This document shows positions 1 through 64,000 of a stretch of DNA of 64,000 nucleotides, one piece after another. Position 1 is the first letter of the stretch. Every line of letters begins with the position of its first letter. The position numbers were made by a program, and so were the translations under genes. The DNA lies in contig JBJMOW010000005.1 in NCBI GenBank assembly GCA_045803545.1, forward strand, positions 480,001 through 544,000. The letters run 5' to 3'. This DNA is from Gemmatimonadaceae bacterium (GTDB lineage: Bacteria; Gemmatimonadota; Gemmatimonadetes; Gemmatimonadales; Gemmatimonadaceae). The notes beneath the pieces were generated by a model. The model was not told the DNA's origin, did not search any database, and saw only the letters and a list, made by a program, of their open reading frames with translations.

Positions 1-993
1 AAGGCGCGATACGATGAGATTTCCTTGTCAGAGGCGCAATCAACCCCGGACCTGAGCGTTCTGGACTTCGCGGTGCCGCCCGCTCACCCCAATTCGAATG
101 ATGCGCCGCGCCTGTTCTTGCTCGCCGTTATCGCAAGTATTGGCGCTGCCGCCGCTCTGGCGATTTTCCACGACCGCATCGACCGCCGCTTCCGCTATCC
201 GGAGCAAGCAACACGTGACCTCAGACTGAGCATCATCGGCACAGTGCCGCGCTTCCGACCGCACCGCAGCGAAAGCGCGCAGCTCGACGCGATGTCGCAG
301 GCGCTAGAATCTTTCCGTACACTGCGGCTTGGCGTTCGCTATCAATTCGCGTTGGATGCTCCTGTCATCCTCACCGTTTCAAGCCCGAACAGCAATGACG
401 GCAAGTCAATGGTTTCCGCGAACCTCGCTATTGCATTCGCCAGCGCCGGGCATCCAACTCTGTTGATAGACGGAGATGTCCGAGCCGGCGGGTTGCACCA
501 AACCTTCGACCTGCCCGTGACGCCGGGACTCGTGGAGTATCTTTCCGGCACCGCCACGATGGACAGCGCGATTCGAGCAGCAGCGTCGGAGAATCTTTTC
601 ATTTTGCCGCGTGGTGCCCGCGCCAACCATGCACCTGAACTCCTGGTTTCCGACCGGATGTCGACTCTGATTCAGGCGGCTTGCCAGAAGTTCGAGGTGA
701 TTATCGTCGACTCACCACCGCTGGTTGCAGGTGTCGACGCGTACGCCTTGAGTGCCGTTACCGGAAACCTGCTGGTCGTACTGCGTCCCGGTGTGTCCGA
801 TCGCAAATTGGCCGCGAACAAGCTGAATCTCGTCGATCGGCTGCCGATTCGAAAAGTCGGCGCCGTTATCAACGGCGTTCCGGCCGGTGGGCTGTATCGC
901 GACTATGGCAGTGACTACCCACAACGCAAGGGAACGCCCACGTACACCATTGGTGGTCTTGCAACACCCGGAGGAAATCATGCACGCGTCTAA
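1..993 (+). CDS. Wzc-like polysaccharide co-polymerase / tyrosine autokinase, C-terminal part (5' end outside window)
   Basis: Frame is open from base 1. TM helix followed by Walker A (SSPNSNDGKS), A' (LIDGD) and B (IIVDSPP) motifs, then a tail with several Tyr residues (LYRDYGSDY..TY). Confidence 0.9.
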   Translation, partial: KARYDEISLSEAQSTPDLSVLDFAVPPAHPNSNDAPRLFLLAVIASIGAAAALAIFHDRIDRRFRYPEQATRDLRLSIIGTVPRFRPHRSESAQLDAMSQALESFRTLRLGVRYQFALDAPVILTVSSPNSNDGKSMVSANLAIAFASAGHPTLLIDGDVRAGGLHQTFDLPVTPGLVEYLSGTATMDSAIRAAASENLFILPRGARANHAPELLVSDRMSTLIQAACQKFEVIIVDSPPLVAGVDAYALSAVTGNLLVVLRPGVSDRKLAANKLNLVDRLPIRKVGAVINGVPAGGLYRDYGSDYPQRKGTPTYTIGGLATPGGNHARV

Positions 994-1789
994 GTGCTCC
1001 GCGACGGCGCAGCACAAGCAAATCGGTATGAAGGCTGCGCGCTTTTTGGTAGTCGCCGCTTTGTTCAGCGCAAGTCTGCCGGCGGCATTACATGCGCAGG
1101 GTGATGGTGGACTGCTCCTGACACGGGCGGATCTGGAGCTGAGCGCTCAAAAGGCTGAGCTCGGCGCGACCAAGGGTGACTATGCCGACCGAATGAAGAA
1201 TGCGAGCGCCGCTGCCGCGATTCGACAGCGCCTGCGCGATGGCGACATACAGGTTGGCGATCGAATTGTAGTGACCATCACTACTGATAAGCCCCGCGCC
1301 GATACAGTCGTCGTTAGATCCGGGCGGGTTCTCGAGATCGGCGGTTTGATGGTCGTGCCGGTCTCCGGCGTTCTTCGCTCAGAACTCCAGGATCGCGTCG
1401 CGGTGGAGGTGCGAAAATACATTAAAGCCGAACGTGTGGAGGTGACTCCGCTCGTCCGTATCGCTGTCCTGGGTGCGGTGATGCGTCCGGGATATTTCGT
1501 ATTCGCCCCTGATCTCACGATCAACGATGCCATCATGGGTGCCGGCGGTCCCACCCCGGGTGCGGACCTCCAGCGCTCGAGCGTCCGCCGCGGCGCAGCG
1601 GAGTATCGGACGAAACAGGAAACGGGCGACGCGTTCGCAAGTGGTCTCACCCTGGATCAATTCGGCATGTCGGCGGGGGATGAGCTGATCGTCGGTGAAC
1701 ATAAACAGTTCAGTCCGACAGCGATGATTGGGGCGACAGGAGCACTAGCCAGTGTGCTGATGCTCTTTGTTACGATGCGTCGGCATTAG
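980..1789 (+). CDS. Polysaccharide export protein with SLBB domain (Wza-like)
   Basis: Signal-peptide-like segment, IQVGDRIVV, VLGAVMRPG and DAIMGAGG motifs, C-terminal helix. ATG 980 has GGAGG upstream; ATG 1028 is an alternative start. Confidence 0.8.
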   Translation: MHASKCSATAQHKQIGMKAARFLVVAALFSASLPAALHAQGDGGLLLTRADLELSAQKAELGATKGDYADRMKNASAAAAIRQRLRDGDIQVGDRIVVTITTDKPRADTVVVRSGRVLEIGGLMVVPVSGVLRSELQDRVAVEVRKYIKAERVEVTPLVRIAVLGAVMRPGYFVFAPDLTINDAIMGAGGPTPGADLQRSSVRRGAAEYRTKQETGDAFASGLTLDQFGMSAGDELIVGEHKQFSPTAMIGATGALASVLMLFVTMRRH

Positions 1790-1806
1790 CGCTCGGGACA
1801 TTTATC

Positions 1807-2538
1807 ATGAAAGAGTTTGTACGACCGATAACCGTGTATTCGGAGGTGCGACCGGTTGCTTCCAACGGCATGCCGCCAGAGGAACAGCGAACCGCTTTGG
1901 AATGGCTCGATCGGTCACTCAACATCACGATCGCCGTTCTGGGCTTGGCGATAACCTTTCCGATCGTGATGATATTCGCGGCTCTCATTAAGCTCACCTC
2001 GCCAGGACCCGTTTTTTATACGCAAGCACGCATCGGACTGAACCGAAGGGCCGGCAGGGGCTCATCGTCTCAATATGATCGCCGGTCTCGCGATCTGGGC
2101 GGCCAGCCGTTCATGATCCTGAAGCTCAGAACGATGCAGCAACATGCTGAGCGCGCAAAAGGAGCCGTATGGGCCGCGCCCGGAGATGCTCGTGTCACCA
2201 GGATAGGTCGCATCATGCGCGCTTATCGCATCGACGAAATCCCGCAACTCGTTAATGTCATCAAGGGGGAGATGAACATCGTCGGGCCGCGCCCTGAACG
2301 GCCAAGTATCTTCTCGCGGCTGTGCGATGACATCGTTGAATACCCGCTACGCCAGGCGGCGAAGCCTGGCATCACAGGGTGGGCGCAGGTGAACCGAAGC
2401 TATGACACCAGCCTCGACGACGTTAGAGATAAAGTGCGCTACGACCTTGAGTACTTGAATCGTCGCGGCATTGGCGCTGATATCATGATCATGGCGCGCA
2501 CGCTTCCGGTAATGCTTTTTCGCCGTGGCGGGTGGTAA
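1807..2538 (+). CDS. Priming sugar transferase (Bac_transf, WcaJ/WbaP catalytic domain)
   Basis: KLRTM, D.RVT.IG, IDEIPQL.NV..GEM.IVGPRPE, KPGITGWAQV and YDLEY motifs. Confidence 0.95.
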   Translation: MKEFVRPITVYSEVRPVASNGMPPEEQRTALEWLDRSLNITIAVLGLAITFPIVMIFAALIKLTSPGPVFYTQARIGLNRRAGRGSSSQYDRRSRDLGGQPFMILKLRTMQQHAERAKGAVWAAPGDARVTRIGRIMRAYRIDEIPQLVNVIKGEMNIVGPRPERPSIFSRLCDDIVEYPLRQAAKPGITGWAQVNRSYDTSLDDVRDKVRYDLEYLNRRGIGADIMIMARTLPVMLFRRGGW

Positions 2539-2564
2539 GCGACTACGCGTTGAAGTAGTAGCCT

Positions 2565-3638
2565 TTAGGAAAGACGTCGCCTAACTGGCGGCCAGGCCTC
2601 CAACCCAATTTCGGAATATGCTTGCGTCGTGGCGTCGGGGGAAACGTCCCCGAAAATGTCACGCAGAAACCATCCGCGGCAGAGAGCCACGGCGGCTAGC
2701 AGTTGAATCACTACATGCAGCGGAGCGGATAAGAGCGCGAAAAGGGGTCCGCGCTGACGAACGTAAAAGAAATGGATCGGAGCACTCGAGACCAGCATTA
2801 TTCCAAATGCTAGCGCGACTGGCAGACCGAGAGTTCTTTCAGAGTACACGGCGCCGCCGAGCGTTAGAATCGCGAATATTGCCAGACTGGGAATCAGCCC
2901 GCGCGTAAGCGTAAAGACCACTTCCCCCGGAATGAGATTACTGGTCTCAGCGTAACCGAGCGATCTTGCCAGCAGCGTTGAGCGCCGCCAGACGTGCGCG
3001 AAAAGCACGCTCAGCGAGAGACGCTGTAACCGTGTCACACTGCTGTGCGATTCCAACGTGGCCCTGTGCCCGGCGGCAAGCAGCCGCTTTCCCAGTTCCA
3101 CGCTCTCGAGACATCCCTTGTTGAAGCGCCACTCGTCATACATTCCGACGCTCATAAAGGCCGTCCTCCGAACCATGCCGCAGCCCGACGCGAAAAGGGC
3201 ACATTGTCCTCCATGGCGCTTTTCGCCAAACGCAGCCAGCAAATTCCAGTATGAAGATAGAAAACCTGTCGTACCAATCTCCTGGTACCTTGCGCTGACG
3301 GCAGTGAGTTGGGATTGCTGGTCCAGCATATCGAGCATCCGACTCAAACAGTCTGTATCGATGACAACATCCTGGTCGATAAACGCCAGGATCTCGCCGC
3401 GAGCGATTTCGCAGCCTCGGTTGCGCGCATATGCGGGGCCGGCGCCACTGCCCGTCAAGCGTACCACGCTATCGGCGTAGCGCGCCGCGACGGCTACGCT
3501 CCGGTCACTGCTGCCATCGTCGACTACGATGAGCTCGTAAGATTCGCTCGGGAGGGTGCTGCTGCGAATCGCCGCTAGCACTTTGTGGAGTGTGCCTTCG
3601 GAATCCTTGCTTGAGACGATAATGGACAGTCGGATCAT
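2565..3638 (-). CDS. Glycosyltransferase family 2
   Basis: LSIIV, IVVDDGSSD, ARNRG..ARGEILAFIDQD motifs; C-terminal TM helices. Confidence 0.9.
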   Translation of the reverse strand: MIRLSIIVSSKDSEGTLHKVLAAIRSSTLPSESYELIVVDDGSSDRSVAVAARYADSVVRLTGSGAGPAYARNRGCEIARGEILAFIDQDVVIDTDCLSRMLDMLDQQSQLTAVSARYQEIGTTGFLSSYWNLLAAFGEKRHGGQCALFASGCGMVRRTAFMSVGMYDEWRFNKGCLESVELGKRLLAAGHRATLESHSSVTRLQRLSLSVLFAHVWRRSTLLARSLGYAETSNLIPGEVVFTLTRGLIPSLAIFAILTLGGAVYSERTLGLPVALAFGIMLVSSAPIHFFYVRQRGPLFALLSAPLHVVIQLLAAVALCRGWFLRDIFGDVSPDATTQAYSEIGLEAWPPVRRRLS

Positions 3639-3646
3639 GCCAGCGG

Positions 3647-4120
3647 TCAGGCAGTATTGACTGACTGGGCGATTCTCTGATGCCCCTGCGCACCCGCAGC
3701 GTCGCGTATCGACGCGCTGAGTAGAGTGACGATGTCCCCGGGAGCACGCGCCATCGCCAGCTCTCGAAGGTCCTCAGGACATGTTCCTGCCGGCGCGAGC
3801 AGAATCTGCACATCACGAATCTTCCGTTGCAGCGAGTGCAAACTCACCGGCTGTCCGGCAAAAGCCACGATCACATCGACGTTCTCTTGGTCTTTCACTC
3901 CGTTGAGGTGCTCGGCGAGCAATTCCTGCGGAATTGTCTGATTCTCGGGTACCACCAGGATGAACGATTTGCGCGGGGTGAGGCGGCGAGAAGCAGGTGC
4001 CGTCGCACCCTTTTCGGCGTTGGTGCTCGTCGAAAGGAATCTGTCGGCGTTACGCGGTGGGCGGAGGAATCCGATGGTGTCGCTTCCCTCAACCTGCTGT
4101 TCGAAACTCGCGTGCGACAT
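3647..4120 (-). CDS. Hypothetical protein resembling a truncated GT2 N-terminal subdomain
   Basis: Co-oriented 9 nt upstream of the GT2. VDVIVA and LRELAMARAPGDIVTLL resemble the GT2 ARN.G...A.GD...F motif, but there is no DxD. ATG at 4120 chosen. Confidence 0.55.
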   Translation of the reverse strand: MSHASFEQQVEGSDTIGFLRPPRNADRFLSTSTNAEKGATAPASRRLTPRKSFILVVPENQTIPQELLAEHLNGVKDQENVDVIVAFAGQPVSLHSLQRKIRDVQILLAPAGTCPEDLRELAMARAPGDIVTLLSASIRDAAGAQGHQRIAQSVNTA

Positions 4121-4326
4121 GGGCGGGTACCTGAGCAAACGTGGTAGGTGTACGGTGATACGCCGGTGCGTATCGTGGCACTCAAAACACTGTCAGGCGT
4201 CCAAGGCAAGACCCATACAGTTGATTCACAGATGTAAGTTGTTTGGCTTGAGTCACTTAACTTGGCGGTGTGTCGACGTGCTGATCAGCCGCCGCTACGT
4301 TACGTGGCGTTGCTGCCACAAAACCG

Positions 4327-5517
4327 TTAGGCCGACGGACTTCGGGCCAGCGCGTCCTTCCGACGCGTAGGCTCCCAGGTCGCGGTCTGGGCGTGGCGAA
4401 GTGCCTCCACCCACGCGAGGAAGCCAGCGAACAGCGCCGCGGTGCCGAAGGCCGCCAGAGCAAATGGCTTCAGTGTGGTAGCGCGCTGGTTCCGAATGCC
4501 CGACCACCCGGCGAGCGCAATCGTCGCGGCCACCGCGACCACATATCGCGCAACGACGCTTTGAAAGCTCATGGCAACCAACGCGGCCGCCGCGATTGGC
4601 AGGAACAGGTAGGGCAACCATCGCAGCAGTTTGTGGCTGAGCAGCATACCGGCAAAACGCCCGTATGCAAACGGATTTAACAGCTCGCGATAATAGAACA
4701 GCGTGCGAATGCCTCGCGCCATTGTCCTCACTTTACGACGCAGCTCCGTTTCCAGGTGCGGCGCACGCGGGACGATGCACGTTGCCTCCGCCACGCTTAC
4801 CGATCGCAGGCCAAGCTTCCGCGCTGCCAATGCCGAAGCAAAATCCCAGCTCAAATCAGAAGGCAGGCTAACCGCATGTACAATTCGTCTGATGCCATAA
4901 AAACAGCCACTCGCTCCAACGATTGTACCCAGGCGCGTCTCCAATCCGCGAAGCCACATTTCGTAATTGACATATCCGGCTTCGGCCTTCGTTTTCTCCT
5001 GGAAGCCAGCGGCGACGCTTACGTCACAGCCTGACGCAACGCCAATGGATGGGTCGACGAACGACGCGATCAGGGGTTTGAATGAGTCTCGCGGTATCAG
5101 GATGCTCGAATCGACGTTGACGATGATGTCGCCCTTTGCAATGTGCGCGGCGGCGTTTTCCATTGCCGTCTTGCCGCGCCGGACCGACATCCGAACAAGC
5201 TCCACACCACGTGGCGCAAAGCTGCGCACGATGTCATCGGTAGCGTCGGTCGATGCATCGGAAAGAACAATGATCTGTAGCCGGTCGCGCGGATAATCCA
5301 CGTCGAGCAGGCGGTCAAGAGTGGCAGCGATGACCGCGGCCGAGTTGTAAACAGGTACCGTCACCGTCACGAATGGCCACTCGGACATACTGTTTGGGTA
5401 AGGGCGGCGAAGAACGAGTCGCGAGACAACCCATAGGCTCGCTGGGTAGACGACGTATGCGTACAACGCGATCACGAACGGCGCAGCGACCAATACACTG
5501 AGGATAGACATATTCAT
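4327..5517 (-). CDS. Membrane GT2 glycosyltransferase (PgaC/IcaA-like subfamily)
   Basis: N-terminal TM, VPVYN, SDASTD.T, GKT, GASGCFY, RRKVR and SHKLLRW motifs, C-terminal TMs. DxD and ED positions are atypical (NVDSS, SWDF). Confidence 0.88.
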   Translation of the reverse strand: MNMSILSVLVAAPFVIALYAYVVYPASLWVVSRLVLRRPYPNSMSEWPFVTVTVPVYNSAAVIAATLDRLLDVDYPRDRLQIIVLSDASTDATDDIVRSFAPRGVELVRMSVRRGKTAMENAAAHIAKGDIIVNVDSSILIPRDSFKPLIASFVDPSIGVASGCDVSVAAGFQEKTKAEAGYVNYEMWLRGLETRLGTIVGASGCFYGIRRIVHAVSLPSDLSWDFASALAARKLGLRSVSVAEATCIVPRAPHLETELRRKVRTMARGIRTLFYYRELLNPFAYGRFAGMLLSHKLLRWLPYLFLPIAAAALVAMSFQSVVARYVVAVAATIALAGWSGIRNQRATTLKPFALAAFGTAALFAGFLAWVEALRHAQTATWEPTRRKDALARSPSA

Positions 5518-5706
5518 GGGTGCTGAGCTAATCCGCGGCGAGGCAGCGGCCTGAGCGTGCGCGTTGGCGAGCTAGGGCGCCATAACTGCGCGCCCTGCTC
5601 GCCGGCTGCCCGAGGCAGGCTACATGCCGCAGTATTTGGACGGTTGTGCCTTCGTTCGCGCACGTCGGCTCGCGATTCGTAGTCACGTAGGCTCCGCTCG
5701 CCACGA

Positions 5707-7866
5707 CTATGTTGCAGCCTTGCGACGCGTCATCGGTGTCAACACAGGCGATGGCATTTCGTCAATCCGCCTCGCCAGTCCTTTTACCAGCGAGGTGTCG
5801 TAGTTGGGCGATCCGAACAACTTTGCCACGTTGATTGCCGGGCGTCGCGGACGAGCAATCTTCTGCGCAACGACAGCAGCCGACGAGAGCGCTAGCAACA
5901 GCCATCGCGGGAGCCAGATTACGGACAGGCCCGGATTGCTGCTCCGTAACATGTCGACGGCGGCGCGTCTCGTCGGAAGAACCGGGTTGAGCAGATTCAA
6001 AGTATCCGGCGCGTCGTCGGGATTATCGAGCATCCACGCGATTGTACGAGCGGCGAAGGCCACGTCGGTGACGGGTAACTTGTGGCGCTGGCCTCCAACG
6101 GCGACAAACAAGTTCCCGAGTCTGCGGCCAAGCCGGCCTGGTGGTTCGAAGTTACTTGAATCAATCAGCGGACCCGGTCTCACCACGCGGAGACGCACGC
6201 GCGACTGCGCGGCAAGGGTCGCCGCAACTCGCTCCGATTCCAGCTTACCCCAGACGTACGGGCCGTATCCTTTTTCATTCCTCTCGAGCGGCGTATCCTC
6301 GGCGATCGCCTGTCGAGCGATAGGCCGTCCGATGACAGCCAGACTACTCACGTGGATCATGTTTCGGACGCCGGCAGCTGCAGCGGCGGTAACGATATGG
6401 CGCGTAGCATCGACCGAGTTTCGCTGATGCTCCTGCCAACCCCCAGCCGTCTCCGCCGCAGTGTGGACCACACAATCGATATTTCGGAAGATCTCGGTCG
6501 GCAGAACGTCGCCTAGATCGGCGCTAACGTAATCGACCTTGTCGATCTTCTCCCAGCTGGCGGGTCGCCGGCGGGAAACCACCCTCACCAATCGGCCTCT
6601 TGTCACGAGCTCGCGCGCGATGGCGCTTCCCAGAAGGCCGGTCCCCCCGGTGACGAGAACTCCCTTTGCGCTTGACGGCCACGTGGGGTTGATGGTCGAT
6701 ACTGTGCGCATTCGCAGCGAGTCGGCGACCTTTTCACAAAGTTCAGTGGTTTTCAGAATATTGATTTCGCTGATCGGCGATTCCGTACCCGTTCGCACGG
6801 CGGCGTAAAAGGCATCGAACAACTCTACCAGGCCAGGATAGCTCCGGTTGCGGTTCACGACGCGATGAAAGAGCGAAGATGTGGTGTCACGCAGCAATTG
6901 GTTGGCGATTCGATACGGCGCCAGCGCTTTATCAATTCCCGATGTGCCGGGGCCGATCAAGCGCTGCACTGTTCCGCGGACGTAATCCGCGCAGATCGAC
7001 CCGTTTGTTCCAACAACGCGCACGTAGCTCTCTACGGGTCGGCCGTGAAGAGTGACGACGAGCGTCCCGGTCACATGCCCGTGGCGAACCAGCGCGTGGA
7101 TTGTTCCATCCCCCGCGTCGCTGAGCGACAGAAGCTCCGGTGACCCCGATGCGCTGAGATCGAGAAAATGCAGCAGCAAATAGACCGGGTGCGGCAGGAT
7201 GTCGAGGAGTTGTAAATCGCTGGCCAGCGGCACGCGACCACCAGGCGCGCGTCGAACTGTCCGAAAAGAAAAATAGCTTTCGATATGGGTTACTCTCCCC
7301 AACGCCGGGAGAAGTTTTTCCGACTCTCTCGTTGGAGATTCGTAGAGCAGTTGATGACCCGTGGCGATAAGCAAACCGCGTGACCGTGAGAGCTCGAGCA
7401 GGGCGTTGGCCTCACGCAGTGTCTCGACAAACGGTTTTTCTACATAGACGTGACACCCGGCTTCGAGCGCGCGCGCAGCGAATTTCGCATGGAGGCCCGG
7501 TGGAGTGCAGACGTGGACCACGTCAAGCTGCTCGGCACTAAGCATTTCATCCACCGTCGAATAACCGGTCGCCGCTGGCACTAATGCGTGCATCGACAGG
7601 CGCGCCGCGTGAGACGGATCAACGTACGCTGATACAACCGCGTCCTCGCTGCACTGGAGAATCGACTGCACGTGATTCGCGGCCATCTTGCCGGCACCAA
7701 TAATTCCGACGCGAAGAGGTGAATTCCCGAAGGAAGAGTCGCGGGTGGGTGTTGGCGCTGCGCTATGCTCGTCGCCGAGAGAAAGAGCGCGCGGGGGAGG
7801 CGCATATGAACCAGTGTCCGGCCGCCCGGTCTTGTTCGTGTCTGGGCTGGAGACGCGTGCTGTCAC
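5707..7866 (-). CDS. Gfo/Idh/MocA oxidoreductase fused to an NAD-dependent epimerase/dehydratase (SDR)
   Basis: GIIGAGKMA and HVYVEKP in the N half; VTGGTGLLG and YVWGK in the C half. GTG 7866 overlaps the upstream stop (GTGA) and has GAGG upstream. Confidence 0.85.
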   Translation of the reverse strand: MTARVSSPDTNKTGRPDTGSYAPPPRALSLGDEHSAAPTPTRDSSFGNSPLRVGIIGAGKMAANHVQSILQCSEDAVVSAYVDPSHAARLSMHALVPAATGYSTVDEMLSAEQLDVVHVCTPPGLHAKFAARALEAGCHVYVEKPFVETLREANALLELSRSRGLLIATGHQLLYESPTRESEKLLPALGRVTHIESYFSFRTVRRAPGGRVPLASDLQLLDILPHPVYLLLHFLDLSASGSPELLSLSDAGDGTIHALVRHGHVTGTLVVTLHGRPVESYVRVVGTNGSICADYVRGTVQRLIGPGTSGIDKALAPYRIANQLLRDTTSSLFHRVVNRNRSYPGLVELFDAFYAAVRTGTESPISEINILKTTELCEKVADSLRMRTVSTINPTWPSSAKGVLVTGGTGLLGSAIARELVTRGRLVRVVSRRRPASWEKIDKVDYVSADLGDVLPTEIFRNIDCVVHTAAETAGGWQEHQRNSVDATRHIVTAAAAAGVRNMIHVSSLAVIGRPIARQAIAEDTPLERNEKGYGPYVWGKLESERVAATLAAQSRVRLRVVRPGPLIDSSNFEPPGRLGRRLGNLFVAVGGQRHKLPVTDVAFAARTIAWMLDNPDDAPDTLNLLNPVLPTRRAAVDMLRSSNPGLSVIWLPRWLLLALSSAAVVAQKIARPRRPAINVAKLFGSPNYDTSLVKGLARRIDEMPSPVLTPMTRRKAAT

Positions 7867-8909
7867 GAATTCCTCAAAGTTGTTGTGTTGTCCGAAAAAC
7901 CAAACTCGCCATTCTCGCGACGGCGTCGCGTGCGATCTGGACTCCATTTCCTGAGTGCTAAATCGCGGGCCCAACGCCACTGCATCCGGCGCCACTCTGC
8001 GGGCGGAAGCAGGTCTGATTCGCGCTGCAATCGAAGCCAGTCCAGCAATTGCCCAACTGTTGGAAACCATCCAGGACGCTGAGATAGCTGCGCGATACGG
8101 TGACGAGCTTGCTCATTGAGCACGCCATTGCGAACGAAGCCCTTTCCTAAATGAGTCGCGACGATACAGACGCCGCCCTCTTCCTCGAGCCGTTGCTGGT
8201 TGGCGGTGCTCAGCAGGTCGTTGAACTCGCTCACTCCCTCGGCATCCGAAGCGGAAAACCACCATGGCGCGAGAGGTCTGCGCGGATCTCGATACGGCAT
8301 CGACGGATTCACGGAGGTCGTGTTTATCTCGTGGAAGGTGAGATTCCGTGCGTAGACAATCGATCGACGGCACAGATCGCCCCACCAGTACGATGATGTC
8401 TCATCGTGACCACTGAAATACGAATCCGGCCGACCGGCGAACCTGCCGATCAACCGCTTGAGGAGCGGGCTATCGATTCGCCCAGCGCCCCAATAAATGT
8501 TCTCGCGGTTGTGTGAATGATTGACGTGAATCCGAGGGTAGTCCCCGAGCGTGGCGCGGAACTGTTCCAGTGCTGCGACAGTTCGCTCGCGACGACTCGA
8601 CTCCATTGTCGCGCCGTGCCACGTGATCTCGAAACCACGGCGATGCAGCTCGATGACGAACTCTCGGTAGTCGGGGTCCTCCATTGTCTGCGAGGTTTTG
8701 AAGTTCTTGCTTCCCTCTTTGCAGCCCAGTAGCCAGATCGTTTTCGTAGTGCGCATCCCGCACTGAAAGAGCAGATCGTAGATCGGCTTGATATTGTCTA
8801 CCGTGGCGACGTCGGTGTCGTCGAGAATGGTGAAGGCAAACCGCTTTCCGTTTGGGAAAAGGCGCGGATGGCGGGCGCTCGCGTTATTGAAAACAGTGTT
8901 ACTGGTCAC
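7863..8909 (-). CDS. Polysaccharide deacetylase-like (NodB-fold) hypothetical protein
   Basis: FAFTILDDTD, GFEITWHG, HVNH and IVATH motifs; translationally coupled to neighbours on both sides. Confidence 0.65.
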   Translation of the reverse strand: MTSNTVFNNASARHPRLFPNGKRFAFTILDDTDVATVDNIKPIYDLLFQCGMRTTKTIWLLGCKEGSKNFKTSQTMEDPDYREFVIELHRRGFEITWHGATMESSRRERTVAALEQFRATLGDYPRIHVNHSHNRENIYWGAGRIDSPLLKRLIGRFAGRPDSYFSGHDETSSYWWGDLCRRSIVYARNLTFHEINTTSVNPSMPYRDPRRPLAPWWFSASDAEGVSEFNDLLSTANQQRLEEEGGVCIVATHLGKGFVRNGVLNEQARHRIAQLSQRPGWFPTVGQLLDWLRLQRESDLLPPAEWRRMQWRWARDLALRKWSPDRTRRRRENGEFGFSDNTTTLRNS

Positions 8910-10021
8910 GCTAGCACCTTCTCGTAAACGGCGGAGACACGCTCAAACCACGCTGCGGGTTGAAAGCCATCCGCAACGCGATCGGCCGCGCGCGCTGCTC
9001 GTTGCTGCGCCTCCATTGGGTGCGTCGCGATTCGATCCAGCGCCTGCGCGATCATCCCTGGCTCATCGGGCTCAACGAGCGACGCCACAGAAGCGTTCAC
9101 CACGTCAGGCACACCACCGACTAGAGTGGCCACAATGGGCACCCCTGCGTGCATTGCCTCCAGCAGTATGATAGGTGTGCCTTCTGTACGTGAGCTCAGA
9201 ATCAGCGCATCGAACGCTGCCAGCACCGAACCTGCGTTCGGTAGAGCGCCGTACCATTTAATGCGGTGGTCCACACCCAGCAAAGCGGCCCGACGTCTCA
9301 GGGCTGCTTCCTCTGATCCGGACCCGACGAACGCGATCTGCCACCGCTGATTGCTCCGTGCGAGCGCGTCCAGTGCTACATCTGGTGCTTTCTCCGGAGA
9401 GAGTCGGCCAACCCAGCCAGCAATCAGGGCGTCCGCAGCGATACCAAGCTTGGCGCGCGCAGCCTCGCGTGACAGCGTGCAGGACGGCGCAAACCCGTTT
9501 TGCACGTAGTGAATTTTCCGCGACGGAACGCCCGCCTGAACGAGCCGCGCAACGAGTGGGCGCGAAACCGCAATCACTCCGTCGGCATGACGAAGCGCTA
9601 TTAGTTGGAAGCGCTCATTCAGGCGATTGCGTGGACTGCCGCCAGTGAACCCATGGACGGTGCTGACAGTGCGCGCGCCGCTGGATCGCGCGACGATTCC
9701 GCCGATTACGTCAGCGCGATAACCGTGCGTGTGAACGATAGCGGGGTTTAGCGTACTGAGAAGTGTGGAAAGAAGCCGACACTCTTTCATATAACTCCGG
9801 CCGCCCACGATCACCGGTGTCACAGGAATGCCGGCGTTTTGCAAACCTTCGACGAATGGATGATCCTGACGCATGTCATCGGGAGTGAGGACGGCGGCGA
9901 CGTGAGTCCTCTCCGGGCCCTGCCCGGCACAAAGCATCGTGACGACCTTTTCTAGGCCGCCTTGGCGCGCAGGTGCCAGGATGTGTACAACAGTTCGGCT
10001 GTGCGCCGCGCCATTATGCAT
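8906..10021 (-). CDS. Glycosyltransferase family 4
   Basis: GGLE, VHTHG, STVHG, VGRLSPEK and SRTEGTPIILLEAM motifs. Confidence 0.93.
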   Translation of the reverse strand: MHNGAAHSRTVVHILAPARQGGLEKVVTMLCAGQGPERTHVAAVLTPDDMRQDHPFVEGLQNAGIPVTPVIVGGRSYMKECRLLSTLLSTLNPAIVHTHGYRADVIGGIVARSSGARTVSTVHGFTGGSPRNRLNERFQLIALRHADGVIAVSRPLVARLVQAGVPSRKIHYVQNGFAPSCTLSREAARAKLGIAADALIAGWVGRLSPEKAPDVALDALARSNQRWQIAFVGSGSEEAALRRRAALLGVDHRIKWYGALPNAGSVLAAFDALILSSRTEGTPIILLEAMHAGVPIVATLVGGVPDVVNASVASLVEPDEPGMIAQALDRIATHPMEAQQRAARAADRVADGFQPAAWFERVSAVYEKVLA

Positions 10022-10340
10022 ATTGCGCAGAGTTGGCTAACCAATCGGCTGCGCAATACCGTTGCATGCACGCAACACTGGGCGCCACGACCGCTGTTCT
10101 AGCGGTTTTGAGTGGCTGTCGTAAGTAGTTACGGGACATCGACTTACAAAAGGGAGATCGTCGCTAATCGCTAAATTGCTGCTACTGAAAGGGCAGGTTC
10201 CGCGCCGATCAGAAGTCGTAGCCACTTTGTTCACTCAATTGAACGGTGACAGATCGACGCTTGAAATTGGTGTCTCTTCCTCTAAGTTGTGCGCGCTGCG
10301 CTCCCCTGCGCGACAGCTATTCTTCGTCAATATTCGACGC

Positions 10341-11609
10341 GTGCGACAGCAAATTCTATTTCTATCACAGTGCCTGCCATACCCGCCCCACAGCGGCGTA
10401 ACGAATCGCACTTATCACGTCCTGCTTCAGTTGCAAAGGAGGTTCGACGTCACACTTGTGGCGTTCTCCCGTCGTAACCACCAGGCGGACCACACCGCGC
10501 GGGCAAACTCGACGTCGGCGTTGCGAGCAGAACTTTCCCGGGTGCTCGACTCAGTACCGATTGCCTCCGAATGGTCTCTCGCCAAGAAAATTCAGATTCA
10601 CTTTGAAAGCGTGATGGCGCGCAAGCCATACATTTTCTTCGACTATGCAAGCCGGCAGTTTGGTAAAGAAATCGAGACCGCGCTCCACGACAACACGTTC
10701 GACCTCGTTCATCTCGATAGTTTGGATGTATCCGGTTGGCTGCCACTGATTCCCTCAGTTCCGATAACCTGCACGCATCACAGTATCGAGTCGGAGCTCT
10801 TGCGTCTGCGCGCAACTCACATCGGTAATCGACTGTCCGCTGCGTATCTGAATCACCAGGCGAAACTGCTCGAGGCAACGGAGCGCGCACTTTGTGGTCG
10901 TTTCGCGCTCAACGTGATGACGTCGGAGCTTGATGCCACTCGGCTGCGCGCGCTCGTTCCCCGCGCAAACACAGCATCGATTCCGAACGGTGTCGATGTG
11001 AATTACTTCACGCCGACGGAATCGCAACGCGCGGTACGAGGCCGGGTGGTGTTTCTTGGGCCAACGTACATGTTCCCGAATCGGGACGGCGTAGAGTTCT
11101 TCTTGAGCAAGATCTGGCCACTCATCTTGAGTGATTTACCAAACGTCACGTTTCACTTGTTGGGGAAGAATTCCCACCGTGACAAAACGGAGTTCGAGTC
11201 GAATGCTGGGGTGACGTGTCACGGTTACGTTGATGACATTCGGCCGCACTTTGCAGCCGCGCAGTGTTCTGTCGTTCCCCTTCGCACCGGCGGTGGCACC
11301 CGGTTGAAGATTCTCGATGCCTGGGCCATGGGAAGTGCGATTGTTTCCACTTCGATCGGATGCGAGGGTCTCGCCGCTGTCGATGGTACGAACATTCTGA
11401 TCAGAGACGATCCACGTCAGTTCGCCGAAGCGGTGACGGCGGTGTTGCGAGATGGCGAGCTACGGCGACAGCTCGGCGAAAATGGCAGGAAAACCGCGGA
11501 GACGATTTACGCGTGGTCCGTCGTCGGCGACAAACTCAACGGTGCCTACAGCGCGTTGATGCGCACTGACGCTTCTGTGAATCCGAAACGTCTTGCAGTT
11601 CCTCGTTGA
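10341..11609 (+). CDS. Glycosyltransferase family 4 (PEP-CTERM/EPS-locus type)
   Basis: ILFLS..LPYPP.SG, IPNGVD, PN.DG and VVPLR.GGGTRLKILDAWA motifs. GTG 10341 is preferred over TTG 10176. Confidence 0.9.
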   Translation: MRQQILFLSQCLPYPPHSGVTNRTYHVLLQLQRRFDVTLVAFSRRNHQADHTARANSTSALRAELSRVLDSVPIASEWSLAKKIQIHFESVMARKPYIFFDYASRQFGKEIETALHDNTFDLVHLDSLDVSGWLPLIPSVPITCTHHSIESELLRLRATHIGNRLSAAYLNHQAKLLEATERALCGRFALNVMTSELDATRLRALVPRANTASIPNGVDVNYFTPTESQRAVRGRVVFLGPTYMFPNRDGVEFFLSKIWPLILSDLPNVTFHLLGKNSHRDKTEFESNAGVTCHGYVDDIRPHFAAAQCSVVPLRTGGGTRLKILDAWAMGSAIVSTSIGCEGLAAVDGTNILIRDDPRQFAEAVTAVLRDGELRRQLGENGRKTAETIYAWSVVGDKLNGAYSALMRTDASVNPKRLAVPR

Positions 11610-11873
11610 AGAATCGTCGCTGATTCGCCGACCCGGGACAGAAAAAAAACAAACCGCAACAAATGTTCTGACCGTATAGCGCGCGCATTCCAAAGGCCGT
11701 GCCAAGTGCCGCGCACGTGGCGCATTTCGTGTGTCGCACCCTACTTGGATTGAAGGCAAAAGCCGTTACAGTTCATTTGAGTAATCGTCGCCCATGTGAA
11801 GGTGAATAAGCTCACCGCACGGTGGGTGCGACAGACAAACAGTACGGCAGGATCGCAGCCTCTCTTCGAGGTG

Positions 11874-11960
11874 TCGCGACAAAGGCAAACCCGGCGAAAG
11901 CCGGCGACGCAAAGCCACGAGGCTAACGCGCAACAGCGCCATGCCAGTCGAGCCGCCGAA
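11874..11960 (+). ncRNA. c-di-GMP-I (GEMM-I) riboswitch, canonical G20 type
   Basis: G-GCAAAC-CCGGC-GAAA-GCCGG-CGACGCAAAGCC...GGCTAAC...CATGCC...GCCGCCGA matches the GEMM-I P2, tetraloop, receptor and P3 layout. It ends 26 nt before the ATG at 11987. Confidence 0.92.
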
Positions 11961-11986
11961 TCACACTACAGGGGAGGACGCATTCT

Positions 11987-13867
11987 ATGCGTACTTTTAT
12001 CCTCGCAGTGGCCGGCCTTGCTCTTAGTGTCGCTGCGTGTTCTTCATATGGCACTTCGGTCGTCGAAGTCAACAAGACTCGCGCTGCAGTGTCGTTAGTT
12101 TCCATTTCGCTTCCGCGTTCGCTGGAACAGGGCAAGACAGCTCGCGGAGTTGCGACGGTCAAAGACGCGAACGGAGCCATTCTCACCGACCGCTCAGTCT
12201 CCTGGTTCACTTCTAGCGCAGCGGTCGCGGGTGTTAACGACTCCGGCGAAGTAACAGCTGTCGCGCCAGGAACTGCCATCCTCACCGCGACGAGCGAAGG
12301 CGTGGCTGGACAAGCAACAATGTCTGTTCTCGGCGCGCCGCCAACACCAACGCCGGTTGCATCGGTTCAGGTAGCTATCGCACCCGCGTCAGTTGTGGTC
12401 GGCGCGAAAGCGCTTGCCACCGCGACGCTTCGAGACTCGAGCGGAAACACGCTTGGTGGCCGCAATGTTACTTGGCAGAGCTCGGATGCGAGAGTGGCAT
12501 CGGTCGTTGCGACTGGCGAAGTCACCGCGATTGCTGCCGGAACGGCGACAATCTCGGCGGTGAGTGAGGGCCAGACCGGCCTGGCAACATTGACAGTGTC
12601 GGTGCCCCCGCCTATTCCAGTTGCGTCCATTGCCGTCTCGCCGACGAGCGTCGCCATTGCAGTTAGTGGAACGTCGCAGTTATCGGCGACCACCCGAGAT
12701 GCCAACAACAACGTGTTGACGGGACGAACTGTGGTCTGGAGCTCCGCGAACGCGAGCATCGCCTCAGTATCGTCTTCTGGTCTAGTCTCCGCAGTCGCAG
12801 CGGGAACCGTGCAGGTTTCAGCTGCAAGCGAAGGAAAAAGCGCGTCGGCGACGATTACGGTTAACGCACCCGCGCCACCGCCAGTGTCGTCGGTTTCCGT
12901 TTCTCCGTCTTCGTCAAGCTTGCAGGTCGGCGACACGTTGCGGCTCTCAGCGGTCACCCGCGACGCCAGCGGTACGGTGCTGACGGGGCGAACGATTGCC
13001 TGGAGCACAAACAACGGTGGCGTTGCGACGGTCTCAGCTACTGGCCTCGTATCCGCTGTTGCGACCGGCACCGCTTCGGTCACGGCGACGAGCGAAGGAA
13101 AGTCTGCGTCAGCAACCATCAACGTCTCGGCTGCTGCACCACCGCCTCCGCCCCCTCCGCCACCGCCGTCGGGCATCTGGCGCTCAAACGAACCAGCTGG
13201 TCTGACGCCGATATCAGATCAACCGTTCTCGTCGATGCCGTCGAACGGTTGGCGCATGCAGAACAGTTCCTCGATCGTGGCTGACAACTCCGGCCCGCAG
13301 TCACCCGGAAGTATTCTGGATGTTCATTATGCGGTTGGTCTCGCTGGTGGTTTTGCACCGGGCCAGGCATGGGATCTCCTCCCAACGCCCGTCAACACCC
13401 TTTACTACGCCGTGTGGATGAAGTTCTCGGCAAACTGGGTGGGCCACCCGAGTCTGGTCAACAAGACTCTGTTCATTTCGCTCAACGACCAGAACCTGCT
13501 CTTCATTGCTGGTTATGGTGCTGGTAGCGATCCGCTGCTTTGCTCGATCGGGCTGCAGTCAATCCAGAATCTCGGAGTGTCGTCATTCTGGCACCCGAAT
13601 CTTGTTCCGAATGCGCATTTCACGCGCGGTCAGTGGGATCTGTTGGAGCTTGTCGTCAAATCCAACACTTCGGGCAATGCGGACGGCTCGGTCGATGTAT
13701 ACCTTAACGGCGTTCACATCACGAGTCGACCAGGGATTCAGTGGACGTCCGGCGGGTCCAACATCAACCAGGCTTCGATATCGCCGGTTTGGGGTGGCGA
13801 AGGAGCTGTGCTCGGTACCGCCATGGATCTGCAATTCGATCACGCGTACCTGAGCGGCAAGCAATAA
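11987..13867 (+). CDS. Lipoprotein: 4x Big_2 repeats, Pro10 linker, beta-jelly-roll (polysaccharide-lyase/ConA-like) domain
   Basis: GGGGAGG RBS and lipobox VAAC. Four W.SS...VA.V...G.V.A...G......SEG repeats. C domain has KFSANWVG and W...E....NT...ADG....LNG. Confidence 0.85.
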   Translation: MRTFILAVAGLALSVAACSSYGTSVVEVNKTRAAVSLVSISLPRSLEQGKTARGVATVKDANGAILTDRSVSWFTSSAAVAGVNDSGEVTAVAPGTAILTATSEGVAGQATMSVLGAPPTPTPVASVQVAIAPASVVVGAKALATATLRDSSGNTLGGRNVTWQSSDARVASVVATGEVTAIAAGTATISAVSEGQTGLATLTVSVPPPIPVASIAVSPTSVAIAVSGTSQLSATTRDANNNVLTGRTVVWSSANASIASVSSSGLVSAVAAGTVQVSAASEGKSASATITVNAPAPPPVSSVSVSPSSSSLQVGDTLRLSAVTRDASGTVLTGRTIAWSTNNGGVATVSATGLVSAVATGTASVTATSEGKSASATINVSAAAPPPPPPPPPPSGIWRSNEPAGLTPISDQPFSSMPSNGWRMQNSSSIVADNSGPQSPGSILDVHYAVGLAGGFAPGQAWDLLPTPVNTLYYAVWMKFSANWVGHPSLVNKTLFISLNDQNLLFIAGYGAGSDPLLCSIGLQSIQNLGVSSFWHPNLVPNAHFTRGQWDLLELVVKSNTSGNADGSVDVYLNGVHITSRPGIQWTSGGSNINQASISPVWGGEGAVLGTAMDLQFDHAYLSGKQ

Positions 13868-13881
13868 GATCGAGATAGTAC

Positions 13882-13920
13882 AAAAAAGAACGGCGAGCTC
13901 AGGCTCGCCGTTCTTTTTTT
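13882..13920. terminator. Bidirectional intrinsic terminator
   Basis: AAAAAAGAACGGCGAGC-TCAG-GCTCGCCGTTCTTTTTTT, lying between convergent genes. Confidence 0.93.
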
Positions 13921-13973
13921 GCTGCGCTGCAACGGACACGCGACTATCAAGAGGTGATCTTAGTTCGTGTAAG

Positions 13974-15122
13974 TCACGCAGTGAGCGGCACGCGTCGGTC
14001 AACGAGGGCACGCAAGTAGATGCTCTCGTAATGATCAGCCATCACCTCGACGGTGAACTCTTTCCGCCCGCGCGCCGCAGCGGCATCGCCAAGCGAAGAC
14101 CGCCGAGAAGGGTCTGTCAGGACACATTTCAAAGCGGTCGCCAGCTTCGAAACATCGCCTGGCGGCACCAGTAATCCATCCCGCCCGTCTACAATAGCTT
14201 CAGGAATTCCTGCTGTTGCCGACGCCACTATCGCCTTGCCTGCCACCATCGCCTCAAGGAGTGCCATCGGGAGACCTTCCCACAGCGAGGGGATGACGAA
14301 CACATCGGCGAGTGCGAGCAAATCCGGAACATCGTCGCGATTGGTCACGATATGAATGGCTTTTCCAAGGTCGTTGTCGTTCATGTAGGTCAAAAGAGAT
14401 TCGTGCTTGTCTCCTCCGCGCCCCCCAGCAATGATCAGCTTCCACGGAACGTTTACACCTTGCGCCCTCAACTGTACGAGTGCTTCCAGGAGAACGTGAT
14501 GCCCTTTGTGTTCCTCGAGTGTTCCCACCGCGAGCAGCACGCACTCGCCTGGGTGAATTCCAAACTCGGCTCCGACCTGAGAACGATCTCCAGTTTTTGC
14601 CGATACTCCGTTGGGCACGACTTCGAATTCGGTTTCCGAAACTCCAAGCTCGCGGGCAAACTGACTGCGTGTCGCGCGGGAGACCATCACCGTACAATCG
14701 GCACTGCGCATCGCCCAGCGCAGAGCGATGCGGCGGCGAAGAACTTTGCAGGCTTTGAACCCACCGTGCATCGTGATCACCTGAGGCAACCTGACGATTC
14801 GCGCGGCGGCCGCGCCGTAAACCGCCATCGTGAACTCGTGACTGTGCACAATATCGATTTTGTGATCGCGACAGACCTGCACGAGTCCACTCACACCTCG
14901 TGGGTCCAGGGCCCATCGAATGTGAAATGCCTCTGCTGACATCCCCGCTCCGCGCAGTCGCGTGCCGAGCCATCCGTTGCCGTTGGCTCGGTGCACGGGA
15001 ACAACTTCATGGCCACGATTGCGAAGCTCGTCGCAAAGGCGAAAAACCATCATCTCTGCACCGCCGGGCCCGTCGGACTCGAGCATCATTGCAATCCGCA
15101 AAGCTCTGTGCCGCATAGTCAT
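13974..15122 (-). CDS. Glycosyltransferase family 4
   Basis: GGAE, VHSH, ITMHG, HKGH and PSLWEGLPMALLEAM motifs. ATG 15122 overlaps the upstream stop (ATGA). Confidence 0.93.
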   Translation of the reverse strand: MTMRHRALRIAMMLESDGPGGAEMMVFRLCDELRNRGHEVVPVHRANGNGWLGTRLRGAGMSAEAFHIRWALDPRGVSGLVQVCRDHKIDIVHSHEFTMAVYGAAAARIVRLPQVITMHGGFKACKVLRRRIALRWAMRSADCTVMVSRATRSQFARELGVSETEFEVVPNGVSAKTGDRSQVGAEFGIHPGECVLLAVGTLEEHKGHHVLLEALVQLRAQGVNVPWKLIIAGGRGGDKHESLLTYMNDNDLGKAIHIVTNRDDVPDLLALADVFVIPSLWEGLPMALLEAMVAGKAIVASATAGIPEAIVDGRDGLLVPPGDVSKLATALKCVLTDPSRRSSLGDAAAARGRKEFTVEVMADHYESIYLRALVDRRVPLTA

Positions 15123-16321
15123 CGCAGCGCCGTTATCCACTGGAGCGTTTCGGTAGCGAACGGAGCAGGGTCGTTCCAACGCAGTATTTCCTCGTAATCC
15201 TGGGCGCGAAACATTCCGAGAACCATGTCTCCGACGACGCGACCAGCGCTGCGAGTACCCGTAGGCAGGGGGGGCGTGTGGGCTTTCCGCCGCGCTCGTC
15301 CGATGAGATGGTCGACCTGTCCCCACCACCACCTGCTACGAACGCCCAGCCCGTATTCGAGCTGCGGCGTCACCGATTCATTCAGCGCCGAGCGCACGAG
15401 GAGCGTCGGAAAATCGACACCGGCATCGATTGCTAGCTGCAACGAGCCCCACAGACGACCGTTGATTTCCATCAAATAGGTAGCGCCGGTTCGCTGATCC
15501 CGCTTGTACTCGACCATCGCCACTCCCTGCCAGCGAAAGCTTTCGAGCAGAGCGCGCGACCGCGCCGCCAGCTCAGAGTCGACCGCGACGCTCTCGCGAT
15601 AAACGCTGATTCCACCCGATGGAGGCTTTTCGCAAAGCCGCTTGTGTCCGAATTGCGCGCGCGTCTCTCCGCTCCACAGCAGCAGGAAGATCCCAATCCC
15701 CGGGCCGCTGATACGCTGTTGGAGCAGCAGTGGAAAGGACTGCGGCGAAGCTCGACTCACTTTGCGAAGGAGGTCTGCGGCGTTTGTTGCGTAGCTGACG
15801 GTAAACTTTGTCCGAGCGCCCGCATGGCCGTTCACTGAGCGCGCGGGCTTTATGACCATCGGAAATCCGACACCGTCGAGGTTGAGTGACTCGAGGTCGC
15901 CTGGTTTTTCAAGAACGTACTGCAGTGGAACCGAGATACCGAGGCGGCTTGCCTCGCTGAGGAGGCGCCGTTTGTCACTGATCGCTTCGAACTGTGACAA
16001 TTCAGGGAAAGGAATCTCCGCCGGCCTGAGTCGATCCCGAATTGGAAGCAACGCAAGAATAGCCGCCTCGCTGACTGGCAGCACCAGATCAGCCTTCTCG
16101 GCAGCTGCGAGCGCCACGAGTGAGTTTGCGAATTCAACCGGCTGTTTCAGGCAATCCGGGACGCAGTAGGATTTCGCCACGAATCGCGACGTACCCGCAA
16201 GAGAGGGCCGTGAAGAGGACACCACCACGCAACGGTACCCGGTACGTCCCAGCGAACGCACCGTCGCGAGCGCGGCACGTTGTTCACCGTCGGTAACGAT
16301 TATAGTGCGCGGTCGCGTCAT
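15119..16321 (-). CDS. ATP-grasp ligase
   Basis: VRSLGR.G, DK, FPMVIKP, LLQQRI.G, AMVEYK and LMEINGRLWGS motifs. Confidence 0.9.
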   Translation of the reverse strand: MTRPRTIIVTDGEQRAALATVRSLGRTGYRCVVVSSSRPSLAGTSRFVAKSYCVPDCLKQPVEFANSLVALAAAEKADLVLPVSEAAILALLPIRDRLRPAEIPFPELSQFEAISDKRRLLSEASRLGISVPLQYVLEKPGDLESLNLDGVGFPMVIKPARSVNGHAGARTKFTVSYATNAADLLRKVSRASPQSFPLLLQQRISGPGIGIFLLLWSGETRAQFGHKRLCEKPPSGGISVYRESVAVDSELAARSRALLESFRWQGVAMVEYKRDQRTGATYLMEINGRLWGSLQLAIDAGVDFPTLLVRSALNESVTPQLEYGLGVRSRWWWGQVDHLIGRARRKAHTPPLPTGTRSAGRVVGDMVLGMFRAQDYEEILRWNDPAPFATETLQWITALR

Positions 16322-17229
16322 CGCAGCGCACCCGTTATCCGCGCGCGAAAGCCATCGAGACTCAGCCCACCCGAAACACAGAGCCGCGGACGCGCGAACG
16401 GAGAAACGTCGGCGCTACGATGCCAACCGCCGCCGATGACGAGCGCGCCGACGTACTGTTCACGTGCGATGCGACGGACTATGGGCGAACTGAGACCGTA
16501 TGGGTACGCTAACCAGGGTAGCGCGGCTGCGCCGAAGCGCCGAGTCAACCACTCACGCGACCGACTGAGCTCCGTTTCAATCTCGTGGTCCGGGAGCCGG
16601 GCGAGATTCGGATGGGACCAAGTGTGGGATCCAACCGTAATCCCTGGATTCCGCAGCGCTGCCGCCAGCTCGGCGTCGGTGCTCGAGCGCGCGAAATGGG
16701 GTATCGTCTCGGCGGCAGTACCAATTTCCGGGGCAGTCCAACTTCGTATCGCCTCGTCCATGCCCGCGAACTCTTGTAGCGCACGTCCACGCACACCTGC
16801 GTCAAGCGCCCCGCGCGCCGCGGCGAGAGCATCCCACCAAAAGATGTGGCGATTGAGGCGACCGGGTGCGACAAAGATCGTCGCCGGCATTTTTCTTTGA
16901 ACGAGCTCCGGCACGCCGTAGTGGACGGCGCCGTGGTATGCATCGTCAAACGTGATTGCGACGAGCGGTTTCTCGTCGGGCTGCATGTCTATTTGCGAGA
17001 GAGACACGACGATTGTCTCTTTCGCCAACTCGTCCAGTTGCGCAGCAAAATCGCTCCGACTGACGAAGAGCGCGGCGTCCCCAACGGGCTGTTCGCCGTC
17101 CGGGATGATGCCGTGATAAGCCAGAATAAGAATCTTACCACGCCGTCTGTGAGCGAAGACCCGCTTTAGCCCGTTGGTTGTCAGTGCTCGTTCGGCCTTC
17201 CGCTTGAGCGCTTGCCGAATACTGGTCAT
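16318..17229 (-). CDS. Polysaccharide deacetylase (CE4/NodB)
   Basis: ILAYH, ITFDDAY, GSHTWSH and AYPYG motifs; ATGA overlaps on both sides. Confidence 0.92.
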   Translation of the reverse strand: MTSIRQALKRKAERALTTNGLKRVFAHRRRGKILILAYHGIIPDGEQPVGDAALFVSRSDFAAQLDELAKETIVVSLSQIDMQPDEKPLVAITFDDAYHGAVHYGVPELVQRKMPATIFVAPGRLNRHIFWWDALAAARGALDAGVRGRALQEFAGMDEAIRSWTAPEIGTAAETIPHFARSSTDAELAAALRNPGITVGSHTWSHPNLARLPDHEIETELSRSREWLTRRFGAAALPWLAYPYGLSSPIVRRIAREQYVGALVIGGGWHRSADVSPFARPRLCVSGGLSLDGFRARITGALR

Positions 17230-18692
17230 CGCTGGCCGTGGTCCATCCACCCGCTTGCCAGGACCGGCGAACGCGGCTGGTACCGCACGACCGATTCGCT
17301 AGACGCGCGAGTGTCGGGCATTAATGCCTCCGCGCGAAACTGCCGCGAGTGCTCTTTGAGCGCTAAGAAAACTCCGGTAATCAGAGCCGCTATGATGTAA
17401 ATCGTGTCCATCCAGGCGAACGACACGAAAAAGGCTGTGACTGCGAAACCGATTACCGCGAGCGGAATGAAAGTGGTGGCGCTGTACAATAGACGCTCGT
17501 CTTCCGTCCCATGACTCCACCACGGCGGCAGACGCCTCCGCAGACGAAGCAAGGACACGATCGAGCCGATGACCAGCGAGACCCACAGCGTGAGGCCGAC
17601 GACACCGGTCTCGGCCCCTGCCTGAACGTAGGAGTTGTGCGGAGCTTTACAGCGAATCGGCCCGGTTCTGCTGATCATGTTCAGCTTCGGCGAAATCGTG
17701 CATTCGGCGCGGGGAAAGTTGCTTATTCCAAGTCCGAAAACCGGATACGCCTTCATGTATCCGATTCCCCGCTGCACGAGTGCCTTTCGGCCGTCAATCG
17801 CGGAAAAGTTATAGTCTTCCTTCGGCCTCAGAAGCGTTTGCATTTGCTCCCAATAGCCGGGAGGCGAGGCAATGTACAAAGCAACGGCTGCTCCGACCGC
17901 GATGAGAAGTCGTCGACTGGCGGGAATGGTGCGAACGAGGAACATCGCGGCGATGCCAAACGCAAGGAATCCGAGGAAGCCCCCACGCGAGCCTGAGCGG
18001 GCGATGGTTGCACAAATGCCAGCGACGACGAGAAACAAAACCCAGCGCAGCCGCCCGCGCACCGTAGATAACAGGAGAAGCGTCAGCCCAAGACCCACGA
18101 TCAACACGACGCCGACGTCGTTGGAATCGTAGGTATAAAGGTTATTCAGGCGTGTCACGTAGCCCCCGCTCTTCGATAGCCCAAACACAAACAGCGAGAA
18201 GAACGCGAGAATTCCACACGAAATTACGTACGCCCACATGAACGTGCGCAAATCACGAGCGTTTCTTACGCTCGCGGCGAGAAGGAAACAATAGGCTACG
18301 GTCTTGGCGTACTCGGCGAGTATGAAAGACGCGGATCCGCCGAGCGAGATTCCGAAGACTGCGGATACGCACGCGAGTATGCCAAGCGACAGCACTAGCC
18401 GCATCGGCCAGTAGTTGAAAATGTTTTCGCGGGTTAAATATTTCGGTTGCAAGAACGCACACCCGATAGCCGCGACGATAAGAAGGAGCGCCGGTCGCGC
18501 CCGGGCCAAGAAATGGTAGTGCTGATGGACGCGGCTGACGTTGAGAATTGTTATTACGAACACCGCTAGCCGGAGCGGATCTTTGAGCAGCCATAACGCC
18601 GCTGTCCTGCGAGGCGCACCTGACCGGACTGGCACCGAAGCCGTAGGCGACGCCAGTGGATTATACGAAACGAATCCTGTTGCTGTACTCAT
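17226..18692 (-). CDS. O-antigen ligase / Wzy-like polymerase family membrane protein
   Basis: Many TM segments; D.ND, SGSRGG, P.FGLG..NF and APHNSYVQAGAETG motifs. Confidence 0.88.
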   Translation of the reverse strand: MSTATGFVSYNPLASPTASVPVRSGAPRRTAALWLLKDPLRLAVFVITILNVSRVHQHYHFLARARPALLLIVAAIGCAFLQPKYLTRENIFNYWPMRLVLSLGILACVSAVFGISLGGSASFILAEYAKTVAYCFLLAASVRNARDLRTFMWAYVISCGILAFFSLFVFGLSKSGGYVTRLNNLYTYDSNDVGVVLIVGLGLTLLLLSTVRGRLRWVLFLVVAGICATIARSGSRGGFLGFLAFGIAAMFLVRTIPASRRLLIAVGAAVALYIASPPGYWEQMQTLLRPKEDYNFSAIDGRKALVQRGIGYMKAYPVFGLGISNFPRAECTISPKLNMISRTGPIRCKAPHNSYVQAGAETGVVGLTLWVSLVIGSIVSLLRLRRRLPPWWSHGTEDERLLYSATTFIPLAVIGFAVTAFFVSFAWMDTIYIIAALITGVFLALKEHSRQFRAEALMPDTRASSESVVRYQPRSPVLASGWMDHGQR

Positions 18693-18843
18693 CGTCGCCG
18701 TGGTTTTGCAAGGTTGAAACCTCGGCGGCTAATGCGGAAAGAAGTGGCCTAAGTCAGTTTGAGGAAACGAGATAGAGGTCGTCGGGTTCCGGCGCGATCA
18801 CGATTGCTGCCGCGCATGTGTAGCGCCGGCGCATCACCGTCAA

Positions 18844-20055
18844 TCACGATGCACGTGCTCGATCAGAGGGGGGACCGCTTTCACCGCCTCCATTAAGCCA
18901 GCCGGCGATCCGCCGAACATCGCGCGCGTCTACCTTTGCGTGTGTGGGCACGGTAAATAACCGATCGCGGAGAAATAAAGCCCCGGGTCCGGCCCGCTCT
19001 CCGGCGAGCAGTTGCGGTTCGAGTTGCCTATGCTGCGCCAGGGTGAGTGGATATGGACGCACCGCGCCAAAGGCAGTGGCGGGCACAGCAGCACCGCAAC
19101 GATCGAGCACCGCGAGTCTCAAATACCCAGGCGCAGCGCGGGGAATGGCGCTCACCGGAACCAGGCAAGGTTGCTCGTCGCCGAGTGCGGAGAGAAGCTC
19201 GTTTGCTCGTGCGCGGCGAAGCTCGAGCGAGTGCGCTTCCATATTCAAAGCGGTGACTAGAATCGTTGCCGCGGTGCCTGGCATCGGTGCCGGCTCTCCG
19301 GCAGCTTGATACACCATTTCGCCGAGCTTGAGCGCCGGAATCGACGCGGGAATCCGGTATAGCAGCGGGTGCGATAGAGTCCATTGACCGGCGAGTGCGA
19401 CTACCTCGCGGCCACCTCGGGGAATTTGCCCGAATCCGTTACGAACTTTCGTAAGCCATGGCACGAGATCTGGACGTCGTACCAGAATCGCTCCGCCATG
19501 TCCGCCTGTAATGCCCTTCCCTCTACCGAAGCTCAACACCGAGACGTCGCCAAACGAACCGACCAAGTCGTTCCCTATTCTTCCACTGGCACCCTGCGCT
19601 GCATCTTCAATCACGGACGTCCCGTAAGTGAGCGCTTCGGCGCGCACGGCGACAATATCAGCGGGGTATCCAAAGAAGTGGACGACAACGATCGCATCTG
19701 CTCCACGTTTCAAGACCCGGCGCACAGAATCCAAGTCCGGGCTGAGTGTACTCGGATCGAGGTCATATAGGCGCACGCGCACACCAGCGCGCACCGCGGC
19801 GGCGGTCAAGTCGATGCACGCATAAGCTGGATACGCGACAATGCCTCCCGGTTTCACCAACGCTCGCAGAGCCAACACGAGTGCTGAAGTTCCGCTGTCG
19901 GTGAGGAGGCCGTCGGCCGCTCGGTAACGCCCGACCAGCGCTGCACCCAGCTGCTCGTGACATCGCCGCTGGAGTTCATCGCTGCTCGCCAGAGCGCCGA
20001 CGAGTGATCGCGGAGAAACCGGAGAAAGTACCGGCGGTTGCTGCCGCCAGGTCAC
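18844..20055 (-). CDS. DegT/DnrJ/EryC1/StrS family PLP aminotransferase
   Basis: SGTSAL, VHFFG, IEDAAQ and SFGRGK (PLP Lys) motifs. GTG 20055 overlaps the upstream stop. Confidence 0.85.
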   Translation of the reverse strand: MTWRQQPPVLSPVSPRSLVGALASSDELQRRCHEQLGAALVGRYRAADGLLTDSGTSALVLALRALVKPGGIVAYPAYACIDLTAAAVRAGVRVRLYDLDPSTLSPDLDSVRRVLKRGADAIVVVHFFGYPADIVAVRAEALTYGTSVIEDAAQGASGRIGNDLVGSFGDVSVLSFGRGKGITGGHGGAILVRRPDLVPWLTKVRNGFGQIPRGGREVVALAGQWTLSHPLLYRIPASIPALKLGEMVYQAAGEPAPMPGTAATILVTALNMEAHSLELRRARANELLSALGDEQPCLVPVSAIPRAAPGYLRLAVLDRCGAAVPATAFGAVRPYPLTLAQHRQLEPQLLAGERAGPGALFLRDRLFTVPTHAKVDARDVRRIAGWLNGGGESGPPSDRARAS

Positions 20056-21074
20056 GGGATGTAGCGCACGATTGGTGGGCCTATGCGCGTCGCGACGGAG
20101 GCAGGCAAGTATCGCCACAAGCTTGGCGCCCATCGGAAGGGACCATGTTGCGGCGACGGAGTGATCGCACTCGTTCCCGCCGGTATGCCGTACCACCACA
20201 GTGGGACTTCACGACTCCCCCATTGCAGCTTGAACCGATGCGTGCCAGACCCCGGGGAGCATCTTCCGAAATTGAAGCACGTTAGCCCTTCGTTGATTGC
20301 ACGACGCATGCATTCCCAGTAGAGCAGCATGTTCGGCGAATGAACATTGAACTCTCGTAGCGACGATGCCCACGTCATCTCAAACTCACCGCCAAAGCGG
20401 AAGCCACATCCTGCCGCGACTGGCTCGTCCTTGTAGTACGCGCACGCAAACCAGCAATCCTCCGAGAACTGGTCAGCAATGCTGCGAAAGAGTTCTAGTG
20501 GCTGCGTCGGCGTTCCCAGGTCGCGCATGTGTCGCGAGAAAACTGCGAAGAATGGTTCGACTTCAGCGATACCGAACCGAACGGTGACACCAGCTTTCTG
20601 GGGCCGTCGAATCTGACTCCGTAATTTGGCGCTGAAGCGGGACATAAGAGCATCCGCGCTATCCGGTAGATCGAGGACGAGCGTGATCTTGCGATGCGAC
20701 GCGGGAATCGACACTGGAAGTGGTATGCGACTGCGCAGCTCGAGAAGCTTGACTCTTTCCATCCTCGCAAGCGCGCTTGCTTCATCGACGAGAGCGCGGA
20801 CTGCTTCTGGTGTACCCAGCGGACCGCCGTAGTTGAGGAACGGCATCGAAACCAAGTAATGCCCGAACACCAGACTTCGCACTCTTACGAGTGGTAGCAC
20901 GCCGAGCAGTTCGCCGTCCCAGCCCCGCGCCGCAAGATAGATACACTCGTGGCGAAACACGCGCTCCATTAGTGCTCGCCAACGGAATTGGTGGAAATGG
21001 CTCGCTCCGTTCTGTGTGGCGGCGAATTCATTCCACTCCTCCTCGGTCCCTCCGTAACGCTCCACCTCGATCAT
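20052..21074 (-). CDS. FemAB-related GNAT protein (XrtA/PEP-CTERM EPS-system type)
   Basis: LVSMPFLNYGG, KLRSQIRR, MRDLGTP, PNMLLYW and FGR...SGT..FK.QWG motifs; TGATG coupling to the upstream gene. Confidence 0.9.
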   Translation of the reverse strand: MIEVERYGGTEEEWNEFAATQNGASHFHQFRWRALMERVFRHECIYLAARGWDGELLGVLPLVRVRSLVFGHYLVSMPFLNYGGPLGTPEAVRALVDEASALARMERVKLLELRSRIPLPVSIPASHRKITLVLDLPDSADALMSRFSAKLRSQIRRPQKAGVTVRFGIAEVEPFFAVFSRHMRDLGTPTQPLELFRSIADQFSEDCWFACAYYKDEPVAAGCGFRFGGEFEMTWASSLREFNVHSPNMLLYWECMRRAINEGLTCFNFGRCSPGSGTHRFKLQWGSREVPLWWYGIPAGTSAITPSPQHGPFRWAPSLWRYLPASVATRIGPPIVRYIP

Positions 21075-21961
21075 CAAGCAGCCCCTTCCAAGTAGCGCTG
21101 CTCGCCGAGCGCTAGAACTTCTTGCAGGCACGATTCAATGGACGTGAACCGGAACTCGGCTAGCAATGCCTCAATTCTTTGGAGTGTTTTGCTGAGGCCG
21201 CGGTAATGCCGAATGCGATTAAGAAACGAGGTGCGCAACTGCGGTTGCCCTGGATCGATCTCCCAAGGGTGGATATAAAAGGTGCCGTGTTCACCCCGCC
21301 TCACCGCGTCACGAAATGCGCGTCGCACTATTCCGAACGGAAGCTGCCGAAGATAACCGCCTCCGGCGGCGGGAACTCTATACCTGAGAATGCTGGCCGT
21401 AGCGAGCGGGAATTCCGCTAGACGGCCCGATTTCCGAACGATTATGTGAGGGTCGGGACAGGCGTTAGCGTACCCATATCCACTCCTGCGAATGGGGAAG
21501 ATGCTTGAGTCGTACTGATAGCCTTCCTCGAGAAGGACGTCGAACGCCCACTCAATGCCTGGAATGATCGAGAAGTTGGGTGCCCGATAACCGATTACAG
21601 GCCTACCCGTCAACTGCTCCACAGACGACTTCCCCTTTCTCACATCCTCGCGAAATATTTCGGGATTTTGCACGCTTACGCGTTCGTGCCAGTAGCCGTG
21701 TGAGGCGATTTCATGACCACGGCTGGCAATGCTGCGCACCACTTCCGGCCGATGGTCCGCGAGCCAGCCCAGCACAAAGAAAGTTCCCCTGGCGTGGTAT
21801 TCGTCGAGGCTATCTAATAGCAGGTCTATACTGTGGCCGACGCGCGTGGTGTGCGAGCCCCAATGTTGACGCGAGACAACCGACTCAAGCGCTCGCACCT
21901 GGAAGTATTCTTCGACGTCGACGGTGAACAGTTGCGCCGTGCGGCGATCGTTCGATGGCAT
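21074..21961 (-). CDS. Polysaccharide deacetylase (XrtA-system type, DUF3473-containing)
   Basis: TVDVEEYFQV, TFFVLGW, HEIASHG, GYRAP.FSI, GGGYLR and FYIHPWEIDP.QP motifs. Start is ATG 21961 or TTG 21973. Confidence 0.92.
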   Translation of the reverse strand: MPSNDRRTAQLFTVDVEEYFQVRALESVVSRQHWGSHTTRVGHSIDLLLDSLDEYHARGTFFVLGWLADHRPEVVRSIASRGHEIASHGYWHERVSVQNPEIFREDVRKGKSSVEQLTGRPVIGYRAPNFSIIPGIEWAFDVLLEEGYQYDSSIFPIRRSGYGYANACPDPHIIVRKSGRLAEFPLATASILRYRVPAAGGGYLRQLPFGIVRRAFRDAVRRGEHGTFYIHPWEIDPGQPQLRTSFLNRIRHYRGLSKTLQRIEALLAEFRFTSIESCLQEVLALGEQRYLEGAA

Positions 21962-22009
21962 TCGGTTAGGCAATTGTCGGCTGAAAACGTTCGTCGGCCG
22001 CCCCGATTC

Positions 22010-22024
22010 GCACTTCAGGTGCCA
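22010..22024 (-). promoter_or_regulatory. Sigma-54 -24/-12 promoter candidate for the deacetylase-FemAB-DegT operon
   Basis: TGGCACCTGAAGTGC: TGGCAC...GC with exact GG-N10-GC spacing, about 50 nt before the start codon. Confidence 0.7.
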
Positions 22025-22026
22025 GC

Positions 22027-23388
22027 TTGATATGTTCGCTTAGCTCCGCTCACCCCCTTCCAGACGGGACGAACTGCCATCTGACACCCCTCGTAGACAC
22101 CAAACCCGACCCAGAGAACAAGTCTGTTGCATCGCGGCAACACAGGGCGCTTGGCTACGCCGTCACCAGCCTCAGTTTAGTCGCAATCGGCGTTGCGACG
22201 TTGACCCCGAGCTCCGGGCACTCGTTCGCTCGCGCGTGCGTCCTCTGCGGATCGTACGGGACGACCGATGCGGTGCTAAACGTATTTCTGTTCGTGCCAC
22301 TCGGAGCCGGTTTATATCTGAGCGGTGTCAATGGTTTGAGAGCAGTGGCGATCGCCTGTGCTTTGTCTATGGCAGTCGAGCTCACTCAACTTTTCGTGAT
22401 CCCTGGACGCGATGCAACACTCGGCGACGTGATCATGAATACCATCGGAGCGTCACTGGGATTTCAGGTCGCGCTGAAATCCAAAGTCTGGCTCACTCCC
22501 AGGCCAGGCGTCGCCGCCCGGCTCGCCATCGTGTCGGGCACCGGTTGGCTTTTGCTGCAAGCGATGACGACTGCGGCTCTTATGCCCTCGTACCCGTCCA
22601 GCGACTACTATGGTGAAGTCGCGCCCAGCCTGGCGGGGTTCGCAAAGTTCCGCGGTGCAGTGAGGAATGCGGCGGTCGGCGACATCCCCATCCCCAACTC
22701 ACGGTTTCCGTCGACAGACGCTGTGATAAAAGCGTTATCGGCTGGGAGCGCTCTTTCTGCAACGGCGATACCCTCCGCGCTGAGCAATGAAGTTGCGCCT
22801 GTCGTTCGGATCGCGGACGATCGACAGCGGGAGATTGCAATGCTCGGACTGCGACGCGGTGATTTTGTGTTTCGGGTGCGGACTGTCGCGGCGACTCTAC
22901 GTTTGAGGCCGCTGACTTTTGCCCTGACGATCCCGCCGCGGGAAAGCACGGATCAAACCAGTGCGTTGACGGCGAGCGGTCAATATCAAAGGAACAACGT
23001 AAGCCTCCGCACCGCGGATTCACAGTCGGTTGTAACCGACCAAATTGCTGTCTCACCCGCGCTCGGCTGGGCGCTGTTCGTTCCGTTTCAGTGGTTCGTT
23101 CGCTCCGGAATGCGTGAGGAAGCCCTGGAATGTCTGTGGGTTGCTCTGATTCTGGTCCCGCTTGGCTACTGGGTAGGGCGATGGAGCGCGCGATCCGGAT
23201 GGGCCGCTGCACCAGCGCGTATCATCACGGCGGCGTGTATTGAAATATTGTTGGTCACCGCAGGGTTGGTCGGCTTGCCTTTGTTGCTCGGCCTGGCGAG
23301 TGTATCGCTCGCCGAATTCTTGCTGGGAGTCTTCGCCGTCGTCGCTGCGCAGTCCTCAGTGCTCTTCTGGACCAATCGTTCCGCATGA
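22027..23388 (+). CDS. VanZ-like membrane protein with a large soluble insert
   Basis: D.VLNVFLFVPLG, VELTQLF.IPGR and DVIMNTIG VanZ motifs. The true start is uncertain and probably later than 22027. Confidence 0.75.
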   Translation: MICSLSSAHPLPDGTNCHLTPLVDTKPDPENKSVASRQHRALGYAVTSLSLVAIGVATLTPSSGHSFARACVLCGSYGTTDAVLNVFLFVPLGAGLYLSGVNGLRAVAIACALSMAVELTQLFVIPGRDATLGDVIMNTIGASLGFQVALKSKVWLTPRPGVAARLAIVSGTGWLLLQAMTTAALMPSYPSSDYYGEVAPSLAGFAKFRGAVRNAAVGDIPIPNSRFPSTDAVIKALSAGSALSATAIPSALSNEVAPVVRIADDRQREIAMLGLRRGDFVFRVRTVAATLRLRPLTFALTIPPRESTDQTSALTASGQYQRNNVSLRTADSQSVVTDQIAVSPALGWALFVPFQWFVRSGMREEALECLWVALILVPLGYWVGRWSARSGWAAAPARIITAACIEILLVTAGLVGLPLLLGLASVSLAEFLLGVFAVVAAQSSVLFWTNRSA

Positions 23389-24524
23389 CCCACAATCGTC
23401 CAACTCTACTCGCTGTCTCACCGGTTCCACCATGGCCGGCGTCAGATGGAATGGCGCTGCGTGTGTCGCGATTGATCACAGAACTCGTACGCAGCTGGTC
23501 GATAGTTCTGATCTGTCCTAGCGGAGGCGAGTCAGGCTCTGCAAACGGGGTCGAGCTGTCCGCGGAAATAAATATCCCGAAGAATTCGAAGTGGATGTAC
23601 TTACCGACTCAATACGATGTCGCACCCGTCGTTCGACTCGTAGCGGACGCTATACGCGCTTATCAGCCGCAGGTCGCATTGCTCTGGGGAGGAATGGATT
23701 ACCTGAAGCAGGAGCTTCCGGAGATGCCGCCGGCAGTCAACGATCGTGTGGACTGCATGACCCTATCAGCGTGGCGTCAATTGCTACTGGCACGTGGTCG
23801 CACAATAGCGAGGCGTCTGAACCAACTCGCAGACGTCGCCTGGTATGAGTTGCGTGTTCGTCGCGGCTGCGATGCAACCGTCGTCGTTGGGGAATCGGAT
23901 GCGCGTGTGCTACGCACTTTGCTCGGAGTCAGAAACGTGCATGTAGTCCCGAATGGTGTTGAGATGCCGATCGCGCAGCCCGTGGCTCGATCCGCGCAAC
24001 CCACAGTGATGTTCACCGGAGTGATGAACTACCAGCCAAATATCGATGCTGTGCTTTATTTTGTGCGCGATGTCTGGCCAACTGTTCGCAAGGACGTTCC
24101 GGATGCTGTTTTTCAGATTGTAGGGCGGAGCCCAACGCCCGAGATCCTTGCGCTGCGGTCAGAACGAGGCGTTGAAGTTCACGCCGACGTGAGGAGCGTG
24201 CAGGAGTTCCTGGCGCGGGCGTGGCTTGCGGTTGCACCAATGCGCACGGGATCGGGGATCAAAAACAAGGTGCTGGAGGCCTGGTCAACCGGCACGCCCG
24301 CGGTGATGACGCCGATCGCCTCGAACGGATTGCGTCAGGCACCTTCGGAGCTGCTGCTCACGGCAGACGGGGACGCCTTAGCTGATTCGATCTCCGATCT
24401 GCTGACGGATCGGCCGCGTCGCACAAGACTTGGTGAACTCGCTCGGCAGACGGCGCGTAATCTATTTTCATGGCGCGGACAGGCAAACGCGCTAAATGGG
24501 CTGCTGAAAACCGCAGCTGGTTGA
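23385..24524 (+). CDS. Glycosyltransferase family 4 (PEP-CTERM/EPS-locus type)
   Basis: PWP..DG, VPNGV, FTG.M.Y.PNIDA and VAPMR.GSGIKNKVLEA motifs. Confidence 0.9.
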   Translation: MTHNRPTLLAVSPVPPWPASDGMALRVSRLITELVRSWSIVLICPSGGESGSANGVELSAEINIPKNSKWMYLPTQYDVAPVVRLVADAIRAYQPQVALLWGGMDYLKQELPEMPPAVNDRVDCMTLSAWRQLLLARGRTIARRLNQLADVAWYELRVRRGCDATVVVGESDARVLRTLLGVRNVHVVPNGVEMPIAQPVARSAQPTVMFTGVMNYQPNIDAVLYFVRDVWPTVRKDVPDAVFQIVGRSPTPEILALRSERGVEVHADVRSVQEFLARAWLAVAPMRTGSGIKNKVLEAWSTGTPAVMTPIASNGLRQAPSELLLTADGDALADSISDLLTDRPRRTRLGELARQTARNLFSWRGQANALNGLLKTAAG

Positions 24525-24542
24525 CCGGTACCGAAAGCTCGG

Positions 24543-25520
24543 TTACGCCGCCCGACCCGAGACGTATCGCTTCAGACGACCGCGTGCAACATTGGCGTCT
24601 CTGAAATGATCAATCCAGTCCTCGGGTGAGCGAAAAAGTCGGCCGGTTCGATAGGAGACCTCGGCGATCAGCGCTTCTTTCCACAGCCACAAAGGTCGCC
24701 CAAACGCCCGTGGTTCGCCGTTATCGTTGCGTCCGAGTAGACCAATTACTTCACCGGATCCGGTGAAGTATTCGCGCAAATAGTCGAGCGTTTGACGGTT
24801 CGGTGGAATGAAGTGGCGAACGCGCGCTTCGGGAATCCAACGACCGATAGCTCCTTTTGCGAGCAGTCTGCGCGCCATGATCATCTCCTCGCCGCGAATG
24901 CCGCTATTCGGTCGAGGGCCGAGGCGCGTGTCATAGGGCTCGGCGAGGTGCGCGCTTCGCTTTAGAGCCATGTTGGCGCCATACGGATACATGTTCTTGG
25001 AAAGCTCAAATCCCGTCGGTCCGTGATCGAGGGATGCGTACGCGTTGGCTACTTTGTGGAAGACTCGTTCGAGCCACGCCGGCGGTTGCACTTCGAACCA
25101 CGGGTCGATCGCCCCCGCAAAAATTGACACCTCTGGCCATTGTCTGAACGCAGTTACGTAAGCGGATAACCAGTCGGGATCTACGAGCACGTCGTCGTCG
25201 GTCCAAACGAGGTATTCGCCTCGCGCTTCGCGGACGGCGCGATTAGCTGCGTGAGATTTCCCCGGCGTAGGCTCGAACAGCCTCACCACCGGTAGTCGTC
25301 CGACGAACTCCGCCAGCACTTCATCGGTGTCGTCACTGCAGTTGTTGTTGACGACGATAAGCTCCCAACTGACACCGTCGGGAATGCGCAGCTGTGACAT
25401 CTGCTCTAGCGTTAGTCGCAGCAGCCGACTTCGGTTCCAGGTGCAGATGATCACCGAGACATCCGCGCGAACAGGTCGCACTATCACGGATTCAACAACT
25501 TGGTCGTTGAGTTTCGCCAC
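24543..25520 (-). CDS. Glycosyltransferase family 2
   Basis: SVIICTWNR, VVNNNCSDDT, WTDDD and GANM motifs. Confidence 0.92.
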   Translation of the reverse strand: MAKLNDQVVESVIVRPVRADVSVIICTWNRSRLLRLTLEQMSQLRIPDGVSWELIVVNNNCSDDTDEVLAEFVGRLPVVRLFEPTPGKSHAANRAVREARGEYLVWTDDDVLVDPDWLSAYVTAFRQWPEVSIFAGAIDPWFEVQPPAWLERVFHKVANAYASLDHGPTGFELSKNMYPYGANMALKRSAHLAEPYDTRLGPRPNSGIRGEEMIMARRLLAKGAIGRWIPEARVRHFIPPNRQTLDYLREYFTGSGEVIGLLGRNDNGEPRAFGRPLWLWKEALIAEVSYRTGRLFRSPEDWIDHFRDANVARGRLKRYVSGRAA

Positions 25521-25549
25521 GGTAATAACGCGAGCAAGCGGGTTACGGA

Positions 25550-26485
25550 TTACGATTGGCCTGGCGACGCAGTAGCCTGCGTGCTCGTCGGATTGAGCAG
25601 GGCGACGAACGAACTGTTGCCACCATACTTGACTCCATTGCCGTCACCGTTGCCGTAGGACTTCATCGCAGGGGATAGATCTGGAACCAGACTTGGCTCG
25701 GGTGACGAGCCCTGTCGCCAAACTTCCCACGGCGCCTGGCCTTTGGCATATAGTTCGTCGAAATGCTGCTTGTCCTTGAACGTGTCCATTGAGGCGGTAA
25801 AACCATCGTGCTGGTAAGTGAGCAGCTGGTTCGCCGCGATCAGCCGGTCGAATGGTTCCATCACCAGCTCTTCCCCCGGGAGCATATAGTCGAAGATCTC
25901 ACTGCGAAACAGGAAAAAACCGCCGTTGATTCGCAGATCGGTGTCCATCACCGGCTTTATCTCGCTGACGCGGCCGTCTGCTCCGGAGGTCACCGCGTGA
26001 AAACTCAGGTTGGGTTTGACGCTGACAAAATTCGCGATCTTGCCGCCCCACTTGAACTGCTCGATCACGGACGGGAGGTGCATGTCTGTCAGACCGTCGG
26101 CGTAGTTAGCGAGGAAAGCCTCCTCACCCCGAAGGTATTTGCGGACCGCCATCAGTCGCTGGCCGATATTGGCGTTTACGCCAGTATCCGCGAACGTAAT
26201 TCGCCAGTCCGAGATGTCGCGATTCATCAGCTCGACCTCGCGCCCGCCGTTGGTGAGCACGAAATCGTTGGACCCCGTTTCCTCGTAATTCAGAAAAAAC
26301 TTCTTGATGACATCGGCGCGATAACCGAGGCAGAGAATGAAGTCTGTGTGACCGTAGTGGGCGTAGTACTTCATGAGATGCCACAGAATCGGACGATTGC
26401 CAATCGGCACCATCGGCTTGGGAATGTCTTCCCCGGCCTCGCGCAACCTCATGCCGAGGCCTCCACAGAAAATCACGACTTTCAT
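25550..26485 (-). CDS. rfbF: Glucose-1-phosphate cytidylyltransferase
   Basis: FCGGLGMRLRE...PKPMV.IG.RPILWH.MK.Y, NYADG, INGGFF and MDT.KD motifs; ATGA coupling. Confidence 0.9.
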   Translation of the reverse strand: MKVVIFCGGLGMRLREAGEDIPKPMVPIGNRPILWHLMKYYAHYGHTDFILCLGYRADVIKKFFLNYEETGSNDFVLTNGGREVELMNRDISDWRITFADTGVNANIGQRLMAVRKYLRGEEAFLANYADGLTDMHLPSVIEQFKWGGKIANFVSVKPNLSFHAVTSGADGRVSEIKPVMDTDLRINGGFFLFRSEIFDYMLPGEELVMEPFDRLIAANQLLTYQHDGFTASMDTFKDKQHFDELYAKGQAPWEVWRQGSSPEPSLVPDLSPAMKSYGNGDGNGVKYGGNSSFVALLNPTSTQATASPGQS

Positions 26486-27540
26486 GCGCCGGACTCCGCA
26501 AATGCTGTCGCTCCAGCGGATGTCCACCGCAAAGACTCATCGAGCATGCCCGCGGATTGCAGCGCACGAATCCGCTTGATTCGGAAATAGCGATCGCCAA
26601 ACAGCTCCTCTCGAGTCAGGCCATATCGCTCGAATGCATCACGCAGTTGTTCCATGCCACGCCGCACCGTCCATTGCGGCTGGAACTCCGGTAACGTGCG
26701 GCGCAACTTGCTGCACTCCACCCGATAGCATCTCGGGTCAGGTCCGCCTCCCTCGGCGTAGCGAACTTTGCTGCCGGGGACGACTTGCTCCACCAACGCG
26801 CCGAGGTCGCGAACGCGATAGTTCTCCTCCGACCGGCCCACGTTGAAGGCCTGGTTGTGAATCAAGTGTCGGGGCGCGTGCAGCACGGCGATAAAAGCAC
26901 GTGCGATGTCTTCAATGTGTACCAGCGGTCGCCATGGTGTTCCGTCGCTCTGAATCAGGACTTCGCCCGTGGTAAAAGCGACGGCAACGAGGTTGTTCAC
27001 AACGACGTCAGCACGCAATCGTGGTGACAGGCCATAAGCCGTGGCGTTTCGCAGAAAGGTGGGACTGAAGGTTTCGTCGGCGAGCTCGGACACGTCACGC
27101 TCGAAGAGAACCTTCGTCACGCCGTAGGGAGTGATCGGGTTGAAAGCTGCGTGCTCTGTGAGCATCTCATCGCCCGCGACGCCGTACAAGCTGCACGAAG
27201 ACGCGAAGATCAGTCGAGAAACGCCGGCTTCTTTTGCGAGGCGTGCAAGGCGAACGGAGCCGATATGGTTTATATCGAAGGTGCACTGTGGGTTCACGTC
27301 GCCGAGCGGATCATTCGACAACGCCGCCAGGTGCATTACGGCGTCGAACCCTCGCAGATCCTCTACCTCAACGTCTCTCAGGTCGATGCGAAGAGCGTCG
27401 ATCGGAGAAGCATCAGAACCGAACGTACCACCCTCGAAAAGAAAGCTGTCGAGACCAACAACGTCGTGGCCCGCGGCGCGGACCATCGGCGCCAGAACGG
27501 AGCCGATGTAACCGTTGTGACCCGTAATTAGAACGCGCAT
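26482..27540 (-). CDS. NAD-dependent epimerase/dehydratase (extended SDR)
   Basis: TGHNGYIG, HLAALSNDP, SSCSLYG and YGVTK motifs. Confidence 0.92.
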   Translation of the reverse strand: MRVLITGHNGYIGSVLAPMVRAAGHDVVGLDSFLFEGGTFGSDASPIDALRIDLRDVEVEDLRGFDAVMHLAALSNDPLGDVNPQCTFDINHIGSVRLARLAKEAGVSRLIFASSCSLYGVAGDEMLTEHAAFNPITPYGVTKVLFERDVSELADETFSPTFLRNATAYGLSPRLRADVVVNNLVAVAFTTGEVLIQSDGTPWRPLVHIEDIARAFIAVLHAPRHLIHNQAFNVGRSEENYRVRDLGALVEQVVPGSKVRYAEGGGPDPRCYRVECSKLRRTLPEFQPQWTVRRGMEQLRDAFERYGLTREELFGDRYFRIKRIRALQSAGMLDESLRWTSAGATAFAESGA

Positions 27541-28466
27541 TAGGCTGCGCCGACCAGGGTCTCGACGGCCTCGGAACCGATCAGCGGTGTACCGCTCTCA
27601 TAACTCAGACACACATCTTCCGGGAGGTGCTCGAGGTCGGCGACGCGCAAATAGTCGCGCATCGTAGTCCCGGTGCATTCGGAATCGATGTTCGGTGCCC
27701 CTTTGCGATTCAACACGTCGCCAAAGTGGACGGTTCTGAAATCGATGCTGAATCTCGTGCGGCCGGAATCGTTCGGAACACTGGAGTGCATTTGGGCACC
27801 GGCGAAGAGGATCATGCCGCCCGGCGCTGGCAACAGTCTCAACTGGGGATCCAACTCCATCGGCTCCTCAGGTTTCGGCTGTACTCGCGTGTCCGTCTTA
27901 ATGTGCTTCGCCGCTTCGACGCGACTCGTCAGATTCCATTCCGCGTAGTTGTAGTTTCGTGAGCCGTTCTTCACCGGCCGGTTCCAGTATCCCGGATGGA
28001 AGGCCATCGCGTTCGACGGAAGGATCGGATAGATCGGCAGCCACCAGTTGATCTGACACATCGGCGCTGAATACCAGGTGTCACGATGGGGATGAAATGC
28101 GTAAGCGATTCCCGACGTCAGGTAGTTCTCGCTCGTGGACGTGCGCATGCGCGGCACGTCGAAGTAGGTTAGTTCAGGATCACAACCGACGTCGGACAGG
28201 ATCTGCCGGATGTATTGCTTAGAACTCGGGTGATGGATGAACCGAGGCTTTAAATCGGTAAGAAGAGCCGCGTATTCCTCGACGGGCATGTCATGCTGCG
28301 CAAGCTCCGGATCGCGGCCTTGGAATGCCTCCTCGACCATCTCGCGGGCAAAAGCCACCAATTGTTTGGCGCCCGGCGTTGCCGTGTAGACAAACAGCTG
28401 CCCTTGATACAGAAGGTTCCGACGCTCGTCGTCGCCGAGCGCGGGGTCGAAGAAAACGGAATTCAT
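27540..28466 (-). CDS. Putative Fe(II)/2-oxoglutarate oxygenase (PhyH-like fold)
   Basis: HRD (HxD), INWWLP, distal H in MHSS and RFSIDFR; GGAGG RBS. Confidence 0.65.
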   Translation of the reverse strand: MNSVFFDPALGDDERRNLLYQGQLFVYTATPGAKQLVAFAREMVEEAFQGRDPELAQHDMPVEEYAALLTDLKPRFIHHPSSKQYIRQILSDVGCDPELTYFDVPRMRTSTSENYLTSGIAYAFHPHRDTWYSAPMCQINWWLPIYPILPSNAMAFHPGYWNRPVKNGSRNYNYAEWNLTSRVEAAKHIKTDTRVQPKPEEPMELDPQLRLLPAPGGMILFAGAQMHSSVPNDSGRTRFSIDFRTVHFGDVLNRKGAPNIDSECTGTTMRDYLRVADLEHLPEDVCLSYESGTPLIGSEAVETLVGAA

Positions 28467-28542
28467 GGTGCCTCCGCCGAAGGCGTGCGAGGAGTGTGCG
28501 ATTTTCGGTTGGGTCGTGATTATGTTGTCGGCGGTCTCGAGG

Positions 28543-28557
28543 GCAACTCACGCGCCC
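28543..28557 (-). promoter_or_regulatory. Sigma-54 promoter candidate
   Basis: GGGCGCGTGAGTTGC (GG-N10-GC, ending TTGC), upstream of the 28466 operon. Confidence 0.45.
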
Positions 28558-28721
28558 ACATCGCTCTTCCTTCGACCCCCCAAAACGAGGGCAAACTGCG
28601 ACCCTGGTTGAACCTGTGGCGTGCGTCCGACAGGTGTGCGGCGAAGGGTCAGCGCGCGAGGTCTGACTTGCATTGGGGGCACATCAATTACCGAGCACCC
28701 CTGATGGCCGTGAGCGGCTTC

Positions 28722-31700
28722 CTACCGATGGATGTAGAGCACTGCGGCACCGCTGAAGGGGGCGGTAAACCGCGTTGTCGAGCTGGCGTTCACCGAACCA
28801 GTAACAACACTCTGGCCAGTGCCCGGATTGAACCATTCCACGGTCCGAGCGCCAGTCACTCCGGAGAGGTTCACGTTGGTACTGCCTCCGCCTGGGAGGA
28901 ACACGACGTATTCACTGCCGACCACGGCCAGACAGTAACCGGTTGATGCGAGATCGCCGCGCGGCACGGCCGCCGCGAGGTTCATCCTGATCGCAATATT
29001 TCGCGCGTAACCCAGATTCTTTCGAATCGCTTCCCAAACGGGATTGCTCGCTGAATAATCACGCGCACCCACTCCCACCGCCGCTCCGTCGTATCCGTCC
29101 ATCAGGATAGGGTTCTGGCCTCTGGTGAGACTGCGCCAAACCCACGCGACATTACCGCATATGCCGCAGAAATGGTCTGTGTCGCCGATGAGGACTTTGC
29201 TGCCGGTCGCCGTCACTGGATTATCGATATTGCCGGCAGGTGATATCCAGTCCGCCGCGCTTCCGTAAAGGTCGGAGTCCACTCCGTTTGGCCACATCGC
29301 GGTAATTCCAATTGGGTGTCTGTTTCCCTTCGTGCTTTCGTAATCGCGAATGACCTGGATTATGTGATATTGCCATCCCTTGGACGTGACATCGCCTTCG
29401 TTGTCAACTTCGAAAAGAACGTTCGGAAGATCGCTGACGGCGTCGACTACTTTACGAACATACGCGTCCTGAATCGAAGTGATTGTGGCATTGTTCAGAG
29501 TCTGCACCTCGATACCGAGCCCATCACCGTTCGCGTCGCCGTTAATGGCGTTGATGTTGTTGGCCGCGTTGAATGGGTGGCCTTTCCAAGGGTTGTTGTA
29601 GGCCGAACCCGGTTTCGTTGTGATGCTCCAACCGTTGAATAGCATGACGGATACATAAATGCCGCGCGCACCAGCATCGATGACTCGTTGACGCACTCGA
29701 TCGAAATAGGACTGGTCGAATTGCATCAGATCGAACTTCGGCTTCCCATCTAGGGCGAGGCCGGGCCCTGTTCGCGAGTATGGCCCGCCCGAGAACCAAT
29801 AGTCGGTGGATATTTCGGCTGTCCATTTCTGTTGTTCCCACGCGTACAACCGGAAAAAGTTGTGACCGTGGGCTACCAGGAAATCGAGGTAGGCCGGGTA
29901 GTTAAAGGCCGGTGGTGGATCTGTCGTTCCGTTGTCCTGCAGATTGCTCCACGTGTGGGATCCAGTCAGGTAAACGATTTGTCCCGCCGGTGTCTCGAAG
30001 TACCTCGGATTGCGCGAGCTCACACGCAACGGGCCTACACCGGATGGCGCGGACGCGACGGCCACCACTGCGCTTCCCGTCTGGCCCTCGCTGGTCGCCG
30101 TGATGCTAGCCGTGCCGGCGACGACTCCGGTTACGACGCCGGTGCCATTCACAGCAACTATTGCGGGCGCATCTGAGCTCCACGCGATGATCCGTCCGGT
30201 CAAGATGTTCGATCGGGCGTCTTTCAAAACAGCTGTGAGAGCCCGCGAGCCGCCAACGGCAATTGTCGTGGATTGGGGAGTAACGGACACGCTAGCTACT
30301 GGAGCGGGAGTAACCGTTAAGGAAGCGGTGCCCGTTTTCCCTTCGCTGGTCGCAGTGATCGCAACCGGTCCTCCTGCCGCGACACCAGTGACCAGACCAT
30401 TCGCATCGACGGTGGCGATGCTTGAATTAGCCGAGGTCCAACCCGTGAGACGCCCCGAAAGTACGTTCCCGTCGGCGTCCGTTAGCGTCGCTGCCAACTG
30501 AACGGTGTTGCCACTAATGACCGAGGCGGACGACGGGTTTACCGCAACTGCAGCGACGGGGACCGGGGTTATCGTGATAACGGAGCTGCCGGTCTTTCCT
30601 TCGCTCGTTGCCGTAATTGTCGTGGTGCCGGCCGACACACCCGTGACCAAACCGTTCGCATCGACTGTCGCGAACGGTTTATCTGACGACCAGCTGACAG
30701 ACCGTCCAGTCAAAGCCGCCCCTTTGGCGTCTTTGGTTGCCGCGGAAAGTTGTTGGGAAGCTCCGATAACTATGGTCGCTGTCGCGGGCGAGACGGTTAC
30801 CGTCGCGACTGGTGGTGGTGTGACCGTGATAAACGCTGTGCCGCTTTGACCTTCGCTGGTGGCTGTAATCGTCGCGGTACCGGTGGCGATGCCCGACACC
30901 AGACCGGTATTTGGATCGACAGTCGCTATGGATGCCGCGCTCGAGGACCAGACCACGCTTCGCCCGGTTAAGATGTTGGCGTTCGCGTCACTGGTAGTTG
31001 CGGCCAATTGCGCTGTTGCACCCGCAACGACAACGGGTGAAGCCGGCGTCACTGAAACCGTCGCTACTGGCACCTGCGCAGCGACGACCGTCACGGCGGA
31101 CGTGCCCGACTGTCCCTCGCTGGTGGCGGTTATCGTCGCCGTGCCTGGTGCGATAGCTGTAATGAGACCGTTCGGATCGACTGACGCGGTGGTTGGACTG
31201 CCGGAAGACCAGGTGATGCTGCGCCCAGTCAGAATGTTGTTGCTCGCGTCTTTCGTTGTCGCCGTCAGCTGCTGGGTGTTGGCGACAACGACACTGGCGG
31301 AGGCGGGGCTGACGACGACGGCAGCGACAGGCACAGGCCCAATAATTGTGGATCCACCCTGCCAATCGTCGATCAGGGCGGCGTTGCCGTACACGCCGAC
31401 GCCAGGCGAGCCACTGCTGAAGGTTGCGTCAGACACGCTGCCGAGCGAGACGCCGTTCTTGTAGACGGTGATCGCTGTCCCAACGGCTTCGAGCTTGACG
31501 ACATCACCGGTCGTGAAAGTTTGGGCGAAGGCGCGCAGGGTGGTCCATACACCGTTAACGACCTTGTCGACTTCAGAGTGGCCGGTACCCGACAGTCCGT
31601 CCGTGAAGAACGCGTAAGCCTTGTATGTGGCTTCTGAAGTTCCCGTCGAGCGGACGCTGAGTTGGACGGCCTGCGTCCAGTTGGCTAAGCCGCCAGCGAT

Positions 31701-32066
31701 CCGGACCTGTGAGTACTGGTCGTTGCCGAAAGTATTGCCGGTCCAAATGACGAAGATGTCGGTCCCGTTGGTCGAGCCTTTGCCGACTCCGCTTCCGTTT
31801 CTGTTGATTGTCGCCGGCGGATCCTGCTGGGCCCACGGGCTACCGAGCGGCCCCGACGTTCCAGTGAACGACTCGGAGTAGCTGACGGTGGAGGTCGCTG
31901 CGGCACTTGCAGCAGTCGGCTCGGAAATCGTCGATGGTTCCGAGGACGGCCCTACGACCCTATCGCTTGCGCAAGAGAGAACAACGAAACTGAGGGCGAG
32001 CGAGCCGAGAAAGCGAAGTTCTTTCTTCAAGCCGGCCTTGTGCTGGTCGTTTGCCGCAACCTGCAT
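28722..32066 (-). CDS. Lipoprotein: beta-sandwich domain, 5x Big_2, GH-A-like TIM barrel (DUF4038/DUF6298-like), small C-terminal beta domain
   Basis: Lipobox VLSC and five SEG-type Ig repeats. NPRYF, GSHTW, HNFFRL, YFDR...G..GIYVSVMLF, FEVDNE and VEWFNP motifs. Start may be TTG 32030. Confidence 0.85.
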   Translation of the reverse strand: MQVAANDQHKAGLKKELRFLGSLALSFVVLSCASDRVVGPSSEPSTISEPTAASAAATSTVSYSESFTGTSGPLGSPWAQQDPPATINRNGSGVGKGSTNGTDIFVIWTGNTFGNDQYSQVRIAGGLANWTQAVQLSVRSTGTSEATYKAYAFFTDGLSGTGHSEVDKVVNGVWTTLRAFAQTFTTGDVVKLEAVGTAITVYKNGVSLGSVSDATFSSGSPGVGVYGNAALIDDWQGGSTIIGPVPVAAVVVSPASASVVVANTQQLTATTKDASNNILTGRSITWSSGSPTTASVDPNGLITAIAPGTATITATSEGQSGTSAVTVVAAQVPVATVSVTPASPVVVAGATAQLAATTSDANANILTGRSVVWSSSAASIATVDPNTGLVSGIATGTATITATSEGQSGTAFITVTPPPVATVTVSPATATIVIGASQQLSAATKDAKGAALTGRSVSWSSDKPFATVDANGLVTGVSAGTTTITATSEGKTGSSVITITPVPVAAVAVNPSSASVISGNTVQLAATLTDADGNVLSGRLTGWTSANSSIATVDANGLVTGVAAGGPVAITATSEGKTGTASLTVTPAPVASVSVTPQSTTIAVGGSRALTAVLKDARSNILTGRIIAWSSDAPAIVAVNGTGVVTGVVAGTASITATSEGQTGSAVVAVASAPSGVGPLRVSSRNPRYFETPAGQIVYLTGSHTWSNLQDNGTTDPPPAFNYPAYLDFLVAHGHNFFRLYAWEQQKWTAEISTDYWFSGGPYSRTGPGLALDGKPKFDLMQFDQSYFDRVRQRVIDAGARGIYVSVMLFNGWSITTKPGSAYNNPWKGHPFNAANNINAINGDANGDGLGIEVQTLNNATITSIQDAYVRKVVDAVSDLPNVLFEVDNEGDVTSKGWQYHIIQVIRDYESTKGNRHPIGITAMWPNGVDSDLYGSAADWISPAGNIDNPVTATGSKVLIGDTDHFCGICGNVAWVWRSLTRGQNPILMDGYDGAAVGVGARDYSASNPVWEAIRKNLGYARNIAIRMNLAAAVPRGDLASTGYCLAVVGSEYVVFLPGGGSTNVNLSGVTGARTVEWFNPGTGQSVVTGSVNASSTTRFTAPFSGAAVLYIHR

Positions 32067-32308
32067 TGTTGCCGACGTGCACCAAGGTGATGCGCATATG
32101 CAACGGCGGAAACGTAACTGTCACGGGCAATCGGCGAAAGAACAAAGAAAGAGTTTCACCGTCGTCGTTGCTGAGGCGTTGCCCCCCCGGAACAGCCGTT
32201 GCCTCGGAATGCAATCAAACTCGCGTTGACGCGGAGCTGGCTCCGGAGCAAACAAGCTTGCACTATTCTTGACTGGCTGTCGACTCAACCCGCTGTAGAG
32301 AGACTATC

Positions 32309-32782
32309 TTGGCATTCTGGACAAAGCCGCTGTTGCTCGTCGTCCCTGTCGTGACAGCTGCGTCTTCGCCGGCCGTCGAGGGCACTTATGTCGCTACGAC
32401 ACTAAATGGGCGTGCGCTGCCAACGGACCTCCGAATCCCAGTACAGCAAGGAGACGTGCGCCTTTTTCGCCTGGAGCAAGGCATCCTGCGTCTCGACGGC
32501 CACGGTAATTTTTTGCTGTATTTCCGATACTATCATCAGCTCGTGCGTCGAGGCGCCAAGCCGGTGGCGACTCCTGTAATGGCCGAGTCCGAGAAGGGCA
32601 CGTATCGGAAGAACGGCAACAAGCTGATCCTGGTGCCGCAGCGAAAGAAAAACGGCAAGTCGCGACCGACGATTGCTGCGTCGGTGTCAGGAGAAGAAGT
32701 TAGCGCTTTTTATGTGCTCGACGACGGGGTCACTCACCAACCGGTTGCCCTCGTACTTCGACGCGATCCTGCCTATTGGTAG
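32309..32782 (+). CDS. Small secreted beta-rich hypothetical protein (lipocalin-like)
   Basis: Signal-like N terminus; GTY...T.NG..LP and E.GTY...G..L.L patterns; fills the gap between two Ig genes. Confidence 0.65.
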   Translation: MAFWTKPLLLVVPVVTAASSPAVEGTYVATTLNGRALPTDLRIPVQQGDVRLFRLEQGILRLDGHGNFLLYFRYYHQLVRRGAKPVATPVMAESEKGTYRKNGNKLILVPQRKKNGKSRPTIAASVSGEEVSAFYVLDDGVTHQPVALVLRRDPAYW

Positions 32783-32847
32783 GAATTATAAAAACTGGTC
32801 ACGAGCTAGAGGACCTGTTACAAGCCCTGCATCTTTTCGCGCGTGGG

Positions 32848-35800
32848 CTAGTGCAGGAAGAGCACTGCCGGACCACTGAAGGGCGCGATCAGTTGTACGG
32901 ATGGACCGCCCGCAATAGTTCCAGCCGGAGTCGCGACGCCCGTGGCGGGATTGAACCACTCCACGTTGAGCGTGCCGGTTAGTGCGGAAAGGTTGAGTGT
33001 CACCGCGCCTTCGCTATTGATATAGACGAGATACTGTTCGCCGGGCTTCGCCAACGCGTAGCCGGTCAACTCGGATAGAACCAGATCGCCGTGAGGTACC
33101 GCATTGGCCATGTCCATCCTCTGGGCGTAGCTCAATGTGTAGCCCATGTTCTTCCGAATGGCCTCCCAAACAGGATCGTTCACATCGTAGTCTTCCGCGC
33201 CGACGCCAATAGCTGCGCCGTCATAGCCGTCCATCAGGATCGGGTTGTGGCCCTTCACAAAACTCTTCCACACCCACTCGACATCTCCACAGACACCGCA
33301 GATGTGATCCGTATCCGTGACGAGCACTTTTGATCCATTCGCGGTTACGGGCGTGTGCAGGGTTCCGGCGATCGAGATCCAGTCGGCATCGCTGTTATAG
33401 AGATCCGTATCCGACCCGTTCGGCCACATCGCCGTCATGCCGACGGGGTGACGTTTTGCTTTTGTCGCTTCGTAGTCGCGGATCACCTGTATCATATGGT
33501 ATTGCCAGTCGCGGGATGACCCGTCGCTCTCGTTGCTGATCTCGTAGAGCACGTTGTCCAGATCACCGACTGCGTCGATGACTCTACGGACATAGGCTTC
33601 CTGCAGGGCGGTGACGGATGGAATAGTCAGCGTTTGACTTTCGAGTCCTGACCCGTCGCCATTCGTGTCACCGTCGATTCCGTTGATGTTGTTCGCTGAG
33701 TTGAATGGATGTCCATTCCATGGGTTGTTGGCGGTCGCCCCCGGCTTGGTCGTCACGCTCCAGCCGTTGAAGAGCATCACCGACACGTAGATTCCGCGCG
33801 ATCCTGCCTCGATGACGCGCTGACGCATCCTGTCGAAGTAGGCCTGATTGAACTGGCTAACGTCGAACTTAGGTTTGCCGTCGAGCGCTACCCCAGGACC
33901 GGTGCGCGCATACGCCGAAGGTGAGAACCAATAATCGTTGGCATACTCTGATGTCCACCTATCCTGTTCCCAAGCATAGAGCCGGAAGAAGTTGTGATTG
34001 CGCTGCGTCAGAAAATCGAGATAGGCTGTGTAGTTGAACGCGGCCGGCGGATCGACCGTGCCATTGTCGCGCAGCGTACTCCAGGTGTGCGAACCTGTCA
34101 GGTAAATGATCTGACCTGTTGCATTTTCGAAGTACCGAGGATTGCGCGTGCTTCGGTGAAGCAGAGTCGCCGTTGTCGTCGCAGCAGTGACTGTGACGAT
34201 AGACGTTCCTGTCTTTGTCTCACTCGTAGCAGTGATCGTCGCTGCTCCGGCTGCCACCGCCGTGACGAGCCCGGTCCCCGAAACGGTCGCTGCAGCGGTA
34301 TTATCGGAGCTCCACGTAACTACGCGGCCAGTGAGAACTCTGCCCTGAGCATCTTTGAGCGTGATTGTGAGTTGCTCTGTTGCACCGACGAGGATGCTCG
34401 GCGCCGAAGGACTGACTGTTACCGTTGCCACCGGCGCCTGGGTGACCGTGAGGGTTGCGCTTCCCGTTTGTCCTTCACTGGTCGCAGTGATGTGAGCCGT
34501 GCCTTCAGCGACCGCAGTCACGATACCGGTCGAGGAAACTGTAGCGATAGCGTGGTCGTCACTCGCCCATACAATCGTTCGGCCGGTAAGGACGCGGTTT
34601 CTGCTGTCTTTCAGCTCCGCAGTAGCCTGTGTCGAAGCGACGGCGGTGATCGAGCCTTGAGCTATCGTCACTGTCACCGAAGCTACGGGCGCCGCTGTCA
34701 CGGTGAGTATCGACGAGCCCGTCTGGCCCTCACTGGTTGCTGTGATGTGAGCCGTGCCTACGGCTTCAGCGGTAACGATTCCGGTGTTAGACACAGTGGC
34801 CACGCCTTCGTTGTCAGAAGACCAAACGACGGATCGACCCGTTAGCGTGCCACCCGTTGCATCCAGAGTCGTCGCGGTTGCTTGAGTTGTTCCAACGGCG
34901 CTGATCGACCCCTGCGCGAGTGAAACTGTGACTGAAGCAACCGGTACCTGAGTTACTGTAATCGATGAAGTCCCACTTACTCCCTCACTCGTTGCGGTAA
35001 TGGTCGCAGTGCCGGCTGTGTGCGCTGTAACGAGGCCGTTGGCATCCACCGTTGCCGAGGCATCGTTATTCGATGTCCAAACGACTGTTCTGCCAGTCAA
35101 TGGCCTGACCTGAGCGTCGGTGAGAGCGGTGGTGAGCTGCTGCGTTGCTCCTTCAACAAGATTGGCGCTCGCCGGGCTGACAACGACCGAAGCCACTGGA
35201 GCATCGGTGACAGTGAGCGTTGCGCTTCCAGTCTGTCCCTCGCTCGTCGCTGTGATGTGAGCTGTTCCCGTTGCAACGGCCGTGACTGCGCCCGCAGAGG
35301 AGACCGTCGCAGCTGCGGTATTGTCCGAGGTCCAAACGATCGAACGACCACTCAGCGTACGGCCCTTACTGTCTTGCAGGGTTGCAGTTGCCTGCGTTGT
35401 CCCGACTGCCGTAATCGAACTCGCCGCCAGTGAAACACTCACCGTTGCAACCGGCGCTTGAGTGACCGTGAGTGTTGCGCTGCCAGTCTTTCCTTCGCTC
35501 ATCGCGTTGATGTTTGCAGTTCCCACGGCGACCGCGGTCACGAGGCCGGTGTTAGCGTCGACAGTTGCAATGGCCAAGTTGTCAGAGCTCCACGTTACAG
35601 CGCGCCCAGTGAGATTGTTGCCATTAGCATCAAGCGTCGTTGCGTTTGCTTGCGAGGTACCCACGGCCGTAATGCTCATCGGGTTGAGCGCAACGTTCAC
35701 CGTCGCAACGGGGGCAAGGGTTACAGTGATCGCGGATGTTCCGCTCTGACCCTCGCTGGCGGCGGCGATAGTTGCCCCGCCTGCGGCTACGGCAGTCACC

Positions 35801-38800
35801 AATCCATCTGCGCCAACTGTCGCCACTGAGTTATTGCTGGAGCTCCAAGTGACTGTGCGACCGGTCAACACATTTCCGTTTGCATCTTTCGTGACGGCCG
35901 CGAGTTGTTGCGTCGGCGTAATACCGAGTACGAGACCCGCCGACGCAGGTGTCACGGTGACCGTTGCAACTGGAATCGGGTTGACGGTGATCGACGGCGT
36001 TGTCGCCGCTGGAGCTGTCTCACTCGTTGCAGTAATAGCGGCGGTACCAACACCGAGCGCCGTCACAGTAATTGTTGCGCCCGTTGAACTGCTTAGCGAG
36101 CTTGCCGCGCTCACGGTTAGAACTGCGCTATTGCTCGAGATCCAGTTAACGGTACGCCCGGGCAGAACATTGCCGTTCGCATCTTTGGGAGTCGCGATCA
36201 ACACCTGAGTGCTACCGACAGTCATCGGTGTACTTGCCGATGACAGCGTAACCGTCGTTACCGGTGCAACGGAGACGGTGATCGACGATGTGCCAGTTTT
36301 CGTCTCACTGGTCGCAGTGATAGTTGCAGTGCCAGCGGCCTGCGCTGCTACCAGTCCGTTGCCACCGACCGTCGCGACCGCGGTGTTGCTAGACGCCCAC
36401 GTCACGACCCGACCACTGAGCGTGTTTCCGTTGGTATCCTTAGTCACCGCCGTCAGTTGCTGAGTGGGTGTAATACCAAGCACCAAGCTCGCTGACGATG
36501 GCGTCACTGTTACTGTCGCCACTGGCGCGGGAGTGACAGTGATGGTCGCGCTGCCAGTTTGTCCCTCGCTGGTCCCTGTGATGCTCGCTGTACCGACTGC
36601 GCCAGCTGTTACAAAACCAGTGCTCGCATTAACGGTTACAACTGCAGTATTGCTCGAGCTCCAGGTGACAGCGCGCCCGGTCAGGACATTGCCGTTTGCA
36701 TCGCGGGTAGTAGCTGTGGCTTGAGAAGTTCCAACGGCAGTGATGCTCGCGGGATTCAACGCAACGGTTACGGTCGCAACCGGTGCGAGGTTAACAGTGA
36801 TCGAGCTTGTCCCGGTCTTACCCTCGCTAGTCGCTGTTACCGTCGCACTTCCAGCGCTGACAGCTGTAACCAAGCCATTCGCATCGACAGTAGCGACGGC
36901 AGTGTTGTTCGAGCTCCAGCTGACGACGCGACCAGTGAGAGTGTTCCCATTGGCATCTTGGGTAACTGCGGTCAGCTGCTGTGTCGGACTAATTCCGAGC
37001 ACCAAAGTGGCGCTGCTCGGCGTGGTTGTAACGGTGGCAACGGGAATCGGGTTGACCGTGATTGTTGGCGTCGTGGCTGCAGGTGCACTCTCACTGGTGG
37101 CAGTGATCGTGGCGGCGCCGACCCCGACAGATGTGACCGTAATAGTTGCTCCCGTTGCGCTACTTACGGAGCTCGCATTACTCACGGTGAGTACTGCAGG
37201 ATTGCTTGAGACCCAAGCCACTGTACGACCGGAAAGTGTATTGCCGTTTGCGTCCTTAGGCGTTGCCGTCAAAGTCTGAGTCGCGCTGACGATCATCGGC
37301 GTCGTCGGCGGGGAGAGCACGACAGTTGCTACTGGGGCTGGATTGACGGTGATCGAGCTCGTGCCCGTTTTCGTCTCACTGGTCGCCGTTATCGTGGTAG
37401 TTCCAGCGCTAACCGCGGTTACCAATCCATTCGCATCGACAGTAGCCACTGCGGTGTTACCGGAGCTCCACGTCACAAGGCGACCGGTGAGCACCGTACC
37501 GTTCACATCCTTGGGCACCGCCGTCAGTTGCTGCGTCGGAGTAACCACGAGCTGGAGCGTCGCTGACGCAGGCGTCACCGTCACGGTTGCAACAGGTGCA
37601 GGCGTAACCGTTAGAGTCGCACTGCCCGCCTGGCTTTCGCTCGTTCCCGTGATGCTCGCAGTGCCAACTGCGACGGCGGTCACGAGGCCGGTGTTGGAAT
37701 TCACTGTCGCAACAGCGGGGTTACTGGAGTTCCAGGTGACGACGCGCCCTGTGAGAATGATGCCATTCGCGTCCCGCGTTGTCGCTGTCGCCTGTGAGGT
37801 TCCAACAGCAGTGATGCTCGTCGGATTCAGTGTGACGGCGACAGTCGCAACGGGTGCGAGCGAAACCGTAATGGAAGCAGTGCCAGCCCTTCCTTCGCTC
37901 GTCGCGGTAATTGTGGCGCTACCGGCAGTCTGAGCCGTAACTAGGCCATTTGCGTCGACAGTTGCGACCGCGGTGTTGTTCGAGCTCCACGTGACGACGC
38001 GGCCGGTGAGAGTATTTCCATTGGCGTCTTTAGTCACAGCCGTCAGTTGCTGCGTGGGCGCGATTCCGAGTACGAGGCTGGCCGACGCCGGCGTGACCGC
38101 GACCGTTGCCACTGGAATCGGGTTGACACTGATACTCGGCGTTGTCGCCGCGGGAGCACTCTCGCTCGTCGCAGTAATAGTTGCAACGCCGACGCCGAGC
38201 GCGGTGATGGTGATGGTTGCGCCGCTCGCCGTGCTCAGGGACGTCGGCGCGCTGACAGTGAGCATTGCCGGATTGCTCGATACCCAAGTGACTGTCCGAC
38301 CCGACAGCGCGCTCCCGTTTGCGTCCCTCGGTGTAGCAGTCAGAACCTGAGTTCCCCCAACGATCATTGGCGTCGTCGGTGACGAGAGCGTTACGGCCGC
38401 CACGGGAGTCGGATTAACCGTGATCGAACTTGTTCCGGTCTTCGTTTCACTCGTAGCGGTTATTGTCGCCGTACCGGCGCCGACTGCGGTGGCCAGGCCG
38501 TTTGCATCAACTTGGGCCACTGCTGTGTTGCTCGAGCTCCAGGTAACCAAGCGCCCAGTAAGCGTGTTGCCGTTCGCATCCTTGGTGACTGCCGTCAGTT
38601 GGTGTGTCGGAGTGACGAGGAGCTGAAGCACCGCCGAGGAAGGCGAGACTACAACGGACGCGACCGGCGCCGGTGTCACGGTTAGCGTCGCACTGCCGCT
38701 CTTTCCTTCACTCGTAGCAGTGATGCTCGCAGTGCCCAGAGCAACCGCCGTGACCATGCCGGTGTTAACGTCGACTGTTGCAACAGCTGTATTGCTGGAG

Positions 38801-41800
38801 CTCCAGGTAATCGCGCGGCCAGTCAACACATTGCCGTTTGCGTCCCGCGTCACCGCTGTCGCTTGAGATGTTCCAACCGCCGTTATGCTCATTGGATTCA
38901 GTGACACGTCTACAGTCGTAACAGGTGCAACTGTGACGGTGATCGCAGATGTTCCGCTCTGACCCTCGCTTGAAGCGGTGATTGTTGCAGCGCCTGCGGC
39001 TACAGCCGTGACTAATCCATTCGCGCCAACTGTCGCTATTGAGTTATCGCTAGAGCTCCAGCTGACTGTGCGACCCGCCAGTACATTGCCGTTTGCGTCC
39101 TTGGCGACCGCTGCCAGCTGCTGCGTGGGTGTAATGCCGAGCACAAGGTTCGCTGATGACGGCGTTACTGTCACCGTCGCCACTGGCGCGAGGTTTACTG
39201 TGATCGTGCTCGTCCCAGTCTTGCCCTCGCTCGTGGCCGTTATGGTCGCACCGCCTGCACTCACCGCGGTCACGAGACCAGTATTTGGGTCGACTGTAGC
39301 GACAGCATTGTTGTTCGAGCTCCAAGTGACCACACGACCGGTCAAAGTGTTGCCGTTCGCATCCTTGGTGGCTGCTGTCAGTTGCTGTGTCGGAGTGATT
39401 CCGAGTACCAAAGTCGTGCTGCTCGGGGTAACTGTGACACCCGCAACCGAAGCCGCGGTGACGGTAAGAACCGCGCTGTCAGTCTCCCCTTCACTCGTCG
39501 CAGTGATGTTGGCTGTGCCTGGTGCAATGGCTGTCACGAGACCGGTGTTAGGGTCGACCGTTGCAATTGCTGTGTTGCTCGAGCTCCAGATTACGACGCG
39601 TCCAGTAAGTGGACGTCCCCTAGCGTCGAGCAGCATCGCCGTTGCCTGCGTCGTCTCAGTGGCGTTGATCGAGCTCGACGCCAGAGAAACTGTGACGGTT
39701 GCGACAGGAGCTTCCGTGACAGTGAGCGTCGCATTACCAGTCTTACCTTCGCTTGTTGCAGTCAGGGTGGTAGTACCAGGTGCGACTGCGGTCACCAGAC
39801 CACTATTGGGGTTAACCGTTGCGACGGCAGTATTGCTTGAAGTCCACGACACCACCCGTCCTGTCAGTGCGTTTCCGTTGCCATCGAATGTGCTCGCCGT
39901 TGCTTGCGACGTCTGTACTGCATTGATACTTGTCGGGTTCAGTGTAACTGTGACGGTTGCGACTGGCGCGAGAGCAACATTAATAGATGAGGTGCCTGAC
40001 TGACCTTCGCTGGTCGCCGTTATTGTTGCACTACCGGCGGCTACAGCACTGGCGAGCCCGCTGGCGTCGACATTGACGAAGTTCGTGTTGCTCGAACTCC
40101 AAGTGACCACGCGGCCGGTCAATACATTCCCCTGTGCGTCCTTGGTGACGGCGGTGAGTTGTTGCGTGGGCGTAATGCCCAACACGAGGTTCGCCGAAGG
40201 CGGCGTAAGGGTGACGCTGGCTACCGGCGCCGGTGTCACGGTCAGCGTCGCACTGTCGCTCTTTCCTTCACTCGTAGCAGTGATGCTCGCCGTGCCCGGA
40301 GCAACCGGTGCAATAAGACCCGTGATCGCGTCAACTGTCGCGACAGCGGTGTTAGTGGAACTCCACGTCACGACCCTGCCGGTCAAAACGTTGTTGTTAG
40401 CGTCAAGCGTTGTCGCCGTCGCCTGTGACGATCCGACTGCCGTAATGCTCGTCGGACTCAGCGCGACGGTCACTGTTGCGACGGGCGCAACCGACACAGT
40501 GATTGCAGATGTCCCGCTCTGCCCTTCACTCACGGCGGTGATTATGGCCGAGCCAGCAGCGACTCCCGTTACCAATCCATTCGCACTGACGCTCGCGGCA
40601 GCGGTATTGTTCGAGCTCCAGTTGACCGTTCGTCCGTTAAGGACGTTGCCGTTGGCATCTTTCGTTACAGCACTAAGCTGTTGAGTGGGTGTTATACCGA
40701 GGACCAGACTGGCCGATGGCGGCGTAACTGTGACTGTAGCAACGGGAACCGGGTTGACGGTGATCGAAGGTGTCGTTGCCGCCGGAGCAGCTTCGCTGTT
40801 GGCAGTGATCGTAGCTGTTCCGACCGCAGCTGCCGTCACGGTGATCGTCGCGCCACTTCCAGTGCTTACTGAGGCAGCAGCACTGACCGACAACACGGCT
40901 GGATTGCTTGAGACCCAGTTCACGGTCCGGCCAGACAAGATGTTGTTGTTCGCATCCTTCGGGACGGCTGTCAGCACTTGAGAACTTCCGACAATCATCG
41001 GAGTTGCCGGCGCAAAAAGCGTTAGCGTTGCGACCGGCGGAACGCTAACCGTGACCGATGATGTGCCGCTTTGAGCCTCGCTGGTGGCGGTAACCGTTGC
41101 AGAACCAGCGGCAACGCCGGTTACCAATCCACTAGTGTTGACCGTCGCAATCGCGGGGTTGCTCGAACTCCAAGTCACTGTGCGAGCGGGCAAGACGTTG
41201 CCGTTCGCGTCCTTCGTAACTGCCGAGAGTTGTTGTGTCGGAGTGATGCTCAATACCAGAGTCGTAGTCGCAGGCGTGACAGTGACCGTCGCAACTGGAA
41301 TCGGGTCGACGGCGATGCTCGGCGTTGTCGCCGCCGGTGCGGTCTCACTCGTGGCGGTGATCGTCGCCGTGCCGATACCAACTGCCGTAACAGTGATCGT
41401 CGCTCCGGTCGACGTACTAACCGAGGACGGTGCGCTCACGGAGAGCACCGCCGGATTACTTGAAATCCAGTTTACAGCGCGGCCAGAAAGGGCGTTCCCG
41501 TTTGCATCCTTGGGCGCGGCGGTCAGCACCTGAGTGTTGCCAAGGATCATTGGGGTCATTGGCGCCGACAGCGAAACAGTCGCGACCGGCGCCGCGTTGA
41601 CGGTTATCGAGCTCGTCCCGGTCTTTGTCTCACTCGTCGCAGTAATGGTCGCCGCGCCCACACCGACCGCGTTTACCAATCCGTTCGCATCGACAGTCGC
41701 GACGGCCGTATTGCTCGATCTCCAACTCGCTGCGCGACCAGCGAGAATGTTGCCATTGGCATCCTTTGTTACCGCGGTGAGCTGTTGTGTCGGTGTTGCG

Positions 41801-44800
41801 ACGAGCTGAAGTGTCGCCGAAGGCGGACTAACCGTAACGGTTGCCACGGGTGCCGGTGTAACTGTCAGCGTTGCACTGCCAATCGTTCCTTCGCTGGTAG
41901 CAGTGATGCTTGCAGTACCTGAAGCGACTGCGGTCACCCACCCTGTATTCGCGTCGACAGTGGCAACGACGGCATTGCTCGAACTCCAGGTTACCAGCCT
42001 ACCGCTCAGCGTGTGGCCGTTGGCATCAAGGGTTGTCGCGTTCGCTTGCGAGGTTCCAACTGCACTGATACTCGTCGGATTGAGAGACACCGTGACCGTT
42101 GCTACCGGCGCCAGGGAAACGGTTATCGACGAAGTGCCGCTCTTTCCTTCGCTTGTGGCACTAATTGTTGCAGAACCGGCGCCGAGAGGGGTGACAAGGC
42201 CATTGACGTCTACAGTTGCAACTCCAGTATTACTCGAGTTCCACGTAATAATTCGACCGCTTAGAGTGCCCCCGTTTGCATCGGCGGTAATAGCCGTCAA
42301 TTGTTCTTCAGCCGAGATCCCGAGAACGAGACTCGCAGATGGCGGCGTGACGGTCACGGTCGCGACAGGCGGAGGCGTCACAGTTAGCGTGGCGCTTCTG
42401 CTCACTACTTCGCTAGTCGCACTGATGGTCGCAGTGCCGGTTGCATGCGCGGTCACCAGACCATTTGCATCGGCGGTCGCGACCGTTGCGTCGCTAGTGC
42501 TCCACGTTACGACGCGTCCAGTCAGCGTACGTCCCCTCGCGTCGAGCAGCGTTGCGGTTGCTTGGGTGGTCTGCACGGCGTTGATCGAGCTCGAAGCAAG
42601 ACTGACAGAGACACTCGCGACTGGCGCCGCGGTGACGGTTAGGGTGGCCGAGCCGATTTTCCCTTCGCTCGTCGCCGTGACGTGAGCGGTGCCTTCACTT
42701 TCCGCGGTCACAACGCCAGTGCCAGACACTGTTGCAACGGAAGTATTGTCTGATGCCCAGCTCACCGATCTTCCGGTCAGCGTACCGCTGTTAGCATCGA
42801 ACGTGGTGGCACTGGCTTGAGTTGTCCCGACCGCCGTGATCGAGCTTTGAGCGAGCGAAACGGTAACTGACGCCACTGAAACCGGAACAACAGTAATCGT
42901 CGCGCCGGCACTCTTTCCTTCGCTTGTCCCAGTGATGGTCGCAGTACCGACTGCGTGACCACTCACTACCCCGTTCGCATCGACTGTCGCAACGGCGTCG
43001 TTATTGGAAGACCAAGTGACGTCTCTTCCTGACAGCTCGTTGTTATTCGCATCGCGCAGAACCGCGCTCGCAGTAGTCGTTTGACCCACTTCGATCGAGG
43101 AGGCCGTCAGCGAGATCGCGACAGATGCAACGGGGGCGAGCGTGACGGTGATCGAGGCAGTGCCGCTAATGCCTTCACTCGTAGCTGTAATTATCGCTGA
43201 ACCAGCAGCGTGAGCCGTGACGAGTCCGCTTGCATCGACTGTGGCCACCGTAGCGGTGTTCGAAGACCAGGTGACAGTACGCCCCGTGACTACTCTGTTC
43301 TGCCCATCTTTCAGCGTTGCTGTCAGTGTCTGCGTGCTACCCTGCACTACTGTCGGCGATGCAGGGGTAACCGCCACCGCCGCTACCGGCGCATCTGTAA
43401 CAGTGAGCGCCATTGAGCCCGTTTGACCCTCGCTCGATGCGACGATGTGGGCCGTGCCCGAAGCGACAGCCGTGACCGCGCCCGTCGACGAAACTGTGGC
43501 GGTCGCATGGTTGTCAGAATTCCAGATGACCGTTCGTCCACTTAGGGTTCGCCCCTTGGCGTCTTTCAACTCCGCGCTCGCTTGCGTCGAACCGACTGCG
43601 GTGATCGAGCTTGCGGCCAGCGACACACTGACAGAAGCAACCGGCGCCTGCATTACCGACAGCGTCGCAGAGCCTGTCTTTCCTTCACTTGTGGCTGTGA
43701 TGCGCGCCGTGCCTTCAGATTCAGCGGTGATCACTCCCGTACCCGACACAGTGGCAACCGCTGTGTTGTCGGACGCCCAGATAACGGCCCGGCCGTTGAG
43801 CGCAGCGCCATTCGCGTCGAGCGTTGCTACTGTTGCTTGAGTCGTCCCAATCGCATTGATAGAGGTCTCTGCGAGCGAGACCGTAACCGAAGCTACTGGC
43901 GCCAGGCTGACGGTAATTGACGCGGCGCTGCCAACTCCTTCAGCCGTCGCGGTGATCGTCGCGGTCCCAGCTCCATGAGCGGTGACCAATCCGTTCGCAT
44001 CAACCGTTGCAACAGACGTGTTGCTCGACGTCCAGACGACAGTTCTCCCAGTTAGTGCACGATCCTCGGCGTCTTTGATAGTCGCAGTAAGCGGCTGCGT
44101 CGCTCCCTCGACAACGCTCGCCGATCCAGGTGTTACTGTTACGCTCGCGACTGGCGCGTCGGTAACCGTGAGCGCCGCACTTCCGGTTTGCCCTTCACTC
44201 GTCGCCGTGATGTGAGCCGTGCCAATCGCGACTGCTGTTACTGCCCCGGTAGATGAAACCGTGGCGACAGCGGTGTTGTCCGAGCTCCAGGCAGCAGTGC
44301 GTCCCGTGAGCGCGCGCCCCTTGGAGTCTTGGAACGTTGCGGTCGCTTGAGTGGTTCCGACTGCGCTAATCGAGCTTGCCGCGAGCGACACGCTCACAGT
44401 CGCCACCGGCGCTGCGGTCACAGCGATATTCGCGGAGCCGGTCTTGCCTTCGCTCGTCGCAGTGATGTGAGCGGTGCCTTCGGCAACCGCGGTCACCAAA
44501 CCGCTACTCGAGACGGTGGCGACCGATTCGTTGTCGGAAGCGAATGTCACCGCGCGTCCGGTCAGCGTTCCACCGTTCGCATCGAATACAGTGGCGGTAG
44601 CTTGCGTCGTTCCGACTGCCGTAATCGAGCCCGCGCTCAGTGCGAGTGTGACGCTCGCGACGGGTACTGGTACAACTGTAATTGTTGCGGTCGAACGCTG
44701 GCCTTCACTCGTTGCGCTGATTGTCGCCGATCCGGGCGCGAGGGCGGTCACCACTCCCGTGGTGCCATCAACTGTGGCGACTCCACCGTTATCCGATTGC

Positions 44801-45915
44801 CACGCGATTGCGCGTCCAGTGACTACGGTGCCCGAGCGATCTTTCAAAATTGCCGAGGCTTGGCTTGTCCCTCCAACGGTAATGGTGGATGGAGTCAGAC
44901 TCACTTCCACCGACGCAACGGGAACGGGAGTGACAGTTATCGCCACGCTCGAACTCACGCCGCCTACGGTTGCCGTTATTGTCGCTGAACCGGGGCTGAC
45001 CGCCGAGAGCATCCCGTCAGGTGTTACTGTCGCTACCGTGTTTGCGGCTATCGCCCAGGTGACGGTGCGATTGATGAGAACAGCTCCACCTGCATCTGTC
45101 GCCACTGCCACCAGTTGTTCATGATCGCCGACGACAAGAGATGGAATTACGTCAGGATGATCCGGCGGTCCCCTGATCGCGACCTGGGCAACCGGCTCGG
45201 GAAGCAATACAGCGTATGTACTGAAATGAGAGATGTCGCCCGTTACTATGTGATTGGTGAGGTCGACACTTCCTGTAGTAATCGGCTGCCAACCCGCGGT
45301 TGCTCCAGAGTAACGCAGTTGCAGGGCTGCTTCTTCCGTTCCAGCAGGGAGCTTCTTCGGATCGTATTTGATTTTGAGCGTGACGGGTTTGGCGAAGGAT
45401 GTCCCCGTCGGCCCGAAGTCAAATGCAGTGCCCTGCACAACTTTCGAGTCGCTTCCGAAACCACTCGACGGAGTAACGGTGACGTCAGTGGTGGCGTCTA
45501 CGGCCTGGGCAGGAACCAGAAGTTGGATTACGCCCGACGCCGCGCTGAGCGTCGTCCCGGCGGTTGTAACGACGCCGCCATCGACTACAGTGACATTCGC
45601 AGACGCGCTCTTGCCGTCGGCAGATGCCGTGACGGTGGCTGCCCCCGGCGTGACTGCCGTCACCATGCCGGACGGTGATACTGTCGCAATCGCGATGTCC
45701 GATGTCGCCCACGAGATCGGGCGCGACAATGGCCGACCGTCCCGGTCTTTAGCCGTAGCAGTCAGCTGCAGGGTAGCCGCAGGCACGAGCGACATTCCGA
45801 CTTGCGACAAGTCTATGAGGTCGGTCGTTGGCGGCGGCGCTGTCGGACTTTCTCCGCAGGACCCGATCGTCCACCCAAGTGCGATAGATCCGATCGTGCG
45901 GTACAATCTTTTCAT
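32848..45915 (-). CDS. Giant 4355-aa lipoprotein: Big_2, ZU5-like domain, 42x Big_2, GH-A-like TIM barrel, C-terminal beta domain
   Basis: Uninterrupted 13-kb ORF with lipobox IGSC. 43 Ig repeats counted by eye. The head domain aligns motif for motif with the 28722 and 46100 ORFs. Confidence 0.92.
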   Translation of the reverse strand: MKRLYRTIGSIALGWTIGSCGESPTAPPPTTDLIDLSQVGMSLVPAATLQLTATAKDRDGRPLSRPISWATSDIAIATVSPSGMVTAVTPGAATVTASADGKSASANVTVVDGGVVTTAGTTLSAASGVIQLLVPAQAVDATTDVTVTPSSGFGSDSKVVQGTAFDFGPTGTSFAKPVTLKIKYDPKKLPAGTEEAALQLRYSGATAGWQPITTGSVDLTNHIVTGDISHFSTYAVLLPEPVAQVAIRGPPDHPDVIPSLVVGDHEQLVAVATDAGGAVLINRTVTWAIAANTVATVTPDGMLSAVSPGSATITATVGGVSSSVAITVTPVPVASVEVSLTPSTITVGGTSQASAILKDRSGTVVTGRAIAWQSDNGGVATVDGTTGVVTALAPGSATISATSEGQRSTATITVVPVPVASVTLALSAGSITAVGTTQATATVFDANGGTLTGRAVTFASDNESVATVSSSGLVTAVAEGTAHITATSEGKTGSANIAVTAAPVATVSVSLAASSISAVGTTQATATFQDSKGRALTGRTAAWSSDNTAVATVSSTGAVTAVAIGTAHITATSEGQTGSAALTVTDAPVASVTVTPGSASVVEGATQPLTATIKDAEDRALTGRTVVWTSSNTSVATVDANGLVTAHGAGTATITATAEGVGSAASITVSLAPVASVTVSLAETSINAIGTTQATVATLDANGAALNGRAVIWASDNTAVATVSGTGVITAESEGTARITATSEGKTGSATLSVMQAPVASVSVSLAASSITAVGSTQASAELKDAKGRTLSGRTVIWNSDNHATATVSSTGAVTAVASGTAHIVASSEGQTGSMALTVTDAPVAAVAVTPASPTVVQGSTQTLTATLKDGQNRVVTGRTVTWSSNTATVATVDASGLVTAHAAGSAIITATSEGISGTASITVTLAPVASVAISLTASSIEVGQTTTASAVLRDANNNELSGRDVTWSSNNDAVATVDANGVVSGHAVGTATITGTSEGKSAGATITVVPVSVASVTVSLAQSSITAVGTTQASATTFDANSGTLTGRSVSWASDNTSVATVSGTGVVTAESEGTAHVTATSEGKIGSATLTVTAAPVASVSVSLASSSINAVQTTQATATLLDARGRTLTGRVVTWSTSDATVATADANGLVTAHATGTATISATSEVVSRSATLTVTPPPVATVTVTPPSASLVLGISAEEQLTAITADANGGTLSGRIITWNSSNTGVATVDVNGLVTPLGAGSATISATSEGKSGTSSITVSLAPVATVTVSLNPTSISAVGTSQANATTLDANGHTLSGRLVTWSSSNAVVATVDANTGWVTAVASGTASITATSEGTIGSATLTVTPAPVATVTVSPPSATLQLVATPTQQLTAVTKDANGNILAGRAASWRSSNTAVATVDANGLVNAVGVGAATITATSETKTGTSSITVNAAPVATVSLSAPMTPMILGNTQVLTAAPKDANGNALSGRAVNWISSNPAVLSVSAPSSVSTSTGATITVTAVGIGTATITATSETAPAATTPSIAVDPIPVATVTVTPATTTLVLSITPTQQLSAVTKDANGNVLPARTVTWSSSNPAIATVNTSGLVTGVAAGSATVTATSEAQSGTSSVTVSVPPVATLTLFAPATPMIVGSSQVLTAVPKDANNNILSGRTVNWVSSNPAVLSVSAAASVSTGSGATITVTAAAVGTATITANSEAAPAATTPSITVNPVPVATVTVTPPSASLVLGITPTQQLSAVTKDANGNVLNGRTVNWSSNNTAAASVSANGLVTGVAAGSAIITAVSEGQSGTSAITVSVAPVATVTVALSPTSITAVGSSQATATTLDANNNVLTGRVVTWSSTNTAVATVDAITGLIAPVAPGTASITATSEGKSDSATLTVTPAPVASVTLTPPSANLVLGITPTQQLTAVTKDAQGNVLTGRVVTWSSSNTNFVNVDASGLASAVAAGSATITATSEGQSGTSSINVALAPVATVTVTLNPTSINAVQTSQATASTFDGNGNALTGRVVSWTSSNTAVATVNPNSGLVTAVAPGTTTLTATSEGKTGNATLTVTEAPVATVTVSLASSSINATETTQATAMLLDARGRPLTGRVVIWSSSNTAIATVDPNTGLVTAIAPGTANITATSEGETDSAVLTVTAASVAGVTVTPSSTTLVLGITPTQQLTAATKDANGNTLTGRVVTWSSNNNAVATVDPNTGLVTAVSAGGATITATSEGKTGTSTITVNLAPVATVTVTPSSANLVLGITPTQQLAAVAKDANGNVLAGRTVSWSSSDNSIATVGANGLVTAVAAGAATITASSEGQSGTSAITVTVAPVTTVDVSLNPMSITAVGTSQATAVTRDANGNVLTGRAITWSSSNTAVATVDVNTGMVTAVALGTASITATSEGKSGSATLTVTPAPVASVVVSPSSAVLQLLVTPTHQLTAVTKDANGNTLTGRLVTWSSSNTAVAQVDANGLATAVGAGTATITATSETKTGTSSITVNPTPVAAVTLSSPTTPMIVGGTQVLTATPRDANGSALSGRTVTWVSSNPAMLTVSAPTSLSTASGATITITALGVGVATITATSESAPAATTPSISVNPIPVATVAVTPASASLVLGIAPTQQLTAVTKDANGNTLTGRVVTWSSNNTAVATVDANGLVTAQTAGSATITATSEGRAGTASITVSLAPVATVAVTLNPTSITAVGTSQATATTRDANGIILTGRVVTWNSSNPAVATVNSNTGLVTAVAVGTASITGTSESQAGSATLTVTPAPVATVTVTPASATLQLVVTPTQQLTAVPKDVNGTVLTGRLVTWSSGNTAVATVDANGLVTAVSAGTTTITATSETKTGTSSITVNPAPVATVVLSPPTTPMIVSATQTLTATPKDANGNTLSGRTVAWVSSNPAVLTVSNASSVSSATGATITVTSVGVGAATITATSESAPAATTPTITVNPIPVATVTTTPSSATLVLGISPTQQLTAVTQDANGNTLTGRVVSWSSNNTAVATVDANGLVTAVSAGSATVTATSEGKTGTSSITVNLAPVATVTVALNPASITAVGTSQATATTRDANGNVLTGRAVTWSSSNTAVVTVNASTGFVTAGAVGTASITGTSEGQTGSATITVTPAPVATVTVTPSSASLVLGITPTQQLTAVTKDTNGNTLSGRVVTWASSNTAVATVGGNGLVAAQAAGTATITATSETKTGTSSITVSVAPVTTVTLSSASTPMTVGSTQVLIATPKDANGNVLPGRTVNWISSNSAVLTVSAASSLSSSTGATITVTALGVGTAAITATSETAPAATTPSITVNPIPVATVTVTPASAGLVLGITPTQQLAAVTKDANGNVLTGRTVTWSSSNNSVATVGADGLVTAVAAGGATIAAASEGQSGTSAITVTLAPVATVNVALNPMSITAVGTSQANATTLDANGNNLTGRAVTWSSDNLAIATVDANTGLVTAVAVGTANINAMSEGKTGSATLTVTQAPVATVSVSLAASSITAVGTTQATATLQDSKGRTLSGRSIVWTSDNTAAATVSSAGAVTAVATGTAHITATSEGQTGSATLTVTDAPVASVVVSPASANLVEGATQQLTTALTDAQVRPLTGRTVVWTSNNDASATVDANGLVTAHTAGTATITATSEGVSGTSSITVTQVPVASVTVSLAQGSISAVGTTQATATTLDATGGTLTGRSVVWSSDNEGVATVSNTGIVTAEAVGTAHITATSEGQTGSSILTVTAAPVASVTVTIAQGSITAVASTQATAELKDSRNRVLTGRTIVWASDDHAIATVSSTGIVTAVAEGTAHITATSEGQTGSATLTVTQAPVATVTVSPSAPSILVGATEQLTITLKDAQGRVLTGRVVTWSSDNTAAATVSGTGLVTAVAAGAATITATSETKTGTSIVTVTAATTTATLLHRSTRNPRYFENATGQIIYLTGSHTWSTLRDNGTVDPPAAFNYTAYLDFLTQRNHNFFRLYAWEQDRWTSEYANDYWFSPSAYARTGPGVALDGKPKFDVSQFNQAYFDRMRQRVIEAGSRGIYVSVMLFNGWSVTTKPGATANNPWNGHPFNSANNINGIDGDTNGDGSGLESQTLTIPSVTALQEAYVRRVIDAVGDLDNVLYEISNESDGSSRDWQYHMIQVIRDYEATKAKRHPVGMTAMWPNGSDTDLYNSDADWISIAGTLHTPVTANGSKVLVTDTDHICGVCGDVEWVWKSFVKGHNPILMDGYDGAAIGVGAEDYDVNDPVWEAIRKNMGYTLSYAQRMDMANAVPHGDLVLSELTGYALAKPGEQYLVYINSEGAVTLNLSALTGTLNVEWFNPATGVATPAGTIAGGPSVQLIAPFSGPAVLFLH
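34190..45200 (-). repeat. Tandem array of 42 Big_2-coding units (about 255-290 nt each), mostly diverged at DNA level
   Basis: Recurrent PVA.V.V...DA.G..L.GR.V.WSS.N..VATV...G.VTA...G.A.ITATSEG unit. Boundaries are approximate. Confidence 0.9.
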
Positions 45916-45954
45916 GACTGAGCAAACTCTCGCGATGTACGCGCACCCGCCAAC

Positions 45955-45969
45955 GCAAGTAGTTGCCCA
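45955..45969 (-). promoter_or_regulatory. Sigma-54 promoter candidate for the giant Ig protein
   Basis: TGGGCAACTACTTGC (TGG-N8-TTGC), 40 nt above the ATG. Two palindromes lie upstream, at 45974-45998 and 46021-46036. Confidence 0.5.
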
Positions 45970-46099
45970 AGACTAAAGCCTTATACGCCAAGAACTTACG
46001 GTCGAAAAACGGCGCAAACTGTTGCAGTAATGCAACGGGCCGACACGTTCGCACCACACGTGAATGCGCCCCTGAAACTGTGGTGTAATTCTCCGCGAG

Positions 46100-47749
46100 T
46101 CAGTGATGCAGATACACGGTCGCCAGGCCGGAGAATGGAGCGGTTAGAGTGACGTGGGTCCCGCCTGCGGCCTTGCCACCATCCACTGTCACAGCGGTGG
46201 ACGGATTGAACCATTCGACGACAAAACTGCCCGTCGTGCCGCTCAGATCCAGATCCAGATTCCCGCCGCCAGGAAGAACCGCGAGATATTCGCTGCCCGC
46301 ATCTGCAAGGCAATAACCGCTTGACGCGAGGTCACCGCGTGGGACCGCGCGCGCCAGGTTCATCCGCATCGCGTAACTCCTCACGTATCCCATGTTTTTG
46401 CGAATGTCCTCCCACTTTGGATCGGCAGGATTGTACGCCGCATCTGACACCCCGGGGCTATTGTCGTAGCCGTCCATCAACAGCGTATTGTGCCCTCGAA
46501 CGAACGCTTTCCAGACCCAGGCGGCGTCTCCACAAATTCCGCACAAATGGTCTGTATCAGAGAGGTCTACTTTCTTTCCATCAGCTATCGCTGGGTTGCT
46601 GACGTCGCCATTCATCGACACCCAATCCGCTGCGCTGTTGAGAACCTCGGCGTTAGTTCCGGGCCAGGGAATCGTCATGCCGATGGGATGCTGCTTCGGT
46701 TTCTGCGCCTCATACGACCGAAGGAAATCGATCAGGTGGTACTGCCAGGCATCGCCGGACGGATCGCTCTCGTTGCTGATTTCGTAAATGACGTTGTCCT
46801 GGTCATTGACAGCGTCGACGACTGCTTTCACATAGGCTTCCTGCAAAGCCGTGATCGCCGGCATCGTTAGGGTCTGCGTTTCGCGACCTGACGCATCGTT
46901 GTTCGGGTCACCGTTGATCCCGTTGATGTTGTTTGCGGTGTTAAACGGGTGGGCCAGCCACGGGTTCGCCCTCGCATTCCCTGGCTTAGTCTCGACACTC
47001 CAGCCATTGAACAGCATTACAGACACGTAGATTCCGCGCGTTCCGGCGTCGATTACGCGTTGGCGCAGTCGTGCGAAATACTGGGGGTTGAGTTTCGTCA
47101 GGTCGAACTTGAGACCGCCGTCCGCGGCCGCCCCGGGCCCCGTTCTCTCATAGAGAGTCGGCGAGAACCAATGACTGTAACTGACTTCGTCACTCCAACG
47201 CGCCTGCTCCTGAAGCCAGAGTCTAGTGAAGTTGTGATTGTGCTGTTGCAGAAAATTCAGGTACGCGATGTTGTCGAACGCTGGCGGAGGATTCGTCGTT
47301 CCATCATCCTGGACGTTCTTCCAATAGTGCGAACCGGTAAGGTAGACAATCCGACCCGCGGGATCTGCGAAATACCTCGGGTTGTCTGTGCTCACGTGCA
47401 AAGGGCCTGTGGCGGGAGCCGACGCCGCTGATACCGTCAGCGTCGTCGAATCGCTGAATCCGCTCGCTTGTACGCGGATTTTCACGAGGCCGGCACTTAC
47501 TCCAACTGCGGTCCCGAAGTCATTAATCGTGGCCACCGCGGCGTTGCTGCTTTGCCAGCTGACATCACTAATACTGTGACTGGTGCCGTTTTCAAATGAC
47601 CCGTTCGCGCGGAACACCACGGTTTCGCCAATTCGGATGGTGGCAGCGATGGGCGCAATCGTGACGGCGTTCAAGCGAATTTGATCGCTCGTGCTGCTGC
47701 AGGCGGCGAGCACCAGCAATGCGATGGTGCTTAGCCCAGGACTTCTCAA
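46100..47749 (-). CDS. Lipoprotein: 1x Big_2, GH-A-like TIM barrel, C-terminal beta domain
   Basis: Lipobox LAAC; NPRYF, GSHYW, HNFTRL, YEISNE, SDTDH and VEWFNP motifs; TTG start just downstream of wzt. Confidence 0.87.
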   Translation of the reverse strand: MRSPGLSTIALLVLAACSSTSDQIRLNAVTIAPIAATIRIGETVVFRANGSFENGTSHSISDVSWQSSNAAVATINDFGTAVGVSAGLVKIRVQASGFSDSTTLTVSAASAPATGPLHVSTDNPRYFADPAGRIVYLTGSHYWKNVQDDGTTNPPPAFDNIAYLNFLQQHNHNFTRLWLQEQARWSDEVSYSHWFSPTLYERTGPGAAADGGLKFDLTKLNPQYFARLRQRVIDAGTRGIYVSVMLFNGWSVETKPGNARANPWLAHPFNTANNINGINGDPNNDASGRETQTLTMPAITALQEAYVKAVVDAVNDQDNVIYEISNESDPSGDAWQYHLIDFLRSYEAQKPKQHPIGMTIPWPGTNAEVLNSAADWVSMNGDVSNPAIADGKKVDLSDTDHLCGICGDAAWVWKAFVRGHNTLLMDGYDNSPGVSDAAYNPADPKWEDIRKNMGYVRSYAMRMNLARAVPRGDLASSGYCLADAGSEYLAVLPGGGNLDLDLSGTTGSFVVEWFNPSTAVTVDGGKAAGGTHVTLTAPFSGLATVYLHH

Positions 47750-47759
47750 ATCGAAGCCC

Positions 47760-48992
47760 TCAGTTCGCGACGCGGCGCGCTAACTCTGGAGGAGCAATAA
47801 CGGCGTAACGCGATAAGACCGGAAACAAGTTCGCTGCCCCCCGGGTATCGCGGTCGCTGGTCACGACAAAGGATGTTGCCGGAAAAACGTGATCGTATTC
47901 GCGTTGTATATCGTAGCGATAGAGATACACGCCCAAATAATAAGTGCCCGGCCCAAGGTTCAGCTCGACGTCAAAGGCACACTCAGCGCGCTGCCCTGGA
48001 TCGAGCGAAACCGGTTCCTGCCCCAACCTCTCGCTGGAAGTGTTGAACACTTCATAAAAATCCGTGTTGAACACATCAAGAACGACGGCAACTTTCTCTG
48101 CCCGCGACAGCGCCTCGACGGATACTGAAATCCGCGCGGGTTGTCCGGCGATGAAGCGACCCGTCTGACCGTCAGCAGTGGAAATTGTTGTGCGCGTGAT
48201 GCGAGCCGGGCCCGCCACCTGGCGGTCTGAGTGTACAGCCGCTGTGTCGAGATACCGGCGAACGACCTGATCGGTCGGCCCATCCTCGATCACCTTCCCC
48301 CGCTCGAGCAGAATTCCTCGCTCACAGAATTCTGCGACGGCCTGGAGGTTGTGCGATACAAAAATTACGGTGGCCCCACTCCTGGCGACCGCTCGCATTT
48401 TGTCCATCCCCTTCCGTTGAAATGCGAAGTCTCCGACGCTCAACACTTCGTCAATAACCAGAATGTCGGGCTCGAGATGCGCCGCCACTGAAAAACCAAG
48501 TCGCGCAAACATACCCGACGAATAGCGCTTGACCGGTGTATCGATAAACTCTTCGAGCTCGGCGAAGTCGACGATCTCATCGAACTTGCGCTTTATCTCC
48601 TGACGGCTCATGCCCAATATCACGCCGTTCAAAAACACATTCTCACGCCCCGTAAGGTCGGGATGGAACCCCGCTCCGACCTCAATCAAAGCAGACAGGC
48701 GACCGCTCACCTCGATACTGCCGCGTGTCGGCTCCATAATCCCGCTTAGATGCTTCAGCATTGTGCTCTTGCCAGCGCCGTTGTGCCCGACGATGCCCAG
48801 TGTCTCTCCCTTTCGCAGGTCGAAGGAAATGTCGTTTAACACCCAGAATTCCTCCGGCGCCAATGCACGCTCCCGATCACCGCGCACGGCTCGTTTCACC
48901 AGCGATGGAATGAGATCGCGCAACGAGTCGTGTTTTTCACCACGGCGGAAGCGCTTGTATACATTCTGCACGCGCAGTGCGTATTCGCTCAT
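47760..48992 (-). CDS. wzt: Polysaccharide ABC transporter ATP-binding protein with C-terminal carbohydrate-binding domain
   Basis: GHNGAGKST, GFHPDLTGRENV, YSSGM and IDEVLSVGD motifs, plus a beta-rich C-terminal extension. Confidence 0.93.
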   Translation of the reverse strand: MSEYALRVQNVYKRFRRGEKHDSLRDLIPSLVKRAVRGDRERALAPEEFWVLNDISFDLRKGETLGIVGHNGAGKSTMLKHLSGIMEPTRGSIEVSGRLSALIEVGAGFHPDLTGRENVFLNGVILGMSRQEIKRKFDEIVDFAELEEFIDTPVKRYSSGMFARLGFSVAAHLEPDILVIDEVLSVGDFAFQRKGMDKMRAVARSGATVIFVSHNLQAVAEFCERGILLERGKVIEDGPTDQVVRRYLDTAAVHSDRQVAGPARITRTTISTADGQTGRFIAGQPARISVSVEALSRAEKVAVVLDVFNTDFYEVFNTSSERLGQEPVSLDPGQRAECAFDVELNLGPGTYYLGVYLYRYDIQREYDHVFPATSFVVTSDRDTRGAANLFPVLSRYAVIAPPELARRVAN

Positions 48993-49778
48993 TCAAATGC
49001 TCTCAGCAAAACGAGGTTCAAGTCTGCGGAAGAACACTACGCCACCGCAGAGCAAGAGAGTCGCGGCAATCGCACTGTAGGCGAGCCATGCCACGTCTGG
49101 CGGACGCATGCGGACTATCGTCGCCTGCAATCCATCCAGCACAACAGCGACCGGATTCAGCATCAGAACCCAGCGCCACTTTCCCGCCAGCGATGCATCG
49201 TAGAGCACGGGCGTGAAGAAAATGGCGAAAGTAAGAATCACTTCCACGATGTATTTGATGTCCCGAAAAAAAAGATTTGCTGCGGCGAATAGTATCGAGA
49301 GTCCTGCGGTGAACAGCACCAGCGTCACCAACAGCGCGGGGATCCACACCATCGTGACCGCGAACCTGACGCCGCTCAGTGGTAAGAGGAGCACCAGCAC
49401 CGGAAAGGCAATTGCCATATCGAAGAGCGATGTCAGCACTGACGACAGCGGGAACACCAGGCGTGGGAATTTGATCTTCGTGACCAGGTTGCTGTTTCCC
49501 GTCAGACTGGTGGTGCCAAAGCGCAGTGCCGAGACGAAGAATGCCCACGGCAATGCTTTTATGCCGATTCCCCCAATATCTGCGGATGTGATGGGAACCC
49601 CGGAAACCTTCGCCGCAACAATCCTTACCATGATTCCCGCGCCAGTAATGATCAGAGGCATCAGTATGGCCCAAAGTAGGCCCATCACAGATTGCTTGTA
49701 CCGAATTCTGATCTCACGCCAGGTAATCATGTAGAGCAGCTCGCGGTTGCGCGCGATCTCCTTTATCGCTTCGATCAT
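48993..49778 (-). CDS. wzm: Polysaccharide ABC transporter permease
   Basis: RYKQS.MG.LW..L.P, K..FPR, FRD, F.TPV.Y and LNP motifs. Confidence 0.93.
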   Translation of the reverse strand: MIEAIKEIARNRELLYMITWREIRIRYKQSVMGLLWAILMPLIITGAGIMVRIVAAKVSGVPITSADIGGIGIKALPWAFFVSALRFGTTSLTGNSNLVTKIKFPRLVFPLSSVLTSLFDMAIAFPVLVLLLPLSGVRFAVTMVWIPALLVTLVLFTAGLSILFAAANLFFRDIKYIVEVILTFAIFFTPVLYDASLAGKWRWVLMLNPVAVVLDGLQATIVRMRPPDVAWLAYSAIAATLLLCGGVVFFRRLEPRFAESI

Positions 49779-50773
49779 GCGCTCACCGTGCGCTGCCGCA
49801 TTCGAGCGATTCTCGATCGCTCGTTAATAATCCATTTTGGCTTGACCATCGCTTTCACCGTAGCCCGTGCAATGTGCGGAGCCAGCTGCAGCCTCGACGG
49901 CAGGTCCTCTCCGATGGTGGCAAGGGCACGCCGATGATAATCCCAGAACTCGGGCTCGCGTTTGAGTAAGACTCCTTCAGCGAGAATTCTCAGAAAATCA
50001 GCGCGCGCCGGACGCAGTCGACGAGGCAGCTCTTCCTCGGTGAGAAAAGCCGCCCCGTACTTCCTGAGAATCGTGTAGATGAACGGCCGCCGCCAATGAA
50101 AGCTTTCAATCGCCGTCAACACGCCCTCGTTTCCGCGTCGGCTGAAAGTCAAAACCTGATGCACAAAACCAAGATCAGCCTCAGCCAATACCTCGTGACA
50201 AAGTTCGGTGTCCTCGTGCATGGACGATTCCGAGAAAAAAGGCCGGCGATTGGCGAGCAGATCGGCGCGGTATAGCAGGTTTGTCGGAGTCCCAAACAAA
50301 TACAGATTATCCAGCAAATGCAGTCGACCCGCGACCCGGCCCGGTATTACTTCCGTTGGCCACTCGACGCCGCTGCCACACACGAATCGGCCTTCGAGGT
50401 AATACGAGCTGACAATCGCTACTGACGGGTGGGCCTCGGCGACCGCCACCATCCGCTCCAGACATTCGGGAAAAATAAAATCGTCGGCGAGCACCATCTT
50501 CACATAACGCGCCTCGCGGTTTACGCGACGGAGAGCATTGTTGTAGTTCGGTACCTGATCGAGAAACCGCCGGTTGCGTACGAGCTTTATCCGGTTATCC
50601 TGACATGCAAAGAAAGCGGCGATCTCGGATGAGCCGTCTGTACTCTGGTTGTCGACCAGGATGTATTCGAAGTTCTCGTAGGTTTGGGACAGAACGCTCT
50701 GAATGCATTCGGCGAGATACTCGGCGGTATTGAAGAACGGGGTGACAACGCTGACGAATGGTTGTTCGCTCAC
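49775..50773 (-). CDS. Glycosyltransferase family 2
   Basis: VSVVTP.FN...YL.ECI.SVL.QT, VDNQSTD, ADD and ED motifs. Confidence 0.92.
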   Translation of the reverse strand: MSEQPFVSVVTPFFNTAEYLAECIQSVLSQTYENFEYILVDNQSTDGSSEIAAFFACQDNRIKLVRNRRFLDQVPNYNNALRRVNREARYVKMVLADDFIFPECLERMVAVAEAHPSVAIVSSYYLEGRFVCGSGVEWPTEVIPGRVAGRLHLLDNLYLFGTPTNLLYRADLLANRRPFFSESSMHEDTELCHEVLAEADLGFVHQVLTFSRRGNEGVLTAIESFHWRRPFIYTILRKYGAAFLTEEELPRRLRPARADFLRILAEGVLLKREPEFWDYHRRALATIGEDLPSRLQLAPHIARATVKAMVKPKWIINERSRIARMRQRTVSA

Positions 50774-52119
50774 CGACGCCTCATTAGATGCGGCAGCATC
50801 TCATCCTGCTGGCGAATTGCTGCCCGCGCCCAGCTCACGTACTCCGCCAGCTTGCGCTCGCACGGCGCAAGGTTTTTCGTTAGCTCGCGCAACATAATGC
50901 AAACCTGTTCCGCGGTAACTGTCGGCAGATCAGTGCAGTACGCGGTCAATCCGACATCGCCCATTACTGCGCGTACCTTGCGCTCATGGGAGATCGCGAG
51001 TACCGGCCGCCCGGTATTTATCGCCAGCAGAACTCCGTGAAGACGACTGGAAACGACAATGTCCATTTGGCGGAAAAATGTTAGAAGCGCGTCCGGTGTG
51101 CGGTGCTCGTTGATGGAGCATTTGTCACGGGTCCTGGCGTCGAGCTTACCACGGACATCCACGACGGCTTTCATATCTGCCGGATCGGTGACAAACAGAT
51201 GCACGCGATCACCGCGAACTACGCGGTCAACGACAATCGCGGCCCACAAGTCTACGAACCGCTCATATGCACTGGCGTCGGCCGTTGGCCAGTTACCCGG
51301 CCGCAGATATACCATTGGGCTGATCGCGACATCGTAGCCCGGCCTTTTTCGTGGAAAGGGCGGCGCCGGCTTCAGCCCAAACGCCAGATCCGGAATTATC
51401 GGGAGATCCTTCGAGATCCCCAGCTGCGTCGTGAGGGAACGGGAACCGGCGTCGCGAACGGAGCAGTATTTCGATTGGCGGATCGCGTAGCGCAACAGCC
51501 ACCGACTCAGTTTGCCGCGCGCCGACCCGTAGCCAACGCTGAGAAAAGCGAAGGGCACCCCGGCGCGTCGCGCCAACCACGCCCATCGTGCCAAGGCATA
51601 CGGCTGACCCATCGCACCGCCCCACGCCGCATCGAGCTGCCCGCCGCCGGCCGCCAACAGAAGATCCGCGTCCTTGAGAAAGCTCCAAGCTGTGCGCATG
51701 GACATCGTTTCGAAAACCGTCGATGCGGTCAAATCCGCTACGGTCTTCATGATGCTGTTAGCAATAGGCACGCGTCGAACACGACGGGCTAACCCTCTCG
51801 CCGCTCGCACCGCAAACGGTCCATCGTCTCGAGCCGATAAAAACATCGGTCGACTAATGCCGGTGAGATAGTCCGCGGCGACGCCGTGGTTTGCGCGCGT
51901 TCGTTCCGGATTCAGCGTGAAAGCGTGCAGACGCGCATTCGGCCATTGAGCGCGGAGAGTTGCGAACGTCGCCTGAAGAATCGCTTCGTCACCGAGATTG
52001 CCCCAGCCCGATGGGTAAACGACGCCAATTGTTGGGGCTCGTCGCGAGGTTTCACTGATGCTTCTCGGGCCGCAGCTCGCAGCGTCGGCGGCGCGTAATT
52101 CAGTCAGTACGGCTGTCAC
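50770..52119 (-). CDS. Polysaccharide pyruvyl transferase family protein
   Basis: GNLGD.AI, GGG, SVRD..S, PDLAF and SRLHG motifs. Confidence 0.9.
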   Translation of the reverse strand: MTAVLTELRAADAASCGPRSISETSRRAPTIGVVYPSGWGNLGDEAILQATFATLRAQWPNARLHAFTLNPERTRANHGVAADYLTGISRPMFLSARDDGPFAVRAARGLARRVRRVPIANSIMKTVADLTASTVFETMSMRTAWSFLKDADLLLAAGGGQLDAAWGGAMGQPYALARWAWLARRAGVPFAFLSVGYGSARGKLSRWLLRYAIRQSKYCSVRDAGSRSLTTQLGISKDLPIIPDLAFGLKPAPPFPRKRPGYDVAISPMVYLRPGNWPTADASAYERFVDLWAAIVVDRVVRGDRVHLFVTDPADMKAVVDVRGKLDARTRDKCSINEHRTPDALLTFFRQMDIVVSSRLHGVLLAINTGRPVLAISHERKVRAVMGDVGLTAYCTDLPTVTAEQVCIMLRELTKNLAPCERKLAEYVSWARAAIRQQDEMLPHLMRRR

Positions 52120-52133
52120 GCTCGATGGTTCAC

Positions 52134-53495
52134 CTAGTTGAATGGGCGGAACACCGGCTTTACCTGGCGGCCGTTGAGGTAATGAAGCGGTCCCTCGTCC
52201 AACGCGCGTGCGTAGACGCTTGCTGCATAATCAACGACATCAATGGTACGGTCGATGTCGCGCTCGGTGTGCGAGTAGCTGACCACAAATGAAGGCGCCA
52301 GGATTCCGCCGGCGATCAGCTCCTGCATGAACAGAGTTCGATAGGTCTGCGATGGCTGAAGGTCGAGATCTTTGGTTGCGAAAATGAGGTTGCAGCTTTT
52401 TCCGCGAACCTGGAGATAATCGTGAATGCCATGACGTCGAGCTATCTCCTCGAAGCCGTTTCGTAATCTCTCGCCGCGCGAGTACAGAGTATCGATAACA
52501 GGTTCCCGCTGATAAACGCGCATGGTGGCGATCGCCGCGACCAGAGAATGCGTCTCGGCACCATGTGTCGTGGAAAGCAGAAACACTCGCTCTCCAGTAT
52601 GTCGCAGTCCCCCTCGTTCCATGATCTCGCGTTTGCCAGCCAGCGCCGCGACCGCAAATCCGTTCGCGAGCGCCTTGCCAAACGTCGATAAGTCTGGAAT
52701 CACTCCGTGTGTACGTTGCGCGCCCCCCAGGTGCCATCGAAAACCGGTGATCATCTCATCGAAAATGAGCAGAGCGCCAAACTTGTCGCACAGCGCGCGT
52801 ACTTCCTCGAGGAAGCCCGGACGTGGTGCGATTGAGGTTTCCGCTTCGAGGATCACGCAGGCGATGCGACCACGATGGGAGGAGAACAGACTCTCCAAGC
52901 TGGAGATGTCGTTGTAGTTGAACTTGAGCGTAAGTTCTCGTACCGCGCGCGGGATTCCTCCCGGGATTGCCGTCGACCCAATAAACCAGTCGTCGGTGGA
53001 AAGGAATGATTGGTCGCTGCAAATAGCGATATAGTCGCGACCGGTAAACGCGCGAGCGAGTTTAACGGCGGCGGTTGTCGCGTCCGAGCCGTTCTTTGCG
53101 AACTTTACCATTTCTGCGGTGGTCACGCAGTCAAGAAACACTTCAGCAGCTTCGACTTCACGCGCACTCGGTCGCGTAAAGTTCGTTCCGTTTGCCAACT
53201 CGCGTTTTACAGCTTCGATAACCGGGGGAAAGGCGTGCCCGAGACCAACTGAACGCAGACCCATGCCGTATTCGATATACTCGCTGCCATCAAGGTCCCA
53301 GACATGAGACCCACGTCCGTACGCGATGAACGGCGGGGCCAGCTCCGGATACTGATCGTCGCCCTTGGCGTAGGTGTGAGCACCACCCGGGATCAGATCG
53401 TGCGCGCGCTGTTGAAGCGAACGTGCCCACATCGAGACCGGAAGGGTCGGTTGCGAGACGGGTAGCGTTGGTTGCGGCGTGCTGAGAGTCGCCAT
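52134..53495 (-). CDS. Class III aminotransferase, glutamate-1-semialdehyde aminomutase-like (polysaccharide-locus paralog, not called hemL)
   Basis: IPGGAHTYAKG, KNGSDAT, FDEMITGFR and TFGKALANG motifs; AGAGG RBS. Confidence 0.88.
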   Translation of the reverse strand: MATLSTPQPTLPVSQPTLPVSMWARSLQQRAHDLIPGGAHTYAKGDDQYPELAPPFIAYGRGSHVWDLDGSEYIEYGMGLRSVGLGHAFPPVIEAVKRELANGTNFTRPSAREVEAAEVFLDCVTTAEMVKFAKNGSDATTAAVKLARAFTGRDYIAICSDQSFLSTDDWFIGSTAIPGGIPRAVRELTLKFNYNDISSLESLFSSHRGRIACVILEAETSIAPRPGFLEEVRALCDKFGALLIFDEMITGFRWHLGGAQRTHGVIPDLSTFGKALANGFAVAALAGKREIMERGGLRHTGERVFLLSTTHGAETHSLVAAIATMRVYQREPVIDTLYSRGERLRNGFEEIARRHGIHDYLQVRGKSCNLIFATKDLDLQPSQTYRTLFMQELIAGGILAPSFVVSYSHTERDIDRTIDVVDYAASVYARALDEGPLHYLNGRQVKPVFRPFN

Positions 53496-53567
53496 CGATA
53501 TCCTCTTGGACGGCCTTAGTGGGCGGTTGGTGCTTGCTGGGTTGAGCTGTGCTCGCCGCGACTGAAG

Positions 53568-53582
53568 GCAATCGTGAGACCA
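53568..53582 (-). promoter_or_regulatory. Sigma-54 promoter candidate
   Basis: TGGTCTCACGATTGC (TGG-N8-TTGC), 73 nt above the ATG at 53495. Confidence 0.45.
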
Positions 53583-53956
53583 CCGTAAACTGTCGCTTTA
53601 ACCGCATCGGCAGGTCGCTGCCAGGCAAATTGTTGCGCGCCGTCGTCCACATGATGCGCGTGTACACAAGGTGCGTCGCAATCGCAGGAGCGTACTGACT
53701 GAACCACGCACGTAAATCCAGAGCCAGTGCCGTATCCTGGTACTTGACCGCGTCTATAGTAGGCCAAGTCTGTCCAACAACGAGCGCAGGCACGTGCGAT
53801 CTACTTACCTCGCACTGTTGCGCGGAGCCGACAGGTCTGGGCTTGCAAGCTACACTGAGACGCTCGCGTTGCCGCGATCTCGCGCTCAAGCGCCGTTGAA
53901 AATGCCGCCGACGCCACCTGAGGCGAATCGGTGAGCGCAAAAACTATGTCTGACTC

Positions 53957-53971
53957 TGGCGAGCGATTTGC
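53957..53971 (+). promoter_or_regulatory. Sigma-54 promoter candidate
   Basis: TGGCGAGCGATTTGC (TGGC-N7-TTGC), 72 nt above the ATG at 54043. Confidence 0.55.
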
Positions 53972-54042
53972 CAAAACCGGCCGCAAGGTTTGCTTCACCG
54001 CGCTCGGAAACGTTGTCGTTCACAAGGGAGGCTGTACCACGA

Positions 54043-55335
54043 ATGGCTGTCCTCGACCAAATCCCCCTCCGCTCTGAATTCTCGCCACGCACCGGCCGGC
54101 CGATCTCGGGGAGCTGCCGTTTTTGCGGGACACGCTTTGCCAATCGAGTCGTAGACCTCGGAATGTCTCCACTTTGCGAGAGTTTTATCGGTTATGACCA
54201 ATTGAACCAGATGGAGCGCTTTTACCCACTCCAAGTCTGGGTTTGCCACGAATGCTACCTCGTTCAAATCGAGGAGTATGTGTCAGGCGAAGAGATTTTC
54301 TCGGACTATGCGTACTTCTCTTCATTTTCCGATTCCTGGCTCAATCACGCGAAGAGCTACGTCGAGCAGATGATTGCACAGCTAGAGCTCACACGCCGCA
54401 ATCGCGTCGTCGAGATCGCAAGCAACGATGGCTACCTGTTGCAGTTCTTCGTTCAGCGAGGAATCCCTTCGCTGGGTATCGAACCCGCGGCCAACGTCGC
54501 GAAGGCTGCAGAGGAGAAGGGTGTCCCGACGCTCGTCAGGTTTTTTGGTACTGACCTCGCCAGAGAACTCGCCGCCGCTGGTCAGCAAGCGGACCTGATT
54601 CTGGGCAACAATGTCCTCGCGCAGGTTCCCGATCTCAATGATTTCGTAGCCGGAATAAAAATCCTCCTCGCCCCCTCGGGGGTAGCCACCATCGAGTTCC
54701 CACACCTGCTGCGAACGATCGAGGGCAATCAGTTTGACCAGATCTACCACGAACACTTTTCATACTTTTCGCTTTACGCGGCTGAGCGAATTTTTTCCGC
54801 TCATGGCCTTCCCGTTTTTGATGTCGAGGAGTTGCCGACGCACGGCGGATCCATCCGCATATATGCACGCCATGCGGATGACCACTCAAAGGAAACAACG
54901 CGCCGGCTGATCGAGCTGCGCCGAATCGAGGAAGAGGCGGGCGTTGCCTCAATCGAATATTACGCCGGATTCGAAAAGAAAGTCCACGCGGCGAAGCGGA
55001 AGCTTTTGGAGTTCCTGATCGAAGCAAAGGCATCAGGCAAAAAAGTCGTCGGCTATGGAGCGCCTGGAAAAGGCAACACGTTGCTGAACTTCTGTGGCAT
55101 CAGAACCGACTTCGTGGATTTCACCGTTGACCGCAATCCGCACAAACACGGCAAGTACCTCCCGGGAACACATATACCAATCCTGGCGCCCGAACGGTTG
55201 TGGGATGCGAGGCCGGATTACGTTCTAATTCTTCCGTGGAATCTCAGATCGGAAATCATGTCGCAGCTGGCAGGCATCAGGCAGTGGGGTGGAAAGTTTT
55301 TGGTTCCAATCCCCGAGGTAGCGGTCTTTCCGTGA
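54043..55335 (+). CDS. NDP-hexose C-methyltransferase (Zn-binding, SAM and C-methyltransferase C-terminal domains)
   Basis: CRFCG...CHECYLVQ, EIASNDGYLL, YHEH.SYF, HGGS and YGAPGKG motifs; GGAGG upstream of ATG 54043. Confidence 0.92.
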   Translation: MAVLDQIPLRSEFSPRTGRPISGSCRFCGTRFANRVVDLGMSPLCESFIGYDQLNQMERFYPLQVWVCHECYLVQIEEYVSGEEIFSDYAYFSSFSDSWLNHAKSYVEQMIAQLELTRRNRVVEIASNDGYLLQFFVQRGIPSLGIEPAANVAKAAEEKGVPTLVRFFGTDLARELAAAGQQADLILGNNVLAQVPDLNDFVAGIKILLAPSGVATIEFPHLLRTIEGNQFDQIYHEHFSYFSLYAAERIFSAHGLPVFDVEELPTHGGSIRIYARHADDHSKETTRRLIELRRIEEEAGVASIEYYAGFEKKVHAAKRKLLEFLIEAKASGKKVVGYGAPGKGNTLLNFCGIRTDFVDFTVDRNPHKHGKYLPGTHIPILAPERLWDARPDYVLILPWNLRSEIMSQLAGIRQWGGKFLVPIPEVAVFP

Positions 55336-55874
55336 TATTCAGGGCAACTCCCCTTTCCGGCGCTTTCGTGGTTCATACAGAACGCCACGAAGACGACCGC
55401 GGGTTTTTTGCACGAACCTGGTGTCGGCGTGAATTCGAGAGAATGGGGCTCAACACCGAACTGAGTCAGTGCAACGTCTCTTATAACCGGCGGCGCGGAA
55501 CGCTGCGCGGGATGCACTGGCAGGCACATCCCTTCGCCGAAGCCAAACTGATTAGATGCACTCGCGGAACGATATGGGACGTCATAATCGATCTCCGTGA
55601 TGATTCTCCGACTTACACGGAGTATTTCGGCGTGCCACTTTCCGCCGAGAACGCCCGTGCGTTGTACGTACCCGAGGGCATGGCGCACGGATTTGTTACG
55701 CTCGAAGATGACTGCGAGGTCTTCTATCAGATGTCGCAGTTTTATGAACCCGCCTCCGCGCGCGGCGTGCGCTGGAATGACCCGGCGTTCTCGATAAAGT
55801 GGCCGATGTCTGACCCAATTCTCCACCCACGCGACGCAGCGTATCCCGATTTCGCCAAACCGAGCCTGGTGTGA
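55332..55874 (+). CDS. rfbC: NDP-4-keto-6-deoxyhexose 3,5-epimerase
   Basis: D.RGFF, GTLRGMH.Q, KL.RC..G...DV..DLR, P.G.AHGF and WNDP motifs; GTGA overlap. Confidence 0.93.
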   Translation: MIFRATPLSGAFVVHTERHEDDRGFFARTWCRREFERMGLNTELSQCNVSYNRRRGTLRGMHWQAHPFAEAKLIRCTRGTIWDVIIDLRDDSPTYTEYFGVPLSAENARALYVPEGMAHGFVTLEDDCEVFYQMSQFYEPASARGVRWNDPAFSIKWPMSDPILHPRDAAYPDFAKPSLV

Positions 55875-57235
55875 ACACTTCCTACACCATCGACCCCGGT
55901 TGCGGCGAAGGAATGTTTGCGCTGATCGGAGATCTCTACCCGATCTGCCGCAGTATCACTGGTAACGGTGTTCGCGCGACACTACGCGAGCTGCAACGCA
56001 TTCTACCACTATCGATCTTTGAGGTCGACTCCGGCACCCGGGTCTTCGATTGGACTGTTCCGAATGAATGGAATATCGCAGACGCCTGGATAGCCGATGC
56101 GTCGGGCCAACGGGTAGTCGATTTTCGAAAATCGAATTTGCACGTAGTCAGTTACAGCGTCCCGGTGCACGCCCGGATGACGCTCTCGGAATTGCGCTCA
56201 CATTTGCACACTCTTCCGGAACAGCCGGACCTCATCCCCTACCGCACTTCCTACTACAAAGAGGATTGGGGATTCTGTTTGCCGCATCGTGTGTTGGAGC
56301 AGATGACTGACGGCGAATACGAGGTCTGCATCGATAGCACCCTTCGTCCCGGGACCCTGACTTACGGCGAATTGGTCCTGCCAGGATCGACGACTGACGA
56401 GATCCTCATCAGCACGCATGTCTGCCATCCTTCACTCGCAAACGACAACCTGTCTGGGATCGCCGTCTCTGCATTCCTCGCTCGCCACCTCGCCAGCCAG
56501 GAGCGGCATCACACATTCCGCTTCTTGTTCATTCCAGGAACGATCGGGTCGATAACCTGGCTCGCACTGCATCAAGACCACCTACAATCGATTAGACACG
56601 GCTTGGTATTGTCGTGCCTCGGGGATCGTGGACATGTCTCGTACAAGCGTAGCCGACGGAGGACAGCGCTTGTCGATCGCGCCGCGTCGCACGTTCTTGC
56701 TCAGCATGGCCCGCACACAATCAACGACTTTGTGCCCTACGGTTACGACGAGCGACAGTATTGTTCGCCCGGCATCGACCTTCCGGTGGGTTGCCTTACT
56801 CGCACGCCCAACGGTAAGTATCCCCAATACCATACCTCCGCCGACAATCTGGACTTTATCAGCGTCGAATTCTTGAACGACTCGCTCTCGACACTGTTGG
56901 AAATCATCGAAGTCGTCGAGCATAACCGCACTTACGTGACCATGAATCCAATGTGCGAACCCCAGCTCGGCAGGCGCGGCCTCTACAAAAACACGGGCGG
57001 CAGCTCACTGAAGGAGTTCGAGATGAGCCTGCTGTGGGTTCTGAACTTCTCGGACGGTACCCACTCGCTGCTCGACATCGCTGAGAGGGCATCTCTGCCA
57101 TTTGCAGTCGTGCGCAGCGCGGCGGAAGCTCTGGAGAGGGCCCAGTTGCTCCGGCCTCTCAGTCACAGCTTTGCTCATCGCGCGGCGATCGACCGGAGCA
57201 CCGTTCTTAGACCCGCTAAGGTCCGGCGACGGTGA
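55871..57235 (+). CDS. DUF4910 (DUF2172 plus winged HTH) Zn-aminopeptidase-like protein
   Basis: PICRSITG.GVR, W.VP.EW, SYY...WGFC, CHPS.ANDNLSG, DERQYCSPG, YHTS.D and EPQLG.RGLY motifs. Confidence 0.9.
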   Translation: MNTSYTIDPGCGEGMFALIGDLYPICRSITGNGVRATLRELQRILPLSIFEVDSGTRVFDWTVPNEWNIADAWIADASGQRVVDFRKSNLHVVSYSVPVHARMTLSELRSHLHTLPEQPDLIPYRTSYYKEDWGFCLPHRVLEQMTDGEYEVCIDSTLRPGTLTYGELVLPGSTTDEILISTHVCHPSLANDNLSGIAVSAFLARHLASQERHHTFRFLFIPGTIGSITWLALHQDHLQSIRHGLVLSCLGDRGHVSYKRSRRRTALVDRAASHVLAQHGPHTINDFVPYGYDERQYCSPGIDLPVGCLTRTPNGKYPQYHTSADNLDFISVEFLNDSLSTLLEIIEVVEHNRTYVTMNPMCEPQLGRRGLYKNTGGSSLKEFEMSLLWVLNFSDGTHSLLDIAERASLPFAVVRSAAEALERAQLLRPLSHSFAHRAAIDRSTVLRPAKVRRR

Positions 57236-57888
57236 AGCCAGTCTCCATACCGCAGTCAACGGAACCTCTGAAGATTCTGTGTCTTGGAGCGCACTCCGAC
57301 GACATCGAGATCGGATGCGGGGCAACCTTGATCGAGCTCGCTGAGAGAAACCCACGCCCGGAGTTTCGCTGGGTGGTTTGGAGCGCGTGTGGAGATCGCG
57401 CGCGCGAAGCGGCGCTCGGCGCGCGCGCCTTTCTCTGGCCATCCTCGGAGGCGGAAGCCGAGTTCCACGGTTTTCGCGATGGCTATTTCCCGAGTCAGTT
57501 CGGCGAAATCAAAGACGCCTTTGAGGTGCTGGCTAGAGACTTTCGACCTGACGTGGTGTTCACCCATTACCGGGACGACCGTCATCAGGACCACCGGGTC
57601 ATCTCCGACCTGACATGGAACACCTTCAGAAATCACGTCATCCTTGAATATGAGATCCCGAAATGGGACGGGGACGTCGGACAGCCGAACTACTACATCC
57701 CGATCTGTCGGGAAATCGCCGAGCGGAAGATCACGTCGCTGATGAAAGTATTCCAGACACAGAGAAGCAAAGATTGGTTCAGTCCGGAAACGTTCACGTC
57801 CATACTTCGCTTGCGCGGAATCGAATCACGCGCCCGAGAGGGCTTTGCTGAAGCCTTCCACGCCAGAAAGCTCGTATCAACGCTTTAG
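57232..57888 (+). CDS. PIG-L / LmbE family deacetylase
   Basis: AHSDDIEIGCG, D.HQDH and YEIPKWDGD motifs. Confidence 0.92.
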   Translation: MKPVSIPQSTEPLKILCLGAHSDDIEIGCGATLIELAERNPRPEFRWVVWSACGDRAREAALGARAFLWPSSEAEAEFHGFRDGYFPSQFGEIKDAFEVLARDFRPDVVFTHYRDDRHQDHRVISDLTWNTFRNHVILEYEIPKWDGDVGQPNYYIPICREIAERKITSLMKVFQTQRSKDWFSPETFTSILRLRGIESRAREGFAEAFHARKLVSTL

Positions 57889-57896
57889 CAAAAACG

Positions 57897-57935
57897 CTGC
57901 AGGCACCCAGGCGCATTGAGCGCCGGTGCCTGCAG
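57897..57935 (-). terminator. Hairpin between convergent genes; likely terminator of the minus-strand gene
   Basis: CTGCAGGCACC-CA-GGCGC-ATTGA-GCGCC-GGTGCCTGCAG, followed on the minus strand by CGTTTTT. Confidence 0.7.
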
Positions 57936-57943
57936 GGTATCGA

Positions 57944-59743
57944 TCAAGGAATTCGAGCGGTCGCTATTCGGATGTTGTCGACCCACATGGACTGATCGAC
58001 GGGCGACCCATCGCCAATGTAGGGGGCGATCAGGAACTGATTGAACTGAAGGCCTGGATGCGCGGCGGTCCGGAAAAGAATGTCGTGGCGGTCAATGATC
58101 AGGGTACCGTTGAACCAGTACTGCATAACGCCATCGGCCTGGCCGACACCGTTCACTATCGTGTTGAGCTGGAAGTACGCCTCGACAAAGTTCCAGTCGT
58201 TTTTGTAGCCTGGTCCTGGATTGGGCTGGAACACCACCGGCCCGCGAAGCTGTTTGTCGTTGTAGTAATTCGAGCCGTCGTCGAAGCATTCAGACGGCAT
58301 GTTGGTTTCTACCATACCATTGCATCCGCCGGTCGATCGATCCTCGGTGACTCCCACCAAGTTGTGCGGTAGCGCGCCGTAGCTGTAATTGATCGACTTG
58401 TTATCCTGCATCGCCAGGCGCGGGATGCCACCATTCTGATAGTTCTGCTCGACGTACAGGACCATCCACCCGAACGACGGACCATCGTAATCGCCGTCGA
58501 GGGTGCTCATGATCTGAAACTCGTGCGGATGGTAGAGATGGTTCGAACCGACCCAGTTTGCACTGTACTTGACGTAGTAGCTCAAATACACCGAGCTCGT
58601 CGCGGCAAATTTGTGGCGCTGTGAGCCGCCAGTTGTAGGCGTTGTCGCGCCAGGGAGGAAGTGATACTGCGCCGACGCAGTGCTACCGGTGATGTGCTCC
58701 GCCGTTGAGATGACCACGCTCGTGTTGTCGTACCAACCACGCGAAGCGAGGCTCGCGTCCTCGAAATTCTCCTGGAAGAGGAGTGTGCCACCCGGCGGGG
58801 GTGGCGGGGGTGGGGGTGGAGGTGCCGCGTTTACCGTGACAGTAGATGTGCCGGACTTGCCGCCGGTGCTCGCAGTGATCGTAGCTGACCCTGCGGCAAC
58901 ACCAGTCACAACGCCCGCTGATGTTACGGTCGCGACGCTTGGCTTGCCGCTCGACCAGGTAATAGTTTGGCCGCTCATGACGTTGCCCTGAGCGTCTTTG
59001 ACAGTCGCGCTGAGTGTCACAGTGGCGCCGATATCGACTTGTGCGCTGGCCGGCGAAACCGTGACCGTCGTGACTACCGGAGGTGGCGGAGGTGCCTGGG
59101 TTACAGTGAGTGATGCCGTTCCCGACTTGCCTGCACACGTTGCCGTTATGGTTGCTGTCCCTGCGGACACGCCACTCGCAACACCGTTTGCGTTCACGGT
59201 TGCAACAGAGAGAGCGCTGCTAGACCATGTGACGGTTTGGCCCGTCATAACAGAGCCCTGCGCATCCTTGACCGTGGCGCTTAACGCGACCGTCGCTCCT
59301 GTTTGCACCGTTGGTGTGGCCGGCGAAACACTTACTGTCGCTACTGTTTGTGGTGGAGGCGATGGCGCCATCACCTTGACGTGTGCAGTTCCACTTTTGC
59401 CTTTCGTGGACGCACTTATCGTCACGTCTCCAGCCGCCACACCTGCAACGATCCCGGTGGCACTCACTGCTGCAAGCGATTGGTCGCTGCTGGACCAAGA
59501 CAAGGTTTGATCGGTCATGACCGTGCCGCTTTGATCCTTGACTTCCGCGGAGAGCGCGGTAGTTGTGCCCACATCTATCGATGTGGTTGAAGGCGTCACG
59601 TTGATCGTTGTTACGACAGGAGTGGGGTCTGGCGTCGGTTCCGTAGTCGTGCCGCCCGCTTCGCCGCAAACCCACAAAATCGGAAGTGCGAACACCCACG
59701 AGCTTCGGACTACGCGACGAGCAATTGCTCTTGTATTTAACAT
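57944..59743 (-). CDS. Secreted/lipoprotein: 3x Big_2, Pro10 linker, beta-jelly-roll (polysaccharide-lyase-like) domain
   Basis: GGGAG RBS before ATG 59743 and a signal with an atypical lipobox (LWVC). C domain has KYSANWVG, W...E.....NT.....ADG....FNG and VDN motifs. Confidence 0.85.
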   Translation of the reverse strand: MLNTRAIARRVVRSSWVFALPILWVCGEAGGTTTEPTPDPTPVVTTINVTPSTTSIDVGTTTALSAEVKDQSGTVMTDQTLSWSSSDQSLAAVSATGIVAGVAAGDVTISASTKGKSGTAHVKVMAPSPPPQTVATVSVSPATPTVQTGATVALSATVKDAQGSVMTGQTVTWSSSALSVATVNANGVASGVSAGTATITATCAGKSGTASLTVTQAPPPPPVVTTVTVSPASAQVDIGATVTLSATVKDAQGNVMSGQTITWSSGKPSVATVTSAGVVTGVAAGSATITASTGGKSGTSTVTVNAAPPPPPPPPPPGGTLLFQENFEDASLASRGWYDNTSVVISTAEHITGSTASAQYHFLPGATTPTTGGSQRHKFAATSSVYLSYYVKYSANWVGSNHLYHPHEFQIMSTLDGDYDGPSFGWMVLYVEQNYQNGGIPRLAMQDNKSINYSYGALPHNLVGVTEDRSTGGCNGMVETNMPSECFDDGSNYYNDKQLRGPVVFQPNPGPGYKNDWNFVEAYFQLNTIVNGVGQADGVMQYWFNGTLIIDRHDILFRTAAHPGLQFNQFLIAPYIGDGSPVDQSMWVDNIRIATARIP

Positions 59744-59826
59744 GCGAACTCCCGCATTTCGTTCGTAGTGGTGGCGGAAGTGCCGTGACAACAAAATGCC
59801 GCCGCGGCACCGATACCTGTCGGATT

Positions 59827-59910
59827 CGCTGGCGGCTCGGCTGGCGTAGCGTGAGCTTTAGCCCCGTGGCTCTGCGACACCGTCTTTCGACGGCTTTGCT
59901 CTGAGCAGCG
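59827..59910 (-). ncRNA. GEMM-I riboswitch variant with A at the G20-equivalent position (candidate 3',3'-cGAMP sensor)
   Basis: CGCUG-CUCAG-A-GCAAAGCCGUC-GAAA-GACGGUGUCGCAGAGCCACGGGGCUAAAGCUCACGCUACGCCAGCCGAGCCG-C-CAGCG. It has a perfect 5-bp P1, a GAAA tetraloop with receptor, and the A47 and C92 equivalents. Confidence 0.85.
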
Positions 59911-60035
59911 TGCTTACCTATAGTCGGTCCTAACGAGCGACTACGGCTTTCTGTCTGCTGATTCTATATAAATGAGACGCTCAGTTCCTGCACTGGTAAC
60001 GTCATGGCGCTCGTAAACGCAAGTGTGTCCAGCGC

Positions 60036-61319
60036 TTAAGACTCAGAACCCGCTGTGCGGCCGCGAATTCGCACCCCATTAAAATCAGACCAATCATTCG
60101 TCGGCGTACCAAGCTGAAGAGAGGTAGCAACCGAATCGTCCAGCACTGCCCGGCTGTTGCTTTGGTGCGCACCAATTAGTTCAAGCGCCCCGAGTGCGCG
60201 CGCGCCATCGTGCGCGATGATCGCTAACGATCCCGGGATTGCACCCTGGCAGGCAAATCGCGCTGCGCGGGCAGGAATGCCCTCAGCGAGATGATGCTTC
60301 CATATCGGATGCTCACCGTCGAGCAGAGTGACTACATTCTTCCCCGCAAGAATGAGGTATGAGTACGCCAGTGCACCGAGACTTGTCGGAGCCCGCGTTG
60401 ACAGGAATTTCCTCAACTTTCCGGCTCTCCGGTAAAACGTCTGGACAAGGTTCTTTTCCCAGAGAAAACGATACGTGCTCTGGTCGTCCGGCTTAACGAC
60501 AAAGTCGTAATCGTTGTAGCTCGATACCAGGTCGAGAATTGTAACCTCGCGGTATCCAGCATCTTTGAATAGCTGGCGATACCCCGCAATGTCGTACAGG
60601 TATGTGCGATATGGTTTTCTTCGCAGAGCACGTGAAACCACGTTCGCCAGGGGTCGAGGAAGTGCTGGCACGAGTCGAATACCGGTGTGTGTATCGTCCA
60701 TACCGACCAGCGTCTCGAGCGCATAGCGATTCTCGATCGCGACAGCGATGGTTCCACCATCTGAAAGTGTGCGACCCACCTCCTTCAGCATGGAGACTTG
60801 TAGCTCCCGCGGCAGCCCTTCGGCATAGAGTGCCGCCCACTCGAGGACGCCGTTCATTGTCACCAGGTCGAACGCCGCACCTTTGAACGGAAGTGCAAAA
60901 CCGCCGGCCTCAACAAATCGGATGTCGTTGCGTTTGTCCTGCCGCGCGCGAAGACTGCCATACGAGACGCGAGTCCAGAGTGCGTCAACGCCGACGACGA
61001 AGCCGAAGTACTGGGAGAGGCCGAGTGCAAGCGCGCCGAATCCGCAACCCAGATCGAGCGCTTTGCTTTCGGCTGGAAGAGCGCGCAGCAGATGCCAGTT
61101 CCCAACGCGAAAGTTTCGCAACCGGTGCGCGAATTGTTTCCGTTTAATTGCGACTTCATCGAGGACCGGCTCCCAGCCCAGCTGCTTGCTGCGCTCGATG
61201 AATTCATTCAGCTGGGCAACCGGAAGGTCCCCGCCCCACCATTCGCCCTGCGCCTTCGCATCCGTGCGCGCGACGGTCGCGTTGTCGTCACTCACGGGTG
61301 GTGATGTGCGACAGCTCAA
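60036..61319 (-). CDS. Class I SAM-dependent methyltransferase
   Basis: LDLGCGFG, LPF....FDLV..NGVLEW and GG...V..ENR motifs. Confidence 0.88.
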   Translation of the reverse strand: MSCRTSPPVSDDNATVARTDAKAQGEWWGGDLPVAQLNEFIERSKQLGWEPVLDEVAIKRKQFAHRLRNFRVGNWHLLRALPAESKALDLGCGFGALALGLSQYFGFVVGVDALWTRVSYGSLRARQDKRNDIRFVEAGGFALPFKGAAFDLVTMNGVLEWAALYAEGLPRELQVSMLKEVGRTLSDGGTIAVAIENRYALETLVGMDDTHTGIRLVPALPRPLANVVSRALRRKPYRTYLYDIAGYRQLFKDAGYREVTILDLVSSYNDYDFVVKPDDQSTYRFLWEKNLVQTFYRRAGKLRKFLSTRAPTSLGALAYSYLILAGKNVVTLLDGEHPIWKHHLAEGIPARAARFACQGAIPGSLAIIAHDGARALGALELIGAHQSNSRAVLDDSVATSLQLGTPTNDWSDFNGVRIRGRTAGSES

Positions 61320-61403
61320 TGCGCTCTGAGAGCGGAGTTAATTGGTTCGCAGTCATTTTTTTAAAGGAAACGGTGATCTAGGGCTTACAAAAACTGGCTT
61401 AGC

Positions 61404-62594
61404 TCACCCTTGAGCGCGAGCGGTGAAACGCCGAATGCGGCCACCGATGCGACCTGCGATTTCCGACATCGCTGGTACCGGATCAGACCACCGGAAGACG
61501 GGTTGATAGGCACCCGCCCATGAACGCGCCCACTCTGCCAACGTAATTCGACCTGCAGACAACTCAGCCCGGACTGCATCCAGATCGTAGTACGGAAATA
61601 CACAACGACGACCGACGCTGTAACCGGTGATTGTGGGAACCGGCTCGCCTAGAGCATCTCGCACCGCCATATCGCAAACATTCACCCCGCAACGCGCGGC
61701 GAATTCGACGTACCACCACGGCCGGGCGTTTACCTCGATCAGCTTCAGCACTCCATCGCGCGCATCGCGCTTGAACTCCGCGCTGAATATCCCACGATAA
61801 TGGAGGTCCGCGAACAATGTCCGCAGCGTTTGCGGGGCGCCATCGACCTCCGCAACCGGCACGCTCACCATAGCCGTGCTGTTACCGAAATCGGGCGGAT
61901 TCATGCGTAAACGACGGCGCGCGAACAGGGCTCTGGTATCACCGGCCCGATCAACGAATCCGTCGACGAAATAGTGATTCGTTGGTGGTCCCGGCACGTA
62001 CCGCTGCAGCAGCATCTCGAATCCCGCGGCAGTACAAGATGCGAACGTTGTTTCAGCGTTTTCTGCACCAGCGACCATAAAGGCCTTGACACCGAAATGG
62101 GCGAAAAACTGCTGGGAGTGCAACGGCTTGAGAAACGATTGGCTAAGGGTCTCAGCTGAGATTCCGCGCAGACCCTCACCGCGCGAAAGAAAATGTGTCT
62201 CGGGGTGCGGCAGTCCCAGTCGATCGAGCGTCGCGCCAAATCGTGCCTTGTCGACCAGCGTCTCAAGCGAATCCAGAGGTGCAACGCTCGATGGGTATTG
62301 CTCCTTGATATCGGCAGGTAGTGACGCGACCGCGCGTACCCATGAGTCGGAGCACGGCATTACTACCGTTCGCGCAGGCAGCGATTCAAGAAGCCGGGGC
62401 AGATTACCAGCGGTTGCGCCCGCAAATAGAGAAGGCGCCGATCGAAACCAGCGCGATCGCCGTGCCGGACCAATCGCGTCGGGCAAAGTCAGAGCGCGAA
62501 TACCGATGTCTGAGAGCGCCCGCAACACTCCCAACAAGGTGATGCCCGAACCAAGCGCCAGAACTTCTGGTCGCTTCAAAGCTCGCGATTTCAT
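61404..62594 (-). CDS. ATP-grasp ligase (D-aspartate-ligase-like)
   Basis: LG.LRAL, VDK..F, FLKP, LQRYVPG, EFKRD.RDG and IEVNARPW motifs. Confidence 0.88.
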   Translation of the reverse strand: MKSRALKRPEVLALGSGITLLGVLRALSDIGIRALTLPDAIGPARRSRWFRSAPSLFAGATAGNLPRLLESLPARTVVMPCSDSWVRAVASLPADIKEQYPSSVAPLDSLETLVDKARFGATLDRLGLPHPETHFLSRGEGLRGISAETLSQSFLKPLHSQQFFAHFGVKAFMVAGAENAETTFASCTAAGFEMLLQRYVPGPPTNHYFVDGFVDRAGDTRALFARRRLRMNPPDFGNSTAMVSVPVAEVDGAPQTLRTLFADLHYRGIFSAEFKRDARDGVLKLIEVNARPWWYVEFAARCGVNVCDMAVRDALGEPVPTITGYSVGRRCVFPYYDLDAVRAELSAGRITLAEWARSWAGAYQPVFRWSDPVPAMSEIAGRIGGRIRRFTARAQG

Positions 62595-62609
62595 TCGTCG
62601 GCTACCGCC

Positions 62610-63440
62610 TCACTCCTTGTCCAAGCGACGCGCCACGAGCTCGAATCCGAAGTGGTAGGGAGAAAGCAGCCAATTCGAGACCGTGATTCGGCGAAGTCGA
62701 TATGGGTCATCGCCCTTCCTTACTGTCCCACCGTAGGCGGACACACAGCAGCGCAACCCGAGCTCCTTCAGAATCGGCTGATTTTCTGCAGCCATGTTTT
62801 TCACACCACCGAACGGATAGGCGAACAGCCCTGAGTCTTCGCCCAGCTCGGCGAGGAGGCGCTTCATCCCGCCGCCGATTTCTCGTCGGGCGTCGTCGCC
62901 GACGGTCGAACCAAGGTTTACATGAGACACCGTGTGCGAGCCAATCTCATGACCGGCCGCGCGAAGTTGCCGGACTTGGTCCCACGTCATCCACTCGCTC
63001 TCGATGTTCTGATTGCGGTCCCACCACGGCACGTACGTGCTGCCAATAAACGAGGTGGTTACGAAGAAACAAGCCCGCAAGCCGTGCTCTTCAAGGATCG
63101 GCGCAGCGCGTGTCGCGTTGCCCTGATACCCATCATCGAATGTGATTACAAGAGTGCGGGTGAGATCGCCGCCAGACTCGAGGCGGTTGAGCAGCTCTGT
63201 TAACGACAGCACTTCGAAGTATCGGGCGAAGAAGCGAACGTAGGCTTCAAACACCGTGCTGCTACAAGTAATCGGGTCGTGCGGATACGCGTCGTTGACG
63301 CGGTGGAAAACAACGATGACCGCCTCGTTTTTCCACAGTCGTCGGTAGAAATGGCTGGCGAAAAGCGCCCAGCCCACCGCTCCTTTGACTTGACGAGATA
63401 CCCAGCTTAGAGGTTGTCGAATCTTTAAGCGCTTACGCAT
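62610..63440 (-). CDS. Polysaccharide deacetylase (CE4/NodB)
   Basis: FHRV, ITFDDGY, MTWDQV, GSHTVSH and FAYPFG motifs. Confidence 0.93.
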   Translation of the reverse strand: MRKRLKIRQPLSWVSRQVKGAVGWALFASHFYRRLWKNEAVIVVFHRVNDAYPHDPITCSSTVFEAYVRFFARYFEVLSLTELLNRLESGGDLTRTLVITFDDGYQGNATRAAPILEEHGLRACFFVTTSFIGSTYVPWWDRNQNIESEWMTWDQVRQLRAAGHEIGSHTVSHVNLGSTVGDDARREIGGGMKRLLAELGEDSGLFAYPFGGVKNMAAENQPILKELGLRCCVSAYGGTVRKGDDPYRLRRITVSNWLLSPYHFGFELVARRLDKE

Positions 63441-64000
63441 TAAGCAATCGTACGTATCGGACGAGCAGCGACGGGCGTTGAGATATTTTTTCCCTTAAAA
63501 AAAAATTGCGACCGAGTGCGATAGTCGCGGTAACAGCGTTTTAGCTGCCCAAAAATATGCCCTATGTAGCCCTCCAACAGGGACAGTCTGGTGGCCGGGC
63601 TCGCAACCTGTCAGAATCCTGACATCTCGGCGGGCCTTCCCGGCGATCCTCAACTCACGACTCACGTTCTTTTTCGGGAACGTGTTTGGGAGAGCGTGGG
63701 AACCGTCCACACACCGGGGCAACTACTGACCTCTGTGGGTCAACTACCACAGACTTGGGGCAACACCGCGACAAACACCCGAATGCGAAACCGCAGACCC
63801 TTTGTTGAAAAGGCGCAAACCGCTATCCCCGTTCACCTTAGCAAACGCTGCCGGCCATGCGCAGGGGGAATGGAAGATGCTTCCCCGCGTGGTCAACTGC
63901 GCGGAGGCGGCACAAAGACGCCGACATGCACCCGCCGCATAACGGGCTAACCCGCCCGGAGGCCCACGAGACCGTGATGTCGACAGCGTACGAACTTCTC

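What the first reader, a model, noticed from the sequence alone, without database searches (positions are those of the whole stretch)
59790..59910. A20-variant GEMM-I riboswitch: candidate 3',3'-cGAMP sensor paired with a c-di-GMP sensor in one locus
Seen: aligned by hand to the V. cholerae Vc2 aptamer (G14-CACAG-G20-GCAAAC), this RNA reads G-CUCAG-A-GCAAAG, so it has A at position 20 (window 59900) with A47 and C92 kept. The riboswitch at 11874 has G20. Known: A20 marks the GEMM-Ib riboswitches of Geobacter that prefer 3',3'-cGAMP, made by Hypr GGDEF enzymes. Inference: two paralogous matrix proteins may be split between two second messengers, implying cGAMP signalling in a lineage where I am not aware of it. 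A small hairpin with a U-tract at 59790-59810 contains GGCGGC, complementary to the aptamer's 3' GCCGCC, which suggests a transcriptional OFF switch (weak). Some A20 aptamers are promiscuous.
Basis: partly seen in the sequence, partly recalled or inferred. Interest (0 to 1): 0.87.

Follow-up and report, generated by a model that had tools for sequence, protein, structure and literature searches.

The report
Riboswitch variant hinting at cGAMP signalling
An RNA switch in front of a surface-protein gene of a Gemmatimonadaceae bacterium carries the change that lets such switches sense the rare messenger cGAMP; this genome shows no enzyme to make it, but many relatives carry both the switch and a likely cGAMP-making enzyme, which hints at an unreported signalling pathway.

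Summary
In detail: an Rfam c-di-GMP-I aptamer at 59828-59910 (-) has A20 (59900), A47 and C92; the copy at 11874 has G20. It belongs to a conserved Gemmatimonadales subfamily (A20 with G48) upstream of Ig-like (Big_2) genes. The switch is ON, not OFF: in 15 of 15 homologues the ligand-free fold is a long terminator burying C92/C93. This genome (93% complete) shows no cGAMP synthase or cGAMP-type phosphodiesterase signature, and only 3 of 22 same-family carriers have a Hypr-signature GGDEF. In a sister family, a MASE1-GGDEF protein carries both Hypr signatures, occurs in 30 of 51 variant carriers against 11 of 100 others, and A20 and G20 aptamers sit in tandem in one leader (21 cases). That co-occurrence is mostly one clade and not significant on a tree. 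Best reading: a bispecific aptamer that reads c-di-GMP here and also cGAMP in Hypr-bearing relatives. No ligand binding or enzyme activity was tested.

The parts
59827..59910 (-). GEMM-I (c-di-GMP-I) aptamer, A20/G48 subfamily; P1 59910-59906 pairs with 59831-59827; G14=59906, A18=59902, A20=59900, G21=59899, C46=59874, A47=59873, G48=59872, C92=59832, C93=59831
Evidence: cmscan 57.1 bits; alignments; pair counts.
59798..59836 (-). Ligand-free terminator stem: 59836-59831 pairs with 59803-59798, 59829-59827 with 59806-59804, capped by an inner hairpin 59823-59810; it uses C92, C93 and the 3' strand of P1
   Evidence: Minimum-energy fold in 15 of 15 homologues, -21.2 to -28.1 kcal/mol for the stem alone; 97.8% of cells paired in 38 sequences, one pair with a two-sided change in 2 sequences
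59788..59797 (-). U-rich tract after the terminator stem; imperfect in this copy, longer U runs in most close homologues
   Evidence: Sequence, alignment, terminator scan
59749..59753 (-). Probable ribosome-binding site before the ATG at 59743
   Evidence: Sequence; inference
57944..59743 (-). Controlled gene, 599 aa: N-terminal signal with Cys (probable lipoprotein, inferred), three Big_2 Ig-like domains, proline linker, C-terminal domain of about 285 aa resembling polysaccharide lyase 14-like proteins
   Evidence: Pfam, translation; Atlas cluster with PF21294 in 43% of members, score 0.96, a lead only; no solved relative by sequence
11874..11960 (+). Canonical G20/A47/A48/C92 GEMM-I aptamer, of the subtype that follows the A20 aptamer in the tandem leaders of relatives; no terminator, ribosome-binding site close behind
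   Evidence: cmscan 74.7 bits; comparison with tandem copies
11987..13867 (+). Paralogous Big_2 protein with a weak Polysacc_lyase_14 match, 626 aa, behind the G20 aptamer
   Evidence: Pfam, BLASTP 32% over 582 aa to the A20-controlled protein

Best explanation
A transcriptional ON riboswitch of a Gemmatimonadales-wide GEMM-I subfamily marked by A20 and G48. Without ligand, the aptamer's 3' strand (including C92 and C93) pairs with GGCGGY and forms an intrinsic terminator; ligand bound during transcription locks C92 and P1, blocks the terminator and lets the Ig-like surface-protein gene be transcribed (fold and conservation shown, switching inferred). The aptamer most likely binds both 3',3'-cGAMP and c-di-GMP, as Vc2 G20A and Cbe 1-2 do (inferred). 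In this genome, where no cGAMP synthase is detected, it would read c-di-GMP, at a higher threshold than the four G20 aptamers. In relatives with the MASE1-GGDEF Hypr-signature enzyme the same RNA would also read cGAMP, and the A20-then-G20 leaders would combine two inputs.
For: A20, A47, C92 present; A20 invariant in 38 of 38 aligned homologues (selected with A20-biased searches). The pair below the ligand is G21-C46 in 38 of 38, as in the Rfam consensus, whereas the selective Gs1761 has C15-G40 there (PMC6274999, passages). Vc2 G20A binds c-di-GMP at 53 nM and cGAMP at 120 nM; Cbe 1-2 at 30 and 463 nM, through a protonated adenine (PMC6140456, passages). The A20 form is kept where no Hypr enzyme is seen: 19 of 22 carriers in this family, 6 of 6 further carriers checked domain by domain, one of them a single-contig genome, 21 of 51 carriers in the sister family not matched by the MASE1-GGDEF query. 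For cGAMP in relatives: Ser at the GacA Ser348 site in 23 of 24 MASE1-GGDEF proteins and Tyr or His, never Arg, at the Tyr304 site in 32 of 32 tabulated, against Arg in 121 of 131 Asp-type domains; 21 A20-then-G20 leaders. ON direction; same design as the Geobacter pilM switch (PMC9262584, passages).
Against: No binding data. G48 differs from the tested bispecific aptamers and tracks A20 (25 of 26 A20 copies have G48, 11 of 11 G20 copies have A48, in 37 of 41 RF01051 hits of five genomes), so it may sharpen selectivity for cGAMP. A20-then-G20 tandems are easier to explain by two distinct ligands than by one. G000 is 93% complete and lacks a detectable rpoB, so a synthase may lie in the missing part. 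This copy's U tract is weak and can be buried in another hairpin.
Confidence: 0.5

Rival explanations
1. A cGAMP-selective sensor, as the first reader proposed but ON. In this genome it is fed by an undetected synthase (unassembled, or not Ser-type), or it is an orphan that came with the gene cluster and stays mostly off.
For: A20 with G48 as a fixed pair; Hypr double signature in relatives; 30 of 51 against 11 of 100 co-occurrence, and 11 of 13 genomes with three or more copies carry the enzyme; A20-then-G20 tandems, 7 of them in three Hypr-bearing genomes; patchy spread in this family, 23 of 401 genomes; assembly gaps.
Against: No Ser-type intact GGDEF in G000 or in the three same-genus carriers G010, G281, G302; SMODS in 1 of 21 carriers; no Rxx(Q/N) HD-GYP among 9; an orphan RNA should decay, yet it is 83% identical by column across 15 close homologues, terminator included; 20 of 23 double-positive genomes on the tree fall in one clade and independent pairs give median p 0.25.
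Confidence: 0.3
2. A c-di-GMP-only, affinity-tuned variant. A20 lowers affinity so that transcription needs high c-di-GMP; tandems set two thresholds for one ligand, and the overlap with Hypr enzymes is shared ancestry.
For: Cbe 1-2 prefers c-di-GMP 15-fold; most carriers in this family lack a Hypr enzyme; tree test not significant; A20-A20 tandems also occur (11 cases).
Against: Every A20 aptamer described in the passages read binds cGAMP to some degree; where a double-signature Hypr enzyme exists, an A20 aptamer would be exposed to its product.
Confidence: 0.13
3. A20 with G48 retunes the alpha pocket to another purine dinucleotide (another cyclic dinucleotide or a linear one), made by an unrecognised enzyme.
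For: G48 is nearly fixed with A20, and position 48 (A42 in Gs1761) contacts the alpha base (PMC6274999); carriers without any known cGAMP synthase keep the variant.
Against: A47 and C92 are invariant, so the beta base should be G; no candidate enzyme travels with the RNA in the loci read.
Confidence: 0.07

Closest known systems
c-di-GMP-I (GEMM-I) riboswitch, Rfam RF01051; V. cholerae Vc2
   Same: Fold, P1-P3, A47, C92, G21-C46; scores above the gathering threshold.
   Different: A20 for G20 and G48 for A48; A49.C90 and C52.A87 mismatches, which the window's G20 copy shares.
GEMM-Ib / c-AMP-GMP riboswitches of Geobacter (Gs1761, Gm0970, pilM)
   Same: A at the alpha-base position; transcriptional ON design in which the terminator sequesters the ligand-pairing C (PMC9262584); Hypr-signature enzymes occur in the same order of bacteria.
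   Different: G21-C46 instead of C15-G40; G48; controls Big_2 surface proteins in polysaccharide loci, not cytochromes or pili; no synthase found in this genome.
Bispecific A20 aptamers: Vc2 G20A, Clostridium beijerinckii Cbe 1-2, Desulfobacca acetoxidans cluster 3
   Same: A20 in an otherwise GEMM-I-like pocket.
Hypr GGDEF cGAMP synthases (GacA, GSU1937, GacB, Bd0367)
   Same: The relatives' MASE1-GGDEF proteins have Ser at the Ser348 site, an Asp-centred GGDEF motif 23 residues on, and Tyr or His at the Tyr304 site.
   Different: Membrane MASE1 input domain; His at the 304 site is not among the residues named as tested in PMC6456294; activity untested; not found in G000.
Tandem riboswitch logic gates (PMC9481103)
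   Same: Two aptamers with separate expression platforms in one leader.
   Different: A c-AMP-GMP with c-di-GMP-I pair is not in the mixed-ligand table seen.

Membership tests
c-di-GMP-I (GEMM-I) structural class | Score above the RF01051 gathering threshold over the full model | tested here: met
   57.1 bits against 35, model 1-87
c-di-GMP-I (GEMM-I) structural class | P1, P2, P3 with covariation; A47 and C92 | tested here: met
c-di-GMP-I, canonical c-di-GMP sensor | G20 | tested here: not met
   A at 59900
GEMM-Ib (cGAMP) riboswitch | A at position 20 with A47 and C92 | tested here: met
GEMM-Ib (cGAMP) riboswitch | Lower-P2 pair as in the selective Gs1761 (C15-G40) | tested here: not met
   G21-C46 in 38 of 38; Gs1761 pair from PMC6274999. 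PMC9262584 says lower-P2 changes affect selectivity; the primary paper was not held
GEMM-Ib (cGAMP) riboswitch | Binds 3',3'-cGAMP in preference to c-di-GMP | not testable with these tools
   needs probing or ITC
GEMM-Ib (cGAMP) riboswitch | A cGAMP synthase in the same genome | tested here: not met
   9 GGDEF domains: 7 with Asp, 2 degenerate; SMODS 0; DncV-like 0, but that family rang in no control; two NTP_transf_2 proteins are AadA-like and LemA/TPM-linked. Assembly 93% complete
Hypr GGDEF (relatives' MASE1-GGDEF proteins) | Ser/Thr at the GacA 348 site with a GGDE[F/Y] motif | tested here: met
   23 of 24 proteins; site fixed by alignment to 6D9M
Hypr GGDEF (relatives' MASE1-GGDEF proteins) | Non-Arg cross-dimer residue at the 304 site | tested here: met
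   23 Tyr and 9 His of 32; criterion from PMC6456294
Hypr GGDEF (relatives' MASE1-GGDEF proteins) | Makes cGAMP | not testable with these tools
   needs LC-MS or a biosensor assay; PMC6456294 notes that Ser alone did not convert canonical enzymes
Transcriptional ON switch | Terminator mutually exclusive with the ligand-bound aptamer | tested here: met
   computed fold in 15 of 15; pairing kept in 38 sequences, weak covariation, 20 of 500 shuffles as high
cGAMP-specific HD-GYP phosphodiesterase in G000 | Rxx(Q/N) motif | tested here: not met
   8 RxxR and 1 RxxS among 9; criterion from bioRxiv 10.1101/600031

The most novel reading that the evidence does not exclude
Gemmatimonadales run a 3',3'-cGAMP signalling pathway not found in the papers searched: a membrane MASE1-GGDEF Hypr synthase, an A20/G48 riboswitch subfamily that switches on Ig-like surface proteins of polysaccharide loci, and tandem leaders in which a cGAMP-sensing transcriptional switch precedes a c-di-GMP-sensing translational one, a natural two-messenger gate. 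The window's two aptamers are the two halves of that gate, on separate paralogues.
Probability: 0.45. Interest if true: 0.82.

Novelty: new variant of a known kind. Interest (0 to 1): 0.66.

Why it matters
In the papers read, Hypr-cGAMP signalling is worked out in Geobacter, Myxococcus and Bdellovibrio, and PMC8835794 asks whether cGAMP riboswitches exist in other bacteria. This subfamily gives concrete test material: an aptamer with a second fixed change beside the pocket (G48) that may decide selectivity, a candidate synthase with a new input domain, and A20-then-G20 leaders that would be a cGAMP plus c-di-GMP gate. Carriers with and without the synthase form a natural experiment on whether A20 predicts the ligand. 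If the aptamer proves to sense only c-di-GMP, it is a caution against calling cGAMP sensors from A20 alone.

Tried and rejected
OFF switch by the small hairpin: it folds at 0 to -5.3 kcal/mol in 15 homologues, against -21 to -28 for the long stem. A Hypr motif scan by short DNA pattern was noisy: 81 of 401 genomes matched; of 50 loci fetched, 15 held a true Ser-GGDEF; it served only as a lead, and no full family-wide Hypr census was completed. G008 is a chance match inside a gene and was dropped (24 to 23). The first rpoB tree had 15 rows read from the wrong strand and was redone. Switch direction of the G20 subtype: folding of 8 leaders gave no consistent change in ribosome-site access; unresolved. 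RNA runs: 15 held 5-11% of the words; four laid show relatives' pieces only, so nothing on expression or termination. PF21654 rang in no control genome, so its blank is uninformative. The A20/G48 count of 202 of 203 is biased by the search pattern and is not used. No aptamer lies within about 1.5 kb of the MASE1-GGDEF genes in 34 loci. Three look-ups for the primary 2015 papers failed.

Full report
Observation. cmscan of the whole window gives two Rfam matches, both RF01051: 11874-11960 (+, 74.7 bits) and 59828-59910 (-, 57.1 bits). At the G20 column the second has A (59900) and the first G. A47 and C92 are kept; position 48 is G in the second. The genome holds five RF01051 matches, four G20 and this one A20. 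Close relatives of the downstream protein are nearly all Gemmatimonadaceae by record title. The window is a polysaccharide locus with glycosyltransferases, Wzm/Wzt, Wzy_C and five Big_2 proteins. The A20 aptamer precedes a 599-aa Big_2 protein (57944-59743), 32% identical to the one behind the G20 aptamer.

A conserved subfamily. Of the 42 loci, 17 were scanned; 14 of 17 have the A20 aptamer ahead of the gene. A pattern finds it in 23 of 401 genomes of the family after one chance match is dropped (one of the 23, G029, is unpublished). A covariance model finds it in 51 of 151 genomes of a sister family at E up to 1e-11 (these hits were not all read one by one, but all those read above 60 bits had A20). 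A metagenome scan stopped at its limit with 123 stretches. Of 60 downstream proteins scanned (60 of 96 listed), 47 match Big_2. On 38 aligned copies A20, A47, G48 and C92 are invariant and the helices covary; these copies were picked by A20/G48-biased searches. In an unbiased set, 37 of 41 RF01051 hits of five genomes, 25 of 26 A20 copies have G48 and 11 of 11 G20 copies have A48.

Mechanism. The six core pairs hold in 97.8% of cells over 38 copies, with a G-C to A-U change in two; as covariation this is weak, 20 of 500 shuffles as high. Since C92 pairs with the ligand (PMC6140456), binding and termination exclude each other: an ON switch, built like the Geobacter pilM switch (PMC9262584). This is inferred from folding, not measured. 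The U tract of this copy is imperfect and can be buried in another hairpin.

Ligand. A20 does not by itself mean cGAMP selectivity. Vc2 G20A binds c-di-GMP and cGAMP at 53 and 120 nM, Cbe 1-2 at 30 and 463 nM, and Gs1761 at 660 and 0.53 nM by probing (PMC6140456). The pair under the ligand here is G21-C46 in 38 of 38 copies, like the Rfam consensus and unlike C15-G40 of Gs1761 (PMC6274999). The effect of G48 is unknown.

No synthase in this genome. Nine GGDEF domains were found by two routes. Seven have Asp at the site that aligns to Ser348 of GacA (6D9M); two are degenerate and lack the motif. SMODS gives no match. The two NTP_transf_2 proteins are AadA-like and LemA/TPM-linked. Of nine HD-GYP-type domains eight have RxxR and one RxxS, none the Rxx(Q/N) of cGAMP hydrolases. 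The assembly is 93% complete and gives no rpoB match, so absence is not shown. Among 22 carriers of this family (G029 left out), 145 domains were read (9 of G000 and 136 of the 201 matches in the other 21, the rest mostly weak); Ser with an intact motif occurs in 3 genomes of one genus. SMODS is in 1 of 21. One non-carrier of the window's genus has a Ser enzyme with Arg at the 304 site.

Synthase candidates in relatives. A MASE1-GGDEF family is in 22 of 151 genomes sampled across the phylum, 20 of them in the sister family. It has Ser in 23 of 24 proteins and Asn in one. At the cross-dimer site, where PMC6456294 reports Arg in 94% of diguanylate cyclases and Tyr in GacA, it has Tyr in 23 and His in 9 of 32, against Arg in 121 of 131 Asp-type domains. 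In the sister family 30 of 51 variant carriers have it against 11 of 100 others (the 11 include the Asn protein and one unpublished genome; Ser was not checked in all 41). Kin are not independent: on an rpoB tree of 80 of the 151 genomes, 20 of 23 double positives lie in one clade, and independent pairs go the same way 3.2 times and the other way 0.3 times, median p 0.25. Six carriers checked domain by domain have no Ser enzyme. So the link is suggestive and not established.

Tandem leaders. In 236 loci there are 21 distinct leaders with an A20 aptamer and terminator followed within 60-107 bases by a G20 aptamer, 7 in three Hypr-bearing genomes and 14 on metagenome contigs, plus 11 A20-A20 pairs and one G20-A20 pair. 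None lies in the loci from the window's own family. The seven G20 partners read in genomes are of the same subtype as the window's 11874 copy. This is the best support for two ligands, though two thresholds for one ligand would also fit. The mixed-ligand table of PMC9481103 does not list this pair (passages).

Novelty and limits. Searches for Gemmatimonad + riboswitch + c-di-GMP (2 papers, unrelated by abstract), Hypr GGDEF + Gemmatimonad (0), MASE1 + GGDEF + cGAMP (3 listed, not read) and tandem + c-di-GMP + cGAMP riboswitch + logic gate (0) found no description. The primary 2015-2016 papers and their supplements were not seen and may list such sequences. What I read: PMC6140456 parts 1-2 of 7 and passages; PMC8835794 part 1 of 6 and passages; passages of PMC5888326, PMC6274999, PMC9262584, PMC6456294, PMC5473149, PMC5041473, PMC9481103, PMC9140294 and bioRxiv 10.1101/600031. 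One earlier AI note on another genome raised the same ligand question; it is not evidence.

Verdict. A real, conserved GEMM-I variant and an ON switch. The two-messenger split is unsupported in this genome, but a cGAMP pathway in relatives is plausible and directly testable. New variant of a known kind; interest 0.66.

Noticed in passing
L474, L508, L506, L476, L507, L473, L557, L579, L578, L552 (sister-family genomes): A GGDEF family with an N-terminal Cys-rich, FeS-like region has Asn at the Hypr site and Tyr or Phe at the cross-dimer site; it is present in 4 of the 6 Ser-negative carriers checked and could be an unrecognised promiscuous cyclase. Not seen in G000.
   Followed up: partly
G404 C3:4761-5163 and C36:1983-2385; G439 C2:1094984-1095416: Triple tandem riboswitches: A20-A20-A20, and A20-A20-G20, each A20 copy with its own terminator.
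   Followed up: partly
L044 (G000 C4:547489-548530), 3.5 kb past the window end; L056: A G20 aptamer directly precedes a REC plus degenerate-GGDEF protein, and a paralogue lies 2 kb away; the other two G20 aptamers precede a GH6 protein and a peptidase M15 protein. In all three the ribosome-binding site follows the aptamer at once, suggesting translational control.
   Followed up: partly
L054 (G000 C4:3561-4880): GGDDF-motif protein with Asp at the Hypr site, also seen in genus relatives and the sister family; GSU1937 shows that GGDDF can be active.
   Followed up: no
window 32848-45915 (-): 4355-aa protein with 42 Big_2 matches and a C-terminal DUF6298-like domain, beside two shorter paralogues (28722-32066, 46100-47749).
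   Followed up: no
G000: No tblastn match to RpoB in the assembly despite 93% completeness.
   Followed up: no
L330-L332 (another class of the phylum); G497 C1:3455940: G20/A48 aptamers with the same P1 and terminator design as the A20 subfamily, a possible ancestral state; and an unrelated A20/A48 aptamer in G497.
   Followed up: no
L153, L156, L154, L163, L155: PAS-GGDEF and PAS-GGDEF-EAL proteins with Ser at the Hypr site in family members that lack the A20 pattern; two have Tyr, two Arg and one Ala at the cross-dimer site.
   Followed up: partly
L733:925-1731: AadA-like nucleotidyltransferase gene in G000.
   Followed up: no
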